From: Bacilli bacterium | Lineage (GTDB): Bacteria; Bacillota_I; Bacilli_A; RFN20; CAG-826 | Reading direction: 5' to 3' | DNA length: 64,000 nt | Assembly: GCA_045598525.1 (NCBI GenBank) | Contig: JAZLMH010000023.1 | Location: forward strand, 10,004 to 74,003 | Shown here: in pieces, positions 1 through 64,000 of the stretch | How positions within the stretch are numbered: the stretch's first letter is position 1 | How the letters are laid out: every line of letters starts with the position of its first letter | Program-made: the position numbers and the translations under genes | Notes under the pieces: model-generated | Database searches by the model: none | The model's input: only the letters and a program-made list of their open reading frames with translations | What the model was told of the DNA's origin: nothing

Positions 1-133
1 TAGATGAAGATTCGCTAGGCAAGGAAGATTCCGCTTCGCTTTGATTAGCGAGTGTTGATTCATCTTTTGGGCTATTAGAACAAGCGCTAAGAACAAAAGG
101 AGCAACTAATAGTAATAGCTTATTTAATTTCAT
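1..133 (-). CDS. Lipoprotein, 5' part only; the gene runs off the window start
   Basis: The minus-strand ATG at 131..133 overlaps the TGA stop of the upstream malic enzyme gene (ATGA). It translates MKLNKLLLLVAPFVLSACSNSPKDES..., a signal peptide with an LSAC lipobox. The ORF track omits it because it is shorter than 60 aa inside the window. Confidence 0.45.
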   Translation of the reverse strand, partial: MKLNKLLLLVAPFVLSACSNSPKDESTLANQSEAESSLPSESSS

Positions 134-1305
134 TGTCTGATGACCCCTTCCTCGATAGCGGCATTCTTAACTGCTTCGCTTACCGCTTTGACAACTCTTT
201 CATCGAATGCACTTGGAAGAATGTAGTCTACGTTAAGCTCTTCGTCTTTGATCAAGTATGCAAGAGCTTTTGCGGCTGCCATCTTCATGCCTTCTGTGAT
301 CTTTGTTGCATTAGCGTCTAATGCGCCTCTAAAGATGCCTGGGAAAGCTAAGAGATTGTTTACCTGGTTAGGATAATCGCTTCTTCCTGTGCCAACAATC
401 ACTGCGCCTGCTTCTTTTGCATCAGCATAACTGATTTCAGGTGTTGGATTTGCCATAGCGAAGACAAAAGCGTCTTTCATGCTTCTAACCATGTCTTTTG
501 ATACGAGGTTTGGGGCAGACACGCCAACAAACACATTAGCACCTTCAAGAAGAGACGCTAATGTGCCTTTGTGGTTTGGTTTGGTGTCGATGATGCCGTC
601 ATCAATCAATTCCTTAACCGCGAAGTCATATTTGTCATAGTCTTTCTTATCGACAACGCCATTGATGTTTACTGCGTAAATTGTTTTGACGCCAAGTCTC
701 TTGAGCATTCTTGCGATATTACTTCCTGCTGCGCCTGTGCCACTCATAACGACAACAAGATCCTCCATCTTCTTGCCAGTTAATCTGACGCAGTTCATAA
801 CAGCTGCGCCAACAACAATAGATGTGCCATGTTGGTCATCGTGCATGACTGGGATATCGAGTTCTTTGATAAGTCTTCTTTCGATTGTGACGCATCTTGG
901 AGCGCTAATGTCTTCTAAGTTAATGCCACCAAGAGATGGAGCTAAGATTTTGCAGGTTCTAATGATTTCTTCTGGATCCTTTGTGTCAATGCATAATGGA
1001 ATTGCATCAATGTTTGCAAACTTCTTGAAAAGATTGCATTTGCCTTCCATAACTGGAATGCCAGCTTCTGGTCCAATATCGCCTAAACCAAGGACTGCTG
1101 TTCCATCGGAAATAACTGCGATTGTGTTCCCTTTAGAGGTGTATTTATAGACTAAAGACTTATCTTTAGCAATCTCTTTGCACGGTTCTGCAACTCCTGG
1201 AGTGTAAGCAACACTTAAATCGTGCTTATCTTCGATTGGGAGCTTGAGGGATGTCTCAAATTTGCCTCCCTCATGTTTCATTAAAGCTTCTTCACGTAAA
1301 TCCAT
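130..1305 (-). CDS. NAD(P)-dependent malic enzyme, short ~390 aa form without a PTA domain
   Basis: 391 aa. The N-terminal malic-enzyme motif VAYTPGVA is present, followed by a Rossmann dinucleotide-binding segment (GTGAAGSNIA). The length matches the short Firmicutes type. Confidence 0.9.
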   Translation of the reverse strand: MDLREEALMKHEGGKFETSLKLPIEDKHDLSVAYTPGVAEPCKEIAKDKSLVYKYTSKGNTIAVISDGTAVLGLGDIGPEAGIPVMEGKCNLFKKFANIDAIPLCIDTKDPEEIIRTCKILAPSLGGINLEDISAPRCVTIERRLIKELDIPVMHDDQHGTSIVVGAAVMNCVRLTGKKMEDLVVVMSGTGAAGSNIARMLKRLGVKTIYAVNINGVVDKKDYDKYDFAVKELIDDGIIDTKPNHKGTLASLLEGANVFVGVSAPNLVSKDMVRSMKDAFVFAMANPTPEISYADAKEAGAVIVGTGRSDYPNQVNNLLAFPGIFRGALDANATKITEGMKMAAAKALAYLIKDEELNVDYILPSAFDERVVKAVSEAVKNAAIEEGVIRQ

Positions 1306-1308
1306 AAA

Positions 1309-1806
1309 TTACCTCTCAAATATACTGTTTCCATATGTATCGTATGCAACGATCACAGGGAAACCTTTAACAACAAGTTTTTTAATTGATTCGCATCCTA
1401 AGTCCCCGAAGGCCACTTCTTCGCAGAATTCTACTTTCTTAGAAAGAAGGGCGCCTGCGCCGCCCGTAGCGACAAGATAGACAAGCTGATAGTCCTTACA
1501 AGCTTTTCTAACCTCTTCGCTTCTTGGGCCTTTGCCAATCATGCCTTTGATTTTTAGTTTAGGCATCATGTTGATGAATTTATCCATCCTGCTTGATGTA
1601 GTTGGGCCAATTGATCCTACTATTCCATCGGGTTTTGTTGGCGTAGGACCTGCATAATATATAAACGATCCTTCAAATTTCACCGGCAATTCTTGATTAT
1701 TTTCTAATAGCCCTGCAATTCTAGCGTGGGCTGCGTCTCTTGCTGTATAGATAATTTCATCAAGTTCGACTACATCCCCGGCATGAAGCTTTGTGACGTC
1801 TATCAT
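1309..1806 (-). CDS. Class I Fe-S hydro-lyase beta subunit (fumarate hydratase FumB-type or tartrate dehydratase TtdB-like)
   Basis: 165 aa. It is adjacent to and overlaps the alpha-subunit gene by 4 nt, the typical split two-subunit arrangement. Confidence 0.75.
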   Translation of the reverse strand: MIDVTKLHAGDVVELDEIIYTARDAAHARIAGLLENNQELPVKFEGSFIYYAGPTPTKPDGIVGSIGPTTSSRMDKFINMMPKLKIKGMIGKGPRSEEVRKACKDYQLVYLVATGGAGALLSKKVEFCEEVAFGDLGCESIKKLVVKGFPVIVAYDTYGNSIFER

Positions 1807-2639
1807 AACTTAACCTCCACATGTCTATTAGCGTGGCATTGAATGTTGACTGCGACAGGAAGGGAGGCAATATGGCATGGCGCAACATTGATGAATACGC
1901 CTAAGCAAGTTGTCTTGCCACCAAGCCCCATAGGGCCAATATCTAATTTATTAACCTCTTCCTTGATTTCGGATTCTAATTTGGCAATCTCTTGATTAGC
2001 AGATTGTTCTTCTCTGAGAAGTGCTTCTTTGGCCATCAAAGCAGATTTCTCAAAATTACCACCGATACCAATTCCTAAGAATATAGGAGGGCATGGTCTT
2101 CCATCCGCTTCTTTTACTGTATTGATGACAAACTCTTTGATTCCTTTTACACCATCGGTTGGATTCATCATCTTTAGTTTGGACATATTCTCGCTTCCAG
2201 CGCCTTTTGGAGCAATCTTGATAGTTAGGTTATCGCTTACTTCAGTTTTAACGTGGATTATTGCCGGAGTGTTATCTTTGGTATTAATTCTCGAGAGAGG
2301 ATCAGCAACAGATTTGCGAAGATAATAATCGTTATAAGCGCTGCGTACTCCAGCGTTTATTGCTTCATTTAAATCGCCATCAATCATTACTTGATTCCCT
2401 ATCGTGACGAAGCAGGTAACAATGCCGGTGTCTTGGCACATCGGAATCGATTCTTCTTTTGCCAATGCGGCGTTATTTAAAATTTGAGAGATTATTTCTT
2501 TGCTTAGATTCTTATCTTCGTTTCTCTTCGCTTCTTCCAAAAGGCCAAGAGTAAAAGAGTTGAGATTATGGCAAGCCTCATATATTGCTTGTTTAACTGC
2601 GTTTTCAATATCGATGGTCTTAATTAATTTCATAAACAA
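1803..2639 (-). CDS. Class I Fe-S hydro-lyase alpha subunit (fumarate hydratase or tartrate dehydratase catalytic subunit)
   Basis: 278 aa. It carries the conserved CQDTG motif and is coupled to the beta subunit through an ATGA overlap. Confidence 0.75.
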   Translation of the reverse strand: MFMKLIKTIDIENAVKQAIYEACHNLNSFTLGLLEEAKRNEDKNLSKEIISQILNNAALAKEESIPMCQDTGIVTCFVTIGNQVMIDGDLNEAINAGVRSAYNDYYLRKSVADPLSRINTKDNTPAIIHVKTEVSDNLTIKIAPKGAGSENMSKLKMMNPTDGVKGIKEFVINTVKEADGRPCPPIFLGIGIGGNFEKSALMAKEALLREEQSANQEIAKLESEIKEEVNKLDIGPMGLGGKTTCLGVFINVAPCHIASLPVAVNIQCHANRHVEVKL

Positions 2640-2677
2640 ATATTAGCACTTATTAATAGCATGGCTTATTAATAATT

Positions 2678-2707
2678 TAAAAAAAGACTCGCCTTTTTGC
2701 GAGTCTA
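2678..2707 (-). terminator. Rho-independent terminator after the GGDEF gene
   Basis: A perfect 8 bp stem (agactcgc / gcgagtct) with a 6 nt loop. On the minus strand it is followed by a run of 7 U. It overlaps the stop codon of the 2705..3862 gene. Confidence 0.6.
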
Positions 2708-3862
2708 TTCAGATTGTTGTTCTTTTTTATAATACGATTTCTTATCTTCGTACATATAAGCGTCTGCTGTTTGTAAGGCGTTTGAAAAGGCTTCTTGGCT
2801 TCCAAAACCCCCAACGTAGCATCCAACACTGAAATTGATCTCATATGGTTTTCCGCTGTTTTTGTTGAATTTTTCAGAAGCGGATTTAATAGATTCTTTT
2901 AATTCTGCAACCATTTCATCGTCAGCATTTCTGGAAACAATAACAAATTCATCTCCGCCATATCTGCAAAGGAACATTTCTCTTTTGTGTTTTGCTGTTA
3001 CTTCTTTTAATAACTCAGCCGCATCAGCCAAAGCAATATCTCCAACATCATGACCAAGTTTGTCGTTAATGTTTTTAAAAGCGTTGATATCAATCATTGC
3101 TACAAGCATGTCATGGCTTGATGGTCTTCTAATGAGGTAATCGACATAGTCGTTCAGGGCGTTTCTGTTGTTTGTGCCAGTTAATTGATCTCTTGTGATT
3201 TGGTCTGATTGGTCCTTGTATGTCATAAGAACCATCATCAAAGTAATGCCAACTTGGATTGCGGTGATTCCATAGAAAATCATCTGAGCGACGCCGCCGA
3301 TGACCGGGAAAAGCAAAAAGTAGATAAGAGGTAAATATTCTTGTTTTTTAGCAGGGCTGACGGCTTTTGAAATCGCAAATCCAGCAGCGATGCCGGAAGC
3401 AATGATATAAAGCCATAACAATGCCCAATTAACAGCAAGGAAAGGCCCTCTAACGTATTCGTTTTTATCGTTTATGGAGAACAATACGTTGGTGAAAGGA
3501 TTGATTACAACAAGAACAAAGCAAAGAAAGAGAGGGATTGAAAAAAGGGTCCACTGCCACTTAGTTGGTTTGAAATCGATTCTACTAAAAACCAAAATCA
3601 TCCAAGTAAACGGAAGAACGTTAACCATCAAATCATACAAGAGATTGCTTATTTGAATTAAAATCCTCGCGCCTTCAAACATCTGCCCTCTTAAAGAAAT
3701 GGCAGCAATGTCTGAGATGCAAAGAATCCATAAGCAAACCGCCATAATTCTTTTGATCTGGAAACTGACTGTTCTATTTTGGTTAATCAAAAAGAACATG
3801 ATGGCAGAAACGATCATGCATATAACGTTGACTTCAATATATGTGGCAATACTTGTGTTCAT
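2705..3862 (-). CDS. Membrane-bound diguanylate cyclase (GGDEF domain)
   Basis: 385 aa. About 6 N-terminal TM helices are followed by a C-terminal GGDEF domain with an intact RYGGDEF motif. Confidence 0.85.
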   Translation of the reverse strand: MNTSIATYIEVNVICMIVSAIMFFLINQNRTVSFQIKRIMAVCLWILCISDIAAISLRGQMFEGARILIQISNLLYDLMVNVLPFTWMILVFSRIDFKPTKWQWTLFSIPLFLCFVLVVINPFTNVLFSINDKNEYVRGPFLAVNWALLWLYIIASGIAAGFAISKAVSPAKKQEYLPLIYFLLFPVIGGVAQMIFYGITAIQVGITLMMVLMTYKDQSDQITRDQLTGTNNRNALNDYVDYLIRRPSSHDMLVAMIDINAFKNINDKLGHDVGDIALADAAELLKEVTAKHKREMFLCRYGGDEFVIVSRNADDEMVAELKESIKSASEKFNKNSGKPYEINFSVGCYVGGFGSQEAFSNALQTADAYMYEDKKSYYKKEQQSE

Positions 3863-3959
3863 AGTCTTCTTTAGTAAAAATGTATCAAATTTTTGTGTTA
3901 AACAAAAGGGGTAAAAAACTAGGCCTAATTGAAAGGCCTAGTTTATGGTTTGCTTGCAA

Positions 3960-6572
3960 TTAGTTGCCCTTATATGCGTCTTTAAGAATCTGCATGAGAT
4001 CTTTAACAAGAGGCATTCTTGGGTTTGCTGGAGTGCACTGATCTTCGTAAGCGAGATAAGCGATGTCCTCAAGCTTGCTATTGAATAATTCTTCGTCTGG
4101 GATAAGAGATTGGAAGTTCATGTCGATTCCAATGTCTTTACCAAGATCTAAAACCGCTTTTGAAAGGACATCCTTAGCTTCTTCTCTTGTCTTGCATTCA
4201 AGACCTAAGGTATTGCAGATCTCCATGTATTTCTCGTCGCAGCAGTATTCTTCATACTTTGGCCAGACGCCAAGTTTTGTCGGAACTGTGCCATTATATC
4301 TGATGACGTGAGGCAATAAGATTCCGCATGTTCTGCCGTGGACTGTATGGAATTCAGCGCCGACCTTGTGTGCTAATGAGTGAGCAATGCCAAGGAATGC
4401 GTTAGCAAATGCCATGCCTGCGATTGTCGCAGCGTTATGCATGTGTTCTCTAGCATCAAGATCATTCTTGCCGTTCTTGACACAGCGTGGAAGGTATTTG
4501 AAGACGAGTTTGATAGCGTTTAATGCAAGACCGTCTGTGTAGTCGCTTGCTAAAACTGATGTATATGCTTCAATTGCGTGGGTGAGAACGTCCATACCGG
4601 TCTCAGCGGTTGCTCTTGCTGGAAGATTGGTGGTGAATTCTGGATCTACAATCGAAACAGTTGGTGTCAATGAGTAGTCGGTTAATGGATATTTCTTGCC
4701 GTTTGCCTTATCTGAAATGACAGCAAATGGTGTAACCTCTGAGCCTGTGCCAGAGGTTGTTGGGATACAGATTAACTTAGACTTTCTTCCAAGTTCAGGA
4801 TATTTGAATGCTCTCTTACGGATATCCATGAACTTTTGTTTTAAGTTGTCAAAGTCAACTTCTGGATGTTCATAGAATAACCACATGCCTTTAGCGGCAT
4901 CCATTGGTGAACCGCCACCTAAAGCGATGATTGTGTCAGGCTTGAACTGTTCCATGAGAGCAACACCGCGCTTGACGGTTGTGATATCTGGATCAGGCTC
5001 GACTTCGCTGAATAACTGATAAGTAACTTCGTTTCTTCTCTGATTGAGAATGTCGATGATCTTGTTTAAGAAGCCAAGCTCGACCATTGATCTATCTGTG
5101 ACGATGAAGACCTTACCAACTTCTTTACACGATCTTAAATATTCGATTGAGTTTCTTTCAAAATATATCTTCTGAGGGACTTTAAACCACTGCATAGTAT
5201 TTCTCCTTTTTGCAACTTTCTTGATGTTCAATAAATTGAGTGCGCCAACGTTTCCTGAGACGCTGTTGTGTCCGTAGGAACCACACCCGAGGGTAAGCGA
5301 TGGGATAAGTGAGTTATAAACGTTACCAATACCACCGAAAGTTGTTGGAGAATTCCAAATAATACGAATTGCTTTTACTGTATCACCAAATCTTGTAGAC
5401 ATTTCCTGGTCGTGACAGTGAATGCCTGCTGTGTGGCCAAGACCGCCAAATTCGAGCATCTTCTCGCAAAGGTCTGTGCCTTCTTCAAAGCTCCTAACTT
5501 TGTAGATGGCTAAGATTGGTGAGAGCTTTTCTCTAGACATTGGTTCTGCGTCACCGACTTCTTCTGCAAGGGTTGCGATGATTGGAGTTTCTGCAGGAAC
5601 TTCAAATCCAGCGTTCAAAGCAATTTTTGTTGCTGGCATGCCAACTACTGGAGCATTTAATTTTGCTTCAGCGACATTTTTGTCCCCTTTAGCAACGCCA
5701 AAGAGATATTTTTCAAGCTTTCTTGTTTCTTCTGGTGTCGCGAAATAGACTCTGAATCTCTTCATGGTCTCAACAAACTCATCATAGACGTTTTCATGGA
5801 CAAAGATTGCTGATTCAGAAGCGCAAATCATACCGTTATCGAATGCTTTTGAAAGGATGATGTCATTGACCGCTCTCTTAATGTCAGCTGATTCGTCAAC
5901 ATAGACAGGGACGTTACCTGCGCCAACGCCAAGAGCTGGTTTGCCACAACTATAGGCGGCTTTGACCATTGCGTTTCCACCTGTTGCTAAAATCGTTGCA
6001 ACACCATCATGATTCATTAGGGCTGACGTCGCTTCAAGTGAAGGATGTTCAATCCATTGGATGCAGTTTGCCGGAGCGCCTGCCTCGATTGCTGCCTCAA
6101 GCATGACCTGAGCTGCGTGTTTTGAGCACTGCTGTGCGCTTGGATGAAAACCGAAGATGATAGGGTTTCTCGTCTTGATAGCGATTAAGCATTTAAAGAT
6201 GACTGTGCTTGTTGGGTTTGTAACAGGCGTGACACCTGCAACAACACCGACTGGTTCAGCGATTTCAGTGATACCACTTACTGAGTTCTCTGAAATGACG
6301 CCAACCGTCTTGGTGTGTCTCATGTTGTTAACAACATACTCACAAGCGAATAAGTTCTTGGTTGCTTTGTCCTCAAATACACCACGTCCTGTTTCTTCAA
6401 TTGCGTGTTTAGCTAATATGCCGTGTTTGTCTAAACCGGCAACGCTCATTCTAGCAACGATATAGTCAATTTTTTCTTGGTCAAAAGCATCAAATTCATT
6501 AAGTGCGACTAAAGCTTTTTCGACAAGAGAATTGACTTCTTCTTGAGCGGATGAAATTTTCTTTTCTTCCAT
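3960..6572 (-). CDS. adhE: Bifunctional acetaldehyde-CoA / alcohol dehydrogenase
   Basis: 870 aa. An N-terminal aldehyde dehydrogenase domain is fused to a C-terminal iron-containing alcohol dehydrogenase domain with GGGS and His-rich metal motifs. Confidence 0.95.
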   Translation of the reverse strand: MEEKKISSAQEEVNSLVEKALVALNEFDAFDQEKIDYIVARMSVAGLDKHGILAKHAIEETGRGVFEDKATKNLFACEYVVNNMRHTKTVGVISENSVSGITEIAEPVGVVAGVTPVTNPTSTVIFKCLIAIKTRNPIIFGFHPSAQQCSKHAAQVMLEAAIEAGAPANCIQWIEHPSLEATSALMNHDGVATILATGGNAMVKAAYSCGKPALGVGAGNVPVYVDESADIKRAVNDIILSKAFDNGMICASESAIFVHENVYDEFVETMKRFRVYFATPEETRKLEKYLFGVAKGDKNVAEAKLNAPVVGMPATKIALNAGFEVPAETPIIATLAEEVGDAEPMSREKLSPILAIYKVRSFEEGTDLCEKMLEFGGLGHTAGIHCHDQEMSTRFGDTVKAIRIIWNSPTTFGGIGNVYNSLIPSLTLGCGSYGHNSVSGNVGALNLLNIKKVAKRRNTMQWFKVPQKIYFERNSIEYLRSCKEVGKVFIVTDRSMVELGFLNKIIDILNQRRNEVTYQLFSEVEPDPDITTVKRGVALMEQFKPDTIIALGGGSPMDAAKGMWLFYEHPEVDFDNLKQKFMDIRKRAFKYPELGRKSKLICIPTTSGTGSEVTPFAVISDKANGKKYPLTDYSLTPTVSIVDPEFTTNLPARATAETGMDVLTHAIEAYTSVLASDYTDGLALNAIKLVFKYLPRCVKNGKNDLDAREHMHNAATIAGMAFANAFLGIAHSLAHKVGAEFHTVHGRTCGILLPHVIRYNGTVPTKLGVWPKYEEYCCDEKYMEICNTLGLECKTREEAKDVLSKAVLDLGKDIGIDMNFQSLIPDEELFNSKLEDIAYLAYEDQCTPANPRMPLVKDLMQILKDAYKGN

Positions 6573-6708
6573 TAGCGGCTCCTTTCAATAGCTGATTTCT
6601 TCTATAGAAATCATTACAATTCTAAAGAATTTTTACTTTTTGTAAACAAAAATGCACCAAAAAATGACTCGCAATTTTTGCTGTTTTTTTGACGAAAGAT
6701 TCTTTTTT

Positions 6709-6743
6709 TAAAAAAGAAAAGAGGCAAATTTATAAATTGCCCC
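6709..6743 (-). terminator. Rho-independent terminator after the lipoprotein gene; T-runs on both strands
   Basis: A ggcaa...ttgcc hairpin at 6722..6743 is flanked by an A-run on plus (a U-run on minus) and by ccttttttta on plus. It lies inside the adhE upstream region. Confidence 0.45.
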
Positions 6744-6764
6744 TTTTTTATGATATACGTTTGC

Positions 6765-7763
6765 CTACATTTCAAAACTGCCAATCCAGTCTGCAAACTC
6801 TTGATACAGCGTTTCCCACCTTACCGCAAGGGTTTTGTCGGTAAGTTCGAAAACATAGTCTTCAACACCGAATTCTTCAACATATCTGAAGGTATAAGTG
6901 TAGTGACCCGCTTCCAATTCTGATAAAGCATACTCGGCAAGAGTTTTTGCCTTGTTTATATTTTGCTTTAAATCTTCGAAGCCTGTTGTCGAAATTTTAT
7001 CCAACCTTGAGATAAGGTTTGAAAAATAACCGCTTTTGTAACCGTAGTTAAATTGAGCTCCATCATTTTTGATGTAATTTAGAGCATCACCAGGATAAAA
7101 ATAGAATCCAGCGACATACTCACCTTTGGAATTTGTATAGGAATCAATATAGTAAATTGGCCAATTACAGAGGAAATGAAGATAATCGTACATCGAGTAG
7201 ATATCTGCAACTAATCCACTTGAAGAAAGTCGTTGCCAAATGGCAAGCTCACTAGTCATTTCTTCCTCTTTCATGATTTTGTAATCAGCATTAACTATTT
7301 TGAAAGAAAACTCGTATCCAAACGGATCGCTGAAGTATTTTCCTTGTTCCGCCACTTCAAGAATGCCTGAGACCTTAATGGCTTGAGTCGTATAATCAAA
7401 GGTCACGCCTTTCTTTGGGTAAACTTCCATTGTATTAGAAAGCTGATTTGTGTTTGGCTTACAGAATGGGCAGTTTTGATATGGAAGGTTCATAAGAAAT
7501 ATGAAAGACCCATCAATGGGAGATGAAGTTGCCATAAAACCACAAATCTCAACCTTTTTGCCATTTAGCGTTGATAGGAATTCGTAACTGGCAGCAGATT
7601 TAAATGATATTCTGGTTGTATCACTCGGAGTAGTCGGAATAGTGATTGAAGATGCATTGCTTCCACTTCCTGTCTCTTCGCTCGGATTTGGATCCGTAGA
7701 GTTCCCGCATGCTGAAAGAAGCATAAGAGGGATTAATAATGATAGGGTCTTTCTTTTTTTCAT
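6765..7763 (-). CDS. Lipoprotein, probable accessory component of the adjacent FtsX-type ABC system
   Basis: 332 aa. The signal peptide has an LSAC lipobox. It is the last gene of a four-gene minus-strand cluster (small membrane protein, ATPase, permease, lipoprotein). Confidence 0.55.
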   Translation of the reverse strand: MKKRKTLSLLIPLMLLSACGNSTDPNPSEETGSGSNASSITIPTTPSDTTRISFKSAASYEFLSTLNGKKVEICGFMATSSPIDGSFIFLMNLPYQNCPFCKPNTNQLSNTMEVYPKKGVTFDYTTQAIKVSGILEVAEQGKYFSDPFGYEFSFKIVNADYKIMKEEEMTSELAIWQRLSSSGLVADIYSMYDYLHFLCNWPIYYIDSYTNSKGEYVAGFYFYPGDALNYIKNDGAQFNYGYKSGYFSNLISRLDKISTTGFEDLKQNINKAKTLAEYALSELEAGHYTYTFRYVEEFGVEDYVFELTDKTLAVRWETLYQEFADWIGSFEM

Positions 7764-7764
7764 A

Positions 7765-9075
7765 TTATTCTAAACCATCCTTTCGTGACATAACGTTTGT
7801 GCATATGAATGTAGGTAAAACATTAACCACAAATATTAAGAGTAAAACCAAGAATTCTGGTGCATACACTTTTCCAAGGTTTAAGACAACACCCATATTA
7901 GATGCATAATTGCCCATAGCAAGCAAACCAAGCCTTGATAAACCAAAGGCAAGAATGACCGCCACAAGACCAACTATGGCGTTTTGAATCAAGTAAAGTA
8001 GGTTTACTTTCTTCATACTGATGCCAATTAATCTCATAAGCTTAATATCCTTCTTTGACTGATGCATGTTGAGCAATGTGATAATGACGATTACCAAAAT
8101 GTTCATAAGAAGAATGATGCCCGCTAAAGCGTACACGATATAGCTAGTTTGATCTGTGTCTTTAAGGACGTTTCTCATAACTGCCATAGGCTCGATTGCC
8201 TGAAGCGAGAACGAATTTCCATCTTCTGTGATAATCTTGCCATTGTATTCGTTTTTAAGTTGTGTGGCCGTCATTGGATTTGTTGTACGGATAAGTAATG
8301 AGCAGACTCTGTCTTCCATTTCTTCGTGATCATGATCTTCATGGTCGTGGTCATTAGTTGGGAGATCGTGTCCTGGGATGCCTTCGGTTTCGGATCCCTC
8401 TTCATGTTCATGATCGTGGTCTTCATCCTCGTGCTCATGATCGTGGTCTTCATCCTCATGTTCGTGATCGTGGTCATGTTCTTCGTGAATTTCCCAAATC
8501 GATCTAAGCTGAGTGAATACAACTGTGTCAAATGAAGAATGTGACTGTTCTAAGATGCCTTTGACGACAAACGGTGTGTGATGTTCATCACCAATTCCGT
8601 GTGATGTATAAATGCTGTCTCCGATTTTTAAGTCATTGACTCTTGCGACTGTCGATCCAACAACAACTTCAAAAACTTCGCCTTCGTCAAACATTTCGCC
8701 TTTTGCGATGTTTTTGCCTTCGAGATATTCAGGAGTTGTGCCAACCATGCTATAGCCGTTATAGTTATCCGCCATAGCAAAAGGAATGACAGACTTGACT
8801 CTTGAATCCATATCAAGCTGTTCTTTCACAGAATAAGGGATTGTGCCAAGAGGCTCGTCTGTGAAATACATTGAGTTCATGGCAAGCTGAGTAGCGCTGC
8901 CGCTAGGACCAATGATGAGGGAATAGTATTGTGCGTTGCTGACAAGACCATCGCTAACTTGATTAGAGACGTTAAAGGCCATAACGCCAACGCCAGCAGA
9001 GATGAGAATTGAAAGAATAATTAATATAAACTGAACTTTCTTGATGAGAAGGTTCTTGATAGCAAATTTAAACAT
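7765..9075 (-). CDS. ABC transporter permease, FtsX/MacB-like, with a histidine-rich extracytoplasmic insert
   Basis: 436 aa. An N-terminal TM helix is followed by a large extracellular domain carrying HEEHDHDHEHEDEDHDHEHEDEDHDHEHEE and HDHEDHDHEE stretches, then a 3-TM FtsX-type C-terminus. Confidence 0.7.
   Translation of the reverse strand: MFKFAIKNLLIKKVQFILIILSILISAGVGVMAFNVSNQVSDGLVSNAQYYSLIIGPSGSATQLAMNSMYFTDEPLGTIPYSVKEQLDMDSRVKSVIPFAMADNYNGYSMVGTTPEYLEGKNIAKGEMFDEGEVFEVVVGSTVARVNDLKIGDSIYTSHGIGDEHHTPFVVKGILEQSHSSFDTVVFTQLRSIWEIHEEHDHDHEHEDEDHDHEHEDEDHDHEHEEGSETEGIPGHDLPTNDHDHEDHDHEEMEDRVCSLLIRTTNPMTATQLKNEYNGKIITEDGNSFSLQAIEPMAVMRNVLKDTDQTSYIVYALAGIILLMNILVIVIITLLNMHQSKKDIKLMRLIGISMKKVNLLYLIQNAIVGLVAVILAFGLSRLGLLAMGNYASNMGVVLNLGKVYAPEFLVLLLIFVVNVLPTFICTNVMSRKDGLE
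8330..8492 (-). repeat. In-frame tandem nucleotide repeats encoding the His/Asp/Glu-rich tract
   Basis: The unit tcatgatcgtggtcttcatcctc and variants recur several times on the plus strand. The spurious antisense ORFs at 8271..8531 and 8326..8535 are artefacts of this repeat. Confidence 0.7.
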
Positions 9076-9088
9076 ATCAATACACCTC

Positions 9089-9727
9089 CTAATTATCTTT
9101 TGACTGGGTAACCTTGTTCATATCGATTACCTCATCAAAGTATTTTGTTAATCTTTCGTCGTGGCTGACCACGATTAAAGTTTTGCCTTCACTTGCTTTA
9201 ACAAGTTCTTGGATGACCTTCTCACCAATTGTGTAGTTAAGATTGCCAGTTGGTTCATCACCTAAGATGATGTTAGGAGTTTTAACAAGTGCTCTAGCAA
9301 TAGCAACGCGCTGTTTTTCGCCGCCAGAAAGCTGCTTAATCTTTTTATTTCGCATCCCATATATGCCAAGCTCTTTTAAAAGGTCTCCTGCTTTGGATGT
9401 GTCGACTCCTTCTAATCTAAGGACATTGATATTATCCATAACAGACATATCCTCGATGAGTTTGAAATCTTGGAATATGTATCCAATATTTTTAATTCTG
9501 TAATTGTCTTTTTGCTTTTGGCTTAAGCAAGTCATCTCTTCGCCATCGATATAAATTTCACCGCAGTTTGGTGAAAGGATACCGCTGATCATATTCAAAA
9601 GAGTGGATTTGCCACAGCCTGAAGCGCCTAATAATATGTATTTTTTATTGTCTTCAAATACCAGGTCTTGATATTTGATTGTAGTTTCGTTTTGAAATTT
9701 CTTTTCTAATCCTTTTATTGTAATCAT
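9089..9727 (-). CDS. ABC transporter ATP-binding protein
   Basis: 212 aa. It has Walker A (GASGCGKST), the ABC signature (LSGGEKQR) and Walker B (ILGDEPT). Confidence 0.9.
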   Translation of the reverse strand: MITIKGLEKKFQNETTIKYQDLVFEDNKKYILLGASGCGKSTLLNMISGILSPNCGEIYIDGEEMTCLSQKQKDNYRIKNIGYIFQDFKLIEDMSVMDNINVLRLEGVDTSKAGDLLKELGIYGMRNKKIKQLSGGEKQRVAIARALVKTPNIILGDEPTGNLNYTIGEKVIQELVKASEGKTLIVVSHDERLTKYFDEVIDMNKVTQSKDN

Positions 9728-9770
9728 ATGTAAAAAACCTCTAATAAATCAGTGTTTAAAAAACACTGGT

Positions 9771-10094
9771 CTACTGGATTTTCACAAATGATTTGACTAA
9801 GGAATTATTATTGACAACGTTTTCGGTTGTTTCTTTAACGAAAGTGCTTTCTTTTTTTGTTTCTGGGATAACAAAAAACTTTTTTATCTCAAGTGTGAGA
9901 ATGTATGTGATTGGGAAAAGGATTGCCAACATTGTTAAAATACCAACAAAGGCAAAACCAGACGCGATAATAGAGCAAATTAGACAATCTGGGTCATCAC
10001 ATTCATGAAGCCCAGACACAAAAAGCAAAACAATTGCAATCAATAAATCCGCAATAACTAATGATGTAAACAGTCTCTTTGCTTTTTCTTTCAT
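9771..10094 (-). CDS. Small membrane protein (2 TM) with a Cys-rich loop
   Basis: 107 aa with hydrophobic helices and an HECDDPDCLICS segment. It is the first gene of the ABC cluster. Confidence 0.45.
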   Translation of the reverse strand: MKEKAKRLFTSLVIADLLIAIVLLFVSGLHECDDPDCLICSIIASGFAFVGILTMLAILFPITYILTLEIKKFFVIPETKKESTFVKETTENVVNNNSLVKSFVKIQ

Positions 10095-10132
10095 ATAATC
10101 AATATAACATCAATATTCTGATTGTTAATCAA

Positions 10133-10166
10133 TATTTAAAAGGACCCACAGGTTAATGCGGGTCCA
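10133..10166 (-). terminator. Rho-independent terminator after the CotH-like gene
   Basis: A ggaccc...gggtcc hairpin is followed on the minus strand by a U-run (tatttaaaag on plus). Confidence 0.45.
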
Positions 10167-10183
10167 TGCTTGTGCGTTTTTAA

Positions 10184-12529
10184 TTAGGAAAGTGTTGCTG
10201 GTGATTGGACATCGACATAGTCGAGGTTTGCGCAGTTTGACTGATGAACTGTAATGGTAACTTGGTTAGCTCCTGCTCTAAGGTTAGTCATACCAACTGG
10301 CATAGAGATGAATTCATGGTAGTCATCACTCGTGTATGCTGGAACATATTTATCAGCAGTTGGGTTGATTGTGTTTCCATTAACAGAAATTGTCATCAAG
10401 CTAGATAAGGTGGTGTAGTTATGTTTACCCCATCCAAGATAGAGATATGCGTCTGCTGCAGTAGAAGCGTTAACAGTGAAAGATAATATGTCACCACTTA
10501 CGAAGCTGCCAGCGTATCTGCCACCAGATGCTCCATATCTAGTTCCATCTTTGTTCATGATGGCCCCGCCGGTAAGACTCATGTTTTCAGCTTCATAACG
10601 ATGCTTTTGAGCAGTCTTAACGGTGTTATCGTCGTCGTTAAACTGGATATGTTGCTGCTGGCCGCCGCCTTGGCCACCTCCGCTACCAACTTCAGGAAGG
10701 TTCGGATAGATAACCGGGGCAGTTAATTGGAGATCGCCGTTTCCGTAAATGCCATCAAGATATAAGAATCTAGCGCTAACCCAGTTCATTAAATCCTGAG
10801 CAGCTTGTTTTTGATTTGTTCTAGCGTTTGCTCTATTGCATTTCTCGCTCATTCTCTGCCACTTCTGTGGCCATTTATTCTTTAAGTTAGTGAAATCGGT
10901 CTCGTAATTTGTAGCGACAGTGTCAATAAGGTTGAGAGAACTTTGGAATAAGTTGAAGTGTTTCATTTCTTGCCACTTCTGCTGAATCATATCCATGAAC
11001 CAATCTTCGTGGATGAGAACTGTAAACCACGCATTTGGATAGTATGGTTGTTTGTTTTGTCCTTTGTGGTTTGCTGCGAATGTGCTGCTTGTTGGGTCCT
11101 CCATTCTTGTGGTGACGCCATAACCGGAGTCATAGTCCCAAGGAGCTTCGAATGTTAACTTCTTGTCCCCTGTTGCGGACATATCAACATCAAGGTAGAA
11201 AGAAGAATAACCAACGTCTGGGTCGCATGCGATGTCTTGGAGAAGATACATGTCAACAAGCGACTGAACATTAACTGCTGCTTCAACACATTCTTTTGCG
11301 CTTGCAAATTCTCCAGCTGCTGCAGGAACAAGAGCAGAGTGGTCATCATTAAACTTATAGAATGTGTTCTGTTTTGCTGCTGAATACATTAATTTATAGC
11401 AGTTTTGCACGTAATTTTTGAAGAAGTTACGCTGTGCGTCGTTATATGTATCGCTCTTAATTGTGTATCCTCTGATGAAGTCTCTGACTGTATCTCCATC
11501 AAAGTTTGTCAATGAGTTTCCTTCATAGTTTATTGTGAAGGTGTAATCACCGCCGAGAGCAAGATTTTCCTGGTCATAGTAGTAGTCAAGCTCGCAGATA
11601 TAACCAATATCAGTCCCTTGATAATCGGTTGCTACCTTGGAAACGTTCATTCTTGTATCGCCTTCTTGCTGTTGTTCAGCTAAAAGGTAAACACCCCAAT
11701 ATTGACCATTAAGGTAAACATTAACGTGTCTAGAATCAGATGAATAAAGGCCATCTGCTCTAAGCATGTTGTTTGCCATGAAGAACGATAAGAAGTTATT
11801 GGTATTTGAGTTGTCCTTATAATCAGCGAGAAGAACCCATGATTTATATTTCTCATTACCGTTTAGTCCGAGCATCGACTGCTTCTTGTCGAACTTAATG
11901 CGAATACCTTTCTGAACATAATCAAGGGTATAGTTGCCACGAACTTTAACTCCGCCTGTTGCAGCTGTTATGTCTGTGTTTGCTTCGCCGTTAGAAACGG
12001 AAATAGAGGCGGTTTCGTAGTTGATTTCGTGTGTTAATTTGTAATCGCGGTTGTACTGGGTTGCCCAGTTATTGCTACCGCCGTTTGCTGTTGTTGTAAT
12101 ATCGATTCTTGGGAGCGATGCAGGTGTCTTCGCTGTAAATTGATAGGCCTGAGCGATTGCTGAGTCTTCTGCAGGTGGTGTGTAAGAAATAGGTTCTCTT
12201 GAGCTAGAAGCCGCTTGGCTTGACGAAGAAGCAGGTGCACTGCTGCTTTGTGCCGATGAACTTGAAGACTGGGCTTTTGAGGAGCTTGATTGCGCTTTTG
12301 AGGAACTGGATTGGGCTCTTGAAGAGCTTGATTCCGCCTTTGAAGAACTTGAGGAAGCTACTGAACTGCTCTTTGTTTCTGAAGACGCTACCGATGAGTC
12401 TGTCTTTGAAGATAAAGAGCTTTGTGCTTCTACCTTTGATTCTTCTTTGGAGGCTTGGTTGGTGCCACTGCATGCCGCAATCAAAGGCATAGCGAGAGCA
12501 AAAGCCATTAACTTAAATAAAGGTTTCAT
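10184..12529 (-). CDS. Secreted lipoprotein with a Ser-rich linker, a CotH-kinase-like central domain and a C-terminal carbohydrate-binding-module-like domain
   Basis: 781 aa. The signal has an LIAAC lipobox. About 70 aa of Ser-rich repeats follow. The central region has CotH-like acidic motifs (YLLQDIACDPD, EAPWDYDSGYG). The C-terminus is a beta-sandwich-like tail ending CANLDYVDVQSP. The family assignment rests on remembered motifs. Confidence 0.45.
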   Translation of the reverse strand: MKPLFKLMAFALAMPLIAACSGTNQASKEESKVEAQSSLSSKTDSSVASSETKSSSVASSSSSKAESSSSRAQSSSSKAQSSSSKAQSSSSSAQSSSAPASSSSQAASSSREPISYTPPAEDSAIAQAYQFTAKTPASLPRIDITTTANGGSNNWATQYNRDYKLTHEINYETASISVSNGEANTDITAATGGVKVRGNYTLDYVQKGIRIKFDKKQSMLGLNGNEKYKSWVLLADYKDNSNTNNFLSFFMANNMLRADGLYSSDSRHVNVYLNGQYWGVYLLAEQQQEGDTRMNVSKVATDYQGTDIGYICELDYYYDQENLALGGDYTFTINYEGNSLTNFDGDTVRDFIRGYTIKSDTYNDAQRNFFKNYVQNCYKLMYSAAKQNTFYKFNDDHSALVPAAAGEFASAKECVEAAVNVQSLVDMYLLQDIACDPDVGYSSFYLDVDMSATGDKKLTFEAPWDYDSGYGVTTRMEDPTSSTFAANHKGQNKQPYYPNAWFTVLIHEDWFMDMIQQKWQEMKHFNLFQSSLNLIDTVATNYETDFTNLKNKWPQKWQRMSEKCNRANARTNQKQAAQDLMNWVSARFLYLDGIYGNGDLQLTAPVIYPNLPEVGSGGGQGGGQQQHIQFNDDDNTVKTAQKHRYEAENMSLTGGAIMNKDGTRYGASGGRYAGSFVSGDILSFTVNASTAADAYLYLGWGKHNYTTLSSLMTISVNGNTINPTADKYVPAYTSDDYHEFISMPVGMTNLRAGANQVTITVHQSNCANLDYVDVQSPATLS
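12205..12420 (-). repeat. Tandem repeats encoding (S4-5 K/R A Q/E)n within the lipoprotein linker
   Basis: The protein repeats SSSSKAESSSSRAQSSSSKAQSSSSKAQSSSSSAQ, and the nucleotide level shows near-identical ~15 nt units. The overlapping ORFs 12034..12492 are repeat artefacts. Confidence 0.6.
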
Positions 12530-12586
12530 ATTTTATTACCTTCCTTGGCTACGATTATAGACCAATTATCAGGCTCAAAAAACTTT

Positions 12587-13531
12587 TTAATTTTTAAAAA
12601 GATTCGCTTCCAAAAAATCAGTAGCAACTTTTGTATATTTTACGTTATCAACAATAAAGCTTAATCCGTGTGGAGCGCCTTCTATTTTTAATAAATGAAC
12701 GTTAGGATTTGCCGTTTTTAATTCGTCGCTCATTTCGCAAGGGACATATTTATCAGCTGTTCCATGGACAATTAAGATAGGCCTATCTGCGTTTTTTATT
12801 GCTTTGAGAGCAGAACTCTCTTCTATGTTAAACCTGCCAATAATTCTTGCGGCCAGCTTAACAAAAGGTTTGCAGAAACCTGCTGGCAAACGCATATCTT
12901 TAATTACTTTTAAGATGATTCCTAAAGGCGAAGAGAACGGACAATCTGAAACAATGCATTTCACATTTGAAGGAAGCTTCTGGTCCAAAGCCATCAAAAC
13001 GGTTGCTCCGCCCATCGAAATACCAGTTATTAAGATGCGAACATCTTTTCCATACTCTTCAATTACATAATTAATCCATGAAAGAAGATCTTTTCTTTCG
13101 TTTATTCCAAAAGTGATAGTTTTGCCATCGCTTAACCCGTGAGCCCTGTGATCAATCAAGATAGCATTAAAATTTTGTTCCAAATAAAAACCGAGCCCCC
13201 CAGAGAAATCTCTAAGCCCGTCTCCTTGATAACCATGAGCAAGGATAACAAACGGCCTGCTTAAATCGTTTATGTAAACTCGTGCATGCAAATTTTTGTT
13301 GTCGAATGATTTAATCCAAGCGTCTTGGCATGGTATTGTCTCTACCGTTTTTATGAGCCTTCTCATCTCTTCGTCATATGGCTCATATTGTTTTCCTTGC
13401 AATGGCTCTTTGGCAGACGGTTTATTTTTTAATACGTTGTAAAAACATTTGAAATAGATAACGACCAAAAACGAAAAAACCGCAAGCACTAAAGCAGCAA
13501 TAACAATTAAAAGAATCAAATACCATTCCAT
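12587..13531 (-). CDS. Membrane-anchored alpha/beta-hydrolase (esterase/lipase-like)
   Basis: 314 aa with an N-terminal TM helix, a GISMGG nucleophile elbow (GxSxG), and downstream Asp/His residues. Confidence 0.75.
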   Translation of the reverse strand: MEWYLILLIVIAALVLAVFSFLVVIYFKCFYNVLKNKPSAKEPLQGKQYEPYDEEMRRLIKTVETIPCQDAWIKSFDNKNLHARVYINDLSRPFVILAHGYQGDGLRDFSGGLGFYLEQNFNAILIDHRAHGLSDGKTITFGINERKDLLSWINYVIEEYGKDVRILITGISMGGATVLMALDQKLPSNVKCIVSDCPFSSPLGIILKVIKDMRLPAGFCKPFVKLAARIIGRFNIEESSALKAIKNADRPILIVHGTADKYVPCEMSDELKTANPNVHLLKIEGAPHGLSFIVDNVKYTKVATDFLEANLFKN

Positions 13532-13533
13532 GG

Positions 13534-14658
13534 TTATTCTGCTTTTATTTGTTTGTTGGCCTTTTTGTTTTCATACATATTCTGGTCAGCTTTATCTAAT
13601 GCAGTTTCAAGAATTTCGATTTCAGGATTAAATTTTGTGTATCCATATGCAACTTCTGGTAGTTTGTATTCACTAATTTTGTTTCTTTCGATTTCTAGTT
13701 TTTCCAAGCATTCCTTAATCAATGCTTCGACATCACAATTTAGATTTTTGGTCGTGATACAAATGAATTCATCTCCGCCAAACCTATAGCATAAAAAATT
13801 GTTTTTGGTGAAGGTTGATTTGACTGCACCTGATATAATTTTGATTACTTCATCGCCAACAGCGTGGCCATATTTATCATTAATTTGCTTAAAATCATTG
13901 ATATCGAAAGAAACAATGACCTGAGCTTTATTCTCGGAGCTCTTTACATGAACGTCATAGGACAATCTGTTCATAAGTCCTGTCAACGAATCTGTTTTAT
14001 AACTAACCGAATACATATATGTGTAAAGCAATGTGAGGCCAATTATTGCAACTGGCCAATCAACCCTGATTTCGCTCCAAAAAAGGTGGATTGATAAACC
14101 AATAACGCCGTAGAAAAAGATCGCAATCAAGAATTGTATATCCTGTTTTTGGCTTCTTTCTGAATATCTTCCTGTCTCGAAAAGAAGATAGAAGATTGAG
14201 ACAAAATAACTGAGGTTGTAAATGAAATATAAATGAGCGTGGGCGTATACACCATTCTTGAATGTATAAATTAGCCATTCGAATTCGAAAGGCGCAGCAA
14301 CGCAGGAGACGATTTCTAACAGGAAGTTGAAAATAATGATTCCGAAAACGACACGGCAAATAGATTTTTTATATTTAAACCCAAGCGTCCAAACAAAGAC
14401 GGCAACAGGGGCCAAAGAATGTTCGAGCATTATCAAAACATCTCTAACAATGAAAAGGAATCCTTCCGTGGCACCACTTAACTTCTGATAACCGAATTCG
14501 CAAAGAGAAGACAATATCAAAATAATGAAGGTGACAGATGCAGAAATCTTTTTCCTTCTTTCAATAATTGGATTAGTCGTAATAGAGACTATTACCGATA
14601 ATGCGACTAAAACGCCTATTAAGATTATCGCTGAATAGAAATCCATTTTCTCCTCCAT
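13534..14658 (-). CDS. Membrane-bound diguanylate cyclase (GGDEF domain), second copy in the window
   Basis: 374 aa. About 8 TM helices are followed by a GGDEF domain (YRFGGDEF). It is co-directional and adjacent to the hydrolase gene. Confidence 0.8.
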   Translation of the reverse strand: MEEKMDFYSAIILIGVLVALSVIVSITTNPIIERRKKISASVTFIILILSSLCEFGYQKLSGATEGFLFIVRDVLIMLEHSLAPVAVFVWTLGFKYKKSICRVVFGIIIFNFLLEIVSCVAAPFEFEWLIYTFKNGVYAHAHLYFIYNLSYFVSIFYLLFETGRYSERSQKQDIQFLIAIFFYGVIGLSIHLFWSEIRVDWPVAIIGLTLLYTYMYSVSYKTDSLTGLMNRLSYDVHVKSSENKAQVIVSFDINDFKQINDKYGHAVGDEVIKIISGAVKSTFTKNNFLCYRFGGDEFICITTKNLNCDVEALIKECLEKLEIERNKISEYKLPEVAYGYTKFNPEIEILETALDKADQNMYENKKANKQIKAE

Positions 14659-14710
14659 ATCATGTTTTGTATTTTAACACGGCTTTAACTCCTTCCAAAA
14701 GGAGTTTTTG

Positions 14711-14740
14711 GGCACATAAAAGAAAAGTACCCTTGATGGG
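14711..14740 (-). terminator. Rho-independent terminator after the rubrerythrin-fusion gene
   Basis: A gtaccc-ttgat-gggtac hairpin is followed on the minus strand by a UUUUCUUUU run. Confidence 0.5.
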
Positions 14741-14764
14741 TACAGTTCTTATTTTCAAAGTTAA

Positions 14765-16003
14765 TTATTTAAAGAGTCTTTCTAAGAGGCCTTTTAATGC
14801 TTTTCCGTGTCTTGCTTCATCTCTAGCCATCTCATGAACGGTGTCGTGAATTGCATCAAGACCATTTTTCTTAGCACAGAGGGCAAGATCGGTTTTTCCT
14901 TGTGTAGCGCCAAATTCACAATCAACTCTCCACTTTAGGTTTTCTTTTGTGGACTCTGTCATCTTTGGCTCGATTTCGCTTCCAAGTAATTCAGCAAATT
15001 TTGCTGCGTGTTCTGCTTCTTCATAAGCGGCTTTTTCCCAATATAAGCCAGCCTCTGGATAACCTTCTCTATGAGCGATTCTAGCCATGCAGAGATACAT
15101 TCCAACTTCGGAGCATTCTCCAGCAAAATTGGCTTTTAATTGTTCTAAGATGTAGGCTTTGTCTTCTTCAGAAACAGCTGGATTGTTCTTAACTGTTTTT
15201 GCATAAACGCCAAATTCGTGTTCTGCTGCAAGCTTCATTTCTCCTTCAACAATAGTGAATTTTTCTCCTCTGACATGGCAGACTGGGCATTCTGCTGGTG
15301 GTTGATCACCTTCGTGGACGTATCCACAAACAGGGCAAACATATTTTTTCATTTTTTGGTTCTCCTTTATGTTTATTTGTTTATTATTAATTTTTTCGAA
15401 ATCTGAAGCTGGATGCTTGCATATTGGGCAAATGAAGTTTTCTGGTAATTCTTCCCCTACATACTCATATCCGCAGACAGTACAGCGCCAGATTATTTCG
15501 CCATTTGGCATAGTTCCCACGGGAATTGGCTTAGGCTTGATGTTCTTCTGATAGAAGTCGTATGTAGCAGACGCTTCTTCACTAATAACTTCCATTTCAG
15601 TTATGGTTCCAACAAACTCTGTATGCGAACCCAAATCGATTGTTTTTGCAACTTTCACTGAAATAAAAGCGTTGGTGCCATTTGAAATATAACAGATACC
15701 GTTCTTGCTTCTTTTTGAAAATTTGAAAGACTCAAACTTGTTGACCGCCTTGCCGCTTTGGAATCCAAAATGTTTAAACAAATCAAACGTTGCAGATTCG
15801 GAAATAACGGAAACGTTGAATAATCCAGTTTTCATGATTAAATCATGAGTTAGATTTTCTTTGTTTACTGAAACGCTCAATTGCAAAGGTTCGGAAGCAA
15901 TCTGAATCGCGGTATTAATGATGCAGCCGTTGTCTTTTTCGCCATCACGTACAGTGAGAACAAATAAGCCATAGCTGAGCTTATGCATTGCTTTGGTGTT
16001 CAT
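14765..16003 (-). CDS. Fusion protein of a flavin reductase-like domain, two rubredoxin-like domains and a reverse rubrerythrin diiron domain
   Basis: 412 aa. The N-terminal ~150 aa is flavin-reductase-like. Two CxxC...CxxC rubredoxin modules follow (CTVCGYEY..CPIC and CPVCGYVHEG..CPVC). The C-terminal ferritin-like domain has paired E...ExxH motifs. Confidence 0.8.
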   Translation of the reverse strand: MNTKAMHKLSYGLFVLTVRDGEKDNGCIINTAIQIASEPLQLSVSVNKENLTHDLIMKTGLFNVSVISESATFDLFKHFGFQSGKAVNKFESFKFSKRSKNGICYISNGTNAFISVKVAKTIDLGSHTEFVGTITEMEVISEEASATYDFYQKNIKPKPIPVGTMPNGEIIWRCTVCGYEYVGEELPENFICPICKHPASDFEKINNKQINIKENQKMKKYVCPVCGYVHEGDQPPAECPVCHVRGEKFTIVEGEMKLAAEHEFGVYAKTVKNNPAVSEEDKAYILEQLKANFAGECSEVGMYLCMARIAHREGYPEAGLYWEKAAYEEAEHAAKFAELLGSEIEPKMTESTKENLKWRVDCEFGATQGKTDLALCAKKNGLDAIHDTVHEMARDEARHGKALKGLLERLFK

Positions 16004-16196
16004 TTTTGGTCCTTCCCTATTATTTTAACATCAAAAAATATTTGGTAAAAATAATGCTCATTTTTTGTTAACTACGTTATTTGTTTTTCAAAACGATTTA
16101 CAAAAAGATAATTAAAAAAACACTGATAAGAATCTCTTTTTTTACAAAAAAGAAAGACAGATATTATAAAAGTGTTCATTTTTTGACATATAAAAC

Positions 16197-16224
16197 TTGC
16201 AAGATGTTTTTCCCTAGATATTAT
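16197..16224 (+). promoter_or_regulatory. Candidate sigma-A promoter (TTGCAA-16-TATTAT) directly upstream of the riboswitch
   Basis: The hexamers were read by eye, with -35 ttgcaa at 16197..16202 and -10 tattat at 16219..16224. The predicted +1 falls at the aptamer 5' end. Confidence 0.35.
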
Positions 16225-16225
16225 T

Positions 16226-16302
16226 TAACAGCGTTAAAGGCAAAACCGTGGCAACGCGGCGACGCAAAACTAAAGGGCCCCATTGGGGCAGCCAGTTACC
16301 GT
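16226..16302 (+). promoter_or_regulatory. GEMM / c-di-GMP-I-like riboswitch in the 5' leader of the 16351..22753 operon
   Basis: The leader carries AAAGGCAAAACC, a CCGUG-GCAA-CGCGG hairpin with a GNRA loop, CGACGCAAAAC, a GGGCCCCAUUGGGGC P3-like hairpin, and GCAGCCAGUUACCG. These parallel the V. cholerae Vc2 aptamer elements GGGCAAACC / GAAA loop / GGACGCAAAGCC / GUUACCGA. Downstream, a CCUC-CAAA-GAGG hairpin can sequester the SD. Confidence 0.65.
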
Positions 16303-16344
16303 AAAAATTGAGGTGGTTTTATTCTTAAACCCCTCCAAAGAGGA

Positions 16345-17187
16345 ATGGCAATGGAAAAAAGGTACAAAAGAAAAGCTGCTGCTCTCATGGGCCTCACAGT
16401 TCTTTCTTGTGGAACATTGTTTGTTTCTTTAACGGCTGCTTGGTTCACAACCTTAAGGCAGGCACAGAATAACACAGAAGGCTTCAAGATTGGTGACACT
16501 GTACTCATCGAAGAGATCAAATTCTATCAACATAAATCAACCACTAACGGCTTAATCGATTTTTATCCAGCCGAATCAACCTACGAAATCGGAGATGGGA
16601 GATATAAGTCAGACCTGGGCTTCTATAACCTTCTCGAATCAAATTACCAAACTTTAATGGAAATCACCCTAACAAAAGATGCCGTTGATGGAGAATATGA
16701 ACTCGACTTCAACGCCACCACTTTCGCTACCCAATCTCATTTGACAGCCAACTCAACGGGTTCGCCAAATTACCCTTTAACAAACGACCCTTCGAGAAAC
16801 AATAGTCTTTCTTCGATTATAGACTTTTATGTTTTCTTTCAGAAAGACGTACAAGTTAGCAATCAAAAAATAAGTCTCTCAAAAGCAGAGAACGAAAATA
16901 ACAGAGACATAAACAATAAAGAAATATGCAATTTTATAGATAAGAATGATGACATAGTCGAATCAAAATCTATAAATCTTGTTAGTTTTAACGCAAAAGA
17001 TATTGCTGTAGACGGAGTATCTAAAATCTATGTCATGCTCGACTACAACGAGGAAAACTGCGCAAAGATGTATGGTAACAACATCGGTAATACAGCCATC
17101 GAAAAAGGCCATTTTTTAAGGAAAGGAACGGACTTACCAATTTTGAAGTTCGACGCGGACTTCGAATTTGATTTGATCATGAAGTGA
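16345..17187 (+). CDS. Secreted ~280 aa protein with a TasA/camelysin-type (SipW-cognate-like) signal peptide; candidate TasA-like fibre or matrix subunit
   Basis: The N-terminus is a basic stretch, a hydrophobic core and an AAWFTT motif (compare TasA GGGTWAAFND and CalY GGGTFAFFSD). The C-terminal strand DFEFDLIMK resembles TasA QFSFEATQ. The real start is probably the ATG at 16351, 7 nt after the GAGG SD. Confidence 0.5.
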   Translation: MAMEKRYKRKAAALMGLTVLSCGTLFVSLTAAWFTTLRQAQNNTEGFKIGDTVLIEEIKFYQHKSTTNGLIDFYPAESTYEIGDGRYKSDLGFYNLLESNYQTLMEITLTKDAVDGEYELDFNATTFATQSHLTANSTGSPNYPLTNDPSRNNSLSSIIDFYVFFQKDVQVSNQKISLSKAENENNRDINNKEICNFIDKNDDIVESKSINLVSFNAKDIAVDGVSKIYVMLDYNEENCAKMYGNNIGNTAIEKGHFLRKGTDLPILKFDADFEFDLIMK

Positions 17188-20100
17188 TGAAGATAAGAGA
17201 AAAGATTAAAAAACTGTTACTTATCTTTGGCTTTACCGCCAGCGCTTTTGCAGTGCTTGTTTCTTCTACTTTTGCTTGGATTGTTTCTTCTAACAAAGTT
17301 CCTATGGGCAATACCACAGGTTATACTCAAGGCGCTTATTTCGCGCGCGGCCGCGGTACACATGATGACCCATACATTTTGAACGCACCAATTCACTTAT
17401 ATAACCTTGCCTGGCTCCAGGAAATGGGAAAATTCAATGTCATCGATGAGACCACGGGCAAATATGAGCCAGTCTATTTCGAGATGGAAGCAGATATCGA
17501 TGTCTCTGAAACCGAATATCAGAAACTTCCTCCAATTGGCACTCCTGAATATCCGTTTATTGGTAACTTCAATGGTGCAGGCCACACGATTTCCGGTCTT
17601 AAGACATGCAACGAATTAGGCAGCGGAGAGGATCAAATCCTTAGAAAGCCTTCAAGCGTAACAGACATCAGCAACGCAAATGTCATGGGTTTCTTTGGCG
17701 TCGTTGGACCATATAACGGAAATCCTTCAGCAGCCACATACAACAGCCAAGCAAACGAGATCAAAAACTTTAACATCAAAAACTATTCAATAATTTCCAA
17801 AACATCAAACCTTCTTGTCGGTGCCGTCGCAGGCTACATCAATGGAAAAATTTCAGAAGTTGCCGTTTCTAGTGAAGGCGATGGAATCACTTTCGATATT
17901 GGTGAAAGCACATCAAAATTAGGCACATTCAACAACCTCAGTGATTATGGTCTGGTCGGATATGCCGCAGAGGAATACAGAACCGAGTTAAATAACGAAA
18001 AGGTTGAAATTTATAACACGTTCATAACTGACGGTGATTCTGCAGGCAGTTCCTCAGGAAACCAAGACGCTTGGGGCGGAAACATTACCGCAGGAGATTT
18101 AAGCAACAGAATCAACACCCTTGCTGGCGACTCAGGAAACCAAACCGCTCTTAAATGGGAAAACAAAGTCAAAGAAAGAACGGCTTTTGTCGAAGGGGAA
18201 ACCGTCTATTCAGAAACAATTGTCGAGTACACCGATGAAGAATTAATGGTTGGAGCCTCCCAATATGAAGACGCAAACAACAAGTTAAAAGGCAAGGTTA
18301 TCTATGGAGAAAACCAAAACAATGATTTTTATGGTTCTTTAGACAGACCGGAAGAACTTGGCTATAGAGAAACTATTTATTCTCCTGGAGGGTCTGCTGA
18401 TTCTGACGACCCTGGCTCTGGATCTACAGGAGGAGGAGAACCATCAGACACACCAGGAGGAAACGTTGATATTCCTGGACGTCCAAAAAAATTTAAGGAA
18501 CCTACAACAGACGAATCCATTAACTACCAATATATCAAAGGCGGCCAATGGGGAGGCTTTGACAGTTTTAATGAAACTGAAGCTAACGGATCAATCTTTG
18601 AAAGAGATGAGCATTATATAATTACATTCACTGCGTCTAACAAATTTTATCTAGGTTTATGGAGCCTCGGGGAAAACGACGTAGTTCAATTAAACACAGG
18701 ACAATCTTATGTTTTCAGGGATTGGGGACAATATTTAAGACTTTGTGAGAGAAACGATTATGAGTCTGAAAAGCCGTGGTATCTCAGATACAACGGGCAA
18801 TCTCTAGTTTTGACAGGCAACGAAAGTTGGGCAAACGTTGTTTTCATCAACAACAAACTTCGTATTGACCCTACAAACATCACACATAACGCAAGAATTA
18901 CGTCTCCTACAACTGGATTAAATACCGCAGCCTTTAGCTATAACAATCAGGCATCTAAGTATTCCTTGCCAACAACTTTTCGTGCCAACGAGGGGCTTGT
19001 TCCTGTCCCTTATTACTTCCTCGAAAACCAAAATGGCGGATCACCAACAGTTACAAAAGATAGAAGCAATGCTACAAAGTTCACTTTAGACGCAAACAAC
19101 TTCTTGTTGTTTAAAAACAAAAGCGGAAACCAGGTTAACATCGGTACATATAACGAATGGACTTTTGAGCAATACGTTATTGCTAACGATAATTTAGGCA
19201 TGGCTTTTAGGGTCGTAGAGGAAGACGGAAAAAGCTACATCAGGCTTTACAAGAGAGTAACAAACGATAATGGAACAACATTGACTGCCCAAAGCCAGTA
19301 TTTGTATTACGATAACGTGTCTTTTGGTTATACAACGAATAGAGCAGAATCCAACGTCGTATTTGATGTTGAATCAAGCAAGCTTAAAACAGTCAAGTAT
19401 TGTCAAATAAGCGATTTAGGCGAGGATGACTATATCCCAACTACAAAGAACAAAAAACACGAAGAAAAGGTCGGTTCTTCCTACCTTCCTTTAAACGTAT
19501 ATAACACCACGCCGATCCCAGCCGAAGACCAAACAAACTTCTGGAACAATAGCACTCTCAATCCTGATGGATTAACTCCAGGTTTGTATACCCCTACACC
19601 AACAAATAATGGTTATGTCGTTGGCGGTACAAAAAATGATAGTGTCGATCTTACAGACGCAGCTGCAATTAAGTTTAATCAGTTCAGCGGCGTTGCCCCT
19701 TTTGGCGGAAACCAATTTGATGTTATGACTGTTAACCCTTCTTCTGGTCAATTCACATTTGTCAAAGATGACGGAGAATCTAGTGCAATATCTGCAAATA
19801 GAGAAACGCTTAGCCACATTCAAGACTGGAGCAAACACTCATATAGCGATTTAGGTCTACAAAGATTCAAAGAATCCAAAGCGACAATCGGAACAAAGCT
19901 TGGCACCGACCAAACTTTCATGCGCTTCAACGGAGTTAATATCAGCGATAAAGAAATCGTTACGGCAGATTATGCTTTATTTAATCAGCATATCTACAAA
20001 GATTATGAATTACCTGAATCTTCATTTGATTTCAAAGTTGAGGATGAGGTAGGAATCTTTAACATGTTCACAAGCGCTTATAGAGAAGGCGCGGATTGTA

Positions 20101-21206
20101 CAGGCTTTGCCTCTTTCTATCAAATCCTTAGAGATGGGGATGAAAAAATTACAGAAATCAAACGTATCAGTAAAATTTATGGCGACGATTCTGGCAATAT
20201 CGCATATCAGTATTTTGAAGACATCTCTTCTGCAACAACGGCTGATGGTTATTTTGATAGCGATCAGAATGCGGTCTCGATTACTGGATATACCTTAAAA
20301 TTCGACATGGCTTGGTTAGAGAGCCCAGGATTTGCAAACACCCATGCAGGTTGTTATTACTTCGAATGGCCGGCTGCCCAAGGCGAATACGCAATTGCAT
20401 CAACCCCAAATAGCGAAACAGAAGCAAAGAACGGCTATATGTATTATGTCGGAGTCGGTGCTCCAGTAGAAAACATTCAAAGAACACAAATCTATGAAAA
20501 ATACGTTAAAACAAAAACCTCCAGCACTGTTGTTAAAGGCGTTTATTTCGTAAACGACTTAAGCGATCCTCGCTCTTCAAGCAATAATCTTGCCATCAAG
20601 ATTGAAGATGGATTTACAGGCGTCATCTCTATTTCCTCAAACGCTAGCAACGAAGTCATCGTTGAAGGTTTTAATTCCACTACTACCGAACTAAATTACA
20701 AAAACTATGACACGGTATTCAAAGAGTCAAGCGACGCTTCGGACGAAATTGAAGTCGGGTCTTCGTCGGCAATAGAAACAACAGTAGAAAAAGTAACGTA
20801 TATCGACGGTGAAGGAGACAGCCAAAAAATGTATTCCATCACCAAGACTACAGTTAATAACAATGGCGTTTTAAGTGACCCTGTTAGAGAAGGCGTTTTA
20901 TATGAGACGATCGGGGCAGAACCTAAGAATTACGAAAACGCTGCAATGAATCCAACCAACACTAACGTCAATACTGTCATTTATGAGTTCCACTACACAT
21001 TTATAAAAGAAGATGTTATTGAGCTGACCGTGGCGTTCAAGCTTGATGACGGATCAATGACAACAGGCAAATATTACGTTACCTTTGAGGGTAACTCTGA
21101 AGACGTCAACATAACATTCAACGTATTCGACAGCGATGAGATTGGCATTTACCTAAATGACGCTCTGGTTGAAACGTTTACCATATTGGTGGAGGCTAAT
21201 TTATGA
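17184..21206 (+). CDS. Giant 1340 aa secreted protein with a SipW-cognate-like signal and a beta-helix-like N-terminal domain; putative adhesin or fibre-associated protein
   Basis: The signal is KKLLLIFGFTASAFAVLVSSTFAWIVSS. Just after it comes GRGTHDDPYILNAPIHLYNLAWL, the G-x-G-T-x-x-x-P-Y-x-I cap common at the start of pectin-lyase-fold beta-helices, then FIGNFNGAGHTISGL. A Gly/Asp/Pro-rich linker sits near residue 410. The start overlaps the upstream stop (GTGATG). No recognisable catalytic motif was found. Confidence 0.6.
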   Translation: MMKIREKIKKLLLIFGFTASAFAVLVSSTFAWIVSSNKVPMGNTTGYTQGAYFARGRGTHDDPYILNAPIHLYNLAWLQEMGKFNVIDETTGKYEPVYFEMEADIDVSETEYQKLPPIGTPEYPFIGNFNGAGHTISGLKTCNELGSGEDQILRKPSSVTDISNANVMGFFGVVGPYNGNPSAATYNSQANEIKNFNIKNYSIISKTSNLLVGAVAGYINGKISEVAVSSEGDGITFDIGESTSKLGTFNNLSDYGLVGYAAEEYRTELNNEKVEIYNTFITDGDSAGSSSGNQDAWGGNITAGDLSNRINTLAGDSGNQTALKWENKVKERTAFVEGETVYSETIVEYTDEELMVGASQYEDANNKLKGKVIYGENQNNDFYGSLDRPEELGYRETIYSPGGSADSDDPGSGSTGGGEPSDTPGGNVDIPGRPKKFKEPTTDESINYQYIKGGQWGGFDSFNETEANGSIFERDEHYIITFTASNKFYLGLWSLGENDVVQLNTGQSYVFRDWGQYLRLCERNDYESEKPWYLRYNGQSLVLTGNESWANVVFINNKLRIDPTNITHNARITSPTTGLNTAAFSYNNQASKYSLPTTFRANEGLVPVPYYFLENQNGGSPTVTKDRSNATKFTLDANNFLLFKNKSGNQVNIGTYNEWTFEQYVIANDNLGMAFRVVEEDGKSYIRLYKRVTNDNGTTLTAQSQYLYYDNVSFGYTTNRAESNVVFDVESSKLKTVKYCQISDLGEDDYIPTTKNKKHEEKVGSSYLPLNVYNTTPIPAEDQTNFWNNSTLNPDGLTPGLYTPTPTNNGYVVGGTKNDSVDLTDAAAIKFNQFSGVAPFGGNQFDVMTVNPSSGQFTFVKDDGESSAISANRETLSHIQDWSKHSYSDLGLQRFKESKATIGTKLGTDQTFMRFNGVNISDKEIVTADYALFNQHIYKDYELPESSFDFKVEDEVGIFNMFTSAYREGADCTGFASFYQILRDGDEKITEIKRISKIYGDDSGNIAYQYFEDISSATTADGYFDSDQNAVSITGYTLKFDMAWLESPGFANTHAGCYYFEWPAAQGEYAIASTPNSETEAKNGYMYYVGVGAPVENIQRTQIYEKYVKTKTSSTVVKGVYFVNDLSDPRSSSNNLAIKIEDGFTGVISISSNASNEVIVEGFNSTTTELNYKNYDTVFKESSDASDEIEVGSSSAIETTVEKVTYIDGEGDSQKMYSITKTTVNNNGVLSDPVREGVLYETIGAEPKNYENAAMNPTNTNVNTVIYEFHYTFIKEDVIELTVAFKLDDGSMTTGKYYVTFEGNSEDVNITFNVFDSDEIGIYLNDALVETFTILVEANL

Positions 21207-22753
21207 AATTAAACTTGGTTCTAATAGCTGCAGGAGTTTTTGCTCTTGCTAGTTGCGCAAATTCTAATAATGGGAGCGGCAGCAAGGCTCCATCAAGCAG
21301 TACTCAAAGCGAAAACAGCACTAAATTAGTTTTAAGTAACGACATCGAAAAAGCAGAAAGAGACATCGATAATTCTTTCAACGCTTTTATGTCTGCCAAA
21401 GATAATCAAACCAAGAATGCTTTGTTTTTTGGTCTAAATAAAGCAGCCGCAATAGCAGAGTTAAATCTTCATGGAAACATCGCATATGAAGGTCATGATA
21501 ACGGCGAAAATAGCGCTTTTGTCAAAGTGACAGCAGAACCAATGAGCCAAGCTTATGGTTTCCTTGAATCAATAGTCCTACAAGGCCACCCTAAAGAAAA
21601 CTACTCAGGAAAGAGTTTCTTCACCAGCCCTAATTCAAATAGGCTTGGCATTCTTACTTTCGAAGACAGGAATGAAGTAATAATCGAATATTGGAGTGAT
21701 TATCATATGGTAATCGGCAACGATGATGCTGGACCATATGTCTTATCTTTCAACTTTAGCGAAAAAGAACAATATCTCAATTATGAGACACCTTATTTTG
21801 GTTTCGTTTATAACAACGTTGAAGACAATTTCGAAGAAGATTATGAAGCTATAATGAACTTTGCTTCTTCTACTCTAGACGTCTCTTCAGCACCTTTTTC
21901 CATGGTTAAAGAAATCTATTTAGATGATGGAAGGGACCTTCACCCTACTTATAGTAGCGAAAATCCTGATCATGTTTTGTATAGCAAAGTTAAAAATAAG
22001 TATTTTAGCGATAACGTCCTTTCTGAAATCTATTTCAAAAAGAAATATTATGTTGGAGCACTTAATAGCCAAGACACATTAGAAATTAGCGACAACACAT
22101 TAAGAAGCGTGGATTACCTTTCAATGACTTTTGAACTAGATGTTCCTGAAGGAGTTACGACAATCGAAAAACTCTATGGCAATAGCGATAGAACGAACTA
22201 TATCTACTGCCTTCATCTTCCTAGCAGCGTAGAAACAATTCTTCCTTCAGCAATCAACGAAAATGTTATAACTGATTGCGTTTTTATCGATGGAGAAACC
22301 CCAAAGCCACAATTGGAATCTGTTTTAAAGGGATTTAATCCAGATATTAAAATCTATTATTCTCCAGATTTCCAAATTGTTGGAGGACTGTATGTCCCTA
22401 ATGCTTTCCATAACCAGTCCACAGAAGATGACCATGAACACGTATTCACTAAAAAGATTGCTTCAGAAAATATATTTTGCGAAGAAGCAAATTGCCAACA
22501 CCCAACAAGATATTTCTATTCTTGCAACGAATGTGACGCCACATCAATCGCAGTTTTTGAAGAGGGCGAGTTAGGCAGTCATATTTTCAGTGAAATTGAA
22601 ATGCAAAACAGGTTCCCTTGCATTGGGTATTTCGTATACGAACGCTGTGAAATCTGCAACGAGCAAACATCGACATGGGTCGACCCTGTGGACGAAGGCC
22701 ATGAATATAACGAAGACGGTCACTGCAGATACTGCGGTAAATTAAATAACTAA
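21203..22753 (+). CDS. Lipoprotein with BspA-type LRR-like segments and a Cys-rich C-terminal domain (putative zinc-ribbon-like)
   Basis: 516 aa. The signal has an LASC lipobox. A 4 nt ATGA overlap couples it to the giant gene, and GGAGG sits 9 nt upstream. The C-terminus has CEEANCQH...SCNECD...CIGYFVYERCEICNEQ...GHCRYCGKLN with eight or more paired Cys. Confidence 0.55.
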   Translation: MKLNLVLIAAGVFALASCANSNNGSGSKAPSSSTQSENSTKLVLSNDIEKAERDIDNSFNAFMSAKDNQTKNALFFGLNKAAAIAELNLHGNIAYEGHDNGENSAFVKVTAEPMSQAYGFLESIVLQGHPKENYSGKSFFTSPNSNRLGILTFEDRNEVIIEYWSDYHMVIGNDDAGPYVLSFNFSEKEQYLNYETPYFGFVYNNVEDNFEEDYEAIMNFASSTLDVSSAPFSMVKEIYLDDGRDLHPTYSSENPDHVLYSKVKNKYFSDNVLSEIYFKKKYYVGALNSQDTLEISDNTLRSVDYLSMTFELDVPEGVTTIEKLYGNSDRTNYIYCLHLPSSVETILPSAINENVITDCVFIDGETPKPQLESVLKGFNPDIKIYYSPDFQIVGGLYVPNAFHNQSTEDDHEHVFTKKIASENIFCEEANCQHPTRYFYSCNECDATSIAVFEEGELGSHIFSEIEMQNRFPCIGYFVYERCEICNEQTSTWVDPVDEGHEYNEDGHCRYCGKLNN

Positions 22754-22891
22754 ACTTAATATTGAATACACGTGTGCATACGCGCCTGTATGGGCGCTTT
22801 AGGCATGTGGTTGAGGAATTACCTCATTAACTAATAGAAATAATCTCTAGAGCCCACTATTAAACGTTTTTAGCGTGCTTATATTGCTATC

Positions 22892-22936
22892 AAAAAAAGG
22901 ACCGTCGTTTCTGACGGTCCGGGTTTGTTATTTCTT
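22892..22936. terminator. Bidirectional rho-independent terminator between convergent genes
   Basis: An 8 bp ggaccgtc / gacggtcc stem with a 6 nt loop is preceded by caaaaaaa and followed by gggtttgttatttctt. Confidence 0.65.
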
Positions 22937-22944
22937 AAAGATGA

Positions 22945-25900
22945 TTAAGCTCCTTTTGGAGCTTTTTTCTTCTTAAGAACAAGAACGACTGCAACAGCAG
23001 CTGCTGCGACAACTGCGGCTGATCCTGCAGCGATGCCGACGATGAGGCCTGCGTTTGCTGGCTGGCCTTTATCGCCTGCTGATGTGCCATTGCCTGCGAC
23101 ATATTCGTTAACGTATTTATCAGCTGCGACATATAACTCGAATGAATAGCCATAGGTCTTTTCTGATGTAACGAATAAGATGTGGACGAAGCCGTTAAAT
23201 TCTTCTTCGACAGTACCTGAGATAACGTTGCCATTTAATTCAAGACCTGCTGGAAGAGGTGTTGCTGTACCAATCTTGATTTCTGCGCCAGAAACTGACT
23301 CTGGGGCTTCGATTTCGATTTCGATTGCGTCACCAACTTTTGCTTCTAAACGTTCATCGATGACGTTTGTTAATTTTGCATCAACTTCCTGGGTTAAGGC
23401 TGTCTGCATAGCACCAGAGTTAGCACACATCCACATTGCTTCTTTAGCGCATGTACGGACTGCATACCACCATGAGTATGATGGGGTATTTTCACCGCTA
23501 ATCTTACTCTTATAGACTGGGCAGTGTAATGTGTTGCTCCAACTTGCATTGACGTCCTCTTTGTAGCTCTGTGAGTCGAGTTGGTTGTTACAACCTGCTA
23601 AGACACGGTTGTTGATGTTTTCGTAGCACTTGCCGTTGAATGCACTGTTACCATGGTGGGTCATATCAGAGATGATAGAGCCTTTGAAGCCCCATTCATT
23701 TCTTAAGACTTCTGTTAATAAAGGATAGGAAGCAGCTGTTTCCATTAAACCTAAACGGTTATAGGAAGACATGATGCCTGTTGCTTTGCCTTCCTGGACA
23801 GCCATCTGGAATGGCTTTAAGTAGATTTCGCGGAGTGCCTGTTCGCTTAAGTAAGCGGTGACGCCTTCACGGTTCTTTTCCTGGTCGTTGACAGCAAAGT
23901 GTTTGAAGAAGCAGTAAATACCTAAATCGGTAGCGCCTGCAACGACCCTGCCACACATACGTCCACTTAAGAATGGATCTGCGGAGTAGTATTCGAAGTT
24001 ACGTCCGCCGAATGGAGAACGGTGTAAGTTACAAGCTGGACCAGCCCATCCGTAAGTACCGGATAAATGAGCCTCAGTACCAACCATTTCGCCCTGTTTC
24101 TTTGCAAGCTCAACGTTGAATGTTGCTGCAACGATTGGAGCGCCTGTCCACCAAATGATCTTGAATTGTGATGGGCCGTCGGAGTCGCCAGATGATGGCT
24201 TATCCATTCTGCTGATAGCTGGGTTGTGTTGGCTGCCGCCTGTGACGAAGTTAATCATTTCAGCGTAGGTCATCTGGTTCATGAATTCTTCCCATTTTGG
24301 GTCATCCATTGGTAAACCGACCATTTCTTTAAACTGAATTGATTGATCTTTTGTTAATGTTGTTTCTTGCTGAGTCCAGCCTAATGCTTCAATATCCTCT
24401 TTGGTCTTGTAAGCTGTTTTTGGCATGTACTCATAGTTTTCATCATGTTCGATGTCATCGAGTGAGAACTGGTGGTTGTAGAATTCTTGGACTCTGCTAC
24501 CTGCTTTTAATGTACGTTCCTCGATGGTTGGGTGATGTGGGAATGTTGCAGCAAAATCTTCACGTGAGAAGTGTTCGAAGCCAATGTCGTTTGCAAGAGG
24601 TAATGAGCTATAGAAATCTTGGCCTGAAAAACGGTTTTCAACTTTGTATCCAGTGAAACGATCTTTTTCGAACTGGATGCCGTTGTTCTTAACTCTGAAA
24701 TCAACAGAATCGAGAACTTCGTGTGCGTTTTTGCAAACATAGATGGAGTAATTTCCTTCATCAAGTTCATAGCCTTTGAAGCTGTTGTTGTTTGCATCTG
24801 TGTAGTCGTAGTTAGCAACATCAGCAATTGAGAAGCTTAATTCATAGATGTCTGATTCGCCTGGTTCAAGAACTTTTGTCTTGTCAAATGCGCATAAGAC
24901 ATGGTCTGCTTTTTCGATTCCGCCTGCTGTGTATGGTGCTTTCCAGTAAAGCTGGACAACATCTTTACCTGCGATATCCCCGGTATTTGTGACTTTAACT
25001 TTGACTCTGACTTCTTCAGATTCTTTTTCAAGGGTTCTGCCAGCAACTGTTGTTCCAACAATTTCCTGTTCGAATTCTGTGTAGCTTAAGCCATAACCGA
25101 ATGGGTAGATAACACCTTCTTCGCCTTCATACCAAGCGTCTGCTGCATCTTTACCTTCACTAGCGACTAAATCTTGATAGCGTGTTTCGTAGTAACGGTA
25201 GTCGACATAGACGCCTTCTTCGTAGCTAATGTATGAGGAAGGTTTGACGCCGTTAAGACCACTTTCGACAACTTTCTGAGCTTCTTCAATATATTTTGGA
25301 TCACTCTTTAAAGTGCCATCGCTTCTGACTGGTGTTCCATCTGCGTTGAACATGGTGTCCTGAGAAGCGTGCTTTAATCTGTTTGAAGTGTTTGGAAGAG
25401 CTTCGCCTGTGTGACGGTTGTCAGAGAAGTTCTGCCATGTTGGGTCCTTTGCGAAGTTACGTGCCCATGTGTCAACGGTGTGACCAGATGGGTTGACTTC
25501 ACCAGAGAGGATACGGCCAACTGCTGAAGCACCGTGAGCGCCTGGGTTGCCCATCCAAAGGACTGCTTTGACTTGGTCATCATCTTCAAACTGGTCACAC
25601 TGGAAGATGTTACCTGAGTTGATAAGGATGATGATGTTGTCAAATTTCTCGTGAAGCATATCAAACAATGCCTGTTCGTTGTCTGAAAGTTCAAGAGCGT
25701 GTTTTGTTGAATAACCAAACTGTGTTGAGTCGGTTGCGTCGATTGTTAAAAGGTCACAACCTTCGGAACCTTCACGGCTTAAGACCATGATGGCTGCATC
25801 ATTATATTCATCAAATGTTGCTTTTAATGTTTCGTCGTAGCTAGAGATTGGTGTTTCACCGATAGTGACCTGTGAGTTGCCTTTCCAGCCATCGTTACCG

Positions 25901-26352
25901 TTTGTACGTCCGCTGCCAGATCTGCTGTTGCTCTTATAGAAATCTGTGAGAGCGCCATTGATTTGGAAGCCAGCATCGGTTAAAGATCTCTGTAAATCGA
26001 TCTGGGTTTCGCCATTGACACGGCCGCTGCCTGAGCCACCGCCGCCATAGACAAGACTTGTGCTGCTCTTACCAAAGACGGAGATTTTTTCAACACCTTC
26101 CATAGGAAGGAAGCCATCTAAGTTCTTGAGAAGTGTAAAGCCTTCATTACAAATCTCATCATTCAAGGCAGAGCCAGCCTTGATGTAATCATCCCTATTC
26201 GTGTATTTTGCGATGAACTCGGTTTCCCTGAGAGTAGGAGCAGCCTCGTTTGCCGCAAGCATCGGAATAGAAAGACTGCTTAACATGAGCGTTAATAAAA
26301 ATTTTTTTATCATTCTTTCTTCTTTCCGCAACAAAAGTTGCAAAATGCGCAA
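22945..26352 (-). CDS. Glycoside hydrolase family 3 enzyme (beta-glucosidase/beta-xylosidase-like), cell-surface anchored by a C-terminal TM helix
   Basis: 1135 aa. It has an N-terminal signal peptide and GH3 motifs (KHFAVNDQE; GFKGSIISDM with the nucleophile Asp). The C-terminal hydrophobic helix is followed by KKKKAPKGA and has no LPXTG. Confidence 0.85.
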   Translation of the reverse strand: MRILQLLLRKEERMIKKFLLTLMLSSLSIPMLAANEAAPTLRETEFIAKYTNRDDYIKAGSALNDEICNEGFTLLKNLDGFLPMEGVEKISVFGKSSTSLVYGGGGSGSGRVNGETQIDLQRSLTDAGFQINGALTDFYKSNSRSGSGRTNGNDGWKGNSQVTIGETPISSYDETLKATFDEYNDAAIMVLSREGSEGCDLLTIDATDSTQFGYSTKHALELSDNEQALFDMLHEKFDNIIILINSGNIFQCDQFEDDDQVKAVLWMGNPGAHGASAVGRILSGEVNPSGHTVDTWARNFAKDPTWQNFSDNRHTGEALPNTSNRLKHASQDTMFNADGTPVRSDGTLKSDPKYIEEAQKVVESGLNGVKPSSYISYEEGVYVDYRYYETRYQDLVASEGKDAADAWYEGEEGVIYPFGYGLSYTEFEQEIVGTTVAGRTLEKESEEVRVKVKVTNTGDIAGKDVVQLYWKAPYTAGGIEKADHVLCAFDKTKVLEPGESDIYELSFSIADVANYDYTDANNNSFKGYELDEGNYSIYVCKNAHEVLDSVDFRVKNNGIQFEKDRFTGYKVENRFSGQDFYSSLPLANDIGFEHFSREDFAATFPHHPTIEERTLKAGSRVQEFYNHQFSLDDIEHDENYEYMPKTAYKTKEDIEALGWTQQETTLTKDQSIQFKEMVGLPMDDPKWEEFMNQMTYAEMINFVTGGSQHNPAISRMDKPSSGDSDGPSQFKIIWWTGAPIVAATFNVELAKKQGEMVGTEAHLSGTYGWAGPACNLHRSPFGGRNFEYYSADPFLSGRMCGRVVAGATDLGIYCFFKHFAVNDQEKNREGVTAYLSEQALREIYLKPFQMAVQEGKATGIMSSYNRLGLMETAASYPLLTEVLRNEWGFKGSIISDMTHHGNSAFNGKCYENINNRVLAGCNNQLDSQSYKEDVNASWSNTLHCPVYKSKISGENTPSYSWWYAVRTCAKEAMWMCANSGAMQTALTQEVDAKLTNVIDERLEAKVGDAIEIEIEAPESVSGAEIKIGTATPLPAGLELNGNVISGTVEEEFNGFVHILFVTSEKTYGYSFELYVAADKYVNEYVAGNGTSAGDKGQPANAGLIVGIAAGSAAVVAAAAVAVVLVLKKKKAPKGA

Positions 26353-26432
26353 ATTAAATACAGGCGATTTTAATGTGGCGCATGTTTTTCTTAATAATAT
26401 TCTTTATTATTAGGCTTTTCAAACTCTATTAA

Positions 26433-27098
26433 TTACAGATCAAACTTGTTCCAAGGCTCTGCTTCGGTGTTTGGAAAATATTCGCATTCAATTATTTTGT
26501 TTGAAAACGGGTGCTTTAAAGTAACATTTTTTGACCATAATGCAAAACCTTTCATTTTGCATCTGCTGCCATATTTTCCATCTCCGTATACAGGCGTTCT
26601 TCTCGAGGCAAACTGAACCCTTATTTGATGACTTCTGCCAGTTAAAAGCCTAACGGAGACCAATGCATGGCCATCTTCAGCTTCCGCTAACACTTTGTAT
26701 CTGAGTTTTGCTTCTTTTGAGCCTTTTCTATCAGATTTAACAACGAATGATTTGTTTTGTCTTTTATCGTGAAAAAGGAAATCCACCAATTCCCCTTCTT
26801 TTTCTTCTGGAGATTTATCAAGGACGACTAAGTATGTTTTTTGGAACGTCTCGTGATCTTGAACTTGCTCTGAGAGTTTTGCTGCTGCAGCTTTACCTCT
26901 AGCGTAAACCATTACCCCGCCTGTCGCGGTGTCTAGCCTATGAACCAAATAGACGTCTTTGTATTTTTCATTAAGCAAAGTCAGAAGATCTTGTTTGCCA
27001 GTAGGATCTTTTTGAGAAGCCATGCCGCAAGGCTTAACAGCAACAATCATGTGCTTGTCTTCAAACAAAATCTTTATATCTTCGACTGAGCGGTCCAT
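26433..27098 (-). CDS. RluA-family pseudouridine synthase
   Basis: 221 aa with the HRLDTATGGVMVYA catalytic Asp motif. Confidence 0.85.
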   Translation of the reverse strand: MDRSVEDIKILFEDKHMIVAVKPCGMASQKDPTGKQDLLTLLNEKYKDVYLVHRLDTATGGVMVYARGKAAAAKLSEQVQDHETFQKTYLVVLDKSPEEKEGELVDFLFHDKRQNKSFVVKSDRKGSKEAKLRYKVLAEAEDGHALVSVRLLTGRSHQIRVQFASRRTPVYGDGKYGSRCKMKGFALWSKNVTLKHPFSNKIIECEYFPNTEAEPWNKFDL

Positions 27099-27221
27099 AA
27101 CACTTCAAGTTTAACACAAAAGCAGCCACTTAATACGAAAGTAAAAGGATAAATATTGTTATTTATCTAAGCGAAAATGGTTTATCCTATATTTATCAAA
27201 CAAATACAAGGAGCCTAAACA

Positions 27222-28157
27222 ATGAAATTAACAAAATACGCAGGTTTATTTGTCTTATCGTTATCCCTTTTAGCATCATGTGGCCCTACATGTGAGCATG
27301 ATTACTATTTAGAAGTTGTCGGAGAACCAACCACCACATACAAATCCGGTGAGCACTTCTCAAGAGAAGGTATCGAAGTCAAACTTCACTGCGAAAAATG
27401 TGGCGAAGTGAAAACAATCACAAACTACGAAGTCGATGAATATGGCGACTATCTCAAATCAAGCACAGAGAAAGTCACACTTAAATATCAGGAATGCGTT
27501 TACGACATCCCAGTCACAGTCACATTTGACTATGCGTTTACAGGAACAATCACATGCGTTGGTGATTCATTAACAGAAGGTCACAACTGGCCAAGAGAGT
27601 CATATCCAACATTCATCAACGATTATCTTCCAGACGGGTCAAACGCAAAGGTTATTAACTGCGGCAAAAACGGTGCATCTTTCAAGACGTTCGGCCAGTA
27701 TAACCCAGCTTATGACACAACAACACAATATCAGAACTCGCTTAAGGAACAACCAGACGTCGTCACAATTCTCTTAGGAACAAATGACGCTACAAACTGG
27801 GCAAACGAAAAAGATGATTTCTACAAAGATTACACTGATTTAATTCATTTATATCAGACCAATTGGGAGAAAGAACCTCAGATCATCCTTCTCACATCTC
27901 CTGCAACTAAGAATCCAAACAACTTCAGCATTCCAAACGACACAATCCGCGATGAAGTCAACCCAATCCAAAGACAGGTCGCTGAAGAATTAGATTTGCC
28001 ATTAATCGATTTGAGACAAATCTTTGAAGAATACGAAGGCGGCTTAGACGAATTAGTTAGACCTAATGACGGTGTTCACTTCAGCCTTGCTGCTGCAAAG
28101 ATGGTCGCCGAATTAATCGCTAACGAAATCGTTAGTGTTGCTGAAAACAACCTCTAA
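27222..28157 (+). CDS. Lipoprotein with a C-terminal SGNH/GDSL hydrolase domain
   Basis: 311 aa. The signal has an LASC lipobox, followed by block I GDSLTEG, a block III GTND-like motif and block V DGVH. Confidence 0.75.
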   Translation: MKLTKYAGLFVLSLSLLASCGPTCEHDYYLEVVGEPTTTYKSGEHFSREGIEVKLHCEKCGEVKTITNYEVDEYGDYLKSSTEKVTLKYQECVYDIPVTVTFDYAFTGTITCVGDSLTEGHNWPRESYPTFINDYLPDGSNAKVINCGKNGASFKTFGQYNPAYDTTTQYQNSLKEQPDVVTILLGTNDATNWANEKDDFYKDYTDLIHLYQTNWEKEPQIILLTSPATKNPNNFSIPNDTIRDEVNPIQRQVAEELDLPLIDLRQIFEEYEGGLDELVRPNDGVHFSLAAAKMVAELIANEIVSVAENNL

Positions 28158-28159
28158 TT

Positions 28160-28197
28160 AAAAAGAAAAGTACGCCACACAGTGACGTACTTTTTTG
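28160..28197. terminator. Bidirectional terminator between convergent genes
   Basis: An imperfect 9 bp gtacgccac / gtgacgtac stem is flanked by an A-run and by tttttt. Confidence 0.5.
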
Positions 28198-28204
28198 TTA
28201 TCTC

Positions 28205-29206
28205 TTATTTCTTAAATGGAACAACGTGCTTAACCGCTTCTTTTTGGTTAATTCTTACATCGCCATTATCAATGTCGATAAGAACATATTTGTCATTACC
28301 CATTCCAAGTTCTTTCATATAGCTTAATTGCCTATGTGAATGTCTTGATTCAATTCTTTCAACAAGGTCCTTGTGGTCTTTCTCTTCCATTGCGTAAACA
28401 AGGTCAATCGACGCTTGATCAACCGCTAAGATATCTAAGGAAGCCAAGATGCCAACGTTTGGAGTGACAACAGGCATTGCTGAGCAGCCTTCGCAGTCAC
28501 ATGAGACTGACATATTTCTCATGACGTTAACAAAGCAAATATGGTTTTTGAAATGATCGACCGTTGCTTTTGTGGATTCCGAGATTCTCTCCATGAACTC
28601 TTCTTTCTTTATGTCCCACATATTGCTTTGGTTTGGTGTTGTATGAATCATGCCTTTGCCGATTCTTCCATCGGCGACGCCAATACCAATGTTCTTATTA
28701 GAACCACCAAAACCGCCTTGTACGTGTCCTTTGAAATGTGTCAAAGCTACAAATGAGTCGTAATTTAAGATGCTTTTGCCGACGCTCATTTCAGTAAACC
28801 ATTTACCGCCTTCTACTGGTAGCATCGCCGTTCCGAATTCATCAAGAATATCAACTTCTCTAAATGTCCAGCCGTTGATCTTCAACGTTTCTCTATGCTG
28901 CTCTGTTGTATATCTATCGCCTTCGTAATATGTATTTGTCTCAACAATTTTCGCATCTTTGAAATCATCTTGTTTGAAAAGATATTCAACCCATGATGAT
29001 GGAATAATGTTTGGACCGTTCTTTTCGCCTGTGTGGAGCTTTACTGCGGTTTTGCCTTTAATATTTCCACTTACTCTTCGATAAATCTTTAAAAGTCCTT
29101 CAGGAGAAAGATCTCTTGTAAAATAAACTATTGATTCATTTCCGGTTCTTTTATCGTATGGAAGATATTTATCTCCGTCTGTTCTTGTCAAAACTTTTTT
29201 CTCCAT
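28205..29206 (-). CDS. DUF362-like protein (putative Fe-S binding), function unknown
   Basis: 333 aa with an SCDCEGCSAMPV cysteine cluster. The family assignment is from memory, hence low confidence. Confidence 0.4.
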   Translation of the reverse strand: MEKKVLTRTDGDKYLPYDKRTGNESIVYFTRDLSPEGLLKIYRRVSGNIKGKTAVKLHTGEKNGPNIIPSSWVEYLFKQDDFKDAKIVETNTYYEGDRYTTEQHRETLKINGWTFREVDILDEFGTAMLPVEGGKWFTEMSVGKSILNYDSFVALTHFKGHVQGGFGGSNKNIGIGVADGRIGKGMIHTTPNQSNMWDIKKEEFMERISESTKATVDHFKNHICFVNVMRNMSVSCDCEGCSAMPVVTPNVGILASLDILAVDQASIDLVYAMEEKDHKDLVERIESRHSHRQLSYMKELGMGNDKYVLIDIDNGDVRINQKEAVKHVVPFKK

Positions 29207-29207
29207 G

Positions 29208-29738
29208 TTATTTCTCCTTCTTGCTTAAGAATTCATCAAAGTATTCTTTCTTGATAACTCTATAATGCGGTTTTTCTTTTTCTCGATAATTTGATGAATG
29301 TGTAACAGGTTGATATTTATACATATTCATATATTCTTCAATATCTATTTTTGCACTTCTATATTCAATTTTGTCTTTTAGGGTTTCAAGATTGATATTT
29401 ATCTCTTTATCGAATTCTTCACCCGTTCCACGCTTTTCGCTTGCGGTTTTGATAAATAGATTAAGCAAATCGTCTTCGCTATATCCTTCTACATAAATGA
29501 ACGGATATAAATTCACTCGAACATAATCCTCTGATATTTGTTCGCTAAGAAGTTCGTTTTCTTTTTCTTTCGCATCTCTAACACTTTCAATCTCTTTATG
29601 AAGGTACTCTTTTGCAAAAGAAGCATCTTTAAGTAAATGCTCCGCGCCGAACACCGTTTGAAAAGTAAACTTAATAATATCGCACCCTTCCATTGATGGA
29701 TGAAGGTTGTATTGTTCTAAAAGATATGCATTTTTCAT
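29208..29738 (-). CDS. Hypothetical cytoplasmic protein
   Basis: 176 aa ORF tightly coupled to its neighbours, with a 1 nt gap to the DUF362 gene. No motif was recognised. Confidence 0.4.
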   Translation of the reverse strand: MKNAYLLEQYNLHPSMEGCDIIKFTFQTVFGAEHLLKDASFAKEYLHKEIESVRDAKEKENELLSEQISEDYVRVNLYPFIYVEGYSEDDLLNLFIKTASEKRGTGEEFDKEININLETLKDKIEYRSAKIDIEEYMNMYKYQPVTHSSNYREKEKPHYRVIKKEYFDEFLSKKEK

Positions 29739-29753
29739 CTCAAATATTATCCA

Positions 29754-30662
29754 TCAAAATATGTCCAAATTCGCGTCTAAATATATTTCTTCTCTGACGT
29801 TTATTTGATATTCAGGCTTAACCAAATAATAAAGAAGCATTTCTAAAACCAACGCGCTTCCAAGCCCTCTGCCTTCGATTTTGTAATTGGTTATGCCTAA
29901 AGGAAGGTATGTTTCTTTTATATCATTAATACCTATGAACATGGGGTTTTTCATTGCGCTAGAGAAAGTGTACCCTTTTTCGCTAAACGGCGCTTTGCAA
30001 ACATGATCAGGGGTGTCTAAACCAAGAGTCTTTTCAGACACGTTTCTATAGCAATCTTTTCTATCTTTGCATCCTACATAGCAGCATTCATTTATAAGGA
30101 GTTCTACTTTGCCTTTTTCTTCGTTTGCTAACGAAGACAAGAAATCTATTCTTTTGTTGTAACGAAAATCAGGAACAACGTATTTTAATTCTTCTCTGGC
30201 CAATTCCTCTTTCAGGTCTTCATCGTCCAATATGACTTTAGTTGTGGATGATATTAATTCTAAATGTGGATATTTGTTGTGTATGTAATTCTTTAACAAT
30301 TCAGAATGCACGATTACCCCATTATGAGCTTTCGGATCGTTTAACAGCTCGCACATCTTGTTGCATAGAGAATCACTTAGATGCTCTTCCCTTAATAAGG
30401 AATTGCTGAACGTTAAGCGAGCGGAAACGCCTGAGTTTTTTAATAAGTCTAAGAAAGGTCTAATATCTTCATCGCCGAAAGCGACGCGCCCACCGCCCCA
30501 TATGCAAGATGAAGGCGCACCATAAATGGAGGATATCTCAACGAAGTCATAAAAATACTCGTTGTGGTTTTTATATAAATCGAAAAATCTTTTATATAAT
30601 TCGTAAAACTCAAAGAGTCCAGGAAGATGAAATCTGGCGATTCGTTTTTCTTTCATGTACAT
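29754..30662 (-). CDS. Hypothetical protein, first gene of a three-gene operon with the DUF362 gene
   Basis: 302 aa. No recognisable motif, and a peptidase U32 assignment was considered and not supported. Confidence 0.4.
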   Translation of the reverse strand: MYMKEKRIARFHLPGLFEFYELYKRFFDLYKNHNEYFYDFVEISSIYGAPSSCIWGGGRVAFGDEDIRPFLDLLKNSGVSARLTFSNSLLREEHLSDSLCNKMCELLNDPKAHNGVIVHSELLKNYIHNKYPHLELISSTTKVILDDEDLKEELAREELKYVVPDFRYNKRIDFLSSLANEEKGKVELLINECCYVGCKDRKDCYRNVSEKTLGLDTPDHVCKAPFSEKGYTFSSAMKNPMFIGINDIKETYLPLGITNYKIEGRGLGSALVLEMLLYYLVKPEYQINVREEIYLDANLDIF

Positions 30663-30708
30663 ATTCTAACCAAGGACAAATAAAAAACACGCATTAGCGT
30701 GCTTTTCT

Positions 30709-31434
30709 TTATGCCTGATTAATCTTCTTTTTGTTTTTTATCTCGATGATGATGTATGGGAGGGAGAGAAGCCCTAAACAGAATAGCCCTGTGAAAATCA
30801 AATGGACGAAATAGACATACCAGCCATATTTTGTCGTAAGGAATGGGATGTTATCGACAGGAGGATATACAGTGAAAAAGAAGTTTGTGTTGTACTCGTG
30901 AAGCGCGCCATTGATCCAAACCATAACAACAAGCAAAGAGAATAAAACTAAACAGTTTGTTATAAACGCTTTCAAACCAAGGTCTACCTGCTTGGTGATG
31001 ATAAAATATAGTGCGAACCAGACAATCGATGCGTGATAAAGCATTGATTGATATGTACTTATATCGGTGAAGCTTGTTCCGCTTGTGGCAACAAGAACGC
31101 CAAGAAGGCCGCCAATTAAACTAACGGCAACGGCAAAGCTTACAAGACGTTTACCTTCCTTCTTTGGATTAATGGCAAGGTAAAAGAAGATAAATATTAA
31201 TATTGAGCAAAGATGGAGAGGGAGAGCTTTAGCATCGATGTATCCACCAATAATTCTTCCTGAGTCATTTGTGATTTCTCTAATTCTGTTTAAAAGTTTT
31301 ACTGCTTCACTTAAAAAAGCAATTCCTGCCATGACGTTGATAGCTACGTTTCTCTTCCATTTAAATTTAAGGGAGAAGAAAAGCAACGTTCCAATAAGGC
31401 CAAAACAAATAATCATCCAAATTAAGTAGTTCAT
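30709..31434 (-). CDS. Integral membrane protein (~7 TM) with an LPLHLC motif; paralog of 38615..39436
   Basis: 241 aa and hydrophobic throughout, with conserved LPLHLCSILIF. Family not assigned. Confidence 0.5.
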   Translation of the reverse strand: MNYLIWMIICFGLIGTLLFFSLKFKWKRNVAINVMAGIAFLSEAVKLLNRIREITNDSGRIIGGYIDAKALPLHLCSILIFIFFYLAINPKKEGKRLVSFAVAVSLIGGLLGVLVATSGTSFTDISTYQSMLYHASIVWFALYFIITKQVDLGLKAFITNCLVLFSLLVVMVWINGALHEYNTNFFFTVYPPVDNIPFLTTKYGWYVYFVHLIFTGLFCLGLLSLPYIIIEIKNKKKINQA

Positions 31435-31518
31435 ATGTATATCCCTGACCGTTCTCTAAAAGTTAACCAATTCCACTAAAAAATGACAATCACTTTTGCA
31501 TAAAAGCAACAGCATTTC

Positions 31519-32628
31519 TTATTTTTCGTTTGAGAATAGGTATTCTACGTTTTTAAATGGGCCGAACAAAATAACGATATCACCTTCATTGATTGTTGTA
31601 TCTTGGTCGATGTCGATAATTGAATCTTTTCTTTTGATAAGCATGACGTTGATGCCATATTGTCCTTTAATTGAGGAGCTATAAAGCGTTACGTCTTTTA
31701 AAATATCTGGGACTTTACGGACGTTAATTTCCGCCATCGCCTTATCTTTGTAGTTCTCAATGACATAGATTGTGTTTCTTTGTTTTGCTTCGCTTAATCG
31801 CTCTGCTTTAGCCACCGTATGTTTGAAATCAAAAACTGCATGTATGTTGCTGCTGTTTCCAAACACAACAATCGAGTCGCCCTGCTGAATCATGGTGTCT
31901 TTTGTAATGTTTACGTTCATGTGCTTACGTCTAATGAGCATAACGTTGATATTGTAGTCTTCCTTGATTCTTGATTCGAACAAGGTGCTATTTACAAACA
32001 TTTCAGGAAGAATATTAATTTTGATTTGATAAATGGAATCTTTGTCATATGTGTCCATTAAAGTAAGAATGTTTTCTTTATTCTTTTTGAAATATAGGAC
32101 ATAACCAGCTCGGCTGATTAAATCATTTAAAGGTTTTTTGACAAACGGAAGATTAAAGACAACAAGGATGGCAACAAAAATGCCAAAGGAAATAAGAAGA
32201 ATTTGCCATGAATTTTGTAAGTGCTCCATGTCAAAGGAAGCAATTGTATCAACAACCAAAGACAAAATAACGATCGAAAGGAGATGGCCAATAACCATGC
32301 AGACTATTGCTAGTCTTCTTCTCACAGGGTTGCTTGTGATGATTTCGCTTTCGGCGGTTGTAAACCCAACACCGGTTAACAATGAGATGGTTTGGAAAGA
32401 TGCTTTAGATCTACGAAGGCCAGTAATCTGAAATAATGTTGAAAATATGCTAATCAATGCAGCGTATATAACAATGATCACCATGAACAAGATTAAAATC
32501 GTTACCGTATTCATAAGCTCCCTCCTTCCGCTATTTATATTAAAAATATAAACGATTTTCTTCAATGGTAAGTTGTTTAAAGTACAGAAAAGAAGACAGC
32601 GGTCCAAGAAACGCTCAATTTTCAGCAA
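31519..32628 (-). CDS. Membrane protein with an N-terminal 4-TM domain and tandem C-terminal TrkA-C (RCK_C) domains; putative ion channel or transporter regulator
   Basis: 369 aa. There are two RCK_C-like segments (...MLIRRKHMNVNITKDTMIQQGDSIVVFG and ...MLIKRKDSIIDIDQDTTINEGDIVILFG). A TGVGFTT segment faintly resembles a channel filter. Confidence 0.55.
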   Translation of the reverse strand: MLKIERFLDRCLLFCTLNNLPLKKIVYIFNINSGRRELMNTVTILILFMVIIVIYAALISIFSTLFQITGLRRSKASFQTISLLTGVGFTTAESEIITSNPVRRRLAIVCMVIGHLLSIVILSLVVDTIASFDMEHLQNSWQILLISFGIFVAILVVFNLPFVKKPLNDLISRAGYVLYFKKNKENILTLMDTYDKDSIYQIKINILPEMFVNSTLFESRIKEDYNINVMLIRRKHMNVNITKDTMIQQGDSIVVFGNSSNIHAVFDFKHTVAKAERLSEAKQRNTIYVIENYKDKAMAEINVRKVPDILKDVTLYSSSIKGQYGINVMLIKRKDSIIDIDQDTTINEGDIVILFGPFKNVEYLFSNEK

Positions 32629-32709
32629 CGTATCAAATAATGATTTTCAAAATAAAAATAAAAAGCAGATTTTGTAAATTTTCCTTACAAGGAGCAAATA
32701 AATAATATA

Positions 32710-34758
32710 TTGTGGCACAAACAAAGGAGGTGGCTTATGAAAAAGATTCCACTATTTATCGCCTTATCTGTCTCAATGTTGTTGGTCGCTTGCGCTTCAG
32801 CAAAAGATGAATCAAACATGTCTTATTCAAGCAAGGAAACCGATGAATCTTCTTATGGATCTTCTTTAATCGTAGGGACTGACAGTTCTTCTCTTGAACC
32901 AGCAAGCTCTATAGCAAGCGCAACCTCTGTTTTTGTTGACCCTAATAGCTTTGTCCGAACAATCCAATCAGCTGGAACATATACAATTACAGGCAATATT
33001 AACGGTTCCATCCTGATTGACGCGCCTGAGACAGACGAAATTGAAATCAACTTAGATGGCGCAACCATAACTTCGACAAACAATTCCCCAATCTACTGCA
33101 AAAGCGCAGGCGAATTGAAAATCAAGTTAACTGGAAACAATGTGATCAATGACAACCGCGCCCAATTGAATGTCGATGAAGAAGACCCACTACAGGGAAA
33201 GGGAGCCATCTATTCTAAATGTGATCTCAAAATCACAAGCTCAGGATCGTTAACAATTAACGCCAACTATAACAATGGAATTCATTGCACAGACGACGTT
33301 AAGCTAAAATCCACTTCTACAGTTAATGTCACAGCTGTTAATCATGCTATTAAAGGAAACGATTCTGTTACTGTTGAGTCTGGAACAATCACATTGATTT
33401 CTAAATGCGGGTCCGGACTCAAAACCGAAAAAACGTCAATTTCTTCGAAAGGAAACCAAAAAGGAAACATCGAAATCACGGGTGGAGATTTAACTATTTT
33501 TTCATGCGAAGACGCAATTGAAGCTGCTTATAACGTAGTTATTGAGAACAATCCAAAAATCGATATAAAAACAAGCAATTACTCAGAATATACGGTAGGA
33601 AGTATTTCAGGGGGTTCTAATGACCAAATCGGCGCAAAAATGTATCTTAGAACAAGCACTAATACATATAACTATTCTGTTCAATTCAGGAACGCTCAAA
33701 ACGAATTAACGTGGGCAGATGCAACCTATTCAACAAGCAAATCAGGCTCAAGAGGAACGACTTACTATTTTTATGAATTGGCTAAGCCTAATGATGCCAT
33801 ATCAATGAAGGTGTACCTCTACCAAAAATCTGTTACTTCCAGAAGAGAAGATAACGCAATGCTCTCTTCCTCTTTCATTAATATCAATTCCAATTATGAT
33901 ACCGCTGTTCTTTCGGTTGGTTCCTCTAGCATCACCTGTTCCCAATGGGCAAACTTCGCTCAGCAAAGCGGCCCAGGAGGAGGCGGCCCTGGTGGATGGG
34001 GTGGCACGCAAGAAGGCAACAGCAACAAAGCGGATTATTCCGCAAAAGGCATAAAATCTGATAACGAGATATATATTAGAGGCGGAGACATTTCGGTCAT
34101 GTCATATGATGATGCAATCCACGCAGGAAGAGGCGCTGTTTTAGAAAATGGTGAAACAGGCGTAGGGAACGTCCATATATCCGGTGGAACAATGTCTTTA
34201 TATGCCTCAGACGATGGTATACACGCCGACTACATTAACGATATTTCTGGCGGCGAAATAAACATCACCAACTCGTATGAAGGAATTGAAGGAAATATAT
34301 TAAACATCTCCGGTGGCAATATAAAAGTCTACTCCACTGACGACGGTCTTAATGCGGCTAACAAAGCTGGAGTAAATCCAGAGATCAACGTATCAGGAGG
34401 CACGTTAGACATCACTGTTTACGGTGGCGATGTTGACGGAATTGATAGCAACAACACGTATACCCAAACTGGCGGTATCGTGATAACCAAGGGCGGTACA
34501 GGAGGCATGTCAACAGGTTTAGACACAGACGGCACCGCTAGAGTAGACGCAGGAACATTGATCGTATTTGGAAGGCCAGAAAATACGCCTACATTAGGAG
34601 CTGGCGTTACTTCTTATACTTTGAGCGGAAGCTATACACTTGGAACTTATAGGGTAAGCAACGGCATCAATAGCGTAGATGTCTCTACTAAATATTCCTA
34701 CACAGCCATCTATGTATACTCAAACGAAACAAGCAGATACACGGTTGAAAGGAAATAG
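32710..34758 (+). CDS. Lipoprotein with a right-handed beta-helix, carbohydrate-binding (DUF4353 / Cthe_2159-like)
   Basis: 682 aa. The signal has an LVAC lipobox. DDAI/DDGI/DDGL turns recur about every 40 aa, typical of beta-helix coils. A Gly/Pro-rich GPGGGGPGGWGG linker is present. Confidence 0.45.
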   Translation: MWHKQRRWLMKKIPLFIALSVSMLLVACASAKDESNMSYSSKETDESSYGSSLIVGTDSSSLEPASSIASATSVFVDPNSFVRTIQSAGTYTITGNINGSILIDAPETDEIEINLDGATITSTNNSPIYCKSAGELKIKLTGNNVINDNRAQLNVDEEDPLQGKGAIYSKCDLKITSSGSLTINANYNNGIHCTDDVKLKSTSTVNVTAVNHAIKGNDSVTVESGTITLISKCGSGLKTEKTSISSKGNQKGNIEITGGDLTIFSCEDAIEAAYNVVIENNPKIDIKTSNYSEYTVGSISGGSNDQIGAKMYLRTSTNTYNYSVQFRNAQNELTWADATYSTSKSGSRGTTYYFYELAKPNDAISMKVYLYQKSVTSRREDNAMLSSSFININSNYDTAVLSVGSSSITCSQWANFAQQSGPGGGGPGGWGGTQEGNSNKADYSAKGIKSDNEIYIRGGDISVMSYDDAIHAGRGAVLENGETGVGNVHISGGTMSLYASDDGIHADYINDISGGEINITNSYEGIEGNILNISGGNIKVYSTDDGLNAANKAGVNPEINVSGGTLDITVYGGDVDGIDSNNTYTQTGGIVITKGGTGGMSTGLDTDGTARVDAGTLIVFGRPENTPTLGAGVTSYTLSGSYTLGTYRVSNGINSVDVSTKYSYTAIYVYSNETSRYTVERK

Positions 34759-34811
34759 CTTAATTACATTAAAAAGTTTTCAATAATGGTTAGCGTTGTT
34801 ATTATTTACGC

Positions 34812-35996
34812 ATGGACAATGTTAACGCTTCTATAAAAAGAATTGATTGGGTTGATATTTATAAATCTTTCGCGATCGTTTTAATGGTCTTAGGCCATGC
34901 GACAGGTTTGTTTAACTCTATGATTTATCAATTCCATATGGCAGCGTTCTTCTTCATTTCTGGATTCACTGCAAAATTAGAAAACAAATCTTTTGTTGAG
35001 GTATTCATCAATAAATTCTTCACAATACTTCTTCCTTTGTTCTTTATTGCTACCATTGGTATTTTTTCAAATGTCATATTGGATTCCTTTGGCGTCTATG
35101 AGCAAACGTTTGATCTTCCATATGTTGGATACGATGCGTTCCGTTTGTATTTAGCCGATGGTTCATTGTATGTTCAATGGATGGGAGCTTGTTGGTTCCT
35201 TCCAGTTATCTTTGGAATCTTCCTTATTCATAGAATATTGGTCAAATGCAGCGGAGAGAAAGCGAACCTCTTCTATTTGTTCTTATCGTTTGTGTTGTTT
35301 GGCCTTGGCTATTTCTTTGTGAACAATCATCTACGAGTAAACATATCATTTTTCCCTATCGATCTTATATTGATTGGGCAATTCTATTTCGCTCTTGGGA
35401 ACTTCATGGCTCATGTCAAAAAACCTAAATTCATTGAGAACGGAGATTATAAAACCATATTAATTGAAATCATTGGCTTACTCGTCACTCTTTTGATCAT
35501 GGACGTCATAAAAGATAAACCAAGCGTTACGGTTGATTATCCTGATAGACGCTTCCTTAATCTTTTCGTTAACTTGCTTGCATCAATAAACGGCATCACC
35601 TTCCTCCATTGCTTATCTAAGTTAGTTGAATTAATACCTCATAAATTTAGGGCGTGGTTCTCTTATTTGGGAAAGAACACTCTTGGAATACTAATATTCC
35701 ATTTCCTATTCTTTAAGCTCTTCTTTATCATCCTTGCAGCAACGGGTGCGATCACGCCAGAACAAGTTCTTCCAAGCGTACCAACATACGAACTAAACAA
35801 TTCGCTTTATCCTGTGCTGGTCATTTCTTCTATTGGGTTATCGCTTCTTCTATTCTTTGTGCTCACAATCATTCCGGGAATCAAATTCTTAATGGGTGCT
35901 GACAAAAAAATCTATAAATCAATATCCGCAAAAATAAATGGTTGGATTAATTCAGTAAAAGAAAAATTTAATAAAAAGTTTGTAGAAAAAAACTAA
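34812..35996 (+). CDS. Acyltransferase family 3 (OafA/YrhL-like) integral membrane O-acyltransferase
   Basis: 394 aa. The N-terminus WVDIYKSFAIVLMVLGHA and ~10 TM helices are typical of Acyl_transf_3. Confidence 0.8.
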   Translation: MDNVNASIKRIDWVDIYKSFAIVLMVLGHATGLFNSMIYQFHMAAFFFISGFTAKLENKSFVEVFINKFFTILLPLFFIATIGIFSNVILDSFGVYEQTFDLPYVGYDAFRLYLADGSLYVQWMGACWFLPVIFGIFLIHRILVKCSGEKANLFYLFLSFVLFGLGYFFVNNHLRVNISFFPIDLILIGQFYFALGNFMAHVKKPKFIENGDYKTILIEIIGLLVTLLIMDVIKDKPSVTVDYPDRRFLNLFVNLLASINGITFLHCLSKLVELIPHKFRAWFSYLGKNTLGILIFHFLFFKLFFIILAATGAITPEQVLPSVPTYELNNSLYPVLVISSIGLSLLLFFVLTIIPGIKFLMGADKKIYKSISAKINGWINSVKEKFNKKFVEKN

Positions 35997-36041
35997 TAGC
36001 CACTTAAATAGATAAAAGCAATACCGATTGATATTGAAAAA

Positions 36042-36074
36042 GACCGCTGGTTAAAGCGGCCTTTAATTTTTTAT
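36042..36074 (+). terminator. Rho-independent terminator after the acyltransferase gene
   Basis: A ccgct-ggttaa-agcgg stem extended to about 7 bp is followed by tttaattttttatt. Confidence 0.5.
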
Positions 36075-36250
36075 TGTGCTTAGTTTGCAGCGACTGGTGT
36101 TAGCTTAATGTTCTCGCCCCAGAATAAACGTGAATAATATGAGTTTTGCGCATATTTTTGAACAATAACATTTTTGTTATTTGGGTTTTCTTTGTATAAC
36201 CCTAAACTCCGCCCTTGTTTAGAATTAGAGCATTTTGATCCTGGGTTCTA

Positions 36251-37129
36251 TTATTGCTTGCTTCTTTTATCAACGTGTTTTTTTGAAATGGCTGCAGCCG
36301 TCACAATTAAACCAACACCCAAAATAGATGCTCCGAAAACGATCAAAGAAACTTTAAACAAAACGGTCAAATCCCAATTAAAAAGTGTTCCTTTGCCTAT
36401 TACTGGAACTCCCCATGAACCACTAGGGTGCTCAACAACCGATACATAGAAGTAATCAATGTGTAAGATAGACACGTTCGCATCCAAAAGCGATTCGTGT
36501 GATCTAATTTTGAGTTCATCTCCATCAATGAAGGATGTATATGTGACACCGTTTAAAGCATAATAGGCAAGGCCTCTTTGAGCGAGTATCTCGTATGTTC
36601 CTTGTGTTGAATTTAAATAAGGGTTCTTATCATCTCTATAAAATGTGAACTCCAGGCTTTTGTAATCAGGATTACCATCTGTGCCCATGCAAAAATCGCT
36701 GCCAAATGCGGTGATGCCACGAGTCCAAAGAACCGTTACATCCTTATCTATGGCATTGACTGAAACATAATCTAAAATATTACCTTCTTCGTTATAGTTG
36801 TTTATAGCGAACACGAATGTTTCGTTTGTGTCAATCAAACAATTAACTCCAGTATTGTCTTCCCAAGAATAAGAAGCGGCGACATCTGGGACTGTTGAGG
36901 TAAGAGATTCAGGGTCGACAAGCTTGTTACCTTTGTTTTTAACTGTGACAAGCGTTATGTCTGATTCTATTCCGTCCACTTCTCTTACGGTATCTGTTAC
37001 ATTCACAATTTCTAGATCGTCATATTTTCTTTCAAGCGTTCCGTTTGTGTAGCTGCCGCCATCAACAGAAGAGGAAGCGATTAATAAGGTTCCTAATAGT
37101 TTTAATGAGGTTTTAATTCCACTAATCAT
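36251..37129 (-). CDS. Surface protein with an N-terminal signal/TM and a C-terminal TM anchor plus basic tail; function unknown
   Basis: 292 aa. It starts MISGIKTSLKLLGTLLIASSS and ends with ...LIVFGASILGVGLIVTAAAISKKHVDKRSKQ. Confidence 0.45.
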   Translation of the reverse strand: MISGIKTSLKLLGTLLIASSSVDGGSYTNGTLERKYDDLEIVNVTDTVREVDGIESDITLVTVKNKGNKLVDPESLTSTVPDVAASYSWEDNTGVNCLIDTNETFVFAINNYNEEGNILDYVSVNAIDKDVTVLWTRGITAFGSDFCMGTDGNPDYKSLEFTFYRDDKNPYLNSTQGTYEILAQRGLAYYALNGVTYTSFIDGDELKIRSHESLLDANVSILHIDYFYVSVVEHPSGSWGVPVIGKGTLFNWDLTVLFKVSLIVFGASILGVGLIVTAAAISKKHVDKRSKQ

Positions 37130-37396
37130 AACTTTTCTCCTTGTTTCGCAATCATTAAATCAAGAATGGCAATTGCATACAAACAAGTAGGAATTGGATT
37201 TTTGTCAAGTGACGCTAGAAATAACGCAATAAGCAAAGCAAGCGTTATACAGCAAAAGCGATTTTTCCGATTTATATTGCCGAAAATACCGCAATATTGG
37301 TAAAATTAAATTGTGGATGAGGAGTAGCTTACTCGATTAATTCCGTCATCACAGGTTAAAGCCTCGGGATTAATAATCTAAATGATTTAGCAAGAT

Positions 37397-37426
37397 CACC
37401 ACTAACGTAAGTTGGTGGTTTTTATT
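37397..37426 (+). terminator. Terminator-like stem-loop plus T-run inside the 5' leader of the SPFH gene (possible attenuator)
   Basis: caccactaacgtaagttggtgg can form an ACCAC...GTGGT stem with an inner AAC/GTT pair. It is followed by tttttattt and lies 50 nt upstream of the AGGAGG RBS. Confidence 0.3.
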
Positions 37427-37475
37427 TATAAACAGCCTTCTTACGTATGGAAAGACGAAAGGAGGTATTTTGAAA

Positions 37476-38548
37476 TGATTAAAGCAATATTATTCGTTAT
37501 TTCCATTGCCGTTATTGGCGTTTGCATTGTAGTGCTTGGAATCACTACAAACAAAAAAACAAAAAAACAAGGAGGCAAGGCTCCAATAGTCGCCTCTTCT
37601 GTGCTCGCTGGAGCAGTTCTTTTCTCTCTTCTTGTCCCAGGTTCTTTCCACCAAGTTGAAGCAGGAACGTACGCCGTAGTAAAAGAACTTGGGAAGATCG
37701 TCGATGTCAGAACTCCAGGCACCTATTTCGATTTCTATATGCTTAGAACATATGACATTTATGACGCAACGGTGCAGCAAGTCAAAATAACCACTTCCGC
37801 TTATTCAAAAGACGGTCAGACAATGGATCTTGAGGTTTATCTCCAATACCAGATTCAATTAGACAAGCTCATAGTCAAAAACGAAAAAGGCGAAATAATC
37901 CAAACCGAAGGCATCGCTGGAAAATATGTCACAATCAGCTCACTTCAAGACCGCATCGAGACACAGTGCATTGAAAAGACTAAATCAGTTATGTCTAGCG
38001 CAGAAGCAATGACAATAATCCAAGATAGAGCCGTCTTCTCCGAATTAGTGTCAGTCACAGTTAGAGACGCCATCGGTCCAGACTATTACGTTAATGTCCA
38101 AGACGTTGTCTTAACAAACATCGACTTCACACCAGAATTCGAAAAATCAGTCGAAGATAAAGTCGTGGCAGAACAACAAAAGCAAGCTTCAATTACCAAA
38201 GCTGAAGCAGAACTCGAAGTTGCTAAAATCGAAGCACAAAAAGAGATTGAGGAAGCGAAAGGCAATGCTGAAGCACAATTAATCGCTGCAGAAGCTGCAG
38301 CAAAAGCAGCAACAGCAAAGATCATCGAGCTTGCTAGAACGGTTGGCTATGAAATCCAGGAGACCACAAACACAGAGGGAATAACAACATATAAGATCGT
38401 TATCCCAACAGGAGATGAAGCAAACTTCAAAAAGCTTGTTTTAGATTACCTTGAATATCTTGCGTACCTCGAACAATGGAATGGTGAGCTTCCAGAAGTC
38501 GTTGCAGGCGAAGATGCAATTAGCATCATCGTACCTGGAAACAACTAA
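37476..38548 (+). CDS. SPFH/band-7 (prohibitin/flotillin-like) membrane protein
   Basis: The start was revised to the ATG at 37476, which has AGGAGG 8 nt upstream; the track start 37412 lacks an RBS. It has an N-terminal TM, an SPFH core and a C-terminal Ala/Glu/Lys-rich coiled coil. Confidence 0.8.
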
Positions 38549-38614
38549 GAAAAATAGCAACTGTTACTGGTTTGCCTAAGTTGACCAAAACCTTTATTTG
38601 CATACAATATATGC

Positions 38615-39436
38615 ATGAACTTATTGGAGATTATCAAAAAATTCTTAGGCTTAATTGACGCAGAAAACGGCAACTATCTTGATTTAACTCATATTATTAT
38701 CGCTTCTATTGTAACTGTGGTTACCACTTTCCTCGGTTTCTATCTGGGGTTCAAAAACAGGAACAAAAGCGAAAAAGATAAAACTAAGCTTATACTTCCT
38801 TTCTCGATTGCGATGTGGATCTTAATGATTCTCCGTTTCATCATGATTGTTGTTAGAGGATATAACTTTGGAGAAAACGGGTTCATGAACCTTGTTGAGG
38901 GAAATCTTCCGCTTTTCTTATGTGACATCCAGTATTTTGCTCTTATTGCCATTTGCTTTGGGAAAGGCGAAACGAAGAAGATCGGATTAGATTTCTGTCT
39001 ATGTCTTGGGCTTCTTTCTTTCGCGATGGGCGTCTGGCTAAACGCAGGAACGTTTAGTAACAATCCATGGTGGTCTTCATGCTACTTCTATGAGATGGCG
39101 GTTCACGCAATCCCTGGAGGCATTTCGCTATACATCCTCGCGTCTAATATGACTTCGCTCAAATTCAAAGACATCTGGAAGACTCTTGCCGTTCTTCTCG
39201 TCTTTGAGATCGTTGCCCTCGTTTTTGATTACACGCTTAATTCAAACTACATGTTCTTTAAGAGAGACTCAGGCACACCGTTCTTCATCTTCACGGACCT
39301 AGCAAACGGAAATCAAATTCTCTATTCCTTCTTCGTTTGGTTAGGCATGACCTTATACGTTGCCTTATATTACGGAATTTGGGAATTAGTAATTTTCGTA
39401 TCAAATAAGGCAAAAAGACAACGCAAAACCAATTAA
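38615..39436 (+). CDS. Integral membrane protein with an LPLFLC motif; paralog of 30709..31434
   Basis: 273 aa and multi-TM. The shared LPL[HF]LC motif and similar hydropathy mark the two as paralogs. Confidence 0.5.
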   Translation: MNLLEIIKKFLGLIDAENGNYLDLTHIIIASIVTVVTTFLGFYLGFKNRNKSEKDKTKLILPFSIAMWILMILRFIMIVVRGYNFGENGFMNLVEGNLPLFLCDIQYFALIAICFGKGETKKIGLDFCLCLGLLSFAMGVWLNAGTFSNNPWWSSCYFYEMAVHAIPGGISLYILASNMTSLKFKDIWKTLAVLLVFEIVALVFDYTLNSNYMFFKRDSGTPFFIFTDLANGNQILYSFFVWLGMTLYVALYYGIWELVIFVSNKAKRQRKTN

Positions 39437-39525
39437 GAAGAGCCTCCTATAAATTGGAGGCTTTTAAGTTGCTTTTTTCCAAATACAATATTTATGTCGC
39501 GAATAGATGACAGGAGGTTAAAAAG

Positions 39526-41409
39526 ATGAAGAAAACCATATTAATCGCAAGCGCATTTGCGCTTCTTACCTTAACTGCTTGTGGAAATGTAGAAGCTTCT
39601 TCTTCACAAAAAGAACACGTTATTTTGGGTTCTCAAAACGAGACACAGTTAACATTCGAACAAAATTACATTGAAAGCGAAGTCCCATATCAAGCCGGTG
39701 CAAAATTCGCTCTTTCTATCTTTACCCATGTTGGTTCCATTTGTGCTGGTGTCGGCTTTAATTCTCCAGTAGCCGTTGTCAGTGGAGTGTTTGGAATCCT
39801 TAATACAATCAGTGACACTTTCTGTTCATCAAGCGCACCAACAACTAAAGACATAATGGACAAGCTCAATGAAATGGACACAAAGCTTGACGCAATAAAT
39901 GCGACCCTCAACGAAAACCATAATCAGCTTTTAAGCGAAACAGTTAGAACTCAAGCTATGGTCAGTCAGGTTCTTCTTGAAGAGCAAGAAAGTGCAATTT
40001 CTGACTTCTACACAACCCATGTGATGCCAATTGAGAATCAGCAAAGAGACTTTACAGATTATTTAGAGCAATCTCTTAAAACGTTTGTCTCTGCCCCACA
40101 AACCGTTTCATTCTACGTTCATAAAAACCAAGAAAACGTCTGGGCATATAATTCTTTATTGGATGTCGAATCCGCAAAAGAACTAGAAGTAACAATCAAT
40201 ATTGAGAAATTCGACCACACTTCAGAATTCTTAGAAAAGAACTTCAATACAGTAACAGAAGGTTTTATGGATAATCTTTTTAGAGACTTAGAAATCGGAG
40301 TTGGATCTGCAAGTCTCCCAGAAGGATTAAAAGCCAAAGACGCTACAAATTATTTAGCAGGCAATATCATCGAGGACATAACAAAAAAATACTACGTCGA
40401 ACAACATGATAAAGCTTTGAAGTTACGCAATGACGTTATCAATTATTCCAAAGCCATCTCTGGCAAGGCAGTCAAAAGCATCATCGATAGATACATAACA
40501 AGATTGAAATACATGTATAACTTCGAAGGCGAAATTAAAGAGACTGTCACAGATTTATTAAGCAACATGAAACAGGCTCTTAAAACCAATGCTGCCTTAG
40601 CTTCTCAAGCTTGTGCATACGCTAGTGTAAACCAAGATGAACTCAGAAGCGAATTCGTCGCTGCAGAGAACGCAATTAAAACAAAATTTGAAGCAGAAAA
40701 GGCTATCAAAGATGGTTATTGTTTCTTAACAGACACCATAATCGGAGGCGGTTTTTATAGAGGGCGTTTCGAAACAAGTTATAAAAACAAAGGAAACGAC
40801 TGCACATTCAAAGCAGAATTCAAACTAGACAAAGTTGTTAGCTGGTCTAAATCAACTGCTCTTAAAGAAGATGATATTACCAAACACAACTTCATCGACA
40901 GCGTTGACCATTTAAGAATCAGCTACAGAATGGGGTTGATGAGACAATTAGGCCTTGTTGAGCCAACAGCAAATTATATTGAGTACTTAGTCGGCACTGG
41001 AGCAATTCCAGAAGATGATTATGAGAACTTCAAAATACTTCGTGATGATAAATGGTTATCAAGCGACGCATTAAGATTCATCACAAATCTCACAACAAGA
41101 TCTATGAACGACGGAGATAAAGGATTCAGCCTCACATGTAATGAAGCGGGCAACCCAGATGGAGATTACTTCAATGTCGGATGGACTGGAACATTTAGAT
41201 CAAGTAGAACTTCTAGCTGCTGGAATGGAAATATTGCAGAAACAACATTCGTAGACGCAATTTCAGGCGAAATCCAAACAAACAAAAGAGTCGCTGCTTA
41301 TGCAACATATGCAGAGAGCCACTGGAATTGGATTAATGATGAGTATTGGTCCTTCGTTGATAATCCAGTAGGTAATTACTTCTTCGGGCTTGAACATATG
41401 GCTCAATAG
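39526..41409 (+). CDS. Lipoprotein, 627 aa, function unknown
   Basis: The signal has an LTAC lipobox and GGT/AGGAGG-like RBS (caggaggttaaaaag) lies upstream. No enzymatic motif was recognised. Confidence 0.5.
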   Translation: MKKTILIASAFALLTLTACGNVEASSSQKEHVILGSQNETQLTFEQNYIESEVPYQAGAKFALSIFTHVGSICAGVGFNSPVAVVSGVFGILNTISDTFCSSSAPTTKDIMDKLNEMDTKLDAINATLNENHNQLLSETVRTQAMVSQVLLEEQESAISDFYTTHVMPIENQQRDFTDYLEQSLKTFVSAPQTVSFYVHKNQENVWAYNSLLDVESAKELEVTINIEKFDHTSEFLEKNFNTVTEGFMDNLFRDLEIGVGSASLPEGLKAKDATNYLAGNIIEDITKKYYVEQHDKALKLRNDVINYSKAISGKAVKSIIDRYITRLKYMYNFEGEIKETVTDLLSNMKQALKTNAALASQACAYASVNQDELRSEFVAAENAIKTKFEAEKAIKDGYCFLTDTIIGGGFYRGRFETSYKNKGNDCTFKAEFKLDKVVSWSKSTALKEDDITKHNFIDSVDHLRISYRMGLMRQLGLVEPTANYIEYLVGTGAIPEDDYENFKILRDDKWLSSDALRFITNLTTRSMNDGDKGFSLTCNEAGNPDGDYFNVGWTGTFRSSRTSSCWNGNIAETTFVDAISGEIQTNKRVAAYATYAESHWNWINDEYWSFVDNPVGNYFFGLEHMAQ

Positions 41410-41443
41410 CAAAACAAAACGCCATCCCAGATAGGTTGGCGTG
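41410..41443 (-). terminator. Terminator between convergent genes, stronger on the minus strand
   Basis: An acgcca / tggcgt stem with a 12 nt loop is followed on the minus strand by UUUUGUUUUG. Confidence 0.45.
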
Positions 41444-41475
41444 TTCAATATCTTTAGATTCGTGTGATTTTATAA

Positions 41476-42633
41476 CTATTTTTTGATTATCGACACCAGT
41501 CTATTGACGTTATCTTCAGTCATCCCACCTTGAATAAGATATTCTTTAGCGGCTTCATCAAGTGATTTCTTGTTTGATGAGAACAATCTTTCCGATGGTC
41601 CTCTATCTCCAAGGAAGGAGCCGTCATGAGTTGGAGTGAGCAAGTTAATAAAGTCTTTGAAACGTAAGTCCACTATCGCATCGTACTTGTCTTTGGATTT
41701 CGTCTTGTTGATGCCGTAATAGTTGTCATACGTGATCATATAATCGTTTTCAAGTTCTTCATAAGATGCGCCAGATAACGCTTCTAATAAATAACAAACA
41801 AAGCCAGTCCTATCCTTGCCTTCGGTGCAATGAATGTAATAAGGGCTATCGTGTTTAACAAGCTCTGTAAGACCAATTGCTAATTTTTCTTGGAATACGC
41901 TGGATGTGAAATCAACGCCCATATCAAGAAGGGCAACGTTTCCTTCGTTATAAAGGTTTAATGAATATTGGGAATTAAATGATTCGCTAACAATGTACGA
42001 TTCCATTTCTTCTTGGCTATCAGCAAGATCGAGGACGAATTTAACCCCTGCTTCTTCAATAAGGTTATTTGCAAATGACGCTCTATTATGTTGGTTATCA
42101 ACTGGAGAAGCCCCTCTATAGAACAAATTGCTTTTCATAGTAGAAACTTCCATTGGTCTAAAGTTTGCAAACACTTCGTTAGTGGAATAGTCGTTTCTAT
42201 TGTCTGAATACTTTGTTGAGAAGGTTTCTTGCTCGACTAAATATTTTCCCTTTTCCTTGAGGGTTATGGTCATTTTATCTCCATCCTTCAATTCAAGGTT
42301 TTGATAACAATCCGCTTTGTTGTTTGTAGCAAAATCGATATAAGGGTATCCAGGATATCCAATTACAAGAGGTGCGCCAGCTTTAACGTAATATCCATCA
42401 TAAAAAGGTATATCTTCATATGAATAGCCGGTTGAAAAGGTGACATTAACGCTATCTCCAAAATCAAACCCTTTTCTCATGAATTCTTCGATTGTGAGAT
42501 CGCCATATACGGAATCGAATTTTGTTTCATGGATGACAGACATTTCTGCTGTTGCTGCCTTCGTGTTTGTGTTGCCACATCCAGCAAGAACAAACAGGGA
42601 TGTTGCGAAAGCGATAATTATTTTATGTTTCAT
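41476..42633 (-). CDS. Secreted lipoprotein with a C-terminal protein-tyrosine-phosphatase-like (CX5R) domain, PTP-like phytase / dual-specificity type
   Basis: 385 aa. The signal has an LAGC lipobox and the P-loop HCTEGKDRTG is present. Confidence 0.6.
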   Translation of the reverse strand: MKHKIIIAFATSLFVLAGCGNTNTKAATAEMSVIHETKFDSVYGDLTIEEFMRKGFDFGDSVNVTFSTGYSYEDIPFYDGYYVKAGAPLVIGYPGYPYIDFATNNKADCYQNLELKDGDKMTITLKEKGKYLVEQETFSTKYSDNRNDYSTNEVFANFRPMEVSTMKSNLFYRGASPVDNQHNRASFANNLIEEAGVKFVLDLADSQEEMESYIVSESFNSQYSLNLYNEGNVALLDMGVDFTSSVFQEKLAIGLTELVKHDSPYYIHCTEGKDRTGFVCYLLEALSGASYEELENDYMITYDNYYGINKTKSKDKYDAIVDLRFKDFINLLTPTHDGSFLGDRGPSERLFSSNKKSLDEAAKEYLIQGGMTEDNVNRLVSIIKK

Positions 42634-42706
42634 AATTTTAGCTAACCTCTACGCCGCTCATAATAAACTCAAAAGAGGCAAAAATAAACATAAGTTAAAA
42701 ACGCAT

Positions 42707-45700
42707 TTAACCTGGAAGACCAGCCAAGGCTTTTGAACGATCGCTAAATAACTTGAAGTCTTGCCTTGTTTCGCCATACGTCCAATATTTAATTGCGGTA
42801 TTAGCATTTGAAACATCGGCTTTGGTTTCAGCGTAATAATATACGGTGCAGTTCTTTTTAGAGTTGGCTGGGTAATGAACCGTTGCGTCATATTGGATGC
42901 CACCTGCGACATTTGGAACCTGATGGGAAGCTTGGCACGCTCTTTCGCCAACAAGCAAACTGCATGTTGGGAATATTTCTACATTAGGTAATGTGATTTT
43001 TGATATTTTTGTGGCGTCATTTCCTGTTGTGTCAGGAAGGTGGACATATTTGATTAATGAGCATTCTGTAAATGCCTTTTGACCAATGTGAGTAAGATTT
43101 GTTGAGTTTCTTAAATCGACAACACCATCTGTTTTGGTTGTAGGCTTAGGCAAGGTTGTGAGTGTTGGGTTCATATAATATCTGTAATCTGGTTGCGAAT
43201 CATTCATCTTTGATAAAACATTATCGCCAAAGAATGCATTCTCCCCTATCTCACGAATGCTTGTTAATTGGGTGAAATCAAAAGTGGTTAGAAGTTTGTT
43301 TCTCATAAACGCACCCTTTTGCGAGGCGCCATTATATGTGACGTTGTTTGTCATTGGATGGCTTGATTGCCACGCTTCAGGATCGCTTGAATCTAAATGA
43401 GGACCGTTAATGTATTTTAAGCCAGACAAATCGCCTTTAATTTCTGTAAGAAGAGGATTTGCCGCAACACCATAACCATAAATTGTTGTTAATGAGCTTG
43501 GGATTGTAACTGATGTTGCAGCAGTACCAAAAATACCTTCAGCGTTAATGTATTTAGTACCTGGTTCAATTACAAAATTACCAGTTGTCTGTTTTTGAAT
43601 GGTGTATAAGAGGCCAACATGGTTGCCATTCTCATCATAATACAAGGTGTCCCCTACCCAAGAAGTGTTATTAAGGGTGAATCCTGTTTTATCAAAATAT
43701 TCAATCTTTGAACTAACTGTGTGTCCTGTTGTGGATGATGTGATCTTTGCCATGGTCGAGAAAGAAGAAACATCAAAAGTCGTCATCGCTGAATCAGTAG
43801 ACACGCTTACAAAACCGTTATTAAAGAATGCGAATTTTCCAACTTTTGTGCATGATGCTGGGAGTCTACAATATGCAGATTGGCCATTAGGATCTTGTTG
43901 GATGACATCCCCTACTTTATAAGTAAGAACAGTAAGAACTGTACTTGGCAAAGATCCGCCAGAATCATATGTTGAGAAGAACGATCTATCGCCAATCTCC
44001 TCTAATGTATCCGGCAAATATACTTTTTGTATGCCTTTTCCACCAAACACAAAGTCGCCAATCCTTTTAATTGGGGTAGGCGTATTTAGGGTTGTCAAAT
44101 CGATGGTCGTTTGAGAGCCAAAGTATTGTGTGATAGTCGTTCCGCCGTTTTCCTGAATCGTAGCAAATTTGCCGTTGTCATAATACGTAACGCCTGTTTC
44201 TAAATCATCTAATACGTATAATGGGCAAGGTCCTGCGCTGTTTTCAGAGTTTGTTGGTTTGACGTTCGAGTTGGTTGATTCTTGTAAGTAACCAGACTCA
44301 GGGTTTAACCAACTTTTATCTGCTGGTTCTCTGTCTGTGTATACGACAACCGAGTTATGGCCTAATAATGTTTTTTCCCATCCAAAGCTAGAGGATGTAT
44401 TGAACCTAAGGTTAAGGAAAATTTCCTGAAGGTTTGTTCCTGAGAAAACGCTGTTTTTGAACGTCTTTAAACAAGAGCTGCTTCTAAAACTCTTTAGGTT
44501 GGCACAGCCATAAAAAGCTTTGTCGTTAAAAGATATCTGAGACATATTGTCATTGGTTAGCCCATGAACGCCATGTTGGCATTCCGTCATTACCACTTTT
44601 TCAATCGATAAGGCATTAAGGAACGCAGAGTTACCTACGGCATAATTGCCACTACCTCCAGCCAAAGAAGCGGTACCATCATTTAAAGAACAAGGTAATT
44701 CTAAAGTGAATTTGGAAGTTGCGTCCTTCCCTAAATTCTCAAAACAGTTGTTACCAATATCGACAAGAGAACAATCAGCAGTTGGGTCTGTTTTAAAAGA
44801 AAGATAGCTGACTTTGTATAAGTTTTTAAAGCAGGAACTCCAGAAATAAGTGAGTGAATTTGGAAGTATCAATTCTTCCATCTTATTGTTTCCATCGTCT
44901 CCAAACTGATACCAGCCAATTTCTTTTAATTCAGTACAGTTTTCATACCTTAACTGCTAAATATTAGAGCATCCTCTATAAGCGCTATACCAAACTCTGA
45001 CCAAGCTGCTGTTATGAATAATGCCCTTTAATTCTTTGTGTCCATCAAACGCTCTAGGACCAATAACGGCCAATGGATACATCTTGTTGGTTTTTTCATC
45101 ATAAACATAATCAGGCAATGTGATTATTTGGTTATGCATGAAGCCCTCAACGTCTTCTGTTTCCGTGCGGTCATACGAAATCAACGTTGCGTAGTCGTAG
45201 TTTGTTTTCCAGTTTGTTTTTCCTGACTCTGATTTAATTGTGGCTTTTTGTGAAAATGAGCAAAGCAGGCCTGGGCACTGATTGATGCTTGCGACATTAA
45301 CAACGTTATAAATAACGTCAATTTGCTTTGTGCTAGAGGTCCCAGAGTACAAGTAGTTGTAATAAGACCCAAATTTTGAAGGTTTGCTTGATGCTTGAAT
45401 GCTGATTGTCAAGTTATCACATTGCGTGAAAGCAAAATTCTCAATACATGTAACATTCTTTGGGATAAAGAACGATGTAAGGTTGCCACATTTAGAGAAT
45501 GCGTATGATCTTACTGTGATAGGGTTGTTTGGCAAAAATATGTATGGAAGTGCGTAGCAGTTTTCAAAAGCGCAGTTGCCAATTTCTAATATTGCTTGAG
45601 GGATTGTGAATCTTTTGAGTTTATAACATGATGCAAAAGCGTTGTTCTCAATGATTGTGATCTTGTTATTGATCGAGTCTTCGGGAAGGCCTTCATGAGC

Positions 45701-46177
45701 GTATTTAACGGATTCAAGGTTTCTACAGTCCATGAATGTAGCGCATTGGATTGAAGTAATGTTTTCTGGCAATGTTACTTCTTTTAAATTTACGCAGCAC
45801 ATGAATGCTTCAGGCTTAATTTCATCAATAGAGTTTGGAATATCTATTGCGGAGAAATCGCAATTTGAAAAACCGCCCGTAGAAATGCATTTGACTGTAT
45901 ACACATTTCCTTCAAACGAAAGAGATGAAGGGAGAGAAAGATGGGATGGAGTTGTGCTTCTGTCGTCGTTTGCCCAACCAACGGAAATAGACCCAGGATT
46001 ATTCTCTAGAGTTTTGCATGTATATTGATAACCATTAGAGTCGGTAGCGACAAATGAACTTTCTTCGTTTTCGATATAATAGGCAGCAAGGGCAAAAATG
46101 TTCTGAACATTTAAAACAATGAGGCCAAACAAAGCGACCGCTAATGTAATTATTTTTTGAAAAGTCTTCTTTTTCAT
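42707..46177 (-). pseudogene. BspA-type leucine-rich-repeat surface protein (~1155 aa) interrupted by a single in-frame TAG at 44957..44959
   Basis: The ORFs 44957..46177 (406 aa, with signal peptide) and 42707..44881 (724 aa, no signal, starting mid-repeat) are in the same frame. The 75 nt between them reads through as ...GCSNI*QLRYENCTELKEIGWYQFGDDGNNKMEELILPNSL..., continuing the LRR_5-type periodicity (IxxxAFxxCxxL). Confidence 0.6.
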
Positions 46178-46179
46178 TG

Positions 46180-49129
46180 CTATGCCCCTCCCCTATAACT
46201 GTTTCCTTTTTTCTGATACGTCGCGTTTAGAATGTGCGGCGCGTTATCTATTACGTAATAAGGCAAAACCTTTTTGTCTAAAATGAGCAAGAAATCAACA
46301 AAATTATTAGACGTTTCGTCAAATATAAGTTTCAAATAACCTTCATCGGAATTTGCAATGAACGACCCGTCTGCGATATTAAACTCAATGGTCATAGAGA
46401 CTTCTGAGAACTGAAGCTCCTGCCTTGAATAAACCAAAGGATCGTTCAATACGAAATCAACGTTTGCAATGGAGTTATCCATAAGTGGTCTATTGCTTGA
46501 GCCGATTGTGCCATCGTTTTGACCTTGGGCCGCCAAAAAGTAAATGTTTGCCGTTCCATTAGCAGCGCCAATGCAATATTCCCCTTGAGGTAATTTAAAG
46601 ATGTGAGCAAACAATCTTCCTGATCTTGTTAAGGTTTCAGGATTAACAACCGTTCTGTCGACAGCTTTGGTGTCTGTTGTGCCAGTTGCTGCGTCATATC
46701 TAAAATACCTACACATGTCGTTGCCTGCACCATTGTTGTGATACAAGTATTGATAAGTTGATTCGCTTGAGTGCATCGTGTACTTTTTTGTGAATGTTGA
46801 GTCGGGCGTGCTTGAATCAAACCCATAAATAGAAATGTCGTCTTTGTTGCCAATAACTGAGACGTTTGCGCCATTAGGGTTTTCAATTTTAAAAAGATAG
46901 CGTTTGATGGGTAATAAAGTTGCTGATCACCTGAAGTAAAGGCGAATTTTGTTTTAGGTATACCTACTGGCATGTACGAGGATAAGCCGTTTAAAATCTC
47001 GTTCTCACTGCTTCTTAACATGAAGCCAAATCTTTGTGTTCCAGGATTGATTGAAGAGCCATATTTATCGATCAACGTGTTCGAAAAATAGTTGGTTAAG
47101 AAAGAACTTTTAGTGTTATAGAAGAAGTTATTGCCGTGAGTGTTGCCGATATCAGCGATATTCATTTCGTAGATATAGTCAAAGTCTCTTTGGTAAAGAG
47201 GCGAGAACGTATTTACTGAACTCCAGTTTGGTTCAGCTCCAATATTGTCTAACTGGTTGTCTGAGGTATTCCATTTGTAATTTACGCCAAATTTTGTGTG
47301 GTCAATCTCGGCGGTTGAATAATAAACCTTTGTCTTAGGTGTCATCTCATTGATGATTTTGCTTGTGCCAATGCCATCAAGATAAAATTCGCCAATGTTT
47401 TCTGGCGTAATGATGTTATCGCTATGGCCGGTTGTTATTTTGAAAACGCCAAGACCTCTATCCTTTCCTTCTTCGTCAGAAATGACTTTGTTATTCGCAA
47501 AATCGACGGTGTTTACTTCTGAGTAATACTCTTTTGTGACTGTGAATGAGCCTGTTTTTGTTTGGTCTTTGCTTATTTTTGTAATGTAATGCTGAGGAAC
47601 GGCTGCGTCCTGACGTAAATATTCGCTATATAAGCCTTCATAATCCTTTATTTTGTCGTCATACATGATGTATGAGTGCTTTGTGCTTTCGTGGTAGCCA
47701 AAAGTAGCTGTAGTAGTTTGGTTGACCTCATAGTTGTCTCTGATAACGCCGTAAACTTTAGAGAAGTTCATGACACCTGTTTCGCCATGGAGCTGCAAAG
47801 AAATGTCGGGTGATATATCGTTTAAAACGCTTGTGCCGATTTCACCAATCAACCCTGTTTGTGATTCACTCTTAACTGCAGTCAAATCGCTGCTATTTAA
47901 GTTTAGAGCGCCATTATATAGGTAACAGTTATTGAGACTGCCATCAACATGGCCCGCAATATACCCAACGTTCGTACCGTGATGGTAGTTAGTGAAATCG
48001 CCTGCGACAAAATCACAATAAAGTGTCATGCTGTAGTTGCCTTCATCATAGGTTGAGCCATTGGAATTGATGCGGCATAAATATGTTTGAACAACCCTTG
48101 AATAGACATAGCCGTCAACAGTTATAGAAGCGATTAAAGACAGTCTTGTGTCAATATAGACATCTTCTGTGTTGAATTCTTCATAGTCTTTGAGCCTTGA
48201 GAAATTGACGAACGCTCTTTCTTCGCCATTCACTTCGCGTTTTTCTAACAACGTGGTAGAGAATCTCCAGTGATAATTAAACGCGGTGTCGTTAGGGTGA
48301 TATTCGGTGAAGTAAAAATCAGAATATTCAACTTCTTCTATCGTGTTTATATGATCATTGGAATTGATGCGTGAATACGATGTTGCGCCCAAACCATTAG
48401 GATTCTTTAATTCAATTGACGCTCCATCATATGAAAGTTTGAGGCCACCATCTTTAGCAAAACGTTCTGTTTCTGCGGCAAAAATGTCATCTACTTCGCT
48501 ACCAAACAATTGATCAACATTGCTGTTTCTTGAATCGTATCCCGTTGAATTAACTGTGAGGTCTTTAAATATAACGTTTTCTACCGATGCGTTAGAAGCA
48601 ACATAGCCAAAGACGCCAATATCTTCTGGATAACCTGTTATTTCAAGATTTGTGATTGGAATGTTATGGCCGTCAAAGTCTCCATAGAAAGGCGCGCTTT
48701 CACCCCCAATAGGTGGAAGTTCAATACCGCTCATTGAAGACATATCTAAATATTTTGTTAATTCTGTTTCACCATTATCACGAGGTATTATGCACTGGTA
48801 TCCTTCTGATTCACTGAAAACATGGCCAACCGTGAAATATGTTTTCTTTTCGAAAACCCCAAGGTTCTGAAGTCTTGTTAAGTTATAAAAGTGAATTGGG
48901 AAACGATTTCATAAGGGTTCTCTTGTGTGCCATTTCCATCATAGAAATAACTTCTTAAGCCAACCTCGCCACCAACAACTTGATCTTTCTCAACCGTTGG
49001 AACAGCTACGATAAACCACGCGAAAGTGCCAACTGCAATAGCGGCTGTTGAAAGCAAAGACAGGAATCCTATGACCAATGTTCTTAACTTGTTATTAGAC
49101 ACCATAACCAAACCTAAAAATATAGTCAT
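46180..49129 (-). pseudogene. Degraded paralog of the 17184..21206 giant protein, split into 3 ORFs by two frameshifts
   Basis: ORF 48878..49129 has the SipW-like signal VGTFAWF and NPYEIV. The frame switches at the plus-strand aaaa run at 48887..48890; the shifted frame gives FYNLTRLQNLGVF...LPPIGGESAPFYGDFDGHNIPITNLE, matching YNLAWLQEMGKF...LPPIGTPEYPFIGNFNGAGHTISGLK. A second shift near 46890..46930 restores ...IKRYLFKIENPNG, matching NNKLRIDPTN. The C-terminal ORF 46180..46776 matches the C-terminal region of the giant protein (GEYCIGAANGT... vs GEYAIASTPNS...). Confidence 0.65.
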
Positions 49130-49967
49130 CCACTACCGCAAGATTCTCTAAGCGGACCGTATCAACGAAAGAAGCGAGAACCTGCATGTTGTAATTAACG
49201 TTTATATAAACCGTTGTGACCATGTCCTCATCCACGTCACAATCGCCATTATATAAAGTGAACTCTTCTATAGAATCGTCGCTAAAGAAGTTCATATGGG
49301 TTGTTGATTCAAGGGAAGAAAGATAACTGAGCTTATGGTAAACAGTCTCGTCTTCAGTCATTACCTTGCTTTGTTGCATATATGATGGGTAATAGTGTTT
49401 ATGCCCGTTATCTTCTAAAAGCTCGGATGTTAAATCTCCCTCTAAAAAGATATTAAAATCTAAGCAAGAGGACGCTTTGATTTCTTTTTCATGCAAACCG
49501 ACTGCTCTAAGCATTGTATCCACTTTGAGTTTTGCGCTTCCGCCAGTGAACTTGATTTTGCATTCGTAAATAATGTTTGTATTCATTGAAAGCAAAGGGC
49601 TGTGGTTAATTAAATAATCAACAGGGTCATATACGTTCATTTTGGCGTCACGTTCCTCAAATACATCATTTTCAAAAACACCAAACTTTGCTTGCTCTTC
49701 GTTATATGTGTATTTATGTACTTCTCCATTTTGTGGGGAAAGGTAGTCTACATAAGAATCATCCTCACCAATAGAAACAGAAGGATAAACAAACTTATAA
49801 ACATTTAATCCGATTAGCTCATTAGAGTCTGTATTGGCAACAGCAAAAGTCATGCCCGATACAGCTGCTTGTCTGTTTGCTGAAAACCACGCTAAAGAGC
49901 TGGTTGCTAGAGCTGCGGCTGAAGCGATAAAAACAAAAATAGAGCATGCGACTTGTTTACGGATCAT
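49095..49967 (-). CDS. Secreted ~290 aa protein with a SipW-cognate-like signal; paralog of 16345..17187 and intact
   Basis: It starts MIRKQVACSIFVFIASAAALATSSLAWFSANRQ. It overlaps the start of the downstream pseudogene, and its TAA stop lies inside the next gene's first codons. Confidence 0.5.
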   Translation of the reverse strand: MIRKQVACSIFVFIASAAALATSSLAWFSANRQAAVSGMTFAVANTDSNELIGLNVYKFVYPSVSIGEDDSYVDYLSPQNGEVHKYTYNEEQAKFGVFENDVFEERDAKMNVYDPVDYLINHSPLLSMNTNIIYECKIKFTGGSAKLKVDTMLRAVGLHEKEIKASSCLDFNIFLEGDLTSELLEDNGHKHYYPSYMQQSKVMTEDETVYHKLSYLSSLESTTHMNFFSDDSIEEFTLYNGDCDVDEDMVTTVYINVNYNMQVLASFVDTVRLENLAVVDDYIFRFGYGV

Positions 49968-49975
49968 TGGTTCCT

Positions 49976-50047
49976 ATCTGTAGCTGGCTGCCTTTTAGGG
50001 CCCTATAGCTTTGCGTCGCCCGATTTCTCGAGTTTTGCTCTTTAAGA
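49976..50047 (-). promoter_or_regulatory. Second GEMM / c-di-GMP-I-like riboswitch on the minus strand, upstream of the locus-2 cassette
   Basis: The minus-strand RNA reads UUAAAGAGCAAAACUCGAGAAAUCGGGCGACGCAAAGCUAUAGGGCCCUAAAAGGCAGCCAGCUACAG. It aligns position for position with the locus-1 element (GCAAAAC; GNRA hairpin CUCGA-GAAA-UCGGG; GGCGACGCAAAGC; GGCAGCCAG). It abuts the RBS AUAGGAACCAAUG of the 290 aa gene. Confidence 0.6.
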
Positions 50048-50054
50048 TGCGCAC

Positions 50055-50090
50055 ATTATATTCGCGTGCGTACGTAAAGTAAATAATTTG
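50055..50090 (-). promoter_or_regulatory. Candidate promoter for the locus-2 riboswitch/cassette (TATAAT at plus 50055..50060 on minus, with a weak -35)
   Basis: The minus strand reads gaaTATAATgtgcgcatcTTAAAG, spaced like the locus-1 promoter/riboswitch junction. The -35 is poor (TTTACT). Confidence 0.3.
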
Positions 50091-50399
50091 TGTGCGGTTT
50101 CATATTTCTTATGCAGTCTTGAATTTTATAAAAGCCAAGGTTTATTCGGATATTTTCGCAACATTTTGTTAAAACTAAATTCATAAGAAAAATTGATACA
50201 AAAAATACAGTCACTTCAATTTATGTGGTTGCCCATCACGTTGAGCCTTGCTTTCTATATACCGGTGGTTTTATGGGCCGATCAATTTACCATCATCGGA
50301 ATGCTTATGCTTCCGAAAACAATTATGTATATGTGAGCTATTTGGATGGGGTATTGGGAAGCAAGAAAACCTGAAATCAAATAAACTAAAAGTGAACGT

Positions 50400-50432
50400 T
50401 GTTTAAAGAATAGACGCCAGAATGTATAATCT
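50400..50432 (+). promoter_or_regulatory. Candidate promoter with an extended -10 (TGTATAAT) for the 50444 lipoprotein gene
   Basis: tttaaa-N17-TGtataat ends 12 nt before the ATG. The RBS is weak. Confidence 0.35.
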
Positions 50433-50443
50433 AGTGAAGTTTT

Positions 50444-51556
50444 ATGAAGCGTTCTAAGTTAATCAAACCATTTATTGCTCTAGCATCATTATTGGTGGTG
50501 TGTTCTTGCACTTCAAAAGAAGAAAATTCAGTAAGCCAAGTTTCTTCAAACGCTGAGCAATCAAGCGGCGTTTTTGTTGACCCTAACGTTGTAAGCCTCC
50601 CTTCCGTTTATTCTCTTGAACAAAAACTTAATTCTAAACTGAGTGTTACCTTGGAATACGAACTTAATAACACACGTAACGAAATACAATTTACCCGTTA
50701 TGGTGAGTACACCAAATACGAAGACTCTGGTTCAGAAAGCGATAATTGCTTTGTTAAAAACGATTCAGGCCGTGGCCTTTTCTATGAAAAAGACGAAAGC
50801 GGGCGTTACACTTCTTTTGTCTGTGACGACTTTGATCAACACCAATACTATAGGAAATCCTATGTAGGTTATTTTGGAGGCGTTGAGTATGTCTTCAAGT
50901 CAAACCAAGAAATTTCATATCTTGGAAGAAGCTGCATCAAATACACAAACAAAGAAGAAGCAGATGATTCAATGCAAGATTCTTTAATAATTGATAAAGA
51001 GACTGGTTTAGTCCTCCATTACGACTTAAAAGAACTTACGCAGAATAGCAATAAGGGCACGCTACAAACTGATTTCAAATTTAACGTTAAAGAAATCCGT
51101 TTTGGTGAAGAAGCGAAAAACACAATAAATGAAAACATTGAGAACGTGTATGCTGAACCGCTTAGTTCAACTACATTAGAAGCGCTTGGTTTCCAAGGTG
51201 AATTAGAAACACCAAACTTCGCCATCAGTGATTGCTCAACCAAATGGCAAGGTGAAAGCTTAAACGAATATAAAATCGAATATAAAGACAGGGTTAACAG
51301 CGGAAACGATACATATATTAATCAATTTGAAACGTTTACGACATGTCTCTATAACATGGGCTTCAAGAAGCCTTCATCTCAAGCTTCAGATGGTAACTAT
51401 CAAGCTCTTGTTGTTGATTCAACGTTTGATTATGACGCAGACATTTCCTTTGCCGCCTTTGCAACAAAGAACAGCAACACATATAAAGCAGAAAGCCATT
51501 TGACTGTAAAAGGTGGTCAGGCTTCAATAACGTTCACTCTTAATCATGTAGCGTAA
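50444..51556 (+). CDS. Lipoprotein, 370 aa, function unknown
   Basis: The signal has an LVVCSC lipobox and no catalytic motif was recognised. Confidence 0.5.
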   Translation: MKRSKLIKPFIALASLLVVCSCTSKEENSVSQVSSNAEQSSGVFVDPNVVSLPSVYSLEQKLNSKLSVTLEYELNNTRNEIQFTRYGEYTKYEDSGSESDNCFVKNDSGRGLFYEKDESGRYTSFVCDDFDQHQYYRKSYVGYFGGVEYVFKSNQEISYLGRSCIKYTNKEEADDSMQDSLIIDKETGLVLHYDLKELTQNSNKGTLQTDFKFNVKEIRFGEEAKNTINENIENVYAEPLSSTTLEALGFQGELETPNFAISDCSTKWQGESLNEYKIEYKDRVNSGNDTYINQFETFTTCLYNMGFKKPSSQASDGNYQALVVDSTFDYDADISFAAFATKNSNTYKAESHLTVKGGQASITFTLNHVA

Positions 51557-51578
51557 TATCAATTGGAATAATATGACG

Positions 51579-52034
51579 TTATGCGTCAAAAAGTTCTCTG
51601 TCTTTCTCTGAAATTATGGCTAATTTTGGGATGATGGTATTGACAAATCCTTCTAATGAAGATCCGGCAAACGCATCATCTAGCTCCATAATATATGGAT
51701 GATTATGATAATCCCAAAATCTAACTTCATTTTTAATCAACGCTTTTGCAACGGTGCTCGTTATCTCTTCTTCGTTATAAATGAAAACAGCGTCATTGCT
51801 ATCACTTAAGATAGGAATAAACTCATCAACACATTCCTTTGCTCTTTTAAAATAAAATTCGCAAAATCGCAAATAACCTTCAATTACTTCCTTTTGTTCG
51901 CACTCGTTTATGTTTTTGTGGTTCGATAATCTTAAAAGCGCTGCAATAAACGAATGAATGATAGACGCCGCCGCTTTAAAGTTTTCAATCGCTATTTCTA
52001 TAAATATTTCTTTTCTGTCTTCTTTATTTGTCAT
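51579..52034 (-). CDS. Hypothetical small cytoplasmic protein
   Basis: 151 aa with no signal peptide; it sits in a cluster of small minus-strand genes. Confidence 0.35.
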   Translation of the reverse strand: MTNKEDRKEIFIEIAIENFKAAASIIHSFIAALLRLSNHKNINECEQKEVIEGYLRFCEFYFKRAKECVDEFIPILSDSNDAVFIYNEEEITSTVAKALIKNEVRFWDYHNHPYIMELDDAFAGSSLEGFVNTIIPKLAIISEKDRELFDA

Positions 52035-52205
52035 AAATGTATTTTCCTTCTCACGTTTAAAGACTTTCTTATCTCTATGTTATGCATTTCAATGGTTTTA
52101 TTTTAGTTTGAATAGTTCCAAACAGAATCTAGAGCATCTTTTTTCCTGCTGTTTATCCTTAAAATATCATTAACCACTCTTTTGTTTATTCGCGTTCAAA
52201 CATTC

Positions 52206-52574
52206 TTAAACAGCCATCGAAGAAAGTTCACTAACGTTGCAATATTTGCCACTTTTATAGCGTTCCACCATCCTTCTAACCAACAACTTCCCATGAGTCG
52301 ATAGGCACAAATTTAAATTTTCACCTAACTGATACATATAACTCTCTTCTTTCCATGATTGAAGAATACATGGACGAATCTTGCGCGACTCATCTTTATT
52401 CAACCTTTTCTCGTATATTCTGGAAATATATAAGTCCTCATAACCTTTTCTAATAATTGTGTGTGTAAGGTTATTGCGCAAAGAAATTGTTTCTATTAGT
52501 GAATCAAGAAACTTCTGCGGATAAGTACTTTGGATATTAAATAAATCTCTTAAGTCTTGCTTTTTATTTTTCAT
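52206..52574 (-). CDS. Hypothetical small cytoplasmic protein
   Basis: 122 aa ORF with no recognisable motifs. Confidence 0.35.
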   Translation of the reverse strand: MKNKKQDLRDLFNIQSTYPQKFLDSLIETISLRNNLTHTIIRKGYEDLYISRIYEKRLNKDESRKIRPCILQSWKEESYMYQLGENLNLCLSTHGKLLVRRMVERYKSGKYCNVSELSSMAV

Positions 52575-52594
52575 TTCTTTCTCCTAAATTTCAT

Positions 52595-53353
52595 TCAACC
52601 AAAGAAGACCTCACCATTTTCGTTTATGAAAGGCTCTTTGCGGAGCCAGTCTAGTTCATCCGAGAAATCTGGGAGTAAAACATAAACACGTTCTGTCAAC
52701 GCGAACCCGCCCGCTACGCCATGCATAAACAGCTTATACAAACTGTTATTTAACTTTTTAGACTCTCTGACCAATTTGACCAATTCAAATATAATAGACG
52801 GATTCGTTTCCGCTAAATAAAACTCAACATGAGGATTCTCTAGAAAGAGATTTAGAGCTTTTTTAGTATCCTTCTCAGTACCTTCGCCATGAAGGTAACT
52901 TTTTATCATTTCGGCAATTATTGCTTCGTCATCCTCAAAACGTTCTTTGGAATATGCTTTTTCTAGAATCGATAAAGCCTTCGCTGGATCCTTTTTAATG
53001 CCTATGCCGTATTTATAAATATTGCTTACCATCATAGCTAGGCGGTTGAATTTCCCGTCAGGCAATTCGTCTCCGTGATCAAGTGCCACTTCAAAGTATT
53101 CCAGAGCCTCTGCTACATTTTGTTTGCAACCATAGCCAACCAGTTTCCTTTGTCCCACAGCTACGTAAAGCAACGCATCTCCTTCTTCTTCGATTTTTTC
53201 AGGTTTGAGTAAGGCGTATGAATAATACTCAAAAGCCTTGGTTATGTCCTTTTCAACTCCATCACCCCTATCGTAGATATCTCCTAGAAGAACGTAGTTT
53301 TCATATTCTCCTTGCTCAGCAAAGGTTAACAAATCTTTAATATTCTTATCCAT
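52595..53353 (-). CDS. Sel1-like (TPR-family) repeat protein
   Basis: 252 aa with several Sel1-type repeats (GDIYDRGDGVEKDITKAFEYY, YKYGIGIKKDPAKALSILEKAY, YLHGEGTEKDTKKALNLF). Confidence 0.6.
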   Translation of the reverse strand: MDKNIKDLLTFAEQGEYENYVLLGDIYDRGDGVEKDITKAFEYYSYALLKPEKIEEEGDALLYVAVGQRKLVGYGCKQNVAEALEYFEVALDHGDELPDGKFNRLAMMVSNIYKYGIGIKKDPAKALSILEKAYSKERFEDDEAIIAEMIKSYLHGEGTEKDTKKALNLFLENPHVEFYLAETNPSIIFELVKLVRESKKLNNSLYKLFMHGVAGGFALTERVYVLLPDFSDELDWLRKEPFINENGEVFFG

Positions 53354-53735
53354 AACAAAACCTCTTTTTATTTCGGCTCGCTATTCTAGCATGGTACAAA
53401 AATCAATGTGCACCTCTTTTTTGCGGCTTCTCAAAACTATAATTTTCATGATAATTTCCAACTTATCATGTGCTGTGGTTAATTGTTATGTTAAAGAAGA
53501 TTGTAATATTAAGTGCGGAAGTTTGAGGGTTCCGAATTGAACACCTTGGCATGTTAAACCCAACTATTGTATTTTCTAGGCCTATTGTTAATCAGACCGA
53601 CCTTATGGCCAATGTGTTTCTGCATGAACCTGAAAAGGCTACAACCTTTCGATAAAGGCGTGTAACAATATTTAAGGTATTCAATGAACTTTTTCTTCTA
53701 TCTCAAACATTTAGCTTAATCGGCAAATTCTCCTA

Positions 53736-53764
53736 TAAATAAAAAGACAGATTTAGGTCTGTCT
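53736..53764 (-). terminator. Rho-independent terminator after the 53788 lipoprotein gene
   Basis: An agacag-atttaggt-ctgtct hairpin is flanked by aaaaa and ttttt; on the minus strand it is followed by UUUUUAUUUAU. Confidence 0.5.
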
Positions 53765-53787
53765 TTTTCTGATTCATTAGCGTTTGA

Positions 53788-54444
53788 TTATTTTTCTAAA
53801 TTCCAAACTGTGGCAATATCCATTTCAATAATGGAAATGTCATCAACTGTAAGCGTTAAATTGAATGTGGCATTCATAACATCGCCTTTGACTTTAATAC
53901 TGGAATCGGTAAGCGAGGATCCAATTGATTTAGTATCTCCGTTAAGGTATGTAAATTTTCCAGAAGTAACAACATAATCAACATAATTGACATCGTATGA
54001 AATTGGATCAATCTTCATGGAATAGAATTTAACGTTTTCGCGTTCTTTTGTGTAAACGCATAAGGAATTGACTGGGTCTACTTCATTCTCTCCAACTTTT
54101 TCGAAATCCGATTTATGTGTGTAATTAACGGATTTTGGAGAGATAGATTTGCCGTTATATGTTCCTGCAGGGTTCATTTCATTTGATAAAAGTAATCCGC
54201 CTAAGTTTCCAAAAGAATTTGAGGTATATACGTTCTTAACGCGTTCTTTAATAGCCTCTTCGGTGCCTAATCCGATTTCTTCAAAAGAAGAGAGATCTTC
54301 AACCGTTCCTACTTTGTATGCGATTGTCTCTGACTCAAGCAAGAACTTTTGAGACTTTTCATTGGTGCCACATGCGGATAATGTTGCTAAAGCAGCTAAA
54401 GATAACATTGAAATGGCTAATATGTTTAATTTTGAGTTTTTCAT
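53788..54444 (-). CDS. Lipoprotein, 218 aa, function unknown
   Basis: The signal has an LSAC lipobox. Confidence 0.5.
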   Translation of the reverse strand: MKNSKLNILAISMLSLAALATLSACGTNEKSQKFLLESETIAYKVGTVEDLSSFEEIGLGTEEAIKERVKNVYTSNSFGNLGGLLLSNEMNPAGTYNGKSISPKSVNYTHKSDFEKVGENEVDPVNSLCVYTKERENVKFYSMKIDPISYDVNYVDYVVTSGKFTYLNGDTKSIGSSLTDSSIKVKGDVMNATFNLTLTVDDISIIEMDIATVWNLEK

Positions 54445-54653
54445 AATTTACTCCTTTTTATCGTCAAGGATGTTAAAACATAAACCAGCAATTGTAAATT
54501 GATTTCCGTTCTTAATAATTTCTGCGGGTTCGTTATCTTTTAGCACGGAAACTGAACATTACGCGAAATATACCGCCTAATTCAAGAGGTTATGCGTTTG
54601 AAAGATTCAGGCCATGCAGGCTTTGGTGCTTGGTCTATATAGGTATTATGTGC

Positions 54654-54689
54654 ATGAAAAAAAGATCATGCCTGATGTTTGACATGATC
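54654..54689 (-). terminator. Strong rho-independent terminator ending the rpsF-ssb-rpsR operon
   Basis: An 8 bp agatcatg / catgatct stem with a 12 nt loop is followed on the minus strand by UUUUUUU (plus a-run 54655..54661). Confidence 0.65.
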
Positions 54690-54823
54690 TGTTTCTATAG
54701 TCTGTTATCCGCTATAGGTCTGAGCAATCTTCTGCGTATTATAGATACTTGTCTAACTTTGTTCTGAGAGAGATTTGTTTTGTTCTATTCAGATAAATTA
54801 GATTTGTTCTATTACAACATCAA

Positions 54824-55054
54824 TTATCTCTGACCAACTTCAGGAAGTAAGCCCATAAGGCGTGCGTTCTTGATAGCTTTTGCGAGTTGTCTCTGATACT
54901 TTGCGCTTGTACCTGTTGAGCTGCGTGCAAGGATCTTTCCATCAGGTGTGATGAATCTCTGAAGGAGTTCTGTATCCTTGTAATCAATGTATTTAACGTG
55001 GTTCTTGGTGAAGTAGCAGACCTTTCTCTTTGGTCTCATTTTCTTGAAAGCCAT
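54824..55054 (-). CDS. rpsR: 30S ribosomal protein S18
   Basis: 76 aa. The S18 core YIDYKD...[37 protein letters not shown] is conserved. Confidence 0.9.
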
Positions 55055-55083
55055 TGTTAATTTTTCCTTTCTCTATGAAATTT

Positions 55084-55536
55084 TTAGAATGGGAGGTCGT
55101 CATCGACGACATCAAGCCCATCCAAGTTTCCGCTTGCTGATGTGTTGACTTGTGAATAGCTTGGCTGTGGTTCAACCTGACGGAAGCCAGGTTCAGCTGA
55201 AACACTTGCTCCTGCAGCCTTTGGTTCTAAGAAGTCAACATTGTCAGCGATGGTTTCGATGACAGTAACTTGAACGTTGTCTTTGTTGGTGTATTTGCGT
55301 TGGTTGAGTCTACCAGAAACAGCCACTAATGAGCCTTTTCTAACAAACTTTGCAACGTTATCGGCTTTGTTACCGAAGATTGAGCAGCCCATGAATAAGG
55401 TGTTTTTCTCACCGTTTGGGCCTTTGAATGAATCATCAACTGCTACAGTGAAGGAAGCTACTGATAGTCCTGCTGCAGTTTTACGTAACTCTGGGTCACG
55501 GGTCAAACGACCAATAAGAATGACGTGGTTAAGCAT
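55084..55536 (-). CDS. ssb: Single-stranded DNA-binding protein
   Basis: 150 aa with an OB-fold N-terminus (MLNHVILIGRLTRDPELR), a Gly/Ser/Gln-rich linker and the acidic C-terminal tail DDDLPF. Confidence 0.9.
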   Translation of the reverse strand: MLNHVILIGRLTRDPELRKTAAGLSVASFTVAVDDSFKGPNGEKNTLFMGCSIFGNKADNVAKFVRKGSLVAVSGRLNQRKYTNKDNVQVTVIETIADNVDFLEPKAAGASVSAEPGFRQVEPQPSYSQVNTSASGNLDGLDVVDDDLPF

Positions 55537-55569
55537 TGTTTACCATCCTCCAATTAATTGTGTTGTCTA

Positions 55570-55866
55570 TTAGTCTTGAGCAACAGTAACTAAATGACGG
55601 AGTACATTTTGATTGAGCTTTGCCAAACGGTCGAACTCATCAAGAGCTGGTTTGTCAGCGTTGACTTTGAGGATAACGTAGTATCCTTTGGTCTGTTTCT
55701 TGATGATGCTGGCGAAGTCTTTGAGGCCCCACTCCTTGGTGTCGAGCACCTGTGCCTTGTTATTTTCAAGGATTCCATGGAGTTTGGCGATTTCAGCCTT
55801 ACGTGCTTCTTCTTCAAGAGCAGCTGTAAGGATGTACATGATTTCGTACTTTTTCATGATTAGCAC
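55570..55866 (-). CDS. rpsF: 30S ribosomal protein S6
   Basis: 98 aa starting MKKYEIMYIL, in the classic rpsF-ssb-rpsR order. AGGAGGTG sits 8 nt upstream. Confidence 0.9.
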   Translation of the reverse strand: MLIMKKYEIMYILTAALEEEARKAEIAKLHGILENNKAQVLDTKEWGLKDFASIIKKQTKGYYVILKVNADKPALDEFDRLAKLNQNVLRHLVTVAQD

Positions 55867-55952
55867 CTCCTAGTTTTGGTCTAAGGACCACATCATTAAT
55901 TGTGTGGCCATAGAAGAATGTGTGCTTCGTTTCCTTCTACGAAGCCCAAACA

Positions 55953-55980
55953 TAATACTACGGCACTATCTCTTAATCAA
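55953..55980 (-). promoter_or_regulatory. Candidate sigma-A promoter for the rpsF operon (TTGATT-17-TATTAT on minus)
   Basis: The hexamers were read from the reverse complement. A GCTTCG...CGAAGC hairpin lies in the 5' UTR between the promoter and the RBS. Confidence 0.35.
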
Positions 55981-56087
55981 TTAAGAGTTGTCCTTTTGTA
56001 AATTTTTATTCGTCTTGAGACGTATATCTCTGTGTAGATATTTGCCTTCAATTACTTATACTGGACGAAATAAAAAATGTTTGAAAA

Positions 56088-56127
56088 TTGCAATAAAAAA
56101 TAAAAATACGCGGTTTTTGCCGCGTAT
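56088..56127 (-). terminator. Rho-independent terminator after lysS
   Basis: An 8 bp atacgcgg / ccgcgtat stem is followed on the minus strand by UUUUUAUUUUUUAUU. Confidence 0.6.
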
Positions 56128-56151
56128 TTTAAAGTGTTTTTGGTTTGAAAA

Positions 56152-57684
56152 TTACTCTTTGTCGTCTTTCTTAACCACTGCAACTTCGTCTTTCATTGTT
56201 GGGAAGAGAAGAACTTCACGGATTGTTGATTCTTCCGCGAAAAGCATGCAAAGACGGTCAATGCCAACACCAATACCGCCAGCTGGAGGCATACCATAAA
56301 TAAGAGCATCAAGGAATGTAAAGTCGATATCTGCAGCTTCGTCGTCGCCTCTTTCACGAGCAGCTAATTGAGCCTTGAATCTTTCTTCCTGATCGAATGG
56401 GTTATTGAGTTCACTGTATGCATTACCAAATTCAGTTCCTGCAATGAAGAGTTCGAAGCGATCAACAAAACGTGGATCGGCTGTCTTTTTGGTTAATGGA
56501 GATACTTCGATTGGGTATGTGTGAATAAAGGTTGGTTGGATAAGGGTTGGCTCGACGAGTTCATCAAAGAATGCTTGCATAATGTAGCCTGTGCTATTCC
56601 ATGACTGTTGAAGAGGAACGTTGTGTTCTTTTGCAAGCTTAACAGCTTCTTCAAATGGAATTTCCTGGTTGAAGTCGATACCACACTTTTCTTTAATTGC
56701 GTCCGCCATGCTGATTGCAGCAAATGGTTTTGAGACATCAATCTGGTGACCGTTCCATTCAAAGACATCTTTATGCATAACGTTCTCAGCAATATAGTGG
56801 AACAAGCCTTCGCACCAGAGTTTCATATCGGAGAGGTCACCATATGCCTGATAGAGCTCAATTGTTGTGAATTCTGGGTTATGTCTATTGTCCATGCCCT
56901 CATTTCTGAAGATACGTCCAATTTCATAGACGCGGTCAATACCGCCGACCATGCATTTCTTAAGATTTAATTCGGTAGCAATGCGGAGGAAGAAATCTTT
57001 ATCTAAAGTATTGTGATGCGTGATAAAAGGACGAGCGGAAGCACCACCAGCGATTGGAGAAAGGACTGGAGTTTCGACTTCCACAAACCCGAGGCTGTCA
57101 CAATAGTTTCTAACACCTTTGATGATAGACGCTCTTGTTAATGCGTTCTTACGTGATTTGTCATTGATGATAAGATCGACATAACGGTGACGGCATCTCT
57201 CTTCAATGTCGGTTAAACCATGGAATTTTTCTGGAAGAGGTTTAAGACATTTTGTGATGTGAGTGTATTTAGAAACACGAATTGTTAATTCGCCTGTTCT
57301 TGTAACCATTAAGTGTCCTTCAAGACCAACGATGTCTCCTAAATCAGCGAGTTTGAAAACTTCATAATCGTGTTCGCCGATAACATTCATGCCAATCCAT
57401 GCCTGCATGTTTCCATACTCATCTTTGATGTTAACGAAACTTGCTTTGCCCATGCGGCGGATAGCCATAAGACGTCCAGCAACATTAACTTTAACTTCTT
57501 TAGCTGGATATAAATCAGCTTCGCCTAATCCCGCATATTTTTCGCGGAGATCTTTAATCTGATCTTTCCACTCGTAACGTGACCCAAATGGATCGACACC
57601 TAATTCTTCATAGCGAGCGAGCTTGTTACGACGAGCTAACTCTTGGTCATTTAATTTCTCTTCTTCCATGGTTGTTCCTCCCAC
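56152..57684 (-). CDS. lysS: Lysyl-tRNA synthetase, class II
   Basis: 510 aa with an N-terminal anticodon-binding OB domain, class II motifs 1 to 3 (for example GGIGVGIDRLCMLF) and a FRNEG motif. The true start is probably the ATG of MEEEKLN. Confidence 0.95.
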   Translation of the reverse strand: MGGTTMEEEKLNDQELARRNKLARYEELGVDPFGSRYEWKDQIKDLREKYAGLGEADLYPAKEVKVNVAGRLMAIRRMGKASFVNIKDEYGNMQAWIGMNVIGEHDYEVFKLADLGDIVGLEGHLMVTRTGELTIRVSKYTHITKCLKPLPEKFHGLTDIEERCRHRYVDLIINDKSRKNALTRASIIKGVRNYCDSLGFVEVETPVLSPIAGGASARPFITHHNTLDKDFFLRIATELNLKKCMVGGIDRVYEIGRIFRNEGMDNRHNPEFTTIELYQAYGDLSDMKLWCEGLFHYIAENVMHKDVFEWNGHQIDVSKPFAAISMADAIKEKCGIDFNQEIPFEEAVKLAKEHNVPLQQSWNSTGYIMQAFFDELVEPTLIQPTFIHTYPIEVSPLTKKTADPRFVDRFELFIAGTEFGNAYSELNNPFDQEERFKAQLAARERGDDEAADIDFTFLDALIYGMPPAGGIGVGIDRLCMLFAEESTIREVLLFPTMKDEVAVVKKDDKE

Positions 57685-57718
57685 AAAGTGTAGTGATAGT
57701 TTAATACATTAAATTGCT

Positions 57719-59752
57719 TTATTCACTAGCGACCGTATCTGTAGAGATAGTGTTGCCAGTATAAAGCTGATAATATTTGCCTTTTTGTTTAAGTAATTGT
57801 TCATGGTTTCCACGTTCAATTACCTTGCCGTTTTCAAGAACCATAATAACGTCGCTATTCTTGATTGTGGACAAACGGTGAGCGATGACAAAGACCGTGC
57901 GCCCCTTCATGATTGCATCCATTCCCTGCTGAACGAGAGCTTCCGTACGGCTATCGATTGATGATGTTGCTTCATCAAGAATCATAACCGGTGGGTTAGC
58001 TACAGCAGCACGGGCAATAGCGATAAGCTGTCTTTGTCCTTGGGAAAGAGACGCCCCACCTGCAGTTAAAACCGTGTCATAGCCGTTTGGCAAATGAGTA
58101 ATGAAGTTGTGGGCGTTGGCAAGCTTTGCGGCGCTGATGACCTCTTCGTCTGTTGCTTCTAAATTACCGAAACGGATGTTCTCCATAACTGTTCCAGTGA
58201 ATAGTTTCGTTTCTTGTAAAACGATGCCTAATGACCTACGTAAATCTTTCTTTTTTATTTTATTAATGTTGATTTCATCATATCTAACTTTGCCATCTTC
58301 GATATCATAGAAACGATTAATAAGATTAGTGATGGTCGTTTTTCCCGCCCCTGTTGGGCCAACGAAAGCAATCTTTTGACCAGGGTTTGCATACATTGTC
58401 ACGTTGTGTAAAACAATCTTTCCTGGAACGTATCCAAAATCAACGTCGTCAAATGTGATTTGTCCCTTTAACCATCTATATGTTGTCTTAGACCCGTCGG
58501 TGTGAGGATGTTTCCAAGCCCACTTCCCTGTTCTCTCTTTGCATTCAACAGGGTCGCCATTTTCGTCTTCTGTCGCGTTAACGAGTTCAACATATCCATC
58601 GTCTGTTTCTTTTGGTTCATCGATAATGTCAAAGATTCTTGTAGCGCCGGCTAAAGCAAGAGCGATTAAGTTTAGTTGCTGAGACACTTGCCCGATTGGC
58701 TGAACAAACGATTTAGAATACATAAGAAAGCTGACAATAACGCCAATTGAAGCTGCACTATAAACAAAGCTTCCGGTTAAAGAAAGGCCAGCCCATTGAT
58801 TTGCAATTGCAATAGAACCTATTAAGGCGATTAAGACGTATTGAATGTTACCGACTTGATTTACGGTTGGCATAAGCAAATTAGCGTACTTGTTTGCTTT
58901 GACGGAATAATTAAAGAACTGATCGTTGTGCGCCTTGAAGCCTTCAATATTTCTATCTTCGTAGTTAAACACTTTAACAACGCGCTGTCCTTTTGTTAAT
59001 TCTTCTATATAGCCATTCATTTTTCCTAACTCAATTTGCTGTGCAACGAAGAATCTAGCACTCATTCTTGTGAAGAAGAAAATTATAAAGAAGATGAGTA
59101 TCGCTACTAATAAAACAACAGCAGTAAGCATAAAGTCAGTCAAAAGCATCATGACCAAACAAACAATCATGGTTACAATGGAGTTGGATATCATTGGAAT
59201 CGCCCTAGAAAGCATTTCGCGGAGCGCGTCTACATCGTTTGTGTAGACGGACATGATGTCGCCATGGCCTCTTCTATCAAAATAAGAAATAGGAAGATCC
59301 TGCATATGGTCAAAGAGTTCATCACGAATCTTTTTTTGGACCCCTTGTCCGATAACAGACATCAAAACGTTATAAATATAAAGGCAAATAATGCCAACCG
59401 CATAAATCGCCCCCATAACTGCAAGAGCCACGCCAAACGGAACACCAGCTACCAAACCTGTCGTAGGCGTCAATAATGTCATCGACCCAGCCTCAACAGA
59501 TGGGGTAATGTATTCATTAACGACAATTTGGCCCACAAACGCCGATCCTAAAACATTAGAACCGCTAGATGCGAGTATACAAATAAGAACCACGAAAAAC
59601 TGTAATGGATAATATTTAAAAATATACTTAAGGAGTCTTCCGACTGCGGCCATCTTGGCTTTTCCAGATACCTTGTTCATGTTCCTACCTTTAATTGGCG
59701 GCATCGAAATCACCTCCTCCATTCTGAGAATCAAAGAGTTCTTTATAAACAA
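57719..59752 (-). CDS. ABC exporter, fused permease/ATPase half-transporter (multidrug/lipid type), partner B
   Basis: 677 aa with 6 TM, Walker A GPTGAGKTT, the signature LSQGQRQ and Walker B ILDEATS. Its 5' end overlaps the upstream gene by 62 nt, so the real start is probably the internal Met (MPPIKG or MNKVSG). Confidence 0.85.
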   Translation of the reverse strand: MFIKNSLILRMEEVISMPPIKGRNMNKVSGKAKMAAVGRLLKYIFKYYPLQFFVVLICILASSGSNVLGSAFVGQIVVNEYITPSVEAGSMTLLTPTTGLVAGVPFGVALAVMGAIYAVGIICLYIYNVLMSVIGQGVQKKIRDELFDHMQDLPISYFDRRGHGDIMSVYTNDVDALREMLSRAIPMISNSIVTMIVCLVMMLLTDFMLTAVVLLVAILIFFIIFFFTRMSARFFVAQQIELGKMNGYIEELTKGQRVVKVFNYEDRNIEGFKAHNDQFFNYSVKANKYANLLMPTVNQVGNIQYVLIALIGSIAIANQWAGLSLTGSFVYSAASIGVIVSFLMYSKSFVQPIGQVSQQLNLIALALAGATRIFDIIDEPKETDDGYVELVNATEDENGDPVECKERTGKWAWKHPHTDGSKTTYRWLKGQITFDDVDFGYVPGKIVLHNVTMYANPGQKIAFVGPTGAGKTTITNLINRFYDIEDGKVRYDEININKIKKKDLRRSLGIVLQETKLFTGTVMENIRFGNLEATDEEVISAAKLANAHNFITHLPNGYDTVLTAGGASLSQGQRQLIAIARAAVANPPVMILDEATSSIDSRTEALVQQGMDAIMKGRTVFVIAHRLSTIKNSDVIMVLENGKVIERGNHEQLLKQKGKYYQLYTGNTISTDTVASE

Positions 59753-61451
59753 CGCTTGATTTCATAAGCGAAGCATTGTCGCCTGTCTCTAAAATTCTTC
59801 CTTCGTTCATTACCCAAATCTCGTCGCATTCTCTAACAGAAAGAACTCGCTGAGCGATAATGAATTTTGTTACGTCAGGACGATATTTCTGGAGTCCTTC
59901 GCGAATCATTGCATCTGTATGAGTGTCACAAGCGCTTGTAGAGTCATCCAAGATTAAAATCTTTGGGTTCTTAAGAAGAGCCCTGGCAATACATAACCTT
60001 TGTTTTTGACCGCCAGAAACGTTTGTTCCGCCTTCATCAAGCCTTGTCTCGAGTCCAGCTGGTAAATCTCTAAGAAAAGGCGTTACTTGAGCGATATCGC
60101 ATGCTTTCATTATCTCTTCATCGGTTGCGTTTTCATTTCCCCATTTTAGGTTTTCTCTAATTGTTCCTGAAAAGAGGGTGTTTTTCTGAAGAACAACAGC
60201 AACAGAATCTCGTAATGCCTTAAGATCATATTCTTTTACGTTGTGACCACCGACGAGAACTTCTCCTTCGGTTGTATCAAATAGACGGGCAATTAAAGAA
60301 ATGAGAGTTGTTTTGCTAGAACCGGTTGAACCAAGGATACCGACAGTCTTTCCAGACTCTACTTTTTGGTTAACATTGAGCAAAACCTCTTTGTTTTTAT
60401 GATAGCCAAAAGTCACATTTTTGAATTCAACTTCTCCATTTTCTACAGCAAAAATAGGATTTTCTGGGTTTTTGATATCTGGATCTTCTTCTAAAGCTTC
60501 CAAAATACGGACGGTTGAGTTCTTGCCAATGATCAAGGTGACATAAACCATTGAAATCATCATAAGCGACATCATGATCATCATGACATAAGTTATCATG
60601 GTACTTAATGTGCCAACGTCTAAAGTTCCTGTTGCGTCACCTATGATTGCGTTTGACATAATTACGCAAATGGCAATGATCGCGCCATAAATGGCGAGGT
60701 TAAGAATTGGTCCGTTTAAAGCGACTCTTTTTTCCGCTTTTTTGAAGTTTCTATAGATAAAACCAGAAACACCGCCGAACTTTTCCTTCTGAAGAGCTTC
60801 ACGATTGAATGACTTTACAACGCGAATGCCGTCAACATCTTGGCTAACAGCTTCGTTTAAATCGTCATACGATTCAAATACTTTAACGAAAACAGGATGT
60901 GCTTTATTAGCAATCAATATCAAAGCAACAAAAACGACAGGAATAATAGCTAGGAAGATTATTGCGGCCTGCCAGTAGGTGATAAAACACATAATAAGGG
61001 CAAACACCATAATTAAAGGGGCCCTAACAACCATACGAATGATCATTTGGAATGCGCCTTGAACATTGGTTACGTCTGTCGTGATTCTTGTGACCAAAGA
61101 GCTGGTTGAGAATTTATCAATATTCTTAAACGAATAATCCTGAATATGTGTGAAAATTGCTTCGCGTAAGTTCTTACCAAAGCCAGCAGCTGCGGTTGCT
61201 GCGAATATACCCGCAATAATACCGGTTATAGCGGCCAAAATTGCCATGCCTGCAATAAGACAACTAAGCATTATAATGTTGCTCATTCTTTCAGGCATCG
61301 TCTCAAGGTTTTTAACTTCATTAATCAAGAACTGCATAAAGAAGGCAACCAAAACTTCGGATATACATTCAATAAAGACTGATAGCCAAGTAATTATGGT
61401 CTCCTTCCAGAAACCTTTAACGTAACGTGATAACTTAAGAATCTCTTTCAT
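59691..61451 (-). CDS. ABC exporter, fused permease/ATPase half-transporter, partner A
   Basis: 586 aa with 6 TM, Walker A GSTGSSKTT, the signature VSGGQKQR and Walker B ILDDSTS. It forms a heterodimer pair like LmrCD/YheIH. Confidence 0.85.
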   Translation of the reverse strand: MKEILKLSRYVKGFWKETIITWLSVFIECISEVLVAFFMQFLINEVKNLETMPERMSNIIMLSCLIAGMAILAAITGIIAGIFAATAAAGFGKNLREAIFTHIQDYSFKNIDKFSTSSLVTRITTDVTNVQGAFQMIIRMVVRAPLIMVFALIMCFITYWQAAIIFLAIIPVVFVALILIANKAHPVFVKVFESYDDLNEAVSQDVDGIRVVKSFNREALQKEKFGGVSGFIYRNFKKAEKRVALNGPILNLAIYGAIIAICVIMSNAIIGDATGTLDVGTLSTMITYVMMIMMSLMMISMVYVTLIIGKNSTVRILEALEEDPDIKNPENPIFAVENGEVEFKNVTFGYHKNKEVLLNVNQKVESGKTVGILGSTGSSKTTLISLIARLFDTTEGEVLVGGHNVKEYDLKALRDSVAVVLQKNTLFSGTIRENLKWGNENATDEEIMKACDIAQVTPFLRDLPAGLETRLDEGGTNVSGGQKQRLCIARALLKNPKILILDDSTSACDTHTDAMIREGLQKYRPDVTKFIIAQRVLSVRECDEIWVMNEGRILETGDNASLMKSSVVYKELFDSQNGGGDFDAAN

Positions 61452-61476
61452 AATTATTCAAAGAATAATCTACTCA

Positions 61477-62451
61477 TTATTTGCTTCTGTCAATAATGCC
61501 GCCCAAAATTCGGTATAAATCATCTGCGGTTTTAATGTTCATAGATATTTGAGCCCTGATCTTTTTGTAGCCAGGAAAGCCGCTAAAGAATTGAGGAATC
61601 AATCCTCTTAATTGCATAACTGCGATCTTATCGCCAAACTGATTGATAAGCGCCTTGGAAAACTCAAGTGCCCATGTGGCTTGTTGGTGCAAAGTAGGCT
61701 TTGGCAATTCTTCTTTTCCCTCAAGACGGTTATTGATGCTTGTAACAAGATTAGGATTTCCTAAGCCGCCTCGAGCTACCATCACCAACTGAGCACCAGT
61801 AATTTCCATAGCTCTTAAAGCATCGTCCGCAGTAAAGATATCGCCCGAAATACAAAGAGGGATGTTAAGGCTCTTACCAAGGTCTCTAATACATTCGAAA
61901 TCTGGGACGCCCGCATATTGTTGAGCGGCAGTTCGTGCGTGAATTGTCAGCATTTTTATGCCACAACGCTCAAGCATTTTTGAAATTTCCCATACATTAA
62001 TATGTTCTTCGTCTTTACCTAAACGGATCTTCGCAGTAACTGGTTTATGCGAGGCTGCCACCACTGCTTTCATATATTCCTCAAGTTCAGCAGGACGACT
62101 TAGCCAAGAAGACCCAGCTCCGGTTTTTGTGACTTTTGTAACAGGGCATCCGAGGTTTATATCTAAAATGTCATAGTCGGCATTCTCTTCAACAAGAGCG
62201 ATTGCTTTGACCGTGTTCTCTTTGTTGAAACCAAAAAGCTGCAAGCCTACAGGCCTATCAACGTTTGACGTGGCCAAGTATGCGTATGTTTTCTTGTTTT
62301 TGTAATCAATGCCACAGTCAGAGATCATCTCGCTATAGGAAAGAGCAACCCCAAAAGGTTTCATAAATTCACGATATGCGAGGGTTGTGACGCCCGCCAT
62401 TGGACCTAGTATAACTCGTCCCTTTATTTCAATGTCTCCGATTTTAATCAT
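61477..62451 (-). CDS. dusB: tRNA-dihydrouridine synthase
   Basis: 324 aa. It has an FMN-binding TIM-barrel Dus motif (ILGPMAGVT...DINLGCP) and sits in the conserved dusB-lysS neighbourhood. Confidence 0.85.
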   Translation of the reverse strand: MIKIGDIEIKGRVILGPMAGVTTLAYREFMKPFGVALSYSEMISDCGIDYKNKKTYAYLATSNVDRPVGLQLFGFNKENTVKAIALVEENADYDILDINLGCPVTKVTKTGAGSSWLSRPAELEEYMKAVVAASHKPVTAKIRLGKDEEHINVWEISKMLERCGIKMLTIHARTAAQQYAGVPDFECIRDLGKSLNIPLCISGDIFTADDALRAMEITGAQLVMVARGGLGNPNLVTSINNRLEGKEELPKPTLHQQATWALEFSKALINQFGDKIAVMQLRGLIPQFFSGFPGYKKIRAQISMNIKTADDLYRILGGIIDRSK

Positions 62452-62464
62452 AATTGCTCAAAAA

Positions 62465-62488
62465 GAAGGCCCTGAGGCCTCTTTTTTA
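62465..62488 (-). terminator. Weak GC stem (aggcc-ctga-ggcct) with T-runs between ftsH and dusB
   Basis: The stem is short (5 bp), but U-runs sit on both sides. It may only attenuate. Confidence 0.3.
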
Positions 62489-64000
62489 TTTTGTTTCTTC
62501 TTCCTGAGGTTCAGGCTCTTTTTCAGGGGCCTTCTCAACGATTGGAGCAGCTTCAATTTCTTCTTTTGGAGCTAATTCTTCTTGTTTAACCTCCTCAGGT
62601 TTAGTAGTTGTTTCTATAACGGCTTTCTCTTCATCAGTAAGGTTTTCTCCTGCGCCTACCTCAGCCTTTTCTTTTTCAGGAAGTTTGCCAGTCTTAATAA
62701 GCGATTCGATTTCTTCTGCTGTAATCGTTTCGTTCTTAAGAAGTGTTTCGGCAATAAGCATAACCTCTGCTTTGTGTTCAGTTAAAATTGTACGTGCTTC
62801 TTGATGGGCGTTCTCGACAATTTCGCGAACCGCCTTATCAATCTCACGGGCAACTTCTGAAGAGAAGTTTTTGGTTGTGTTTGCGTAATCTCTTCCAAGG
62901 AAGACAGAACCGTTGCTTTGTTCATACTGGATTGGTCCAAGGTCTGACATGCCATACATAGTAACCATGGCACGAGCGATTCTTGTTGCCTCCTGGATAT
63001 CATTTGAAGCACCAGTAGAAATATCATCAAAGAAGATTTCCTCCGATGTGCGTCCACCAAGTAAACCAGTAATCTCAGCAAGAAGCTCTTTCTTCGTTAA
63101 TAAGAAACGATCAGCTTCAGGCGTCATAAGAACATGGCCTCCGGTGTTACCGCGAGGAATAATGGTGATCTTCTGGACTTTGTTTGCGTGTGGAAGGATT
63201 AAACCAATAACTGCGTGACCAGATTCATGGAATGCAATTTGCTTACGTTCCTTTTCACTTAAGCCTTTTGAGGTTTTTGCAGGTCCTGCAATTCTACGGT
63301 CAATAGCTTCGTCAATTTCGCCCATGGAAACGCATTCTTTCTTGAAACGAACAGCAAGAATTGCGGCTTCATTAAGAATGTTTTCGATGTCTGCGCCTGA
63401 GAAACCAACCGTTCTTTGTGCTAAAGCACTGAAGTCTACATCAGGTGAAATCTTTTTATTTCTTGCGTGAACTTTGAAAATAGCTTCACGACCTTCCTTG
63501 TTAGGAAGACCAACAGTAACAACGCGGTCAAAACGTCCTGGACGCAATAATGCTGGGTCAAGAACATCATCTCTGTTTGTAGCAGCCATAACTAGGATAC
63601 CTGAGTTATACTCAAAACCGTCCATTTCAACTAAGAGTTGGTTAAGGGTTTGCTCACGTTCATCGTTGCCTCCGCCTAAGCCAGCGCCACGCTGACGACC
63701 AACAGCGTCAATTTCATCGATGAAAACAATGCACGGGGCTGTTTGTTTGGCTTTTTTGAAAAGGTCACGAACACGTCCAGCGCCGACACCAACGAACATT
63801 TCTACAAAATCAGAACCTGAGATGCTATAGAAAGGAACGCCGGCTTCACCTGCAACGGCTTTTGCCAAAAGGGTTTTACCTGTGCCTGGTGGGCCGATTA
63901 AGAGGACGCCTTTTGGAAGTCTTGCGCCGTATTTCGAATATTTCTTTGGCTCTTTTAAGTAGTCGACCATCTCGACCATTTCCGCCTTCTCTTCATCACA
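62486..64000 (-). CDS. ftsH: ATP-dependent zinc metalloprotease FtsH, 5'-truncated at the window end
   Basis: It has the AAA+ Walker A GPPGTGKT, an SRH region, the HEXXH zinc site HESGHA, and a C-terminal Glu/Lys-rich tail. The N-terminal TM region lies beyond coordinate 64000. Confidence 0.95.

Follow-up and report, generated by a model that had tools for sequence, protein, structure and literature searches.

The analysed stretch of DNA, hereafter the window, is 64,000 nucleotides long and carries, on its plus strand, a structured 5' leader followed by an operon of three genes for predicted exported or surface proteins (operon 1). The genes in and around this operon are the following:

2705..3862: membrane GGDEF protein with an intact GGDEF motif (Pfam GGDEF, 1.7e-31)
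13534..14658, minus strand: membrane GGDEF diguanylate cyclase with intact GGDEF and NDKYGHAVGD motifs (Pfam GGDEF, 1.3e-26)
14765..16003, minus strand: gene between the cyclase and the leader, encoding a flavin reductase-rubredoxin-rubrerythrin fusion
16351..22753, plus strand: operon 1, three genes
16351..17187, plus strand: gene 1, 278 aa, with an N-terminal hydrophobic helix and an AAWF motif followed by a predicted beta-sandwich
17184..21206, plus strand: gene 2, 1340 aa, its start overlapping the gene 1 stop, with an N-terminal hydrophobic segment containing STFAWIVSS
21203..22753, plus strand: gene 3, 516 aa, its start overlapping the gene 2 stop, a predicted lipoprotein with lipobox MKLNLVLIAAGVFALASC
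22899..22920 and 22947..22964, plus strand: terminator-like hairpins 3' of gene 3, at the end of the operon

The hydrophobic N-terminal segments of the gene 1 and gene 2 products and the lipobox of gene 3 make the "secreted-protein operon" of the original prediction a reasonable description. None of the three genes matched a Pfam or NCBIfam family, and no PDB sequence matched gene 2. Gene 1 probably starts at ATG 16351, which lies 7 nt past the Shine-Dalgarno (SD) sequence and fits the N-termini of the orthologues; an in-frame ATG at 16345 is a less likely start. In orthologous loci gene 2 always comes next after gene 1.

The two nearby membrane GGDEF genes that had been pointed out as cyclase genes are genuine, as the Pfam matches listed above show. 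Since both proteins contain an intact GGDEF motif and the canonical NDK.GH.VGD sequence, they can be regarded as ordinary diguanylate cyclases and not as Hypr enzymes, and the one encoded at 13534..14658 is likely to be a local source of c-di-GMP. A pair consisting of an alpha/beta-hydrolase gene and a membrane GGDEF gene is oriented divergently upstream of the riboswitch-preceded operon both in the window (12587..14658, minus strand) and in the orthologous locus L002 (1474-3533). In L002 the operon and the divergent GGDEF gene are directly adjacent, whereas in the window the fusion gene at 14765..16003 is inserted between them.

The whole window was compared with all 4227 Rfam families (Rfam 15) by cmscan at the gathering thresholds. 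The leader of operon 1 matched RF01051 (c-di-GMP-I) at 16229..16303 on the plus strand with 61.0 bits (E 1.8e-9), across model positions 1-87 of 87 and well above the gathering score of 35. A search with this covariance model had been proposed together with the prediction of a c-di-GMP-I-like riboswitch, which it bears out. Two RF01051 matches, this one and a second described below, were the only matches in the window, and RF01786 (c-di-GMP-II) gave none in the same scan. That 16229..16303 is a c-di-GMP-I (GEMM-I) aptamer is practically certain. Its parts, together with the promoter-like site that precedes it, are as follows:

16197..16202 and 16219..16224, plus strand: promoter-like site, -35 TTGCAA and -10 TATTAT with a 16-nt spacer (9 of 12 matches in a consensus scan)
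16231..16233 with 16300..16302, plus strand: P1, GCG/CGU, 3 bp, from the RF01051 match
16240..16241 with 16264..16265 and 16246..16250 with 16255..16259, plus strand: P2, GC/GC and CCGUG/CGCGG
16251..16254, plus strand: GCAA tetraloop of the GYRA type, capping P2
16268..16271 with 16294..16297 and 16275..16276 with 16292..16293, plus strand: outer pairs of P3, AACU/AGUU and GG/CC
16277..16281 with 16285..16289, plus strand: P3 hairpin, GCCCC/GGGGC, with an AUU loop
16239, 16266 and 16299, plus strand: equivalents of the ligand-contacting G20, A47 and C92 in Vc2 numbering (G16239, A16266 and C16299), from the Rfam consensus and alignment A1

The motifs on which the riboswitch had been recognized are all in place, namely GGCAAAACC at 16239, CCGTG-GCAA-CGCGG at 16246, GACGCAAAAC at 16261, GGGCCCC-ATT-GGGGC at 16275 and GTTACCG at 16295. 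The claim of a GC-rich leader in AT-rich surroundings also holds, the G+C content being 57% in the aptamer, 39% in the window as a whole and 22% in the intergenic sequence immediately before the aptamer. The structured leader had been delimited as 16197..16344; the first 28 bases of this interval, 16197..16224, are occupied by the promoter-like site and lie outside the RNA structure. The site would act as the promoter, with transcription starting at about 16231, at the foot of P1. Similar hexamers were seen by eye at the same offset from the aptamer in the orthologous leaders L001, L002 and L005, and L131 has TTGAAA-16-TAGAAT at this offset (10 of 12 matches).

The P3 element of the window aptamer has the AACU/AGUU and GG/CC closing pairs and the conserved AG bulge, and its tetraloop-receptor region is deleted in the Rfam alignment. 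Type 1 aptamers of class I are recognized by a GAAA tetraloop and an 11-nt receptor in P3; here the loop reads GCAA, and P3 consists of a simple 7-bp hairpin. Class-I aptamers with a GYRA tetraloop and no tetraloop receptor in their short P3 have been described as "type 2" (PMC11218506), and by its sequence the window aptamer is one of these, so that the absent receptor does not bar it from RF01051. As to the ligand, the roles of G20, A47 and C92 follow PMC6140456 and PMC11218506. G20 contacts one guanine and C92 pairs with the other, while A20 marks relatives that bind cGAMP or are bispecific (PMC6140456). The C92 equivalent was inferred to be 16299, and not 16300, as the base immediately preceding the P1 strand. 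The A20 of GEMM-Ib (3',3'-cGAMP) aptamers is replaced by G16239 in the window, and a G at this position predicts selectivity for c-di-GMP, which is very probably the ligand.

Conservation of the aptamer structure was evaluated in alignment A1, comprising 60 aptamer sequences. Overall, 84% of the structure was paired in A1, compared with 20-41% in a control with the partners slid. P2 was paired in 98.3% of cases, with double changes at three of its five pairs, and the observed covariation score was reached by 0 of 500 shuffles. The AACU/AGUU and GG/CC pairs of P3 were formed in 95.8% and 88.4% of cells, respectively, and were mostly invariant, an invariance that comes in part from a search pattern fixing these very pairs and therefore says little about covariation. 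P1 was paired in 40% of cases in a fixed register, with double changes at all four pairs, its register varying between lineages. Together with the presence of the aptamer upstream of orthologues of gene 1 (see below), the P2 result supplies the covariation in homologous leaders on which the original prediction was to stand or fall.

A core-pattern search of GTDB genomes gave at least 120 genome hits. A similarly short P3 was found in 85 of 119 distinct aptamers among the matches listed, a count to be read with the fact that the core pattern itself favoured the short-P3 form. The aptamers among these matches came mostly from Erysipelotrichaceae, uncultured "Bacilli", Acholeplasma/Anaeroplasma and Clostridia. 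A subgroup of the Acholeplasma/Anaeroplasma type (L016, L033, L049, L052, L092, L111, L117 and L129) reads GUUGUCAU at the 3' junction, with U at the C92 equivalent (column 74 of A1) and G20 retained, and each of its members has an overlap terminator. Tandem arrangements of two or three GEMM-I aptamers before a single gene were observed in L119 (989-1311) and L126 (1-324), where each copy has its own overlap terminator, and also in L045, L053, L109, L111, L127 and L130.

The 278-aa gene 1 protein has 16 relatives in a collection of 5.8 billion sequences, and contigs were fetched for ten of them. In these metagenomic contigs, RF01051 was found upstream of the gene 1 orthologue in L001 (44.5 bits), L002-L004 (49.7 bits) and L005 (45.4 bits), all scoring below the window aptamer. 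An aptamer is also visible by eye upstream of the orthologues in L007, L131 and L132, two of these three being truncated at a contig end. The riboswitch is absent before more distant orthologues of gene 1 and gene 2 (L006:861-1090, L008:772-1001 and L009:215-444), where a simple AT-rich leader comes after the terminator of the preceding gene. Riboswitch control was therefore gained or lost within the gene 1 family. Contig L133 encodes a protein (P0003) with 97% identity to gene 1 over 60% of the latter; the sequence before it is unrelated, and the contig was set aside as a probable chimera.

The orthologous leaders differ at position 20, with G in the window, L001 and L002, and A in L005 (293-368) and L131 (about 235-315). 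GEMM-I aptamers with altered specificity exist, and A20 in these two orthologous leaders, as well as in the second aptamer of the window, could suggest that the operon 1 aptamer senses another cyclic dinucleotide (3',3'-cGAMP), or that it is a decayed copy devoid of function. We consider both very improbable. The window copy combines G20, A47 and C92, which is the c-di-GMP-selective combination (PMC6140456), and the nearby cyclases carry the canonical GD specificity residue instead of the Ser of Hypr enzymes. It also has the highest RF01051 score among the orthologues, and decay is at odds with the conservation and covariation of the structure.

The orthologues also reveal how the aptamer may communicate with the gene. 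In L005, L007, L131 and L132 the 3' strand of the aptamer, designated S1 (GCCAGCUNCC), can pair with a downstream GG(N)GCUGG sequence (S2) that is followed by a U-tract, the resulting hairpins having energies of -10 to -12.5 kcal/mol; the corresponding hairpin of L002 is weaker (-7.5 kcal/mol). Because S1 is shared, aptamer and terminator are mutually exclusive in these four leaders. An exact complement of S1 followed by a T-run was present in at least 15 of 121 related aptamers among the matches listed. A second fold, in which S2 pairs with a further strand (S3) and the U-tract lies in the loop, is available in L002, L005, L007, L131 and L132 (-8.8 to -12.0 kcal/mol), its arms being related sequences in which true covariation is limited. 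In L001, which like the window has no U-tract terminator, S1 (CCAGCCACC) can instead pair with the final G of the SD together with the spacer and AUG. The orthologous leaders thus form a small natural case of platform turnover, in which one aptamer is combined with an overlap terminator or with pairing at the ribosome-binding site (RBS), or the riboswitch is missing.

The corresponding elements of the window leader are:

16291..16300, plus strand: switching strand S1 (GCCAGUUACC), comprising the 3' strand of P3, C92 and the first P1 base
16310..16335, plus strand: hairpin C, 9 bp with one bulge, -10.3 kcal/mol
16310..16319, plus strand: S2 (GAGGUGGUUU), 5' arm of hairpin C
16320..16326, plus strand: UAUUCUU, U-rich loop of hairpin C
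16327..16335, plus strand: S3 (AAACCCCUC), 3' arm of hairpin C, including the anti-SD CCUC at 16332..16335
16340..16344, plus strand: Shine-Dalgarno sequence GAGGA, read from the sequence

Besides its place in the aptamer, S1 has two possible partners, GGUGG of S2 at 16312..16316 or GGAAUGGC at 16342..16349, which covers half of the SD and the spacer. The SD, in turn, can pair with CCUC 16332..16335 across a CAAA loop, or through GG 16342..16343 with CC 16299..16300 of S1. The energies are -4.3 kcal/mol for the S1:S2 helix, which is directly followed by a U-run (16317..16326) resembling a degenerate terminator tail, and -4.7 kcal/mol for the hairpin between CCUC and GAGG of the SD. Unconstrained minimum free energy (MFE) structures pair S1 with the SD and spacer (GCCA/UGGC and CC/GG) around hairpin C.

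A platform in which CCUC pairs either with GAGG of the SD or with an upstream GAGG had been proposed for this leader. CCTC at 16332..16335 and GAGG at 16340..16343 are where they had been placed, and the upstream GAGG exists one position earlier, at 16310..16313 and not at 16311..16314. Both pairings can be folded, at -4.7 kcal/mol and, for the rival hairpin C, -10.3 kcal/mol, and neither is distinguished from shuffled sequence (z = -0.34 for hairpin C, compared with +0.12 to -3.26 for the hairpins C of the orthologues). Of random 17-mers taken from the window, 10% form a duplex at least as stable as that of S1 with the RBS (-8.0 kcal/mol), so that neither this duplex nor hairpin C is significant alone. 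The hairpins had been put forward with no connection to the aptamer; the connection is provided by the aptamer 3' strand, as the orthologues show.

On these grounds we lean towards an ON switch that acts mainly on translation, and hold this reading to be probable, with some reserve. In the absence of ligand, S1 would be free and could pair with GGUGG 16312..16316, releasing CCUC 16332..16335 to cover the SD at 16340..16343; alternatively, it could pair directly with the SD/spacer sequence 16342..16349. With ligand bound, S1 would be locked in P3 and P1, and hairpin C could then form and hold the anti-SD, leaving the SD and the AUG at 16351 open. The weak terminator-like S1:S2 helix with its U-run may add some transcriptional control, and c-di-GMP could come from the two nearby cyclases with canonical GGDEF motifs. 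Since all the partners found for S1 are G-rich and lie in S2 or the RBS, a free S1 predicts a blocked RBS when ligand is lacking, and since locking of S1 by the ligand predicts hairpin C and an open RBS, the direction would be ON. The identity of the aptamer is established computationally; its ligand and the direction of control are inferences.

Structure prediction with the aptamer enforced gave results of both kinds. The predicted accessibility of the spacer rose from 0.30 to 0.76, and that of the SD itself was no higher than in the free RNA (0.43, compared with 0.50). In a 152-nt construct the MFE structure with the aptamer enforced includes a CCCCUC/GAGG(SD) hairpin. These last two results favour an OFF switch built on the same aptamer, in which the ligand-locked aptamer would leave S2 to pair with the A-rich coding start, and CCUC would be free to cover the SD. 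Many class-I c-di-GMP riboswitches of Bacillota are OFF switches, e.g., Cd1 (PMC9262584), and OFF-type platforms with a separate downstream terminator were seen by eye in several related loci. We nevertheless regard an OFF switch as unlikely. The two folds obtained with the aptamer enforced differ little in energy, and a shorter construct retains hairpin C and an open SD. In addition, the G-rich partners of S1 in the ligand-free state predict that expression is off without ligand, and the overlap terminator of the orthologous leaders is of the ON type. Moreover, exported and surface proteins are usually induced by c-di-GMP.

The translational ON switch that we prefer also has to be weighed against a purely transcriptional one, with S1:S2 and the U-run 16317..16326 as the terminator and the SD-proximal pairings as incidental. 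This design is conserved in L002, L005, L007, L131 and L132, and the window retains the U-rich run UGG(N)UUUUAU. Its hairpin, however, reaches just -4.3 kcal/mol, with wobble pairs and a loop of 8-11 nt, as against -10 to -12.5 kcal/mol in the relatives. A consensus terminator scan called no intrinsic terminator on the plus strand between aptamer and start codon, and hence not the S1:S2 helix either; the scan is not decisive, as it also calls none in the orthologues, whose bulged terminators it misses. With the scan empty and the S1:S2 fold weak, a convincing intrinsic terminator before the start codon was rejected, and exclusively transcriptional control seems decidedly unlikely.

The second RF01051 aptamer of the window is located at 49976..50049 on the minus strand (55.2 bits) and has A at the position-20 equivalent (AGAGCAAA). 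A20 is the signature of cGAMP-binding or bispecific aptamers; both cyclases of the window look canonical, so that c-di-GMP may still be the ligand. An AGGAA SD begins 3 nt past the aptamer. In L060 (Bacilli bacterium Horse_feces352), the leader orthologous to this one has A20 as well. The operon that follows is:

49967, minus strand: start codon of operon 2, encoding proteins of 290 aa, 83 aa, 704 aa and 198 aa, then two BspA-type LRR proteins

Operons 1 and 2 are built in a similar way, each with a first protein of about 280 aa containing AW(F/I) and a very large protein, which is the directly adjacent 1340-aa protein in operon 1 and the 704-aa protein, located after the 83-aa ORF, in operon 2. 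An N-terminal hydrophobic helix with AW(F/I) occurs in three of these proteins, as LTAAWFTT (16351..16500), STFAWIVSS (17187..17320) and SLAWFSAN (49967..49830, minus strand), and an LPPIG..PF.G.F.G motif is common to the large second proteins. The AW(F/I) segment resembles signal peptides of the SipW/TasA type, but this likeness has the support of no HMM and was set aside. The idea that the first genes of operons 1 and 2 are homologous was rejected, as the profile-profile alignment of their families by hhalign covered residues 9-50 only (E 5.8e-5, probability 66%). Both first-gene families are rare, with fewer than 25 homologues each among the 5.8 billion sequences, and neither the first nor the large proteins of the two operons have a relative in Pfam, NCBIfam or PDB. 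It is tempting to speculate that the two operons together make up a surface fibre or adhesin system, so far undescribed, that cyclic dinucleotides induce in uncultured gut Bacilli, and that the pair of G20 and A20 aptamers might make control graded or responsive to two ligands, although we regard this as a doubtful conjecture.

The riboswitch before operon 1 is of a thoroughly known kind and only the instance is new; it is an ordinary class-I riboswitch, a standard member of a well-known class. Annotation in the style of PGAP would label such a riboswitch automatically. Neither this new instance nor the platform turnover among the orthologues changes the current understanding of the class, and any novelty would reside in the genes controlled. 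What the riboswitch does offer is a functional handle, linking c-di-GMP signalling in an uncultured gut lineage of Bacilli to an operon of uncharacterised exported proteins, which are likely to be part of a sessile or adhesive programme.

Three known systems are suitable for comparison. With Vc2 of Vibrio cholerae, the prototype of RF01051, the window aptamer shares the three-helix junction, the junction sequences GGCAAA, GACGCAAA and ACC, the equivalents of G20, A47 and C92, a GNRA-type tetraloop on P2 and the location in a 5' leader. It differs from Vc2 in that P3 is a 7-bp GC hairpin with a 3-nt loop, the 11-nt receptor is absent, and the tetraloop is GCAA instead of GAAA. Bc2 of Bacillus thuringiensis is an ON switch of class I that precedes cap, the gene for a collagen adhesion protein (PMC11218506). 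Like the window aptamer, it is a class-I aptamer of Bacillota placed before a surface or adhesin-type gene, and induction by c-di-GMP is the direction that we propose for the window. In the case of Bc2 the assays were of transcriptional switching (PMC11218506), whereas the window leader has no strong terminator and seems to work at the RBS; the proteins downstream are unrelated, those of the window matching no known family. Finally, in the GEMM-Ib ON switch of pilM from Geobacter metallireducens, a shared strand makes aptamer and terminator mutually exclusive (PMC9262584), and the L005, L007, L131 and L132 leaders are built alike. The pilM aptamer has A20 and senses cGAMP, whereas in the window aptamer position 20 is G and the terminator built on the shared strand has degenerated to a helix of -4.3 kcal/mol.

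Follow-up and report, generated by a model that had tools for sequence, protein, structure and literature searches.

Two riboswitch-led operons of a Bacilli bacterium encode protein pairs with a candidate variant of the TasA-type export signal

Background

The window analysed here, 64,000 nucleotides of contig JAZLMH010000023.1 from a Bacilli bacterium, encodes four proteins with similar N-termini. A sequence-only reading had noted that all four end in a junction looking like those of TasA and CalY, and the strings it quoted are indeed present in the sequence. Here we ask whether these N-termini are export signals of the SipW-dependent type, and what kind of proteins would carry them.

Results

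The four proteins are encoded by two A-B operons

The four proteins belong to two operons, each with a gene A followed by a gene B and each located behind a c-di-GMP-I riboswitch. The features of operon 1 and its neighbourhood are:

13534..14658, minus strand, gene for a membrane diguanylate cyclase (GGDEF), transcribed away from operon 1
16197..16224, plus strand, promoter-like site TTGCAA-16-TATTAT directly upstream of riboswitch 1 (consensus scan, pattern match only)
16229..16303, plus strand, c-di-GMP-I riboswitch aptamer leading operon 1 (RF01051, 61 bits, the gathering score being 35)
16351..17187, plus strand, gene A, 278 aa, unannotated family (176 bits with a family HMM made only from sequences outside the window)
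16351..16440, plus strand, putative signal of A, residues 1-30, composed of MEKRYKRK, 17 hydrophobic residues and SLTAA (read from the sequence)
17187..21206, plus strand, gene B, 1339 aa (ORF from 17184/17187), putative signal ending STFA/W31, then a predicted GLUG-type beta-helix domain
17187..17276, plus strand, putative signal of B, residues 1-30; W codon of the junction at 17277-17279
21203..22753, plus strand, gene C, 516-aa lipoprotein with lipobox LASC and Cys-rich C-terminus, its first 4 nt shared with the end of B
22899..22920, bidirectional, terminator-like hairpin closing both operon 1 and the GH3 gene that converges on it

The ORF of gene A opens at 16345, and the second ATG at 16351 is the probable start because it agrees with the homologues and with the 278-aa NCBI product. 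The predicted junction (marked by a slash throughout) is A30/W31, with the W codon at 16441-16443. The stop codon of A overlaps the ATG of B (TGATG), which couples both genes translationally. Homologues of gene C were found in the closest relatives only and in none of 13 related loci (numbered with the prefix L below); thus, C is not a core part of the A-B module. The order hydrolase, GGDEF, A, B is kept in the relative L001, where one of the two GGDEF genes of the window is syntenic.

Operon 2 is located on the opposite strand:

49976..50049, minus strand, c-di-GMP-I riboswitch aptamer of operon 2 (RF01051, 55.2 bits against 35), ending 8 nt before the ATG of A'
49095..49967, minus strand, gene A', 290 aa, paralogue of A (106 bits with the family HMM used for A)
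49967-49890, minus strand, putative signal of A', ending SSLA/W27; W codon at 49889-49887
46180..49129, minus strand, gene B', disrupted; probable start ATG at 49105, putative signal ending GTFA/W, W codon at 49018-49016
42707..46177, minus strand, gene for a BspA-type LRR_5 surface protein downstream of B', with a conventional signal peptide

A and A' share 18% identity. Position 49095, previously given as the N-terminus of A', is the 3' end of the gene, the N-terminus being encoded at 49967 (minus strand), and the 83-aa ORF at 49129-48878, taken for a protein of its own, turned out to be the N-terminal fragment of a frameshifted B-type gene. Two single-base deficits, in a C run at 48900-48898 and a T run at 46896-46892, split B' into three ORFs; when one base was added at each homopolymer, a continuous ORF of 983 aa resulted; its score was 107 bits with a B-family HMM from which window sequences had been kept out. 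The LRR_5 gene is split by an in-frame TAG (44959-44957) into ORFs of 406 aa and 724 aa. Operon 2 may be decaying or phase-variable.

A and B form a conserved module

Family A comprised 201 representatives at E ≤ 1e-3 (representatives at 50% identity) and family B 86 clusters (90% identity), all of them named 'hypothetical protein' and hosted by MAGs labelled Bacilli, Eubacteriales or Acetatifactor. A contig search with a closer family-A alignment led to one MAG, 'Bacilli bacterium Horse_feces348'. Exact sequence look-ups for P0001 and P0212 matched no record, and no description of the A and B families was found in the literature. Gene A matched nothing in Pfam or NCBIfam; no Pfam family, PF12389 included, was detected in A, A' or 71 relatives (0/73), and the TasA/BsaA/TapA models NF046066 and TIGR04090 did not match any of these sequences either.

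In L001, L004, L005, L006, L007 and L012, and twice in L013, A is followed by a B of about 1060-1520 aa. A c-di-GMP-I-type aptamer lies directly upstream in 10 of the 11 A(-B) loci examined; for L010, a short contig with A only, the aptamer match is below the gathering score of that model. Both window aptamers span the full RF01051 model (positions 1-87), and seven further aptamers at the same position in relatives scored 48.6-62.5 bits with RF01051. Riboswitch, small A (~280 aa) and giant B (~1000-1340 aa) therefore constitute a conserved module.

A common junction follows the hydrophobic stretch in both families

All four window N-termini consist of a K/R-rich start, about 21 uncharged residues and the motif (T/S)-x-A-W-(F/I). 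The junctions read ...FVSLTAA/WFTTLRQ in A, ...LVSSTFA/WIVSSNK in B, ...LATSSLA/WFSANRQ in A' and ...IAVGTFA/WFIVAVP in B'. Only 10 AW[FIVL] tripeptides occur in the 111 window ORFs of at least 70 aa, and four of them are located at residues 26-37, right behind the N-terminal hydrophobic stretch of the A, B, A' and B' ORFs. As judged from these sequences, the four-fold likeness exceeds chance.

In an alignment of 73 family-A sequences with a mean column identity of 18%, the W at the junction is invariant. Residue counts were taken from 143 family-A representatives picked by [AGS]-W, a pattern that fixes W at +1 (143/143 by construction) and limits -1 to A, G or S. Within this set, -1 was A in 131 (92%), S in 9 and G in 3 sequences, -3 was T in 82 and S in 29 (together 111/143, 78%), -4 and -5 were small or polar, and +2 was F in 123 and Y in 16 (139/143, 97%). 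Two of six representatives outside this set have C-W-F instead. The same junction was found in about 82 of 84 B-family N-termini; the remaining two sequences are N-terminally truncated and the pattern had caught an internal NLAWLQ. Ahead of the junction, families A and B have an uncharged stretch with a median length of 21 residues (IQR 20-23), and P3 and P1 are small in both families as well as in all four window proteins. Accordingly worded in peptidase terms, (T/S)-x-A/W(F) reads as a textbook signal-peptidase site with aromatic P1' and P2', as in TasA and CalY, and both A and B appear to begin with a family-specific Sec-type signal.

Some likeness would be expected from paralogy of A with A' and of B with B', and ordinary signal peptides might resemble each other, and TasA, through chance or recent duplication. 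We give this explanation almost no credence: the motif has been kept in A and A' despite their low identity, it is common to the unrelated families A and B and invariant over hundreds of distant homologues, and ordinary signal peptides give no signal with TIGR04088 (see below). The conservation data refute it.

The signals resemble SipW-dependent ones but are not recognised as such

The signals of TasA and TapA (B. subtilis), CalY/camelysin (B. cereus) and BsaA (C. perfringens) are built alike, with a K/R-rich start and 21 uncharged residues, and the SipW-dependent pattern G/S-T-aromatic-Ala/aromatic-Phe-Ser/Thr resembles the A/B junction. An aromatic P2', which is poorly handled by E. coli LepB and makes a poor substrate for P-type signal peptidases, is found in SipW-dependent signals and in A and B alike; TasA requires the ER-type peptidase SipW (PMC10269814). 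Also common to both is the presence of one signal type on two co-transcribed matrix or surface proteins. Unlike the SipW-dependent signals, A and B have an invariant Trp at P1', x-N-(R/K) in place of the acidic D-x-E, and a position behind a c-di-GMP riboswitch, and their mature domains have no recognisable sequence relation to those of TasA, camelysin and BsaA. Moreover, B. subtilis, B. cereus and C. perfringens have sipW inside the respective operon, whereas none was present in or beside the A-B loci examined.

TIGR04088, the model for SipW-cognate signals to which the sequence-only reading had pointed, gave no match at E ≤ 10, whether the four window proteins were entered in full or as N-termini only; of the two refuting outcomes that this reading had named, the first thus occurred. 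TasA and CalY as controls scored 38 and 48.6 bits, respectively (curated cut-off 19 bits). For idealised consensus N-termini, TIGR04088 was the best NCBIfam match, with scores below this cut-off (16.3 bits for A, 17.5 bits for B). The match was lost when WF was changed to QE or TFAWF was scrambled, so that it depends on the motif, and eight ordinary signal peptides gave no match. Only two of the 73 family-A members reached E ≤ 1. The acidic S/T-D-x-E of TasA-type signals is absent past the junction, where (T/S)-x-N-(R/K) stands in its place; putting SDTET into the family-A consensus raised the score from 16.3 to 24.8 bits, while window A with W changed to Y or with S-D substitutions still did not match. 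Weak NCBIfam matches to TIGR04313 ('aromatic motif membrane protein') were discarded since they persisted without WF and hence reflect only the MKKK-hydrophobic start.

The proposal of TasA/camelysin-type signals thus holds with regard to small P3 and P1, aromatic P2' and the 21-residue stretch, but not for the TIGR04088 match, the acidic segment, the sequence of the mature domains or an adjoining sipW.

No signal peptidase gene is linked to the A-B loci

The earlier statement that the 64 kb contain no SPase I gene was borne out, as Pfam and NCBIfam scans and a serine-box scan all remained empty. Peptidase_S24/S26 was detected in no substantive window ORF of at least 120 aa (Pfam and NCBIfam; 14765-16003 by NCBIfam only, and with the exception of ORF 686-1150 on the plus strand, which overlaps the malic-enzyme gene). 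The SPase serine box (xxSMxP) occurred in no open frame of the window and 13 related loci, 218 kb in total, and no gene for sipW or another ER-type or SPase I enzyme adjoined any of these 13 loci. A peptidase acting on these signals would have its gene in another part of the genome.

Predicted structures of A and B

AlphaFold2 (AF2) predicted for A a beta-sandwich of about 250 residues, preceded by an N-terminal helix; residues 2-43 were drawn as one helix, with low confidence for 25-45. For B, confidence was high at residues ~55-260, and this N-terminal domain matched PDB entry 3n6z in Foldseek (E 1.5e-4, probability 1.0). PF07581 was not matched by window B in Pfam, and the weakest B-family match carries it. 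According to the model, the N-terminal ~200 residues of mature B have a GLUG-type beta-helix fold, the same as that of GLUG-motif proteins (putative IgA1 protease BACOVA_03286, 3n6z; PF07581). Unlike these, B continues for ~1000 residues without known relatives, and no protease motif was identified in it. A C-terminal wall or membrane anchor was not recognisable in B, and its retention at the cell would therefore be unexplained if B is cleaved.

This last point leads to the most serious alternative, which we consider possible but on the doubtful side: A and B might be type II membrane proteins with uncleaved signal anchors, the A-W-F serving as interfacial aromatic belt and/or as helix contact between A and B. 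A median of 21 uncharged residues is long enough to cross the bilayer, AF2 draws a continuous helix across the junction, and no further anchor is present in B. Helix ends at a membrane interface typically carry Trp and Phe, as would be the case at the junction. Many of the host MAGs are labelled 'Bacilli bacterium' and are lipoprotein-rich, which hints at membrane tethering, and a membrane complex of fixed stoichiometry would agree with A and B being translationally coupled. An aromatic P2' also disfavours cleavage by P-type signal peptidases (PMC10269814). However, 92% Ala at -1, 78% Thr/Ser at -3 and small polar residues at -5 to -3 follow the (-3,-1) rule of cleaved signals and are not required of an anchor, and TasA and CalY, which have the same 21-residue geometry, are cleaved (PMC10269814).

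A second alternative keeps the cleavage and assigns a structural role to the new N-terminus. After processing, the strand W-F-T-x-N-R-x-V-x-A of A would insert into the beta-sandwich of the next subunit by donor-strand exchange, giving a c-di-GMP-induced TasA/TapA-like fibre that carries B or is nucleated by it. In family A the consensus past the junction is (T/S)-x-N-(R/K), and conservation extends over ~12 residues with alternating polarity; the beta-sandwich of A has about the size of TasA; two co-transcribed proteins share one signal type, like TasA and TapA (PMC9674648, PMC10151520); and weak Foldseek matches of the A model include the donor-strand pilins FimA and CfaE (E 0.05-0.14). Yet no TasA or camelysin match was obtained by sequence or fold, AF2 does not make a strand of the post-junction segment of A, and the residues beyond W-F are variable in the B family, which argues against a common donor strand. 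We regard this fibre as quite unlikely.

Very improbable is a type IV pilin- or archaellin-like nature, with the hydrophobic N-terminus as retained alpha-1 helix after processing by a prepilin peptidase. The architecture, a long N-terminal helix and then a beta domain, is similar, and the best PDB profile match was the Methanospirillum archaellin 5tfy, covering the helix and first beta strands, but its E value of 0.05 is not significant and the match is driven by the hydrophobic helix, an artefact on which the relation was rejected. The 73 family-A members have neither a conserved G/A before the hydrophobic stretch nor Glu at +5, and no pilus assembly genes occur in the window or the related loci.

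Predicted switch logic of the leaders

Minimum-energy folding placed the aptamer's 3' strand in a hairpin with a U-run behind it for L005, L012, L013 (both leaders) and L001; in L007 the pairing partner of this strand was the ribosome-binding site (RBS). For L005, L012 and L013b, these hairpins were not flagged by a simple terminator scanner, their loops being longer than 8 nt. When the aptamer was enforced, RBS accessibility was the same or higher in seven of nine leaders, including those of the window (from 0.55 to 0.60 in operon 1 and from 0.73 to 0.74 in operon 2), and lower in L005 and L013b, the figure for the latter being unreliable because its called start (TTG) lies inside the hairpin. 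The unconstrained folds of the window leaders had unremarkable energies (z-scores -0.7 and -0.07). Going by these ViennaRNA folds alone, our data suggest that the leaders act as ON switches, although only weakly so for the two of the window.

Discussion

The interpretation that we favour, at about even chances, is that c-di-GMP induces A and B, and that both are surface or matrix proteins whose export relies on a novel variety of the TasA-like signal. Rising c-di-GMP, e.g. from the neighbouring GGDEF cyclases, would induce the operons via ON riboswitches, and the induced product would be a surface or matrix adhesin composed of B with A as its partner. Residue statistics suggest that the signal is cut after Ala by a type I signal peptidase tolerating aromatic P1' and P2'. 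The conserved junction would be the recognition site of a common processing enzyme rather than a structural element of mature A and B, given that (T/S)xA/W(F) is all that these otherwise unrelated families have in common.

There are precedents for the regulatory part among adhesins and pili of Firmicutes. In B. thuringiensis, Bc2 RNA-Cap demonstrated that the c-di-GMP-I class can be an ON switch for an adhesin (PMC4933901), and both there and in the C. difficile regulon (PMC6200980) the aptamer resides in the 5' leader of large surface-protein genes, as in the A-B loci. Unlike those targets, A and B lack LPXTG/sortase signals and collagen-binding or pilin domains, and they represent new families in a fixed pair of a small and a giant protein with a special N-terminal signal; regulation is predicted here. 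No new principle is involved, as riboswitch-controlled adhesins and SipW-type signals are already known.

A more far-reaching version appears unlikely to us: the junction might be a dedicated sorting signal that uncultured and possibly wall-reduced Firmicutes of the gut use in a new pathway of processing and assembly, in which the exposed Trp-Phe N-termini drive A to assemble into the fibre or base that displays the beta-helix of B. If this were true, both A and B would be substrates of one peptidase, either novel or a specialised member of the ER type, and they would form an adhesive organelle under the control of c-di-GMP, an analogue of TasA/TapA that is unrelated in sequence.

For these uncultured gut Firmicutes, the analysis defines two unannotated protein families that always travel together, and it proposes c-di-GMP as their regulator and the surface or matrix as the place where they probably act. 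The invariant Trp/Phe past a canonical -3/-1 site extends a small class of signals apparently tailored to a non-standard signal peptidase, and ...(T/S)xAWF... provides a sequence handle for finding its substrates and, via co-occurrence, the enzyme. Together, the A-B operons would enlarge the c-di-GMP riboswitch regulon of Firmicutes by a class of targets that is both new and widespread.

Two copies of the A-B operon

Operon 1 comprises genes A, B and C, and operon 2 the second-copy paralogues A' and B'. Full-length c-di-GMP-I aptamers (Rfam; gathering score 35) lie directly 5' of both A and A'.

16229-16303 (+): aptamer 5' of A, 61 bits, with a promoter-like site (+) just 5' of it
16345 (+): opening of the A reading frame, 280 aa from the first ATG
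17187 (+): ATG of B, 1339 aa
21203-22753 (+): C, a lipoprotein (lipobox LASC) sharing 4 nt with the 3' end of B
50049-49976 (-): aptamer 5' of A', 55.2 bits
49967-49095 (-): A', 290 aa
46180-49129 (-): B', a disrupted B-type gene 3' of A'

Gene A probably starts at its second ATG (16351), which fits both its homologues and the NCBI product of 278 aa, and its stop codon overlaps the ATG of B as TGATG. Lipoprotein C gave no family match, and its homologues are limited to the nearest relatives of operon 1; its C-terminus carries clustered CxxC pairs (…CNECD…CEICNEQ…CRYCGK).

B' is broken twice, each time by a one-base deficit in a homopolymer (C3 at 48900-48898, T5 at 46896-46892), and one base added per site restores a continuous ORF of 983 aa. 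The 83-aa ORF at 49129-48878, counted as a separate protein in the sequence-only reading, is the N-terminal piece of B'. With family HMMs built without the window sequences, A' scored 106 bits and repaired B' 107 bits, shuffled controls giving no score; likeness between B and B' is confined to the first ~140 residues. Genuine decay of the gene, phase variation by strand slippage or a local assembly error could each account for the interruptions. Long ORFs of the window other than B' are intact. The BspA-type LRR_5 surface-protein gene 3' of B' is split by an in-frame TAG (44959-44957, -) into ORFs of 406 and 724 aa, and its repeat pattern runs on past this codon.

Spread and pairing of families A and B

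A word-based search with A returned just 17 matches. With a profile, 1.84 billion representatives yielded 201 proteins at E<=1e-3, nearly all of 250-310 aa and matching end to end; none of the 73 aligned members contains a Pfam domain, and the single match in species genomes is a 'Bacilli bacterium' MAG from horse faeces. Family B gave 86 cluster matches, all named 'hypothetical protein'; their source MAGs bear the labels Bacilli bacterium, Eubacteriales bacterium and Acetatifactor sp. Wherever genomic context was fetched, the giant B follows A (related loci L001, L004, L005, L006, L007, L012 and L013, the last with two tandem pairs).

Residues 1-520 of B, modelled with 45 homologues and of high confidence at ~55-260, match 3n6z, the 'putative IgA1 protease' BACOVA_03286 (Foldseek E 1.5e-4, probability 1.0). 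The conserved start G-x-G-T-x-x-x-P-Y-x-I...L-P-P-I-G...F-x-G-x-F-(N/D)-G presumably fits a GLUG-type right-handed beta-helix, and the GLUG domain PF07581 is present in the weakest family-B match. The remaining ~1000 residues of B are without known relatives.

A conserved junction at the N-terminus

The four N-terminal strings singled out in the sequence-only reading are all present, each behind a start that contains K/R and a stretch of hydrophobic residues. AW[FIVL] tripeptides occur just 10 times in 111 ORFs of at least 70 aa, and four of the ten are these N-termini. In the 73-sequence family-A alignment (mean column identity 18%) the Trp is invariant, and the flanking Ala and Phe are each kept in at least 90% of sequences. 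Chance likeness of the four N-termini is ruled out by this conservation.

Residues around the junction (-1/+1) in the 143 family-A representatives that fit [AGS]-W, a pattern with W fixed and only A, G or S allowed at -1
-5, -4: small or polar
-3: T 82, S 29
-1: A 131, S 9, G 3
+1: W 143 (by construction)
+2: F 123, Y 16
+4, +5: N, then R/K

Two of six representatives outside this pattern have C-W-F. In family B, (T/S)-x-(A/S/G)-W-(F/I/Y/V) is found in about 82 of 84 N-termini, the other two being N-terminally truncated, so that the pattern took an internal NLAWLQ. Beyond the junction, B is variable up to the conserved G-x-x-x-AYFA-x-G-x-G-T at which the beta-helix starts. In both families the median length of the uncharged stretch before Trp is 21 residues (IQR 20-23), identical to that of TasA and CalY.

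The junction is the sole feature common to the unrelated families A and B, which makes recognition in a shared processing step a likelier role for it than a structural one in the mature proteins. The serious rival, which we consider somewhat doubtful, is that these are uncleaved signal anchors: a stretch of 21 uncharged residues is long enough to cross a membrane, the AF2 helix continues unbroken through the junction, and B, with neither an LPXTG motif nor a C-terminal hydrophobic segment, has no other anchor. Against this stand the residue statistics at -3/-1, which show the pattern of cleaved type I signals and would be superfluous in a pure anchor. For A, whose segment after the junction is conserved, a TasA/TapA-like donor-strand fibre is a conceivable but unlikely reading. 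A type IV pilin or archaellin, suggested by a marginal profile match to archaellin 5tfy (E 0.05), fails because the family-A N-termini show no class III signal and the window and related loci no assembly genes.

Comparison with TasA/SipW signals

TIGR04088, the HMM for SipW-cognate signals, matched neither the four proteins nor their isolated N-termini at E<=10. Controls scored 38 bits (TasA) and 48.6 bits (CalY); with the TasA equivalog model the same TasA sequence reached 514 bits, which shows the control to be sound. Two of the 73 family-A relatives matched at E<=1 (best E 0.003).

TIGR04088 scores (cut-off 19 bits) of idealised queries; the A consensus was taken from the consensus line of the HMM, and that of B was assembled by hand from B-family N-termini
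A consensus: 16.3 bits, top NCBIfam match
B consensus: 17.5 bits, top NCBIfam match
A consensus, W->Y: 18.5 bits
A consensus, W->Y plus S-D: 21.4 bits
A consensus, W kept, SDTET added: 24.8 bits
A consensus, WF->QE: no match
A consensus, TFAWF scrambled: no match
Eight ordinary signal peptides: no match

These scores indicate a likeness to the TasA-type signal that is specific, seated at the junction and below the family threshold. The window's own A gave no match even with the W->Y or S-D change. E. coli LepB is inefficient on substrates whose P2' is aromatic, and TasA, with Phe at P2', needs the ER-type peptidase SipW (PMC10269814). In families A and B, P2' (+2) is likewise nearly always Phe or Tyr, but unlike in TasA P1' (+1) is Trp.

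The mature domains gave no TasA, camelysin, BsaA or TapA match. The AF2 model of A (pLDDT 77.8, pTM 0.74) shows an N-terminal helix and a beta-sandwich; against the PDB it found nothing below E 0.01, and TasA was absent from the top 50 matches.

As proposed earlier, the window holds no recognisable signal peptidase I: the S24/S26 domain is absent (Pfam, NCBIfam) from the substantive ORFs of at least 120 aa that were scanned, which are all but 686-1150 (+), an ORF overlapping the malic-enzyme gene, with 14765-16003 covered by NCBIfam only. Open frames of the window and 13 related loci, together 218 kb, contain no serine-box motif, and sipW is absent from every one of them. The sequence-only observation is confirmed, and its TasA/SipW interpretation finds partial support.

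Predicted riboswitch control

Further genes of the window include two for GGDEF cyclases, one for a hydrolase and several envelope-related ones:

2705-3862 (-): membrane GGDEF diguanylate cyclase
10184-12529 (-): CotH kinase-domain protein, envelope-related
12587-13531: alpha/beta hydrolase
13534-14658 (-): membrane GGDEF diguanylate cyclase
30709-31434 (-) and 38615-39436 (+): TMEM164-family membrane proteins, envelope-related
32710-34758 (+): Cthe_2159 carbohydrate-binding-domain protein, envelope-related

Both cyclases are less than 14 kb from riboswitch 1, and the order hydrolase, GGDEF (13534-14658), riboswitch, A, B is kept in L001. Between this GGDEF gene and the riboswitch, 14765-16003 (-) encodes a 412-aa fusion of flavin reductase-like, rubredoxin-like (CxxC pairs) and rubrerythrin parts. 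Convergent with operon 1 is a 1135-aa GH3 glycosidase (22945-26352, -) of permuted domain order, the Pfam 'C-terminal' domain (residues 73-385) preceding the 'N-terminal' one (741-930); L001 has a GH3 gene at the same place.

A c-di-GMP-I-type aptamer precedes A(-B) in 10 of the 11 loci examined, that of L010, a short contig with A alone, matching the UAU variant model below its gathering score. The sole A-B pair without a riboswitch, in L004, lies directly 3' of rpoB-rpoC; three lipoprotein genes follow this pair (9983-19613). In L013 (8977-20203, a 'Bacilli bacterium' MAG) two tandem A-B pairs have their own c-di-GMP-I aptamers (59.8 and 59 bits), with a promoter-like site 5' of the second; the two copies in the window thus belong to a wider pattern of several separately switched copies per genome.

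In the minimum-energy folds of L005, L012, L001 and both L013 leaders, the aptamer 3' strand is paired in a hairpin followed by a U-run, and in L007 it pairs with the ribosome-binding region. Of three leaders given to a simple terminator scanner (L005, L012, L013b), none had its hairpin flagged, because the loops exceed the scanner's size limit. Enforcing the aptamer structure left RBS accessibility the same or higher in seven of nine leaders, with small effects in operon 1 (0.55 to 0.60) and operon 2 (0.73 to 0.74); it dropped in L005 and in L013b, where the figure is unreliable because the called start (TTG) lies inside the hairpin. Ligand binding would free the leader of a terminator or sequestering helix, and on these modelled folds the A-B riboswitches are probably ON switches. 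This agrees with c-di-GMP-induced adhesins behind riboswitches in B. thuringiensis (Bc2-Cap; PMC4933901) and in the C. difficile regulon (PMC6200980).

The A/B signal is a putative new form of TasA-like signal, borne by two new paired families under predicted c-di-GMP riboswitch control. Both families are clearly delimited, occur widely and lack annotation, and they offer a good entry point for experiments; the A-B module combines principles already known.

Follow-up and report, generated by a model that had tools for sequence, protein, structure and literature searches.

In ordinary bacterial pseudogenes the open reading frame is disrupted by small indels or nonsense codons, several small lesions are found per transcription unit, and the remainder of the sequence stays similar to that of the orthologues. 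Frameshifts touching mononucleotide runs in genes for surface proteins are also known from phase-variable genes, or contingency loci, where such runs are at least about 7-8 nt long unless multi-copy repeats take their place. In dnaX and in IS elements, on the other hand, a -1 shift of the ribosome is programmed. Indel errors in long-read and metagenome-assembled genome (MAG) assemblies can have a similar appearance, as single-base deletions by homopolymers may break up a gene that every relative has in one piece, and homopolymer errors are described as a long-read-type error class (PMC9262707, PMC12007338). As to the proteins, the closest described systems are surface proteins with an 'IgA1 protease'/GLUG-like N-terminal module and the BspA-type LRR adhesins.

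The window studied here is a stretch of 64,000 nucleotides from a contig of a gut Bacilli bacterium, and its minus strand carries a three-gene operon in which the middle gene contains two frame changes and the last gene an in-frame nonsense codon. We consider that the operon has recently undergone genuine decay and that the middle gene, of 975 codons when intact, is a genuine and very recent pseudogene, a reading to which we assign a probability of roughly 60%. The locus has the disrupted frame, the several small lesions and the orthologue-like remainder of an ordinary pseudogene; it differs in that no relaxation of dN/dS can be detected yet, in that the family affected is one of uncharacterised surface proteins, and in that the lesions are known from the assembly alone. 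The features referred to below, in window coordinates, are:

16345..22753, plus strand: locus 1, intact and distantly paralogous, made up of genes for proteins of 280, 1340 and 516 aa
49095..49967, minus strand: intact upstream gene of 290 aa, first in the operon, with an N-terminal hydrophobic helix ending LAWF
46180..49105, minus strand: disrupted surface-protein gene, 975 aa if a base is put back at each of lesions 1 and 2
ATG 49105 (or 49129) to TAA 48878..48880, minus strand: frame 1 of the disrupted gene
48898..48900, minus strand: lesion 1, a 1-nt deletion in or beside a C3 run (GGG on the plus strand), between codons Ser69 and Pro70
48887..48890, minus strand: A4 run (T4 on the coding strand), not a lesion
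48878..48880, minus strand: premature TAA met in the original frame past lesion 1
46629..48743, minus strand: frame 2, the 704-aa ORF
46891..46896, minus strand: lesion 2, a G absent directly ahead of the T5 run 46891..46895, where C 46896 is now followed by T 46895
46629..46894, minus strand: out-of-frame tail of the 704-aa ORF, about 89 codons of Q/T-rich nonsense, with its stop at 46629..46631
46180..46776, minus strand: frame 3, the 198-aa ORF, with its stop at 46180..46182
42707..46177, minus strand: downstream BspA-type LRR gene (Pfam LRR_5), here 406 aa + 724 aa, 1156 aa in relatives
44957..44959, minus strand: lesion 3, an in-frame TAG nonsense codon (GAG>TAG) in the LRR gene

Two frame changes in the 975-codon gene

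Three-frame translation demonstrated that three reading frames share the minus-strand gene, whose first 11 nt also form the end of the 290-aa gene upstream and which has an alternative upstream ATG at 49129. Past the nonsense tail of the 704-aa ORF the true frame is that of the 198-aa ORF, down to the stop at 46180..46182. When one base was added at each of the two sites, the repaired product of 975 aa was 95% identical, over 100% of its length (E=0), to P0001, a homologue of 975 aa whose gene is intact. In over 100 homologues the protein is encoded by one uninterrupted ORF, of about 960-1050 aa. An alignment with ten independent relative assemblies (about 92% nucleotide identity over 2.9 kb) contained exactly two indel columns, both being 1-nt gaps in the window. 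Thus the two frame changes that the preliminary description reported for this gene are borne out by translation, by the match to P0001 and by the comparison with the ten relatives, while the intact length is 975 aa and not the 1340 aa that it implied.

At lesion 1 the window reads GTTTC-CCAATT where the relatives read GTCTCACCAATC, GTTTCCCCGATT (L013) and GTTTCTCCGATT (L014), with codons TCA CCA, TCC CCG or TCT CCG at the site. The first shift had been placed in the A4 run at 48887..48890, about 10 nt downstream of the C3 run that we identify as the true site. Inserting a base at the A4 run does restore the frame, as was proposed, but it gives QFT instead of PIH. The -1 frame reads PIHFYNL already upstream of the T4 run and across it, SPIHFYNL is conserved among the homologues, and P70 and H72 are each conserved at 90% or above in 105 of them. 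The relatives pass through the run in frame, with CAC TTT TAT or CAT TTT TAT, and its variation between T4 and T5 is a synonymous C/T substitution and no indel.

The missing G of lesion 2 falls inside the interval 46890..46930, where a second lesion had been expected. All relatives read ATY GTT TTC AAA (GTTTTC at the lesion itself), as compared to ATC -TT TTT AAA in the window. It had also been suggested that homology to the intact 1340-aa paralogue of locus 1 continues across both shifts. This holds for the first, where a module of about 147 aa at the N-terminus, the only detectably homologous part, is 31% identical (E=2e-9); at the second, the paralogue match has an E-value of 1.2 and lies at residues 1134-1170 instead of at the cited NNKLRIDPTN. 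The second shift is therefore shown by the orthologues and not by the paralogue. With so little shared between the two proteins, the idea that the broken gene is a redundant copy is a weak one.

The operon, its third lesion and the protein family

The gene order 290 / 975 / 1156 is kept in L001, L003, L004 and L013-L019. In the relatives the last gene is one 1156-aa ORF with zero indels against the window, and both of the fragments found here match Pfam PF13306 LRR_5 (E=8e-38 and 3e-24; 129.6 and 85.7 bits, the cut-off being 27.7). What divides them is the third lesion, which the preliminary description overlooked, a TAG in place of the GAG (Glu) present in 5/5 relatives compared. Reassignment of TAG was considered and rejected, as TAG serves as an ordinary stop codon in the window, where it ends 8 of 47 ORFs. 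Every relative examined was intact at the lesion sites. An intact allele of the window's own operon would be expected to read C4 (or TCN CCA), ATCGTTTT and GAG at the three sites.

By sequence, the 975-aa gene is assigned to an uncharacterised family of predicted membrane-anchored proteins of about 975-1000 aa in gut Bacilli, for which there is no Pfam family. Homology to the family extends over the full length of the protein, and in a 105-sequence alignment (A1) the N-terminal W30-F31 is invariant and the motif PYEIVSPxHFYNLTRLQNLG is shared. The protein is predicted to lie at the surface: a TM helix at the N-terminus would anchor it, and beta-rich domains would follow on the extracellular side. 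Neither Pfam nor NCBIfam contained a model that matched it, no PDB relative was found by sequence, and a Foldseek search against PDB gave nothing below E=1e-3, with weak CBM/jelly-roll matches only. Nevertheless, about 140 aa of the model, which presumably represent the N-terminal module, could be superposed on a phage protein that bears the annotation 'putative immunoglobulin A1 protease' (27% identity; Foldseek probability 1.0; rmsd 2.5 A over 142 columns). This fold match and the LRR_5 neighbour are the points of likeness to the 'IgA1 protease'/GLUG-like and BspA-type surface proteins, from which the 975-aa protein differs in having no Pfam/NCBIfam match, PDB relative or identified protease motif. 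The search with the 290-aa protein gave no more than 8 homologues, and its AF2 model (pLDDT 42) was unusable. A SipW/TasA-type signal peptide was considered for the 'AWF' N-termini and was rejected, there being no NCBIfam support even at E<=10.

Tests for slippage and recoding at the two sites

It was proposed earlier that the gene might be a phase-variable contingency locus, in which slipped-strand mispairing in a homopolymer toggles a surface protein. The prediction of a surface protein, with a TM helix and beta-rich extracellular domains, next to a BspA-type LRR gene would fit such a switch, as would the fact that both deletions touch short homopolymers. Nevertheless, the tracts concerned are only C3 and T5, and no run of 7 nt or more is found anywhere in the operon. 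The ten relatives displayed neither repeat expansion nor indel polymorphism, reading TCACCA, TCCCCG or TCTCCG at the first site and GTTTTC at the second, and at the A run, whose length it had been recommended to compare, these relatives showed no indel variation. Furthermore, the operon could be restored only if two +1 events took place independently and a nonsense codon reverted, three reversions in all. Hence none of the three hallmarks of a contingency locus, namely a hypermutable repeat, length polymorphism among the ten relatives and a single reversible restoring event, was observed, and we regard a phase switch as highly improbable.

A second possibility is that programmed or leaky -1 ribosomal frameshifting at both sites, with the ribosome slipping on T_TTA_AAA at site 2 and in its P site on the T4 run at site 1, yields a full-length protein. 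Both shifts are indeed -1, and, as in dnaX and IS elements, site 2 holds, in the frame in which the ribosome arrives, a heptamer of the canonical X_XXY_YYZ form. By a tandem slip on this heptamer AIFLKIENPNG would be made, compared to AIVFKIENPNG in the orthologues, with ...YYPSNAIFLKIENPNG... as the predicted junction peptide and a product of 975 aa; at site 1 the T4 run would, as read from its sequence, allow a tRNA-Phe slip from UUU to UUU. Unlike in dnaX and IS elements, neither the homologues, of which there are over 100, nor the ten close relatives are shifted, which argues that the feature has not evolved as such, and no significant downstream RNA structure was detected at either site (z = -0.84, -0.17, +0.84 and -0.91). 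The first site, as defined by homology, has no slippery sequence, the sole possibility being a P-site slip on U_UUU, 10 nt farther downstream. With two inefficient events in succession the yield would moreover be negligible, and the stop codon TAG of the LRR gene would be left unexplained. The heptamer itself arises incidentally from lesion 2, as a by-product of the deletion of G before TTTTYAAAA. Frameshifting of this kind is accordingly given very little credence, and we conclude that a recoding or switching mechanism is most probably not involved.

Decay or assembly error

Relaxed selection was sought along the operon by comparison with L001. For the 975-aa gene dN/dS was 0.06 (0.055 past lesion 1, 0.05 past lesion 2), and for the LRR gene it was 0.076 (0.073 after the stop). 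Lineage-specific amino-acid changes in the window and in L001 numbered 16 and 14, and 20 and 23. Omega was therefore 0.05-0.08 in every segment and the lineage was not accelerated, in a test with little power to detect events less than about 0.3% divergence old. As dN/dS is low on both sides of every lesion, with no lineage acceleration, the damage is either very recent or artefactual.

An artefact of assembly, consensus or polishing, with the three lesions introduced locally and the genes intact in the organism, is the chief alternative explanation, albeit a less probable one. Low coverage might be responsible, or mis-polishing by cross-mapped reads of a co-occurring relative with an approximately 90%-identical operon. 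Apart from the lesions, the genes look functional (dN/dS 0.05-0.08), as an artefact would also leave them, 10/10 relatives are intact, and each of the two indels removes one base from a short homopolymer or next to it, a typical error class. The operon is less diverged between lineages than its flanks (dS 0.38-0.63 as compared to 0.76-1.34), which would favour read cross-mapping exactly here. In addition, the source strain has been seen once only: every protein of the window was found on one NCBI contig only, apparently 180,408 nt long, in a cluster search of the collection. No second assembly of the strain was found by exact matching of the 704-aa, 290-aa, 701-aa (P0125) and 406-aa products, a search with ribosomal protein S18 gave other lineages only, at most 96.9% identical, a scan of genome contigs gave only two relatives, at 68-69% amino-acid identity, and a scan of JGI metagenomes gave no match. 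The nearest relatives are MAGs from horse faeces, and the relatives' contigs from other samples had, going by contig names, only 2.5-3x coverage.

Errors of this type should be met with all along the contig and most of all in its longest homopolymers, whereas the lesions lie at a C3 run, at a G before a T5 run and at a G>T change. All three are confined to 6,397 nt, and no sign of disruption was seen in the other 44 ORFs (52,636 nt, or 52.6 kb), 20 of which contain full-length Pfam domains and whose members flanking the operon match the lengths of the relatives' genes; under uniform random error the probability of such clustering is (6397/59033)^3 = 0.0013. The intact ORFs contain 57 homopolymers of at least 6 nt, including 10 runs of 7 nt, all of them unperturbed, which argues against long-read-type homopolymer errors as these would have had to spare every one. 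One of the lesions is a substitution that makes a stop and is not an indel, and collinear switching of alleles in the assembly graph would give no indels, since the relatives have none here. In these respects, the clustering in one operon, the avoidance of the longest homopolymers and the nonsense substitution, the locus departs from the fragmenting errors that PMC9262707 and PMC12007338 describe.

Both error and decay, which the preliminary description had named, are thus viable. The balance tips towards decay because the lesions, three in number and including a substitution, are gathered in a pair of neighbouring genes, with none at a long homopolymer. Relative to ten close relatives and over 100 homologues the frame is disrupted by two 1-nt deletions, with a nonsense codon next door. 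If the lesions are present in the cells and not just in the assembly, three independent point lesions, two 1-nt deletions and GAG>TAG, would have knocked out the middle and last genes of the operon. Lesion 1 was probably the loss of a base from a C run, C4 to C3, and lesion 2 the loss of a G before the T run. The former would halt translation after approximately 75 codons, leaving a predicted truncated product of about 75 aa that would comprise just the TM helix plus a short tail, and so may abolish the protein, uncouple translation and, by polarity, probably lower expression of the LRR gene downstream. Lesions that came later would then have been neutral, in this presumed order of events. A decidedly unlikely variant is that all three are real and reflect selection for loss of the surface operon, for instance in escape from phage that use it as a receptor or from host antibody, with T_TTA_AAA perhaps allowing residual -1 read-through.

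For annotation, the ORF fragments of 83, 704 and 198 aa and the LRR fragments of 406 and 724 aa represent two disrupted genes, not five proteins, and the proposal of a homopolymer switch should not be propagated. The finding looks like an ordinary one, recent gene loss or possibly an assembly error, and not a genetic switch. Should the lesions be artefactual, a local quality problem has been flagged in a public assembly. Should they be real, one uncultured strain of gut Bacilli has just lost a three-gene surface operon that is under strong purifying selection in all sampled relatives; were the loss adaptive, the operon would be a target of selected loss of function and not of neutral decay. 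Real lesions would in either event provide a small data point on the turnover of surface structures in gut bacteria.

Frame changes in the 975-aa gene

The middle gene of the operon encoding products of 290 aa, 975 aa and 1156 aa was found to be broken in the window, its coding signal on the minus strand crossing three frames in a three-frame translation of 46100..49200.

Reading frames of the broken gene (three-frame translation)
49105 to 48878..48880, minus strand: frame 1, from ATG 49105 to a TAA stop
46629..48743, minus strand: frame 2, a 704-aa ORF
stop at 46180..46182, minus strand: frame 3, a 198-aa ORF

ATG 49105 and the stop of the upstream 290-aa gene overlap by 11 nt, and a second candidate start is present at ATG 49129. 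Since both frame changes are -1, one base is missing per site; the two shifts do not compensate for each other, and putting one base back at each site gives a product of 975 aa. In a search of this repaired product against 5.8 billion proteins, an intact protein of 975 aa was matched (P0001; 95% identity over 100% of the length) from the MAG 'Bacilli bacterium' GCA_024408345.1, and more than 100 further homologues were recovered, each a single ORF of about 960-1050 aa. Compared with the DNA of close relatives in ten independent assemblies (L001, L002, L013-L020) from at least nine samples, the window differed in every case by two indel columns and no more, each of them a one-base gap on the window's side, at 91.9-92.8% identity over 2,928 aligned positions. 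The relatives' DNA and the intact homologues thus bear out the preliminary description, which had proposed one gene broken by two frameshifts, and map the shifts to the base; P0001 and the repaired product put the intact length at 975 aa and not at the roughly 1340 aa it had given. Fragments of the broken genes are stored as separate proteins in the protein collection, where P0125 (701 aa) is the 704-aa ORF minus 3 residues; the window's gene calls there (P0125, P0128, P0134, P0135, P0140 and others) are each on exactly one NCBI contig, and the strain was sampled only this once.

At the first site the window reads GAAATCGTTTC-CCAATTCAC, whereas the relatives read ...GTC TCA CCA ATC CAT..., with ...GTT TCC CCG ATT CAC... 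in L013 and ...GTT TCT CCG ATT CAC... in L014. This puts the missing base between Ser69 and Pro70, inside or at a C3 run (48898..48900; plus-strand GGG), and because L013, the locally most similar allele, carries C4, contraction from C4 to C3 is the simplest history. The shift had earlier been placed in the A4/T4 run 48887..48890, which is 8-13 nt too far downstream, and the homopolymer claim was wrong. Ahead of that run the -1 frame already reads PIHFYNL in the three-frame translation, and in a 105-sequence alignment conservation is at least 90% at P70 and H72 and complete at Y74 and N75. Adding a base to the T4 run does bring the frame back, but the product then has QFT where PIH should be; the T4/T5 difference at this run is a synonymous C/T change among relatives.

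At the second site all relatives read ATY GTT TTC AAA ATT and the window ATC -TT TTT AAA ATT. The lost G belongs just ahead of a T5 run, at the junction of 46896 and 46895, which is inside the range 46890..46930 where this shift had been expected. Homology to the 1340-aa paralogue (17184..21206), said to continue across both shifts, holds for the first only. The one significant BLAST match covers 147 aa at the N-terminus (31%, E=2e-9) and spans the first lesion; across the second there was just a patch with E=1.2, on residues 1134-1170 of the paralogue. BLAST does not give the proposed alignment of IKRYLFKIENPNG with NNKLRIDPTN.

Programmed -1 frameshifting as an evolved feature was rejected, with 0 homologues shifted. 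RNA folds 3' of both sites were unremarkable (z -0.91 to +0.84), and at site 1 the position defined by homology carries no slippery sequence. The second deletion does produce, at 46887..46895 and in the incoming frame, the canonical -1 slippery heptamer T_TTA_AAA, on which a tandem slip would yield AIFLKIENPNG and the 975-aa product. No relative has this heptamer (all read GTTTTCAAAA). It is regarded as a by-product of the G deletion ahead of TTTTYAAAA, and leaves a slight possibility of leaky read-through, confined to this site.

The neighbouring LRR gene and the operon's surroundings

In every relative the next gene encodes a single 1156-aa BspA-type LRR protein (Pfam LRR_5), whereas in the window (42707..46177, minus strand) it is split into 406 aa and 724 aa. 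No indels separate window and relatives in this gene; a GAG>TAG nonsense substitution has inactivated it as well.

44957..44959, minus strand: in-frame TAG in the LRR gene; GAG in 5 of 5 relatives compared

TAG is a normal terminator in the window (8 of 47 ORFs, the broken gene included). The preliminary description did not include this lesion. Its slippage-based phase switch was rejected: the tracts are only C3 and T5, relatives have neither repeat nor indel polymorphism at either site, and all three lesions would need reversion.

The order of the three genes is kept in all relatives examined. Against L001 the operon (42707..50142) has a dS of 0.38-0.63 and about 90% nucleotide identity, and its flanks (37323..42693 and 54805..59347) a dS of 0.76-1.34 and 79-87% identity; the markedly closer similarity of the operon suggests an exchange between lineages that postdates the split of the genomes. 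In relatives a 216-218-aa gene lies between the LRR gene and a tyrosine-phosphatase gene; in the window only 74 nt lie there (42634..42706), and a 69%-identical copy is found about 11 kb off, at 53788..54444, beside rpsR. Because of this displacement, and because gene content from rpsR to the operon differs from that of L001, the neighbourhood is taken to be variable.

Locus 1 (16345..22753; 280 aa, 1340 aa and 516 aa) is intact, with overlapping stop/start junctions, and is only a distant paralogue of the broken operon; the small proteins of the two match across 44 aa with E=0.002. The product of its third gene begins like a lipoprotein and has no LRRs. As several proteins of about 1300-1450 aa were among the search matches, locus 1 is counted as a member in its own right of a larger, uncharacterised family.

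The encoded protein

The 975-aa protein had no Pfam or NCBIfam family match and no PDB relative by sequence. An AlphaFold2 model of the intact orthologue, built from the 105-sequence alignment (mean pLDDT 84, pTM 0.66), has a transmembrane helix at its N-terminus (residues 4-34) and, after it, beta-rich domains. Against the PDB, Foldseek gave no match with E<1e-3; the similarities it did give, of jelly-roll/CBM type, were weak. The BFVD search placed about 140 aa of the model, which are presumably its N-terminal module, on a phage protein carrying the annotation 'putative immunoglobulin A1 protease' (142 columns at 27% identity, rmsd 2.5 A, probability 1.0). Combined with the LRR gene alongside, the model and fold evidence support a predicted surface-exposed, probably adhesive or binding, function.

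All four of the following proteins from both loci have an N-terminal hydrophobic helix ending A-W-F (A-W-I in the 1340-aa paralogue).

49015..49025: N-terminus, 975-aa protein
49880..49890: N-terminal site, 290-aa protein
16400..16440: N-terminal site, 280-aa protein
17270..17280: N-terminal site, 1340-aa protein

Among 105 homologues of the 975-aa protein W30 and F31 never vary, and the motif could represent a signal for processing or sorting that these proteins have in common; these N-termini matched no NCBIfam signal-peptide model, even at E<=10.

Age and origin of the lesions

Nei-Gojobori dN/dS, window versus L001
975-aa gene: whole 0.06; before lesion 1, 0.14; between lesions 0.055; after lesion 2, 0.05
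LRR gene: whole 0.076; before stop 0.083; after stop 0.073

Lineage-specific amino-acid changes, polarised with two outgroups (L003 and L004, 68-69% identical), were balanced in both the 975-aa gene (16 in the window, 14 in L001) and the LRR gene (20 and 23). Given these low ratios and balanced changes, essentially all divergence built up under strong purifying selection, and if the lesions are real at all they are very young; by our estimate the test is blind to neutral divergence below about 0.3%.

The window as a whole is not error-ridden. Full-length Pfam domain matches were found in twenty other ORFs, and operon-flanking genes equal those of relatives in length. The 44 apparently intact ORFs (52,636 nt) contain 256 homopolymers of at least 5 nt, 57 of at least 6 nt and 10 of 7 nt, none frame-breaking, while the two broken genes (6,397 nt) hold all three lesions and no run of 7 nt or more. 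Under random placement the probability of this is (6397/59033)^3 = 0.0013, or 0.012 once the first lesion is given. In long-read assemblies, indels arising at homopolymers are known to break up genes (PMC9262707, PMC12007338), but such errors are expected at long runs and contig-wide, and the window's lesions show neither.

We favour, with a probability of about 0.6, a real and recent pseudogenisation of the operon: that the lesions cluster, that one of them is a substitution and that long homopolymers are spared all point to real mutations. The same three points speak against a local assembly fault, which would fit the complete absence of relaxed selection, the probable MAG origin of the source and the unusually high between-lineage similarity of the operon, and which we consider rather unlikely. 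The phenomenon is an ordinary one: a surface-protein operon that has only just been inactivated or, with lower probability, a local fault of assembly.

Follow-up and report, generated by a model that had tools for sequence, protein, structure and literature searches.

The covariance model, the architecture and the covariation all place the minus-strand segment 49976-50049 of the window, by which we mean the whole 64-kb stretch of DNA that was analysed, in the GEMM-I riboswitch class. The segment is one of two such aptamers in the window (this one is called copy 2; copy 1 lies on the plus strand) and it stands directly ahead of a set of three genes, the first of which encodes a protein of 290 amino acids (aa). 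Our preferred reading, to which the leader and its relatives lead us to give somewhat better than even chances, is that copy 2 would be a functional cyclic-dinucleotide riboswitch of this class that senses c-di-GMP and controls translation. The earlier note on this DNA had described a riboswitch of the RF01051 kind; the class stands, and c-di-GMP as the ligand is likely, not certain, given an A at the position of G20 of the Vc2 aptamer of Vibrio cholerae.

Identification and structure of the aptamer

The whole 64-kb window was scanned with cmscan against Rfam 15, in which the gathering score of RF01051 (c-di-GMP-I/GEMM-I) is 35 bits. Exactly two matches in the window scored above gathering, both of them to RF01051 (Table 1). 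A search of this kind with RF01051 had been proposed as a check in the earlier note, and it was positive for both copies (55.2 and 61.0 bits vs 35). The sequence elements that the note had quoted were all found on the minus strand, namely UUAAAG, GCAAAAC, a hairpin with a GAAA loop, GGCGACGCAAAGC, GGGCCC and GGCAGCCAG. The note had also considered that the likeness of the two copies might be restricted to A-runs; it spans the conserved core of GEMM-I, whose helices covary. To call the copies near-identical was too strong, however, as the two aptamers agree at 52 of 76 aligned positions (68%) and differ at a ligand-contact nucleotide.

Table 1 Features of the window that bear on copy 2, its sister copy and the genes around them
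Feature	Positions	Strand	Details
GEMM-I aptamer, copy 2	49976-50049	-	RF01051, 55.2 bits, E 4.6e-8, model positions 1-87
P1, 5' strand AUCU	50048-50045	-	4 bp with AGAU 49979-49976; flanked by 6-nt J1/2 and 2-nt J1/3
J1/2 UAAAGA	50044-50039	-	Last nucleotide A50039 at the position of Vc2 G20 and Gs1761 A14
P2 hairpin	50013-50038	-	G50038-C50013, C50037-G50014, CUCGA/UCGGG stem, GAAA tetraloop 50027-50024
A47 equivalent, start of J2/3	50012	-	GACGC-A-AAGC in the cmscan alignment
P3, shortened	49982-50010	-	AGCU/AGCU outer stem, GG/CC, GCC/GGC, loop CUAAAA
J1/3 AC	49980-49981	-	C49980 equivalent to Vc2 C92
P1, 3' strand AGAU	49979-49976	-	Followed by the Shine-Dalgarno sequence with no gap between
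Shine-Dalgarno AGGA	49975-49972	-	
Promoter-like site, copy 2	50055-50083	-	-35 TTTACT 50083-50078, 17-nt GC-rich spacer, -10 TATAAT 50060-50055; 10/12 matches
Regulated gene 1, 290 aa	49095-49967	-	N-terminal hydrophobic helix ending in invariant A-W(-F), then beta-rich domain
Regulated gene 2, ~975 aa in relatives	46180-49129	-	Here ORFs of 83, 704 and 198 aa
Regulated gene 3, BspA-type leucine-rich-repeat, ~1156 aa in relatives	42707-46177	-	In-frame TAG 44959-44957
GEMM-I aptamer, copy 1	16229-16303	+	RF01051, 61.0 bits, E 1.8e-9, full model coverage
Promoter-like site, locus 1	16197-16224	+	TTGCAA-16-TATTAT
Cassette 1 genes, 280, 1340 and 516 aa	16345-22753		Downstream of copy 1 (+)
Membrane GGDEF protein	13534-14658	-	Canonical Asp in GHAVGD, RFGGDEF motif; adjoins cassette 1
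Membrane GGDEF protein	2705-3862		Canonical Asp, GHDVGD

In copy 2 the distal stem of P3 is short of 13 consensus positions ([13] against [0] in the cmscan alignment). Only the 5' half (CCUAA) is present of the receptor into which the P2 tetraloop docks in the type 1 architecture, its 3' half being deleted, and the GAAA loop of P2 is retained. A short P3 is common among the at least 127 matches listed from unrelated genomes. The contact triad of the class, G20, A47 and C92 in Vc2 numbering, is incomplete in copy 2: A47 (A50012) and C92 (C49980) are present and G20 is replaced by A50039. The A47 nucleotide is the adenine that intercalates between both bases of the ligand (PMC5888326). The c-di-GMP-I-GGC variant (RF03167, threshold 59), which has a G at position 47, was considered for copy 2 and rejected, as copy 2 has A47.

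Conservation and covariation among relatives

A word-indexed search for close relatives of the 290-aa product returned 8 clusters, from which nine encoding loci were retrieved (individual loci are cited below by handles such as L001). RF01051 was found above gathering directly upstream of the ortholog in all eight of the loci that have upstream DNA, and the distance from the end of the aptamer to the ATG was 9-10 nt in seven of these eight and 43 nt in L009; the ninth locus, L007, is truncated within the aptamer, and the matching 3' half is present. A metagenome scan added four further homologs of 33-37% identity, each with a GEMM-I-type aptamer upstream. In the lineage of 37% identity (L137/L138) this is an RF01051 match of 54.1 bits, and at 33% identity (L135 and L136) there are only RF03167 matches of 54 and 41.3 bits, which are under the threshold of 59 for that family, and both sequences carry A47.

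The structure was examined in ten distinct leaders drawn from both cassette families. When the GEMM-I structure was imposed on them 90.5% of the cells were paired, and changes to both partners were seen in 10 of the 20 pairs. The observed values were reached by none of 500 column shuffles, and the paired fraction fell to 19-36% when the 3' partners were slid by 1-3 columns. Folding of the alignment, a further check that the earlier note had put forward, recovers P2 and P3 in RNAalifold, with four compensatory pairs in P2 (changes of this kind affect 4 of the 5 inner P2 pairs among the relatives). The outermost P1 pair varies within the copy-2 subfamily, where it is A-U in the window, G-C in L001 and G-U in L002 and L003; L008 has no P1 directly adjoining the junction, the helix being absent or shifted. 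The covariance model, the conserved linkage of RNA and gene and the compensatory changes thus support the reading of copy 2 as a functional regulatory RNA that the note had offered.

Regulated genes and state of the locus

The order of the genes for the 290-aa, ~975-aa and ~1156-aa proteins is kept in L001, L002, L003 and L007. The 290-aa protein belongs to a family of 117 representative clusters with a conserved N-terminus that includes MIRKQVACS. The public gene call for gene 1 (P0003, 252 aa) begins at Met39 and is without this conserved N-terminus, and by sequence conservation the start at 49967 (290 aa) is the better call. The predicted structure of the 290-aa protein is beta-rich (pLDDT 85.8), and no significant structural neighbour of the predicted fold was found. 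The 290-, 280-, 1340-, 975- and 516-aa proteins gave no match in Pfam and NCBIfam, even at E values up to 10, and a PDB sequence search gave none either.

The earlier note had called the two cassettes paralogous. The homology is real but only remote, and the duplication is ancient. A BLASTP comparison of the 290-aa and 280-aa proteins covers the N-terminal segment only (E 0.002), while hhalign aligns the profile of the first (51 sequences) with that of the second (13 sequences) over 214 columns at 17% identity, with a probability of 97.6% and an E of 2.8e-12. The second genes of both cassettes share 34% identity across the first ~150 aa (E 4e-14). The cassettes likely have surface, adhesion or biofilm functions. 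Adhesins are commonly induced by c-di-GMP.

The state of the copy-2 operon in this genome was assessed by comparison of the window with L002 and L003, at ~91% DNA identity over 7.4 kb. The three ORFs of the ~975-aa gene result from 1-nt deletions near 48899 and 46890, and the leucine-rich-repeat gene is interrupted by its in-frame TAG. An alternative genetic code was rejected as the reason for the in-frame stop: the codon is TAG, and table 11 leaves the other long ORFs uninterrupted. The three lesions may be assembly errors or real decay. That copy 2 is a decaying relic, in which the aptamer is still recognisable and the operon no longer functional, would agree with the damage to genes 2 and 3 (two frameshifts and a nonsense codon) where the orthologs are intact, and yet the promoter, aptamer, Shine-Dalgarno (SD) sequence and first gene are intact in the window, the conserved core nucleotides are all present, the lesions are single-base events typical of assemblies, and the orthologous operons are whole. 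We regard decay of this kind as very improbable.

Position 20 and the ligand

Model position 11 lies directly 5' of the first P2 pair. Both the consensus and copy 1 (G16239) have G there, and copy 2 has A (A50039). This difference between the copies at position 20 (Vc2 numbering) was overlooked in the earlier note. The G20 of Vc2 contacts one guanine of the ligand on its Hoogsteen edge and is replaced by A in GEMM-Ib (PMC6140456). C92 of Vc2 is Watson-Crick paired to the second guanine of the ligand. The adenine looked for in GEMM-Ib at the G20/A14 position is present in copy 2 as A50039. In the GEMM-Ib aptamer Gs1761, a 6-nt J1/2 ends in A14 and is followed by P2, and J1/3 is G74-C75 (PMC6274999).

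Measured affinities of the Vc2 G20A mutant are 53 nM for c-di-GMP and 120 nM for cGAMP, whereas wild-type Vc2 has picomolar affinity for c-di-GMP (PMC6140456), and several natural A20 aptamers, for example Cbe 1-2 of Clostridium beijerinckii, are reported as bispecific in the same secondary account. In Gmet_0970 a single A20G change turns cGAMP selectivity into c-di-GMP selectivity, according to a further secondary account (PMC6456294). A20 is necessary and not sufficient for cGAMP selectivity, since both Vc2 G20A and Cbe 1-2 bind the two ligands.

To see how common A20 is, we surveyed the base with one genome per species and a core pattern, which gave at least 127 unrelated matches. Among the unrelated matches listed, position 20 is G in at least 105, A in at least 20 (16%) and C in at least 2. 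In the family of the 290-aa protein it is A in the window, L001, L002, L003-6, L009, L136 and L137/138, and G in L008 and L135; in the family of the 280-aa protein it is G in the window and in L130, and A in L133. Of the 9 lineages in the 290-aa family, 7 therefore have A20, vs 20 of 127 among the unrelated matches listed. Judged from these sequences, the excess hints at selection for something beyond plain c-di-GMP sensing.

The window itself was examined for enzymes that could supply either ligand. Both of its GGDEF proteins carry the canonical Asp, and the adjacency of the 13534-14658 protein to cassette 1 is also kept in L130; by its motifs this protein is likely a diguanylate cyclase. The Hypr GGDEF enzymes that form cGAMP have Ser or Thr (GacA position 348) where canonical enzymes have Asp (PMC6456294). 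A Hypr GGDEF in the window was ruled out on this ground, as both local cyclases carry Asp. Among the ORFs of the 64-kb window that were scanned with Pfam, the two GGDEF proteins are the only cyclases; a CD-NTase-like gene, the other (DncV-type) kind of cGAMP synthase, was not found, and the remaining ORFs tested belong to housekeeping or unrelated families only.

These observations have to be weighed against the reading in which copy 2 is a GEMM-Ib aptamer selective for 3',3'-cGAMP and copy 1 (G20) responds to c-di-GMP, so that the two cassettes would be wired to different messengers. It draws on the A at G20 with A47 and C92 retained, which is the 'AAC' signature, on the flip of Gmet_0970 selectivity by position 20 alone, on the binding of cGAMP by a Firmicute A20 aptamer, Cbe 1-2 (PMC6140456), and on the prevalence of A20 in the 290-aa family. 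We retain it, as improbable, because A is the majority state in that family. It has against it that no synthase is visible in the 64-kb window, that the base toggles in orthologous leaders (L008 and L135 have G, and L133 of the copy-1 family has A), that the natural A20 aptamers outside Geobacter are reported as bispecific (PMC6140456), and that A20 is an ordinary state, at 16%, of the unrelated Bacillota matches listed. Because of the A/G swap among orthologs, the canonical form of both GGDEF proteins in the window and this frequency of A20 among the unrelated matches listed, c-di-GMP is favoured: the ligand of copy 2 would most probably be c-di-GMP, with A20 lowering the affinity or adding cross-reactivity to cGAMP.

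Promoter, expression platform and proposed mechanism

The promoter-like site of copy 2 is sigma-70-like and its -10 hexamer ends 6 nt before P1. The same spacing is found in locus 1, in agreement with the earlier note on the distance of the TATAAT of copy 2, and also in the orthologs L001, L002 and L003. From this arrangement transcription of copy 2 would be expected to begin around 50048-50050, with the first P1 nucleotides. The note had further stated that the RNA runs directly into the ribosome-binding site and ATG, and this is the case, with AGGA at 49975-49972 and the ATG of the 290-aa ORF at 49967. With the predicted start, we find it rather probable that the aptamer makes up almost the entire 5' UTR of an operon whose products would be secreted or lie at the cell surface. 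The juxtaposition of P1 and SD is common to copy 2, L002, L003 and L007, and L001 has no recognisable SD.

The leaders of the relatives are built in more than one way. Copy 1 has a platform of 40 nt, which contains a GAGGUGG...CCCCUCC hairpin and has AGAGGAA as its SD. In L135, L136 and the leaders of the copy-1 family there is a terminator-like hairpin whose 5' arm is the 3' strand of the aptamer and which is followed by a U-rich run, and in the copy-1 family an anti-SD hairpin additionally follows. Read from their layout, the longer leaders (copy 1, its orthologs, L135 and L136) would have a probable ON design, in which the ligand should favour expression. In the copy-2 subfamily this separate platform has been lost and the SD comes directly after P1, a difference between the copies that the earlier note had likewise overlooked. 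A terminator-like site downstream of copy 2 was looked for on the minus strand and none was found, and the idea of a hidden terminator was dropped. With this layout, the control exerted by copy 2 probably acts on translation.

Folding of the predicted transcripts of the copy-2 subfamily gave no conserved helix that sequesters the SD in the ligand-free ensemble. Without ligand the SD is largely free in L003, and in the window it pairs weakly with a non-conserved CCUA. Two specific candidates were also set aside: an anti-SD helix inside the aptamer, formed by the CCUA of the P3 loop with UAGG, exists in copy 2 and is not conserved in L003, and L002 and L008 are the only leaders in which a register-shifted P1 could sequester the SD, the 5' strand of L008 being able to pair with the SD itself. 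As there is no conserved helix of this kind, the ligand-free state of copy 2 looks translatable.

We propose the following mechanism. The c-di-GMP would come from canonical GGDEF cyclases of the kind found twice in the window. Without ligand the weak P1 of 4 bp would be open, the RNA upstream of the SD would be single-stranded and translation would be allowed. With ligand P1 would close and the compact three-helix aptamer would lie flush against the SD, leaving no single-stranded standby region, and the folded aptamer would hinder the binding of the 30S subunit, which amounts to steric repression, an OFF switch at translation initiation. We favour steric repression because a P1 closed by the ligand puts a compact fold against the SD and because there is a precedent in preQ1, where the compact ligand-bound fold beside, and not embedding, the SD attenuates translation (PMC10018353). 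An OFF switch in copy 2 would invert the inferred logic of the homologous cassettes, given the terminator-like ON layouts of the relatives.

The direction of regulation is given with modest confidence: an OFF switch is our tentative choice, at a little under even chances, an ON switch is possible and rather unlikely, and the remainder of the probability goes to neither. For an ON switch, the P1 formed with the ligand would shield the 5' end of the mRNA from decay, or would remove competing pairings that disturb initiation. The predicted start does coincide with P1 in both cassette families, and P1 would hold the first nucleotides of the transcript; a control of stability is not known for a GEMM-I of this layout. 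Competing pairings are also found. For the copy-2 leader with the start of its coding region the unconstrained minimum free energy is -24.7 vs -16.8 kcal/mol for the aptamer fold; in this stronger alternative fold the GAGCAA and GCGAC of the aptamer pair with GUCGC-AUGCUC of the coding region (codons 6-9), and the conserved N-terminal codons (MIRKQVACS) retain that complementarity in the orthologs. The alternative fold leaves the SD and AUG largely unpaired, however, and offers no obvious translational OFF state. The homologous cassettes of the relatives have anti-terminator (ON) layouts, and the common induction of adhesins by c-di-GMP would fit an ON switch as well.

A wider proposal joins the two copies in reciprocal control with two messengers or two thresholds, in which copy 1 (G20) would be turned ON by c-di-GMP and copy 2 (A20) would be a steric OFF switch for cGAMP or for a much higher threshold of c-di-GMP. 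We give it little credence. If it were true, one or two cyclic dinucleotides would toggle reciprocally between alternative surface structures of the A-W-F-motif family in gut or rumen Bacilli.

Significance

The analysis provides a firm annotation of two cyclic-dinucleotide riboswitches in the window and links a second-messenger pathway to an unannotated protein family, with its 117 clusters, its A-W(-F) motif and its unmatched beta-rich fold. The presence in one genome of sister aptamers with G20 and A20 and with different platforms is a natural test case for the choice of ligand and for regulatory logic. The promoter, the aptamer at the predicted +1 and the SD directly after it represent a minimal design for a translational GEMM-I switch, for which a use in engineering is possible.

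Comparison with known systems

Variants with A20, short P3 stems and translational GEMM-I switches have all been documented already, and nothing in the present case overturns what is established for the class. Copy 2 resembles Vc2 in its RF01051 membership, three-helix junction, P2 GNRA tetraloop, GACGCAAAGC junction strand and A47 and C92 equivalents, and, as inferred for copy 2, in the control of translation and not of termination. It departs from Vc2 in having A for G20, a truncated P3 without a complete receptor and a P1 of 4 bp at the predicted 5' end; moreover, its SD abuts P1, whereas the masked ribosome-binding site of Vc2 is described as distant from the aptamer (reference 61 cited in PMC9262584).

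With the GEMM-Ib aptamers Gs1761 and Gm0970 and with Cbe 1-2, copy 2 shares the A20 equivalent, the 6-nt J1/2 and the 2-nt J1/3 ending in C. Position 19 is G in copy 2 vs U13 in Gs1761. The Geobacter GEMM-Ib aptamers are transcriptional ON switches, and their deltaproteobacterial host possesses a Hypr GGDEF enzyme that makes cGAMP, whereas the host of copy 2 is an uncultured Bacilli lineage and its 64-kb window has no Hypr synthase. A further comparison is with copy 1 and its orthologs L130 and L133, which have the same class, the same spacing of promoter and P1, a short P3 and a homologous two-gene core downstream; copy 1 differs in being 68% identical to copy 2, in its G20 and in its 40-nt platform with a weak terminator-like hairpin and an anti-SD hairpin. 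The preQ1-I riboswitch of Carnobacterium antarcticum is similar in that the ligand-bound compact fold lies beside the SD without sequestering it (PMC10018353), but its fold and ligand are unrelated, and the analogy is one of mechanism only. Among these systems, copy 2 appears distinctive in having a transcript that apparently starts from P1, no separate expression platform and a G20 sister copy with another platform.

The putative cyclase next to copy 1 and the copy-1 expression platform

The gene cassette behind the first GEMM-I riboswitch of the window (copy 1) adjoins a gene for a membrane GGDEF protein with the canonical Asp and an RFGGDEF motif. This adjacency is kept in L130, an ortholog of the copy-1 family (2421-3533, 61% protein identity), which suggests that cyclase, riboswitch and effector constitute a local module at the copy-1 cassette. 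Downstream of the aptamer, the platforms of this family share a design of three parts, namely a purine-rich segment (GAGGUGG, GUGGC or AGCUGG) able to pair with the 3' strand of the aptamer, a U-rich run and, ahead of the real SD, a CCUCC-like anti-SD segment. The design is consistent with a combined ON switch in which a weak terminator is joined with SD release. Elsewhere in the window, a long His/Asp/Glu repeat (HDHDHEHEDEDHDHEHEDEDHDHEHEE...) within a permease-like ORF may be a metal-binding loop.

Coordinates of the features discussed (positions in the window unless a relative is named)
Feature	Position	Strand	Remark
Membrane GGDEF gene	13534-14658	minus	adjoins copy-1 riboswitch cassette
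Copy-1 expression platform	16304-16344	plus	design common to orthologs L130 and L133
Permease-like ORF	7765-9075	minus	
Copy-2 promoter, -35/-10 spacer and discriminator	50049-50077	minus	
First gene of cassette 2, N-terminal part beyond public call	49854-49967	minus	
Genes 2 and 3 of cassette 2	46180-49129 and 42707-46177	minus	disrupted, compared with intact orthologs
370-aa lipoprotein-like ORF	50444-51556	plus	divergently transcribed
Repeated aptamer 3' half	L137/L138 992-1123; L078 from about 1506	minus (L078)	distant relatives

The copy-2 promoter, cassette and neighborhood

The public call for the first gene of the cassette behind the second riboswitch (P0003, 252 aa) begins at Met39 and lacks both the A-W-F motif and the conserved helix at the N-terminus. 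Codons 1-9 (MIRKQVACS), conserved to an extent unusual in a signal or anchor region, are complementary to the 5' half of the copy-2 aptamer. In the two genes that follow, one nucleotide is missing near 48899 and another near 46890, and a TAG at 44959-44957 interrupts the reading frame; either pseudogenisation or assembly error could account for these lesions.

In the copy-2 promoter, spacer and discriminator are GC-rich with alternating purines and pyrimidines (ACGTACGCACGCG ... GTGCGC) and together make up an inverted repeat that surrounds the -10 box, which may be an operator or reflect a discriminator effect. Orthologs have similar sequences within otherwise AT-rich DNA.

The divergent 370-aa ORF had no Pfam match. 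Because a gene comparable in size (383 and 373 aa) and orientation lies upstream of the riboswitch in four loci of close relatives (L001, L003, L004 and L005), the neighborhood appears conserved, as judged by these two features.

Repeated aptamer halves in distant relatives

Some distant relatives contain the aptamer 3' half (GAUAGCCAG...) twice, with a terminator-like hairpin and a U-run between the two occurrences. The Rfam model treats this arrangement as a 51-nt insertion in P3; it may represent a nested expression platform of an unusual kind.
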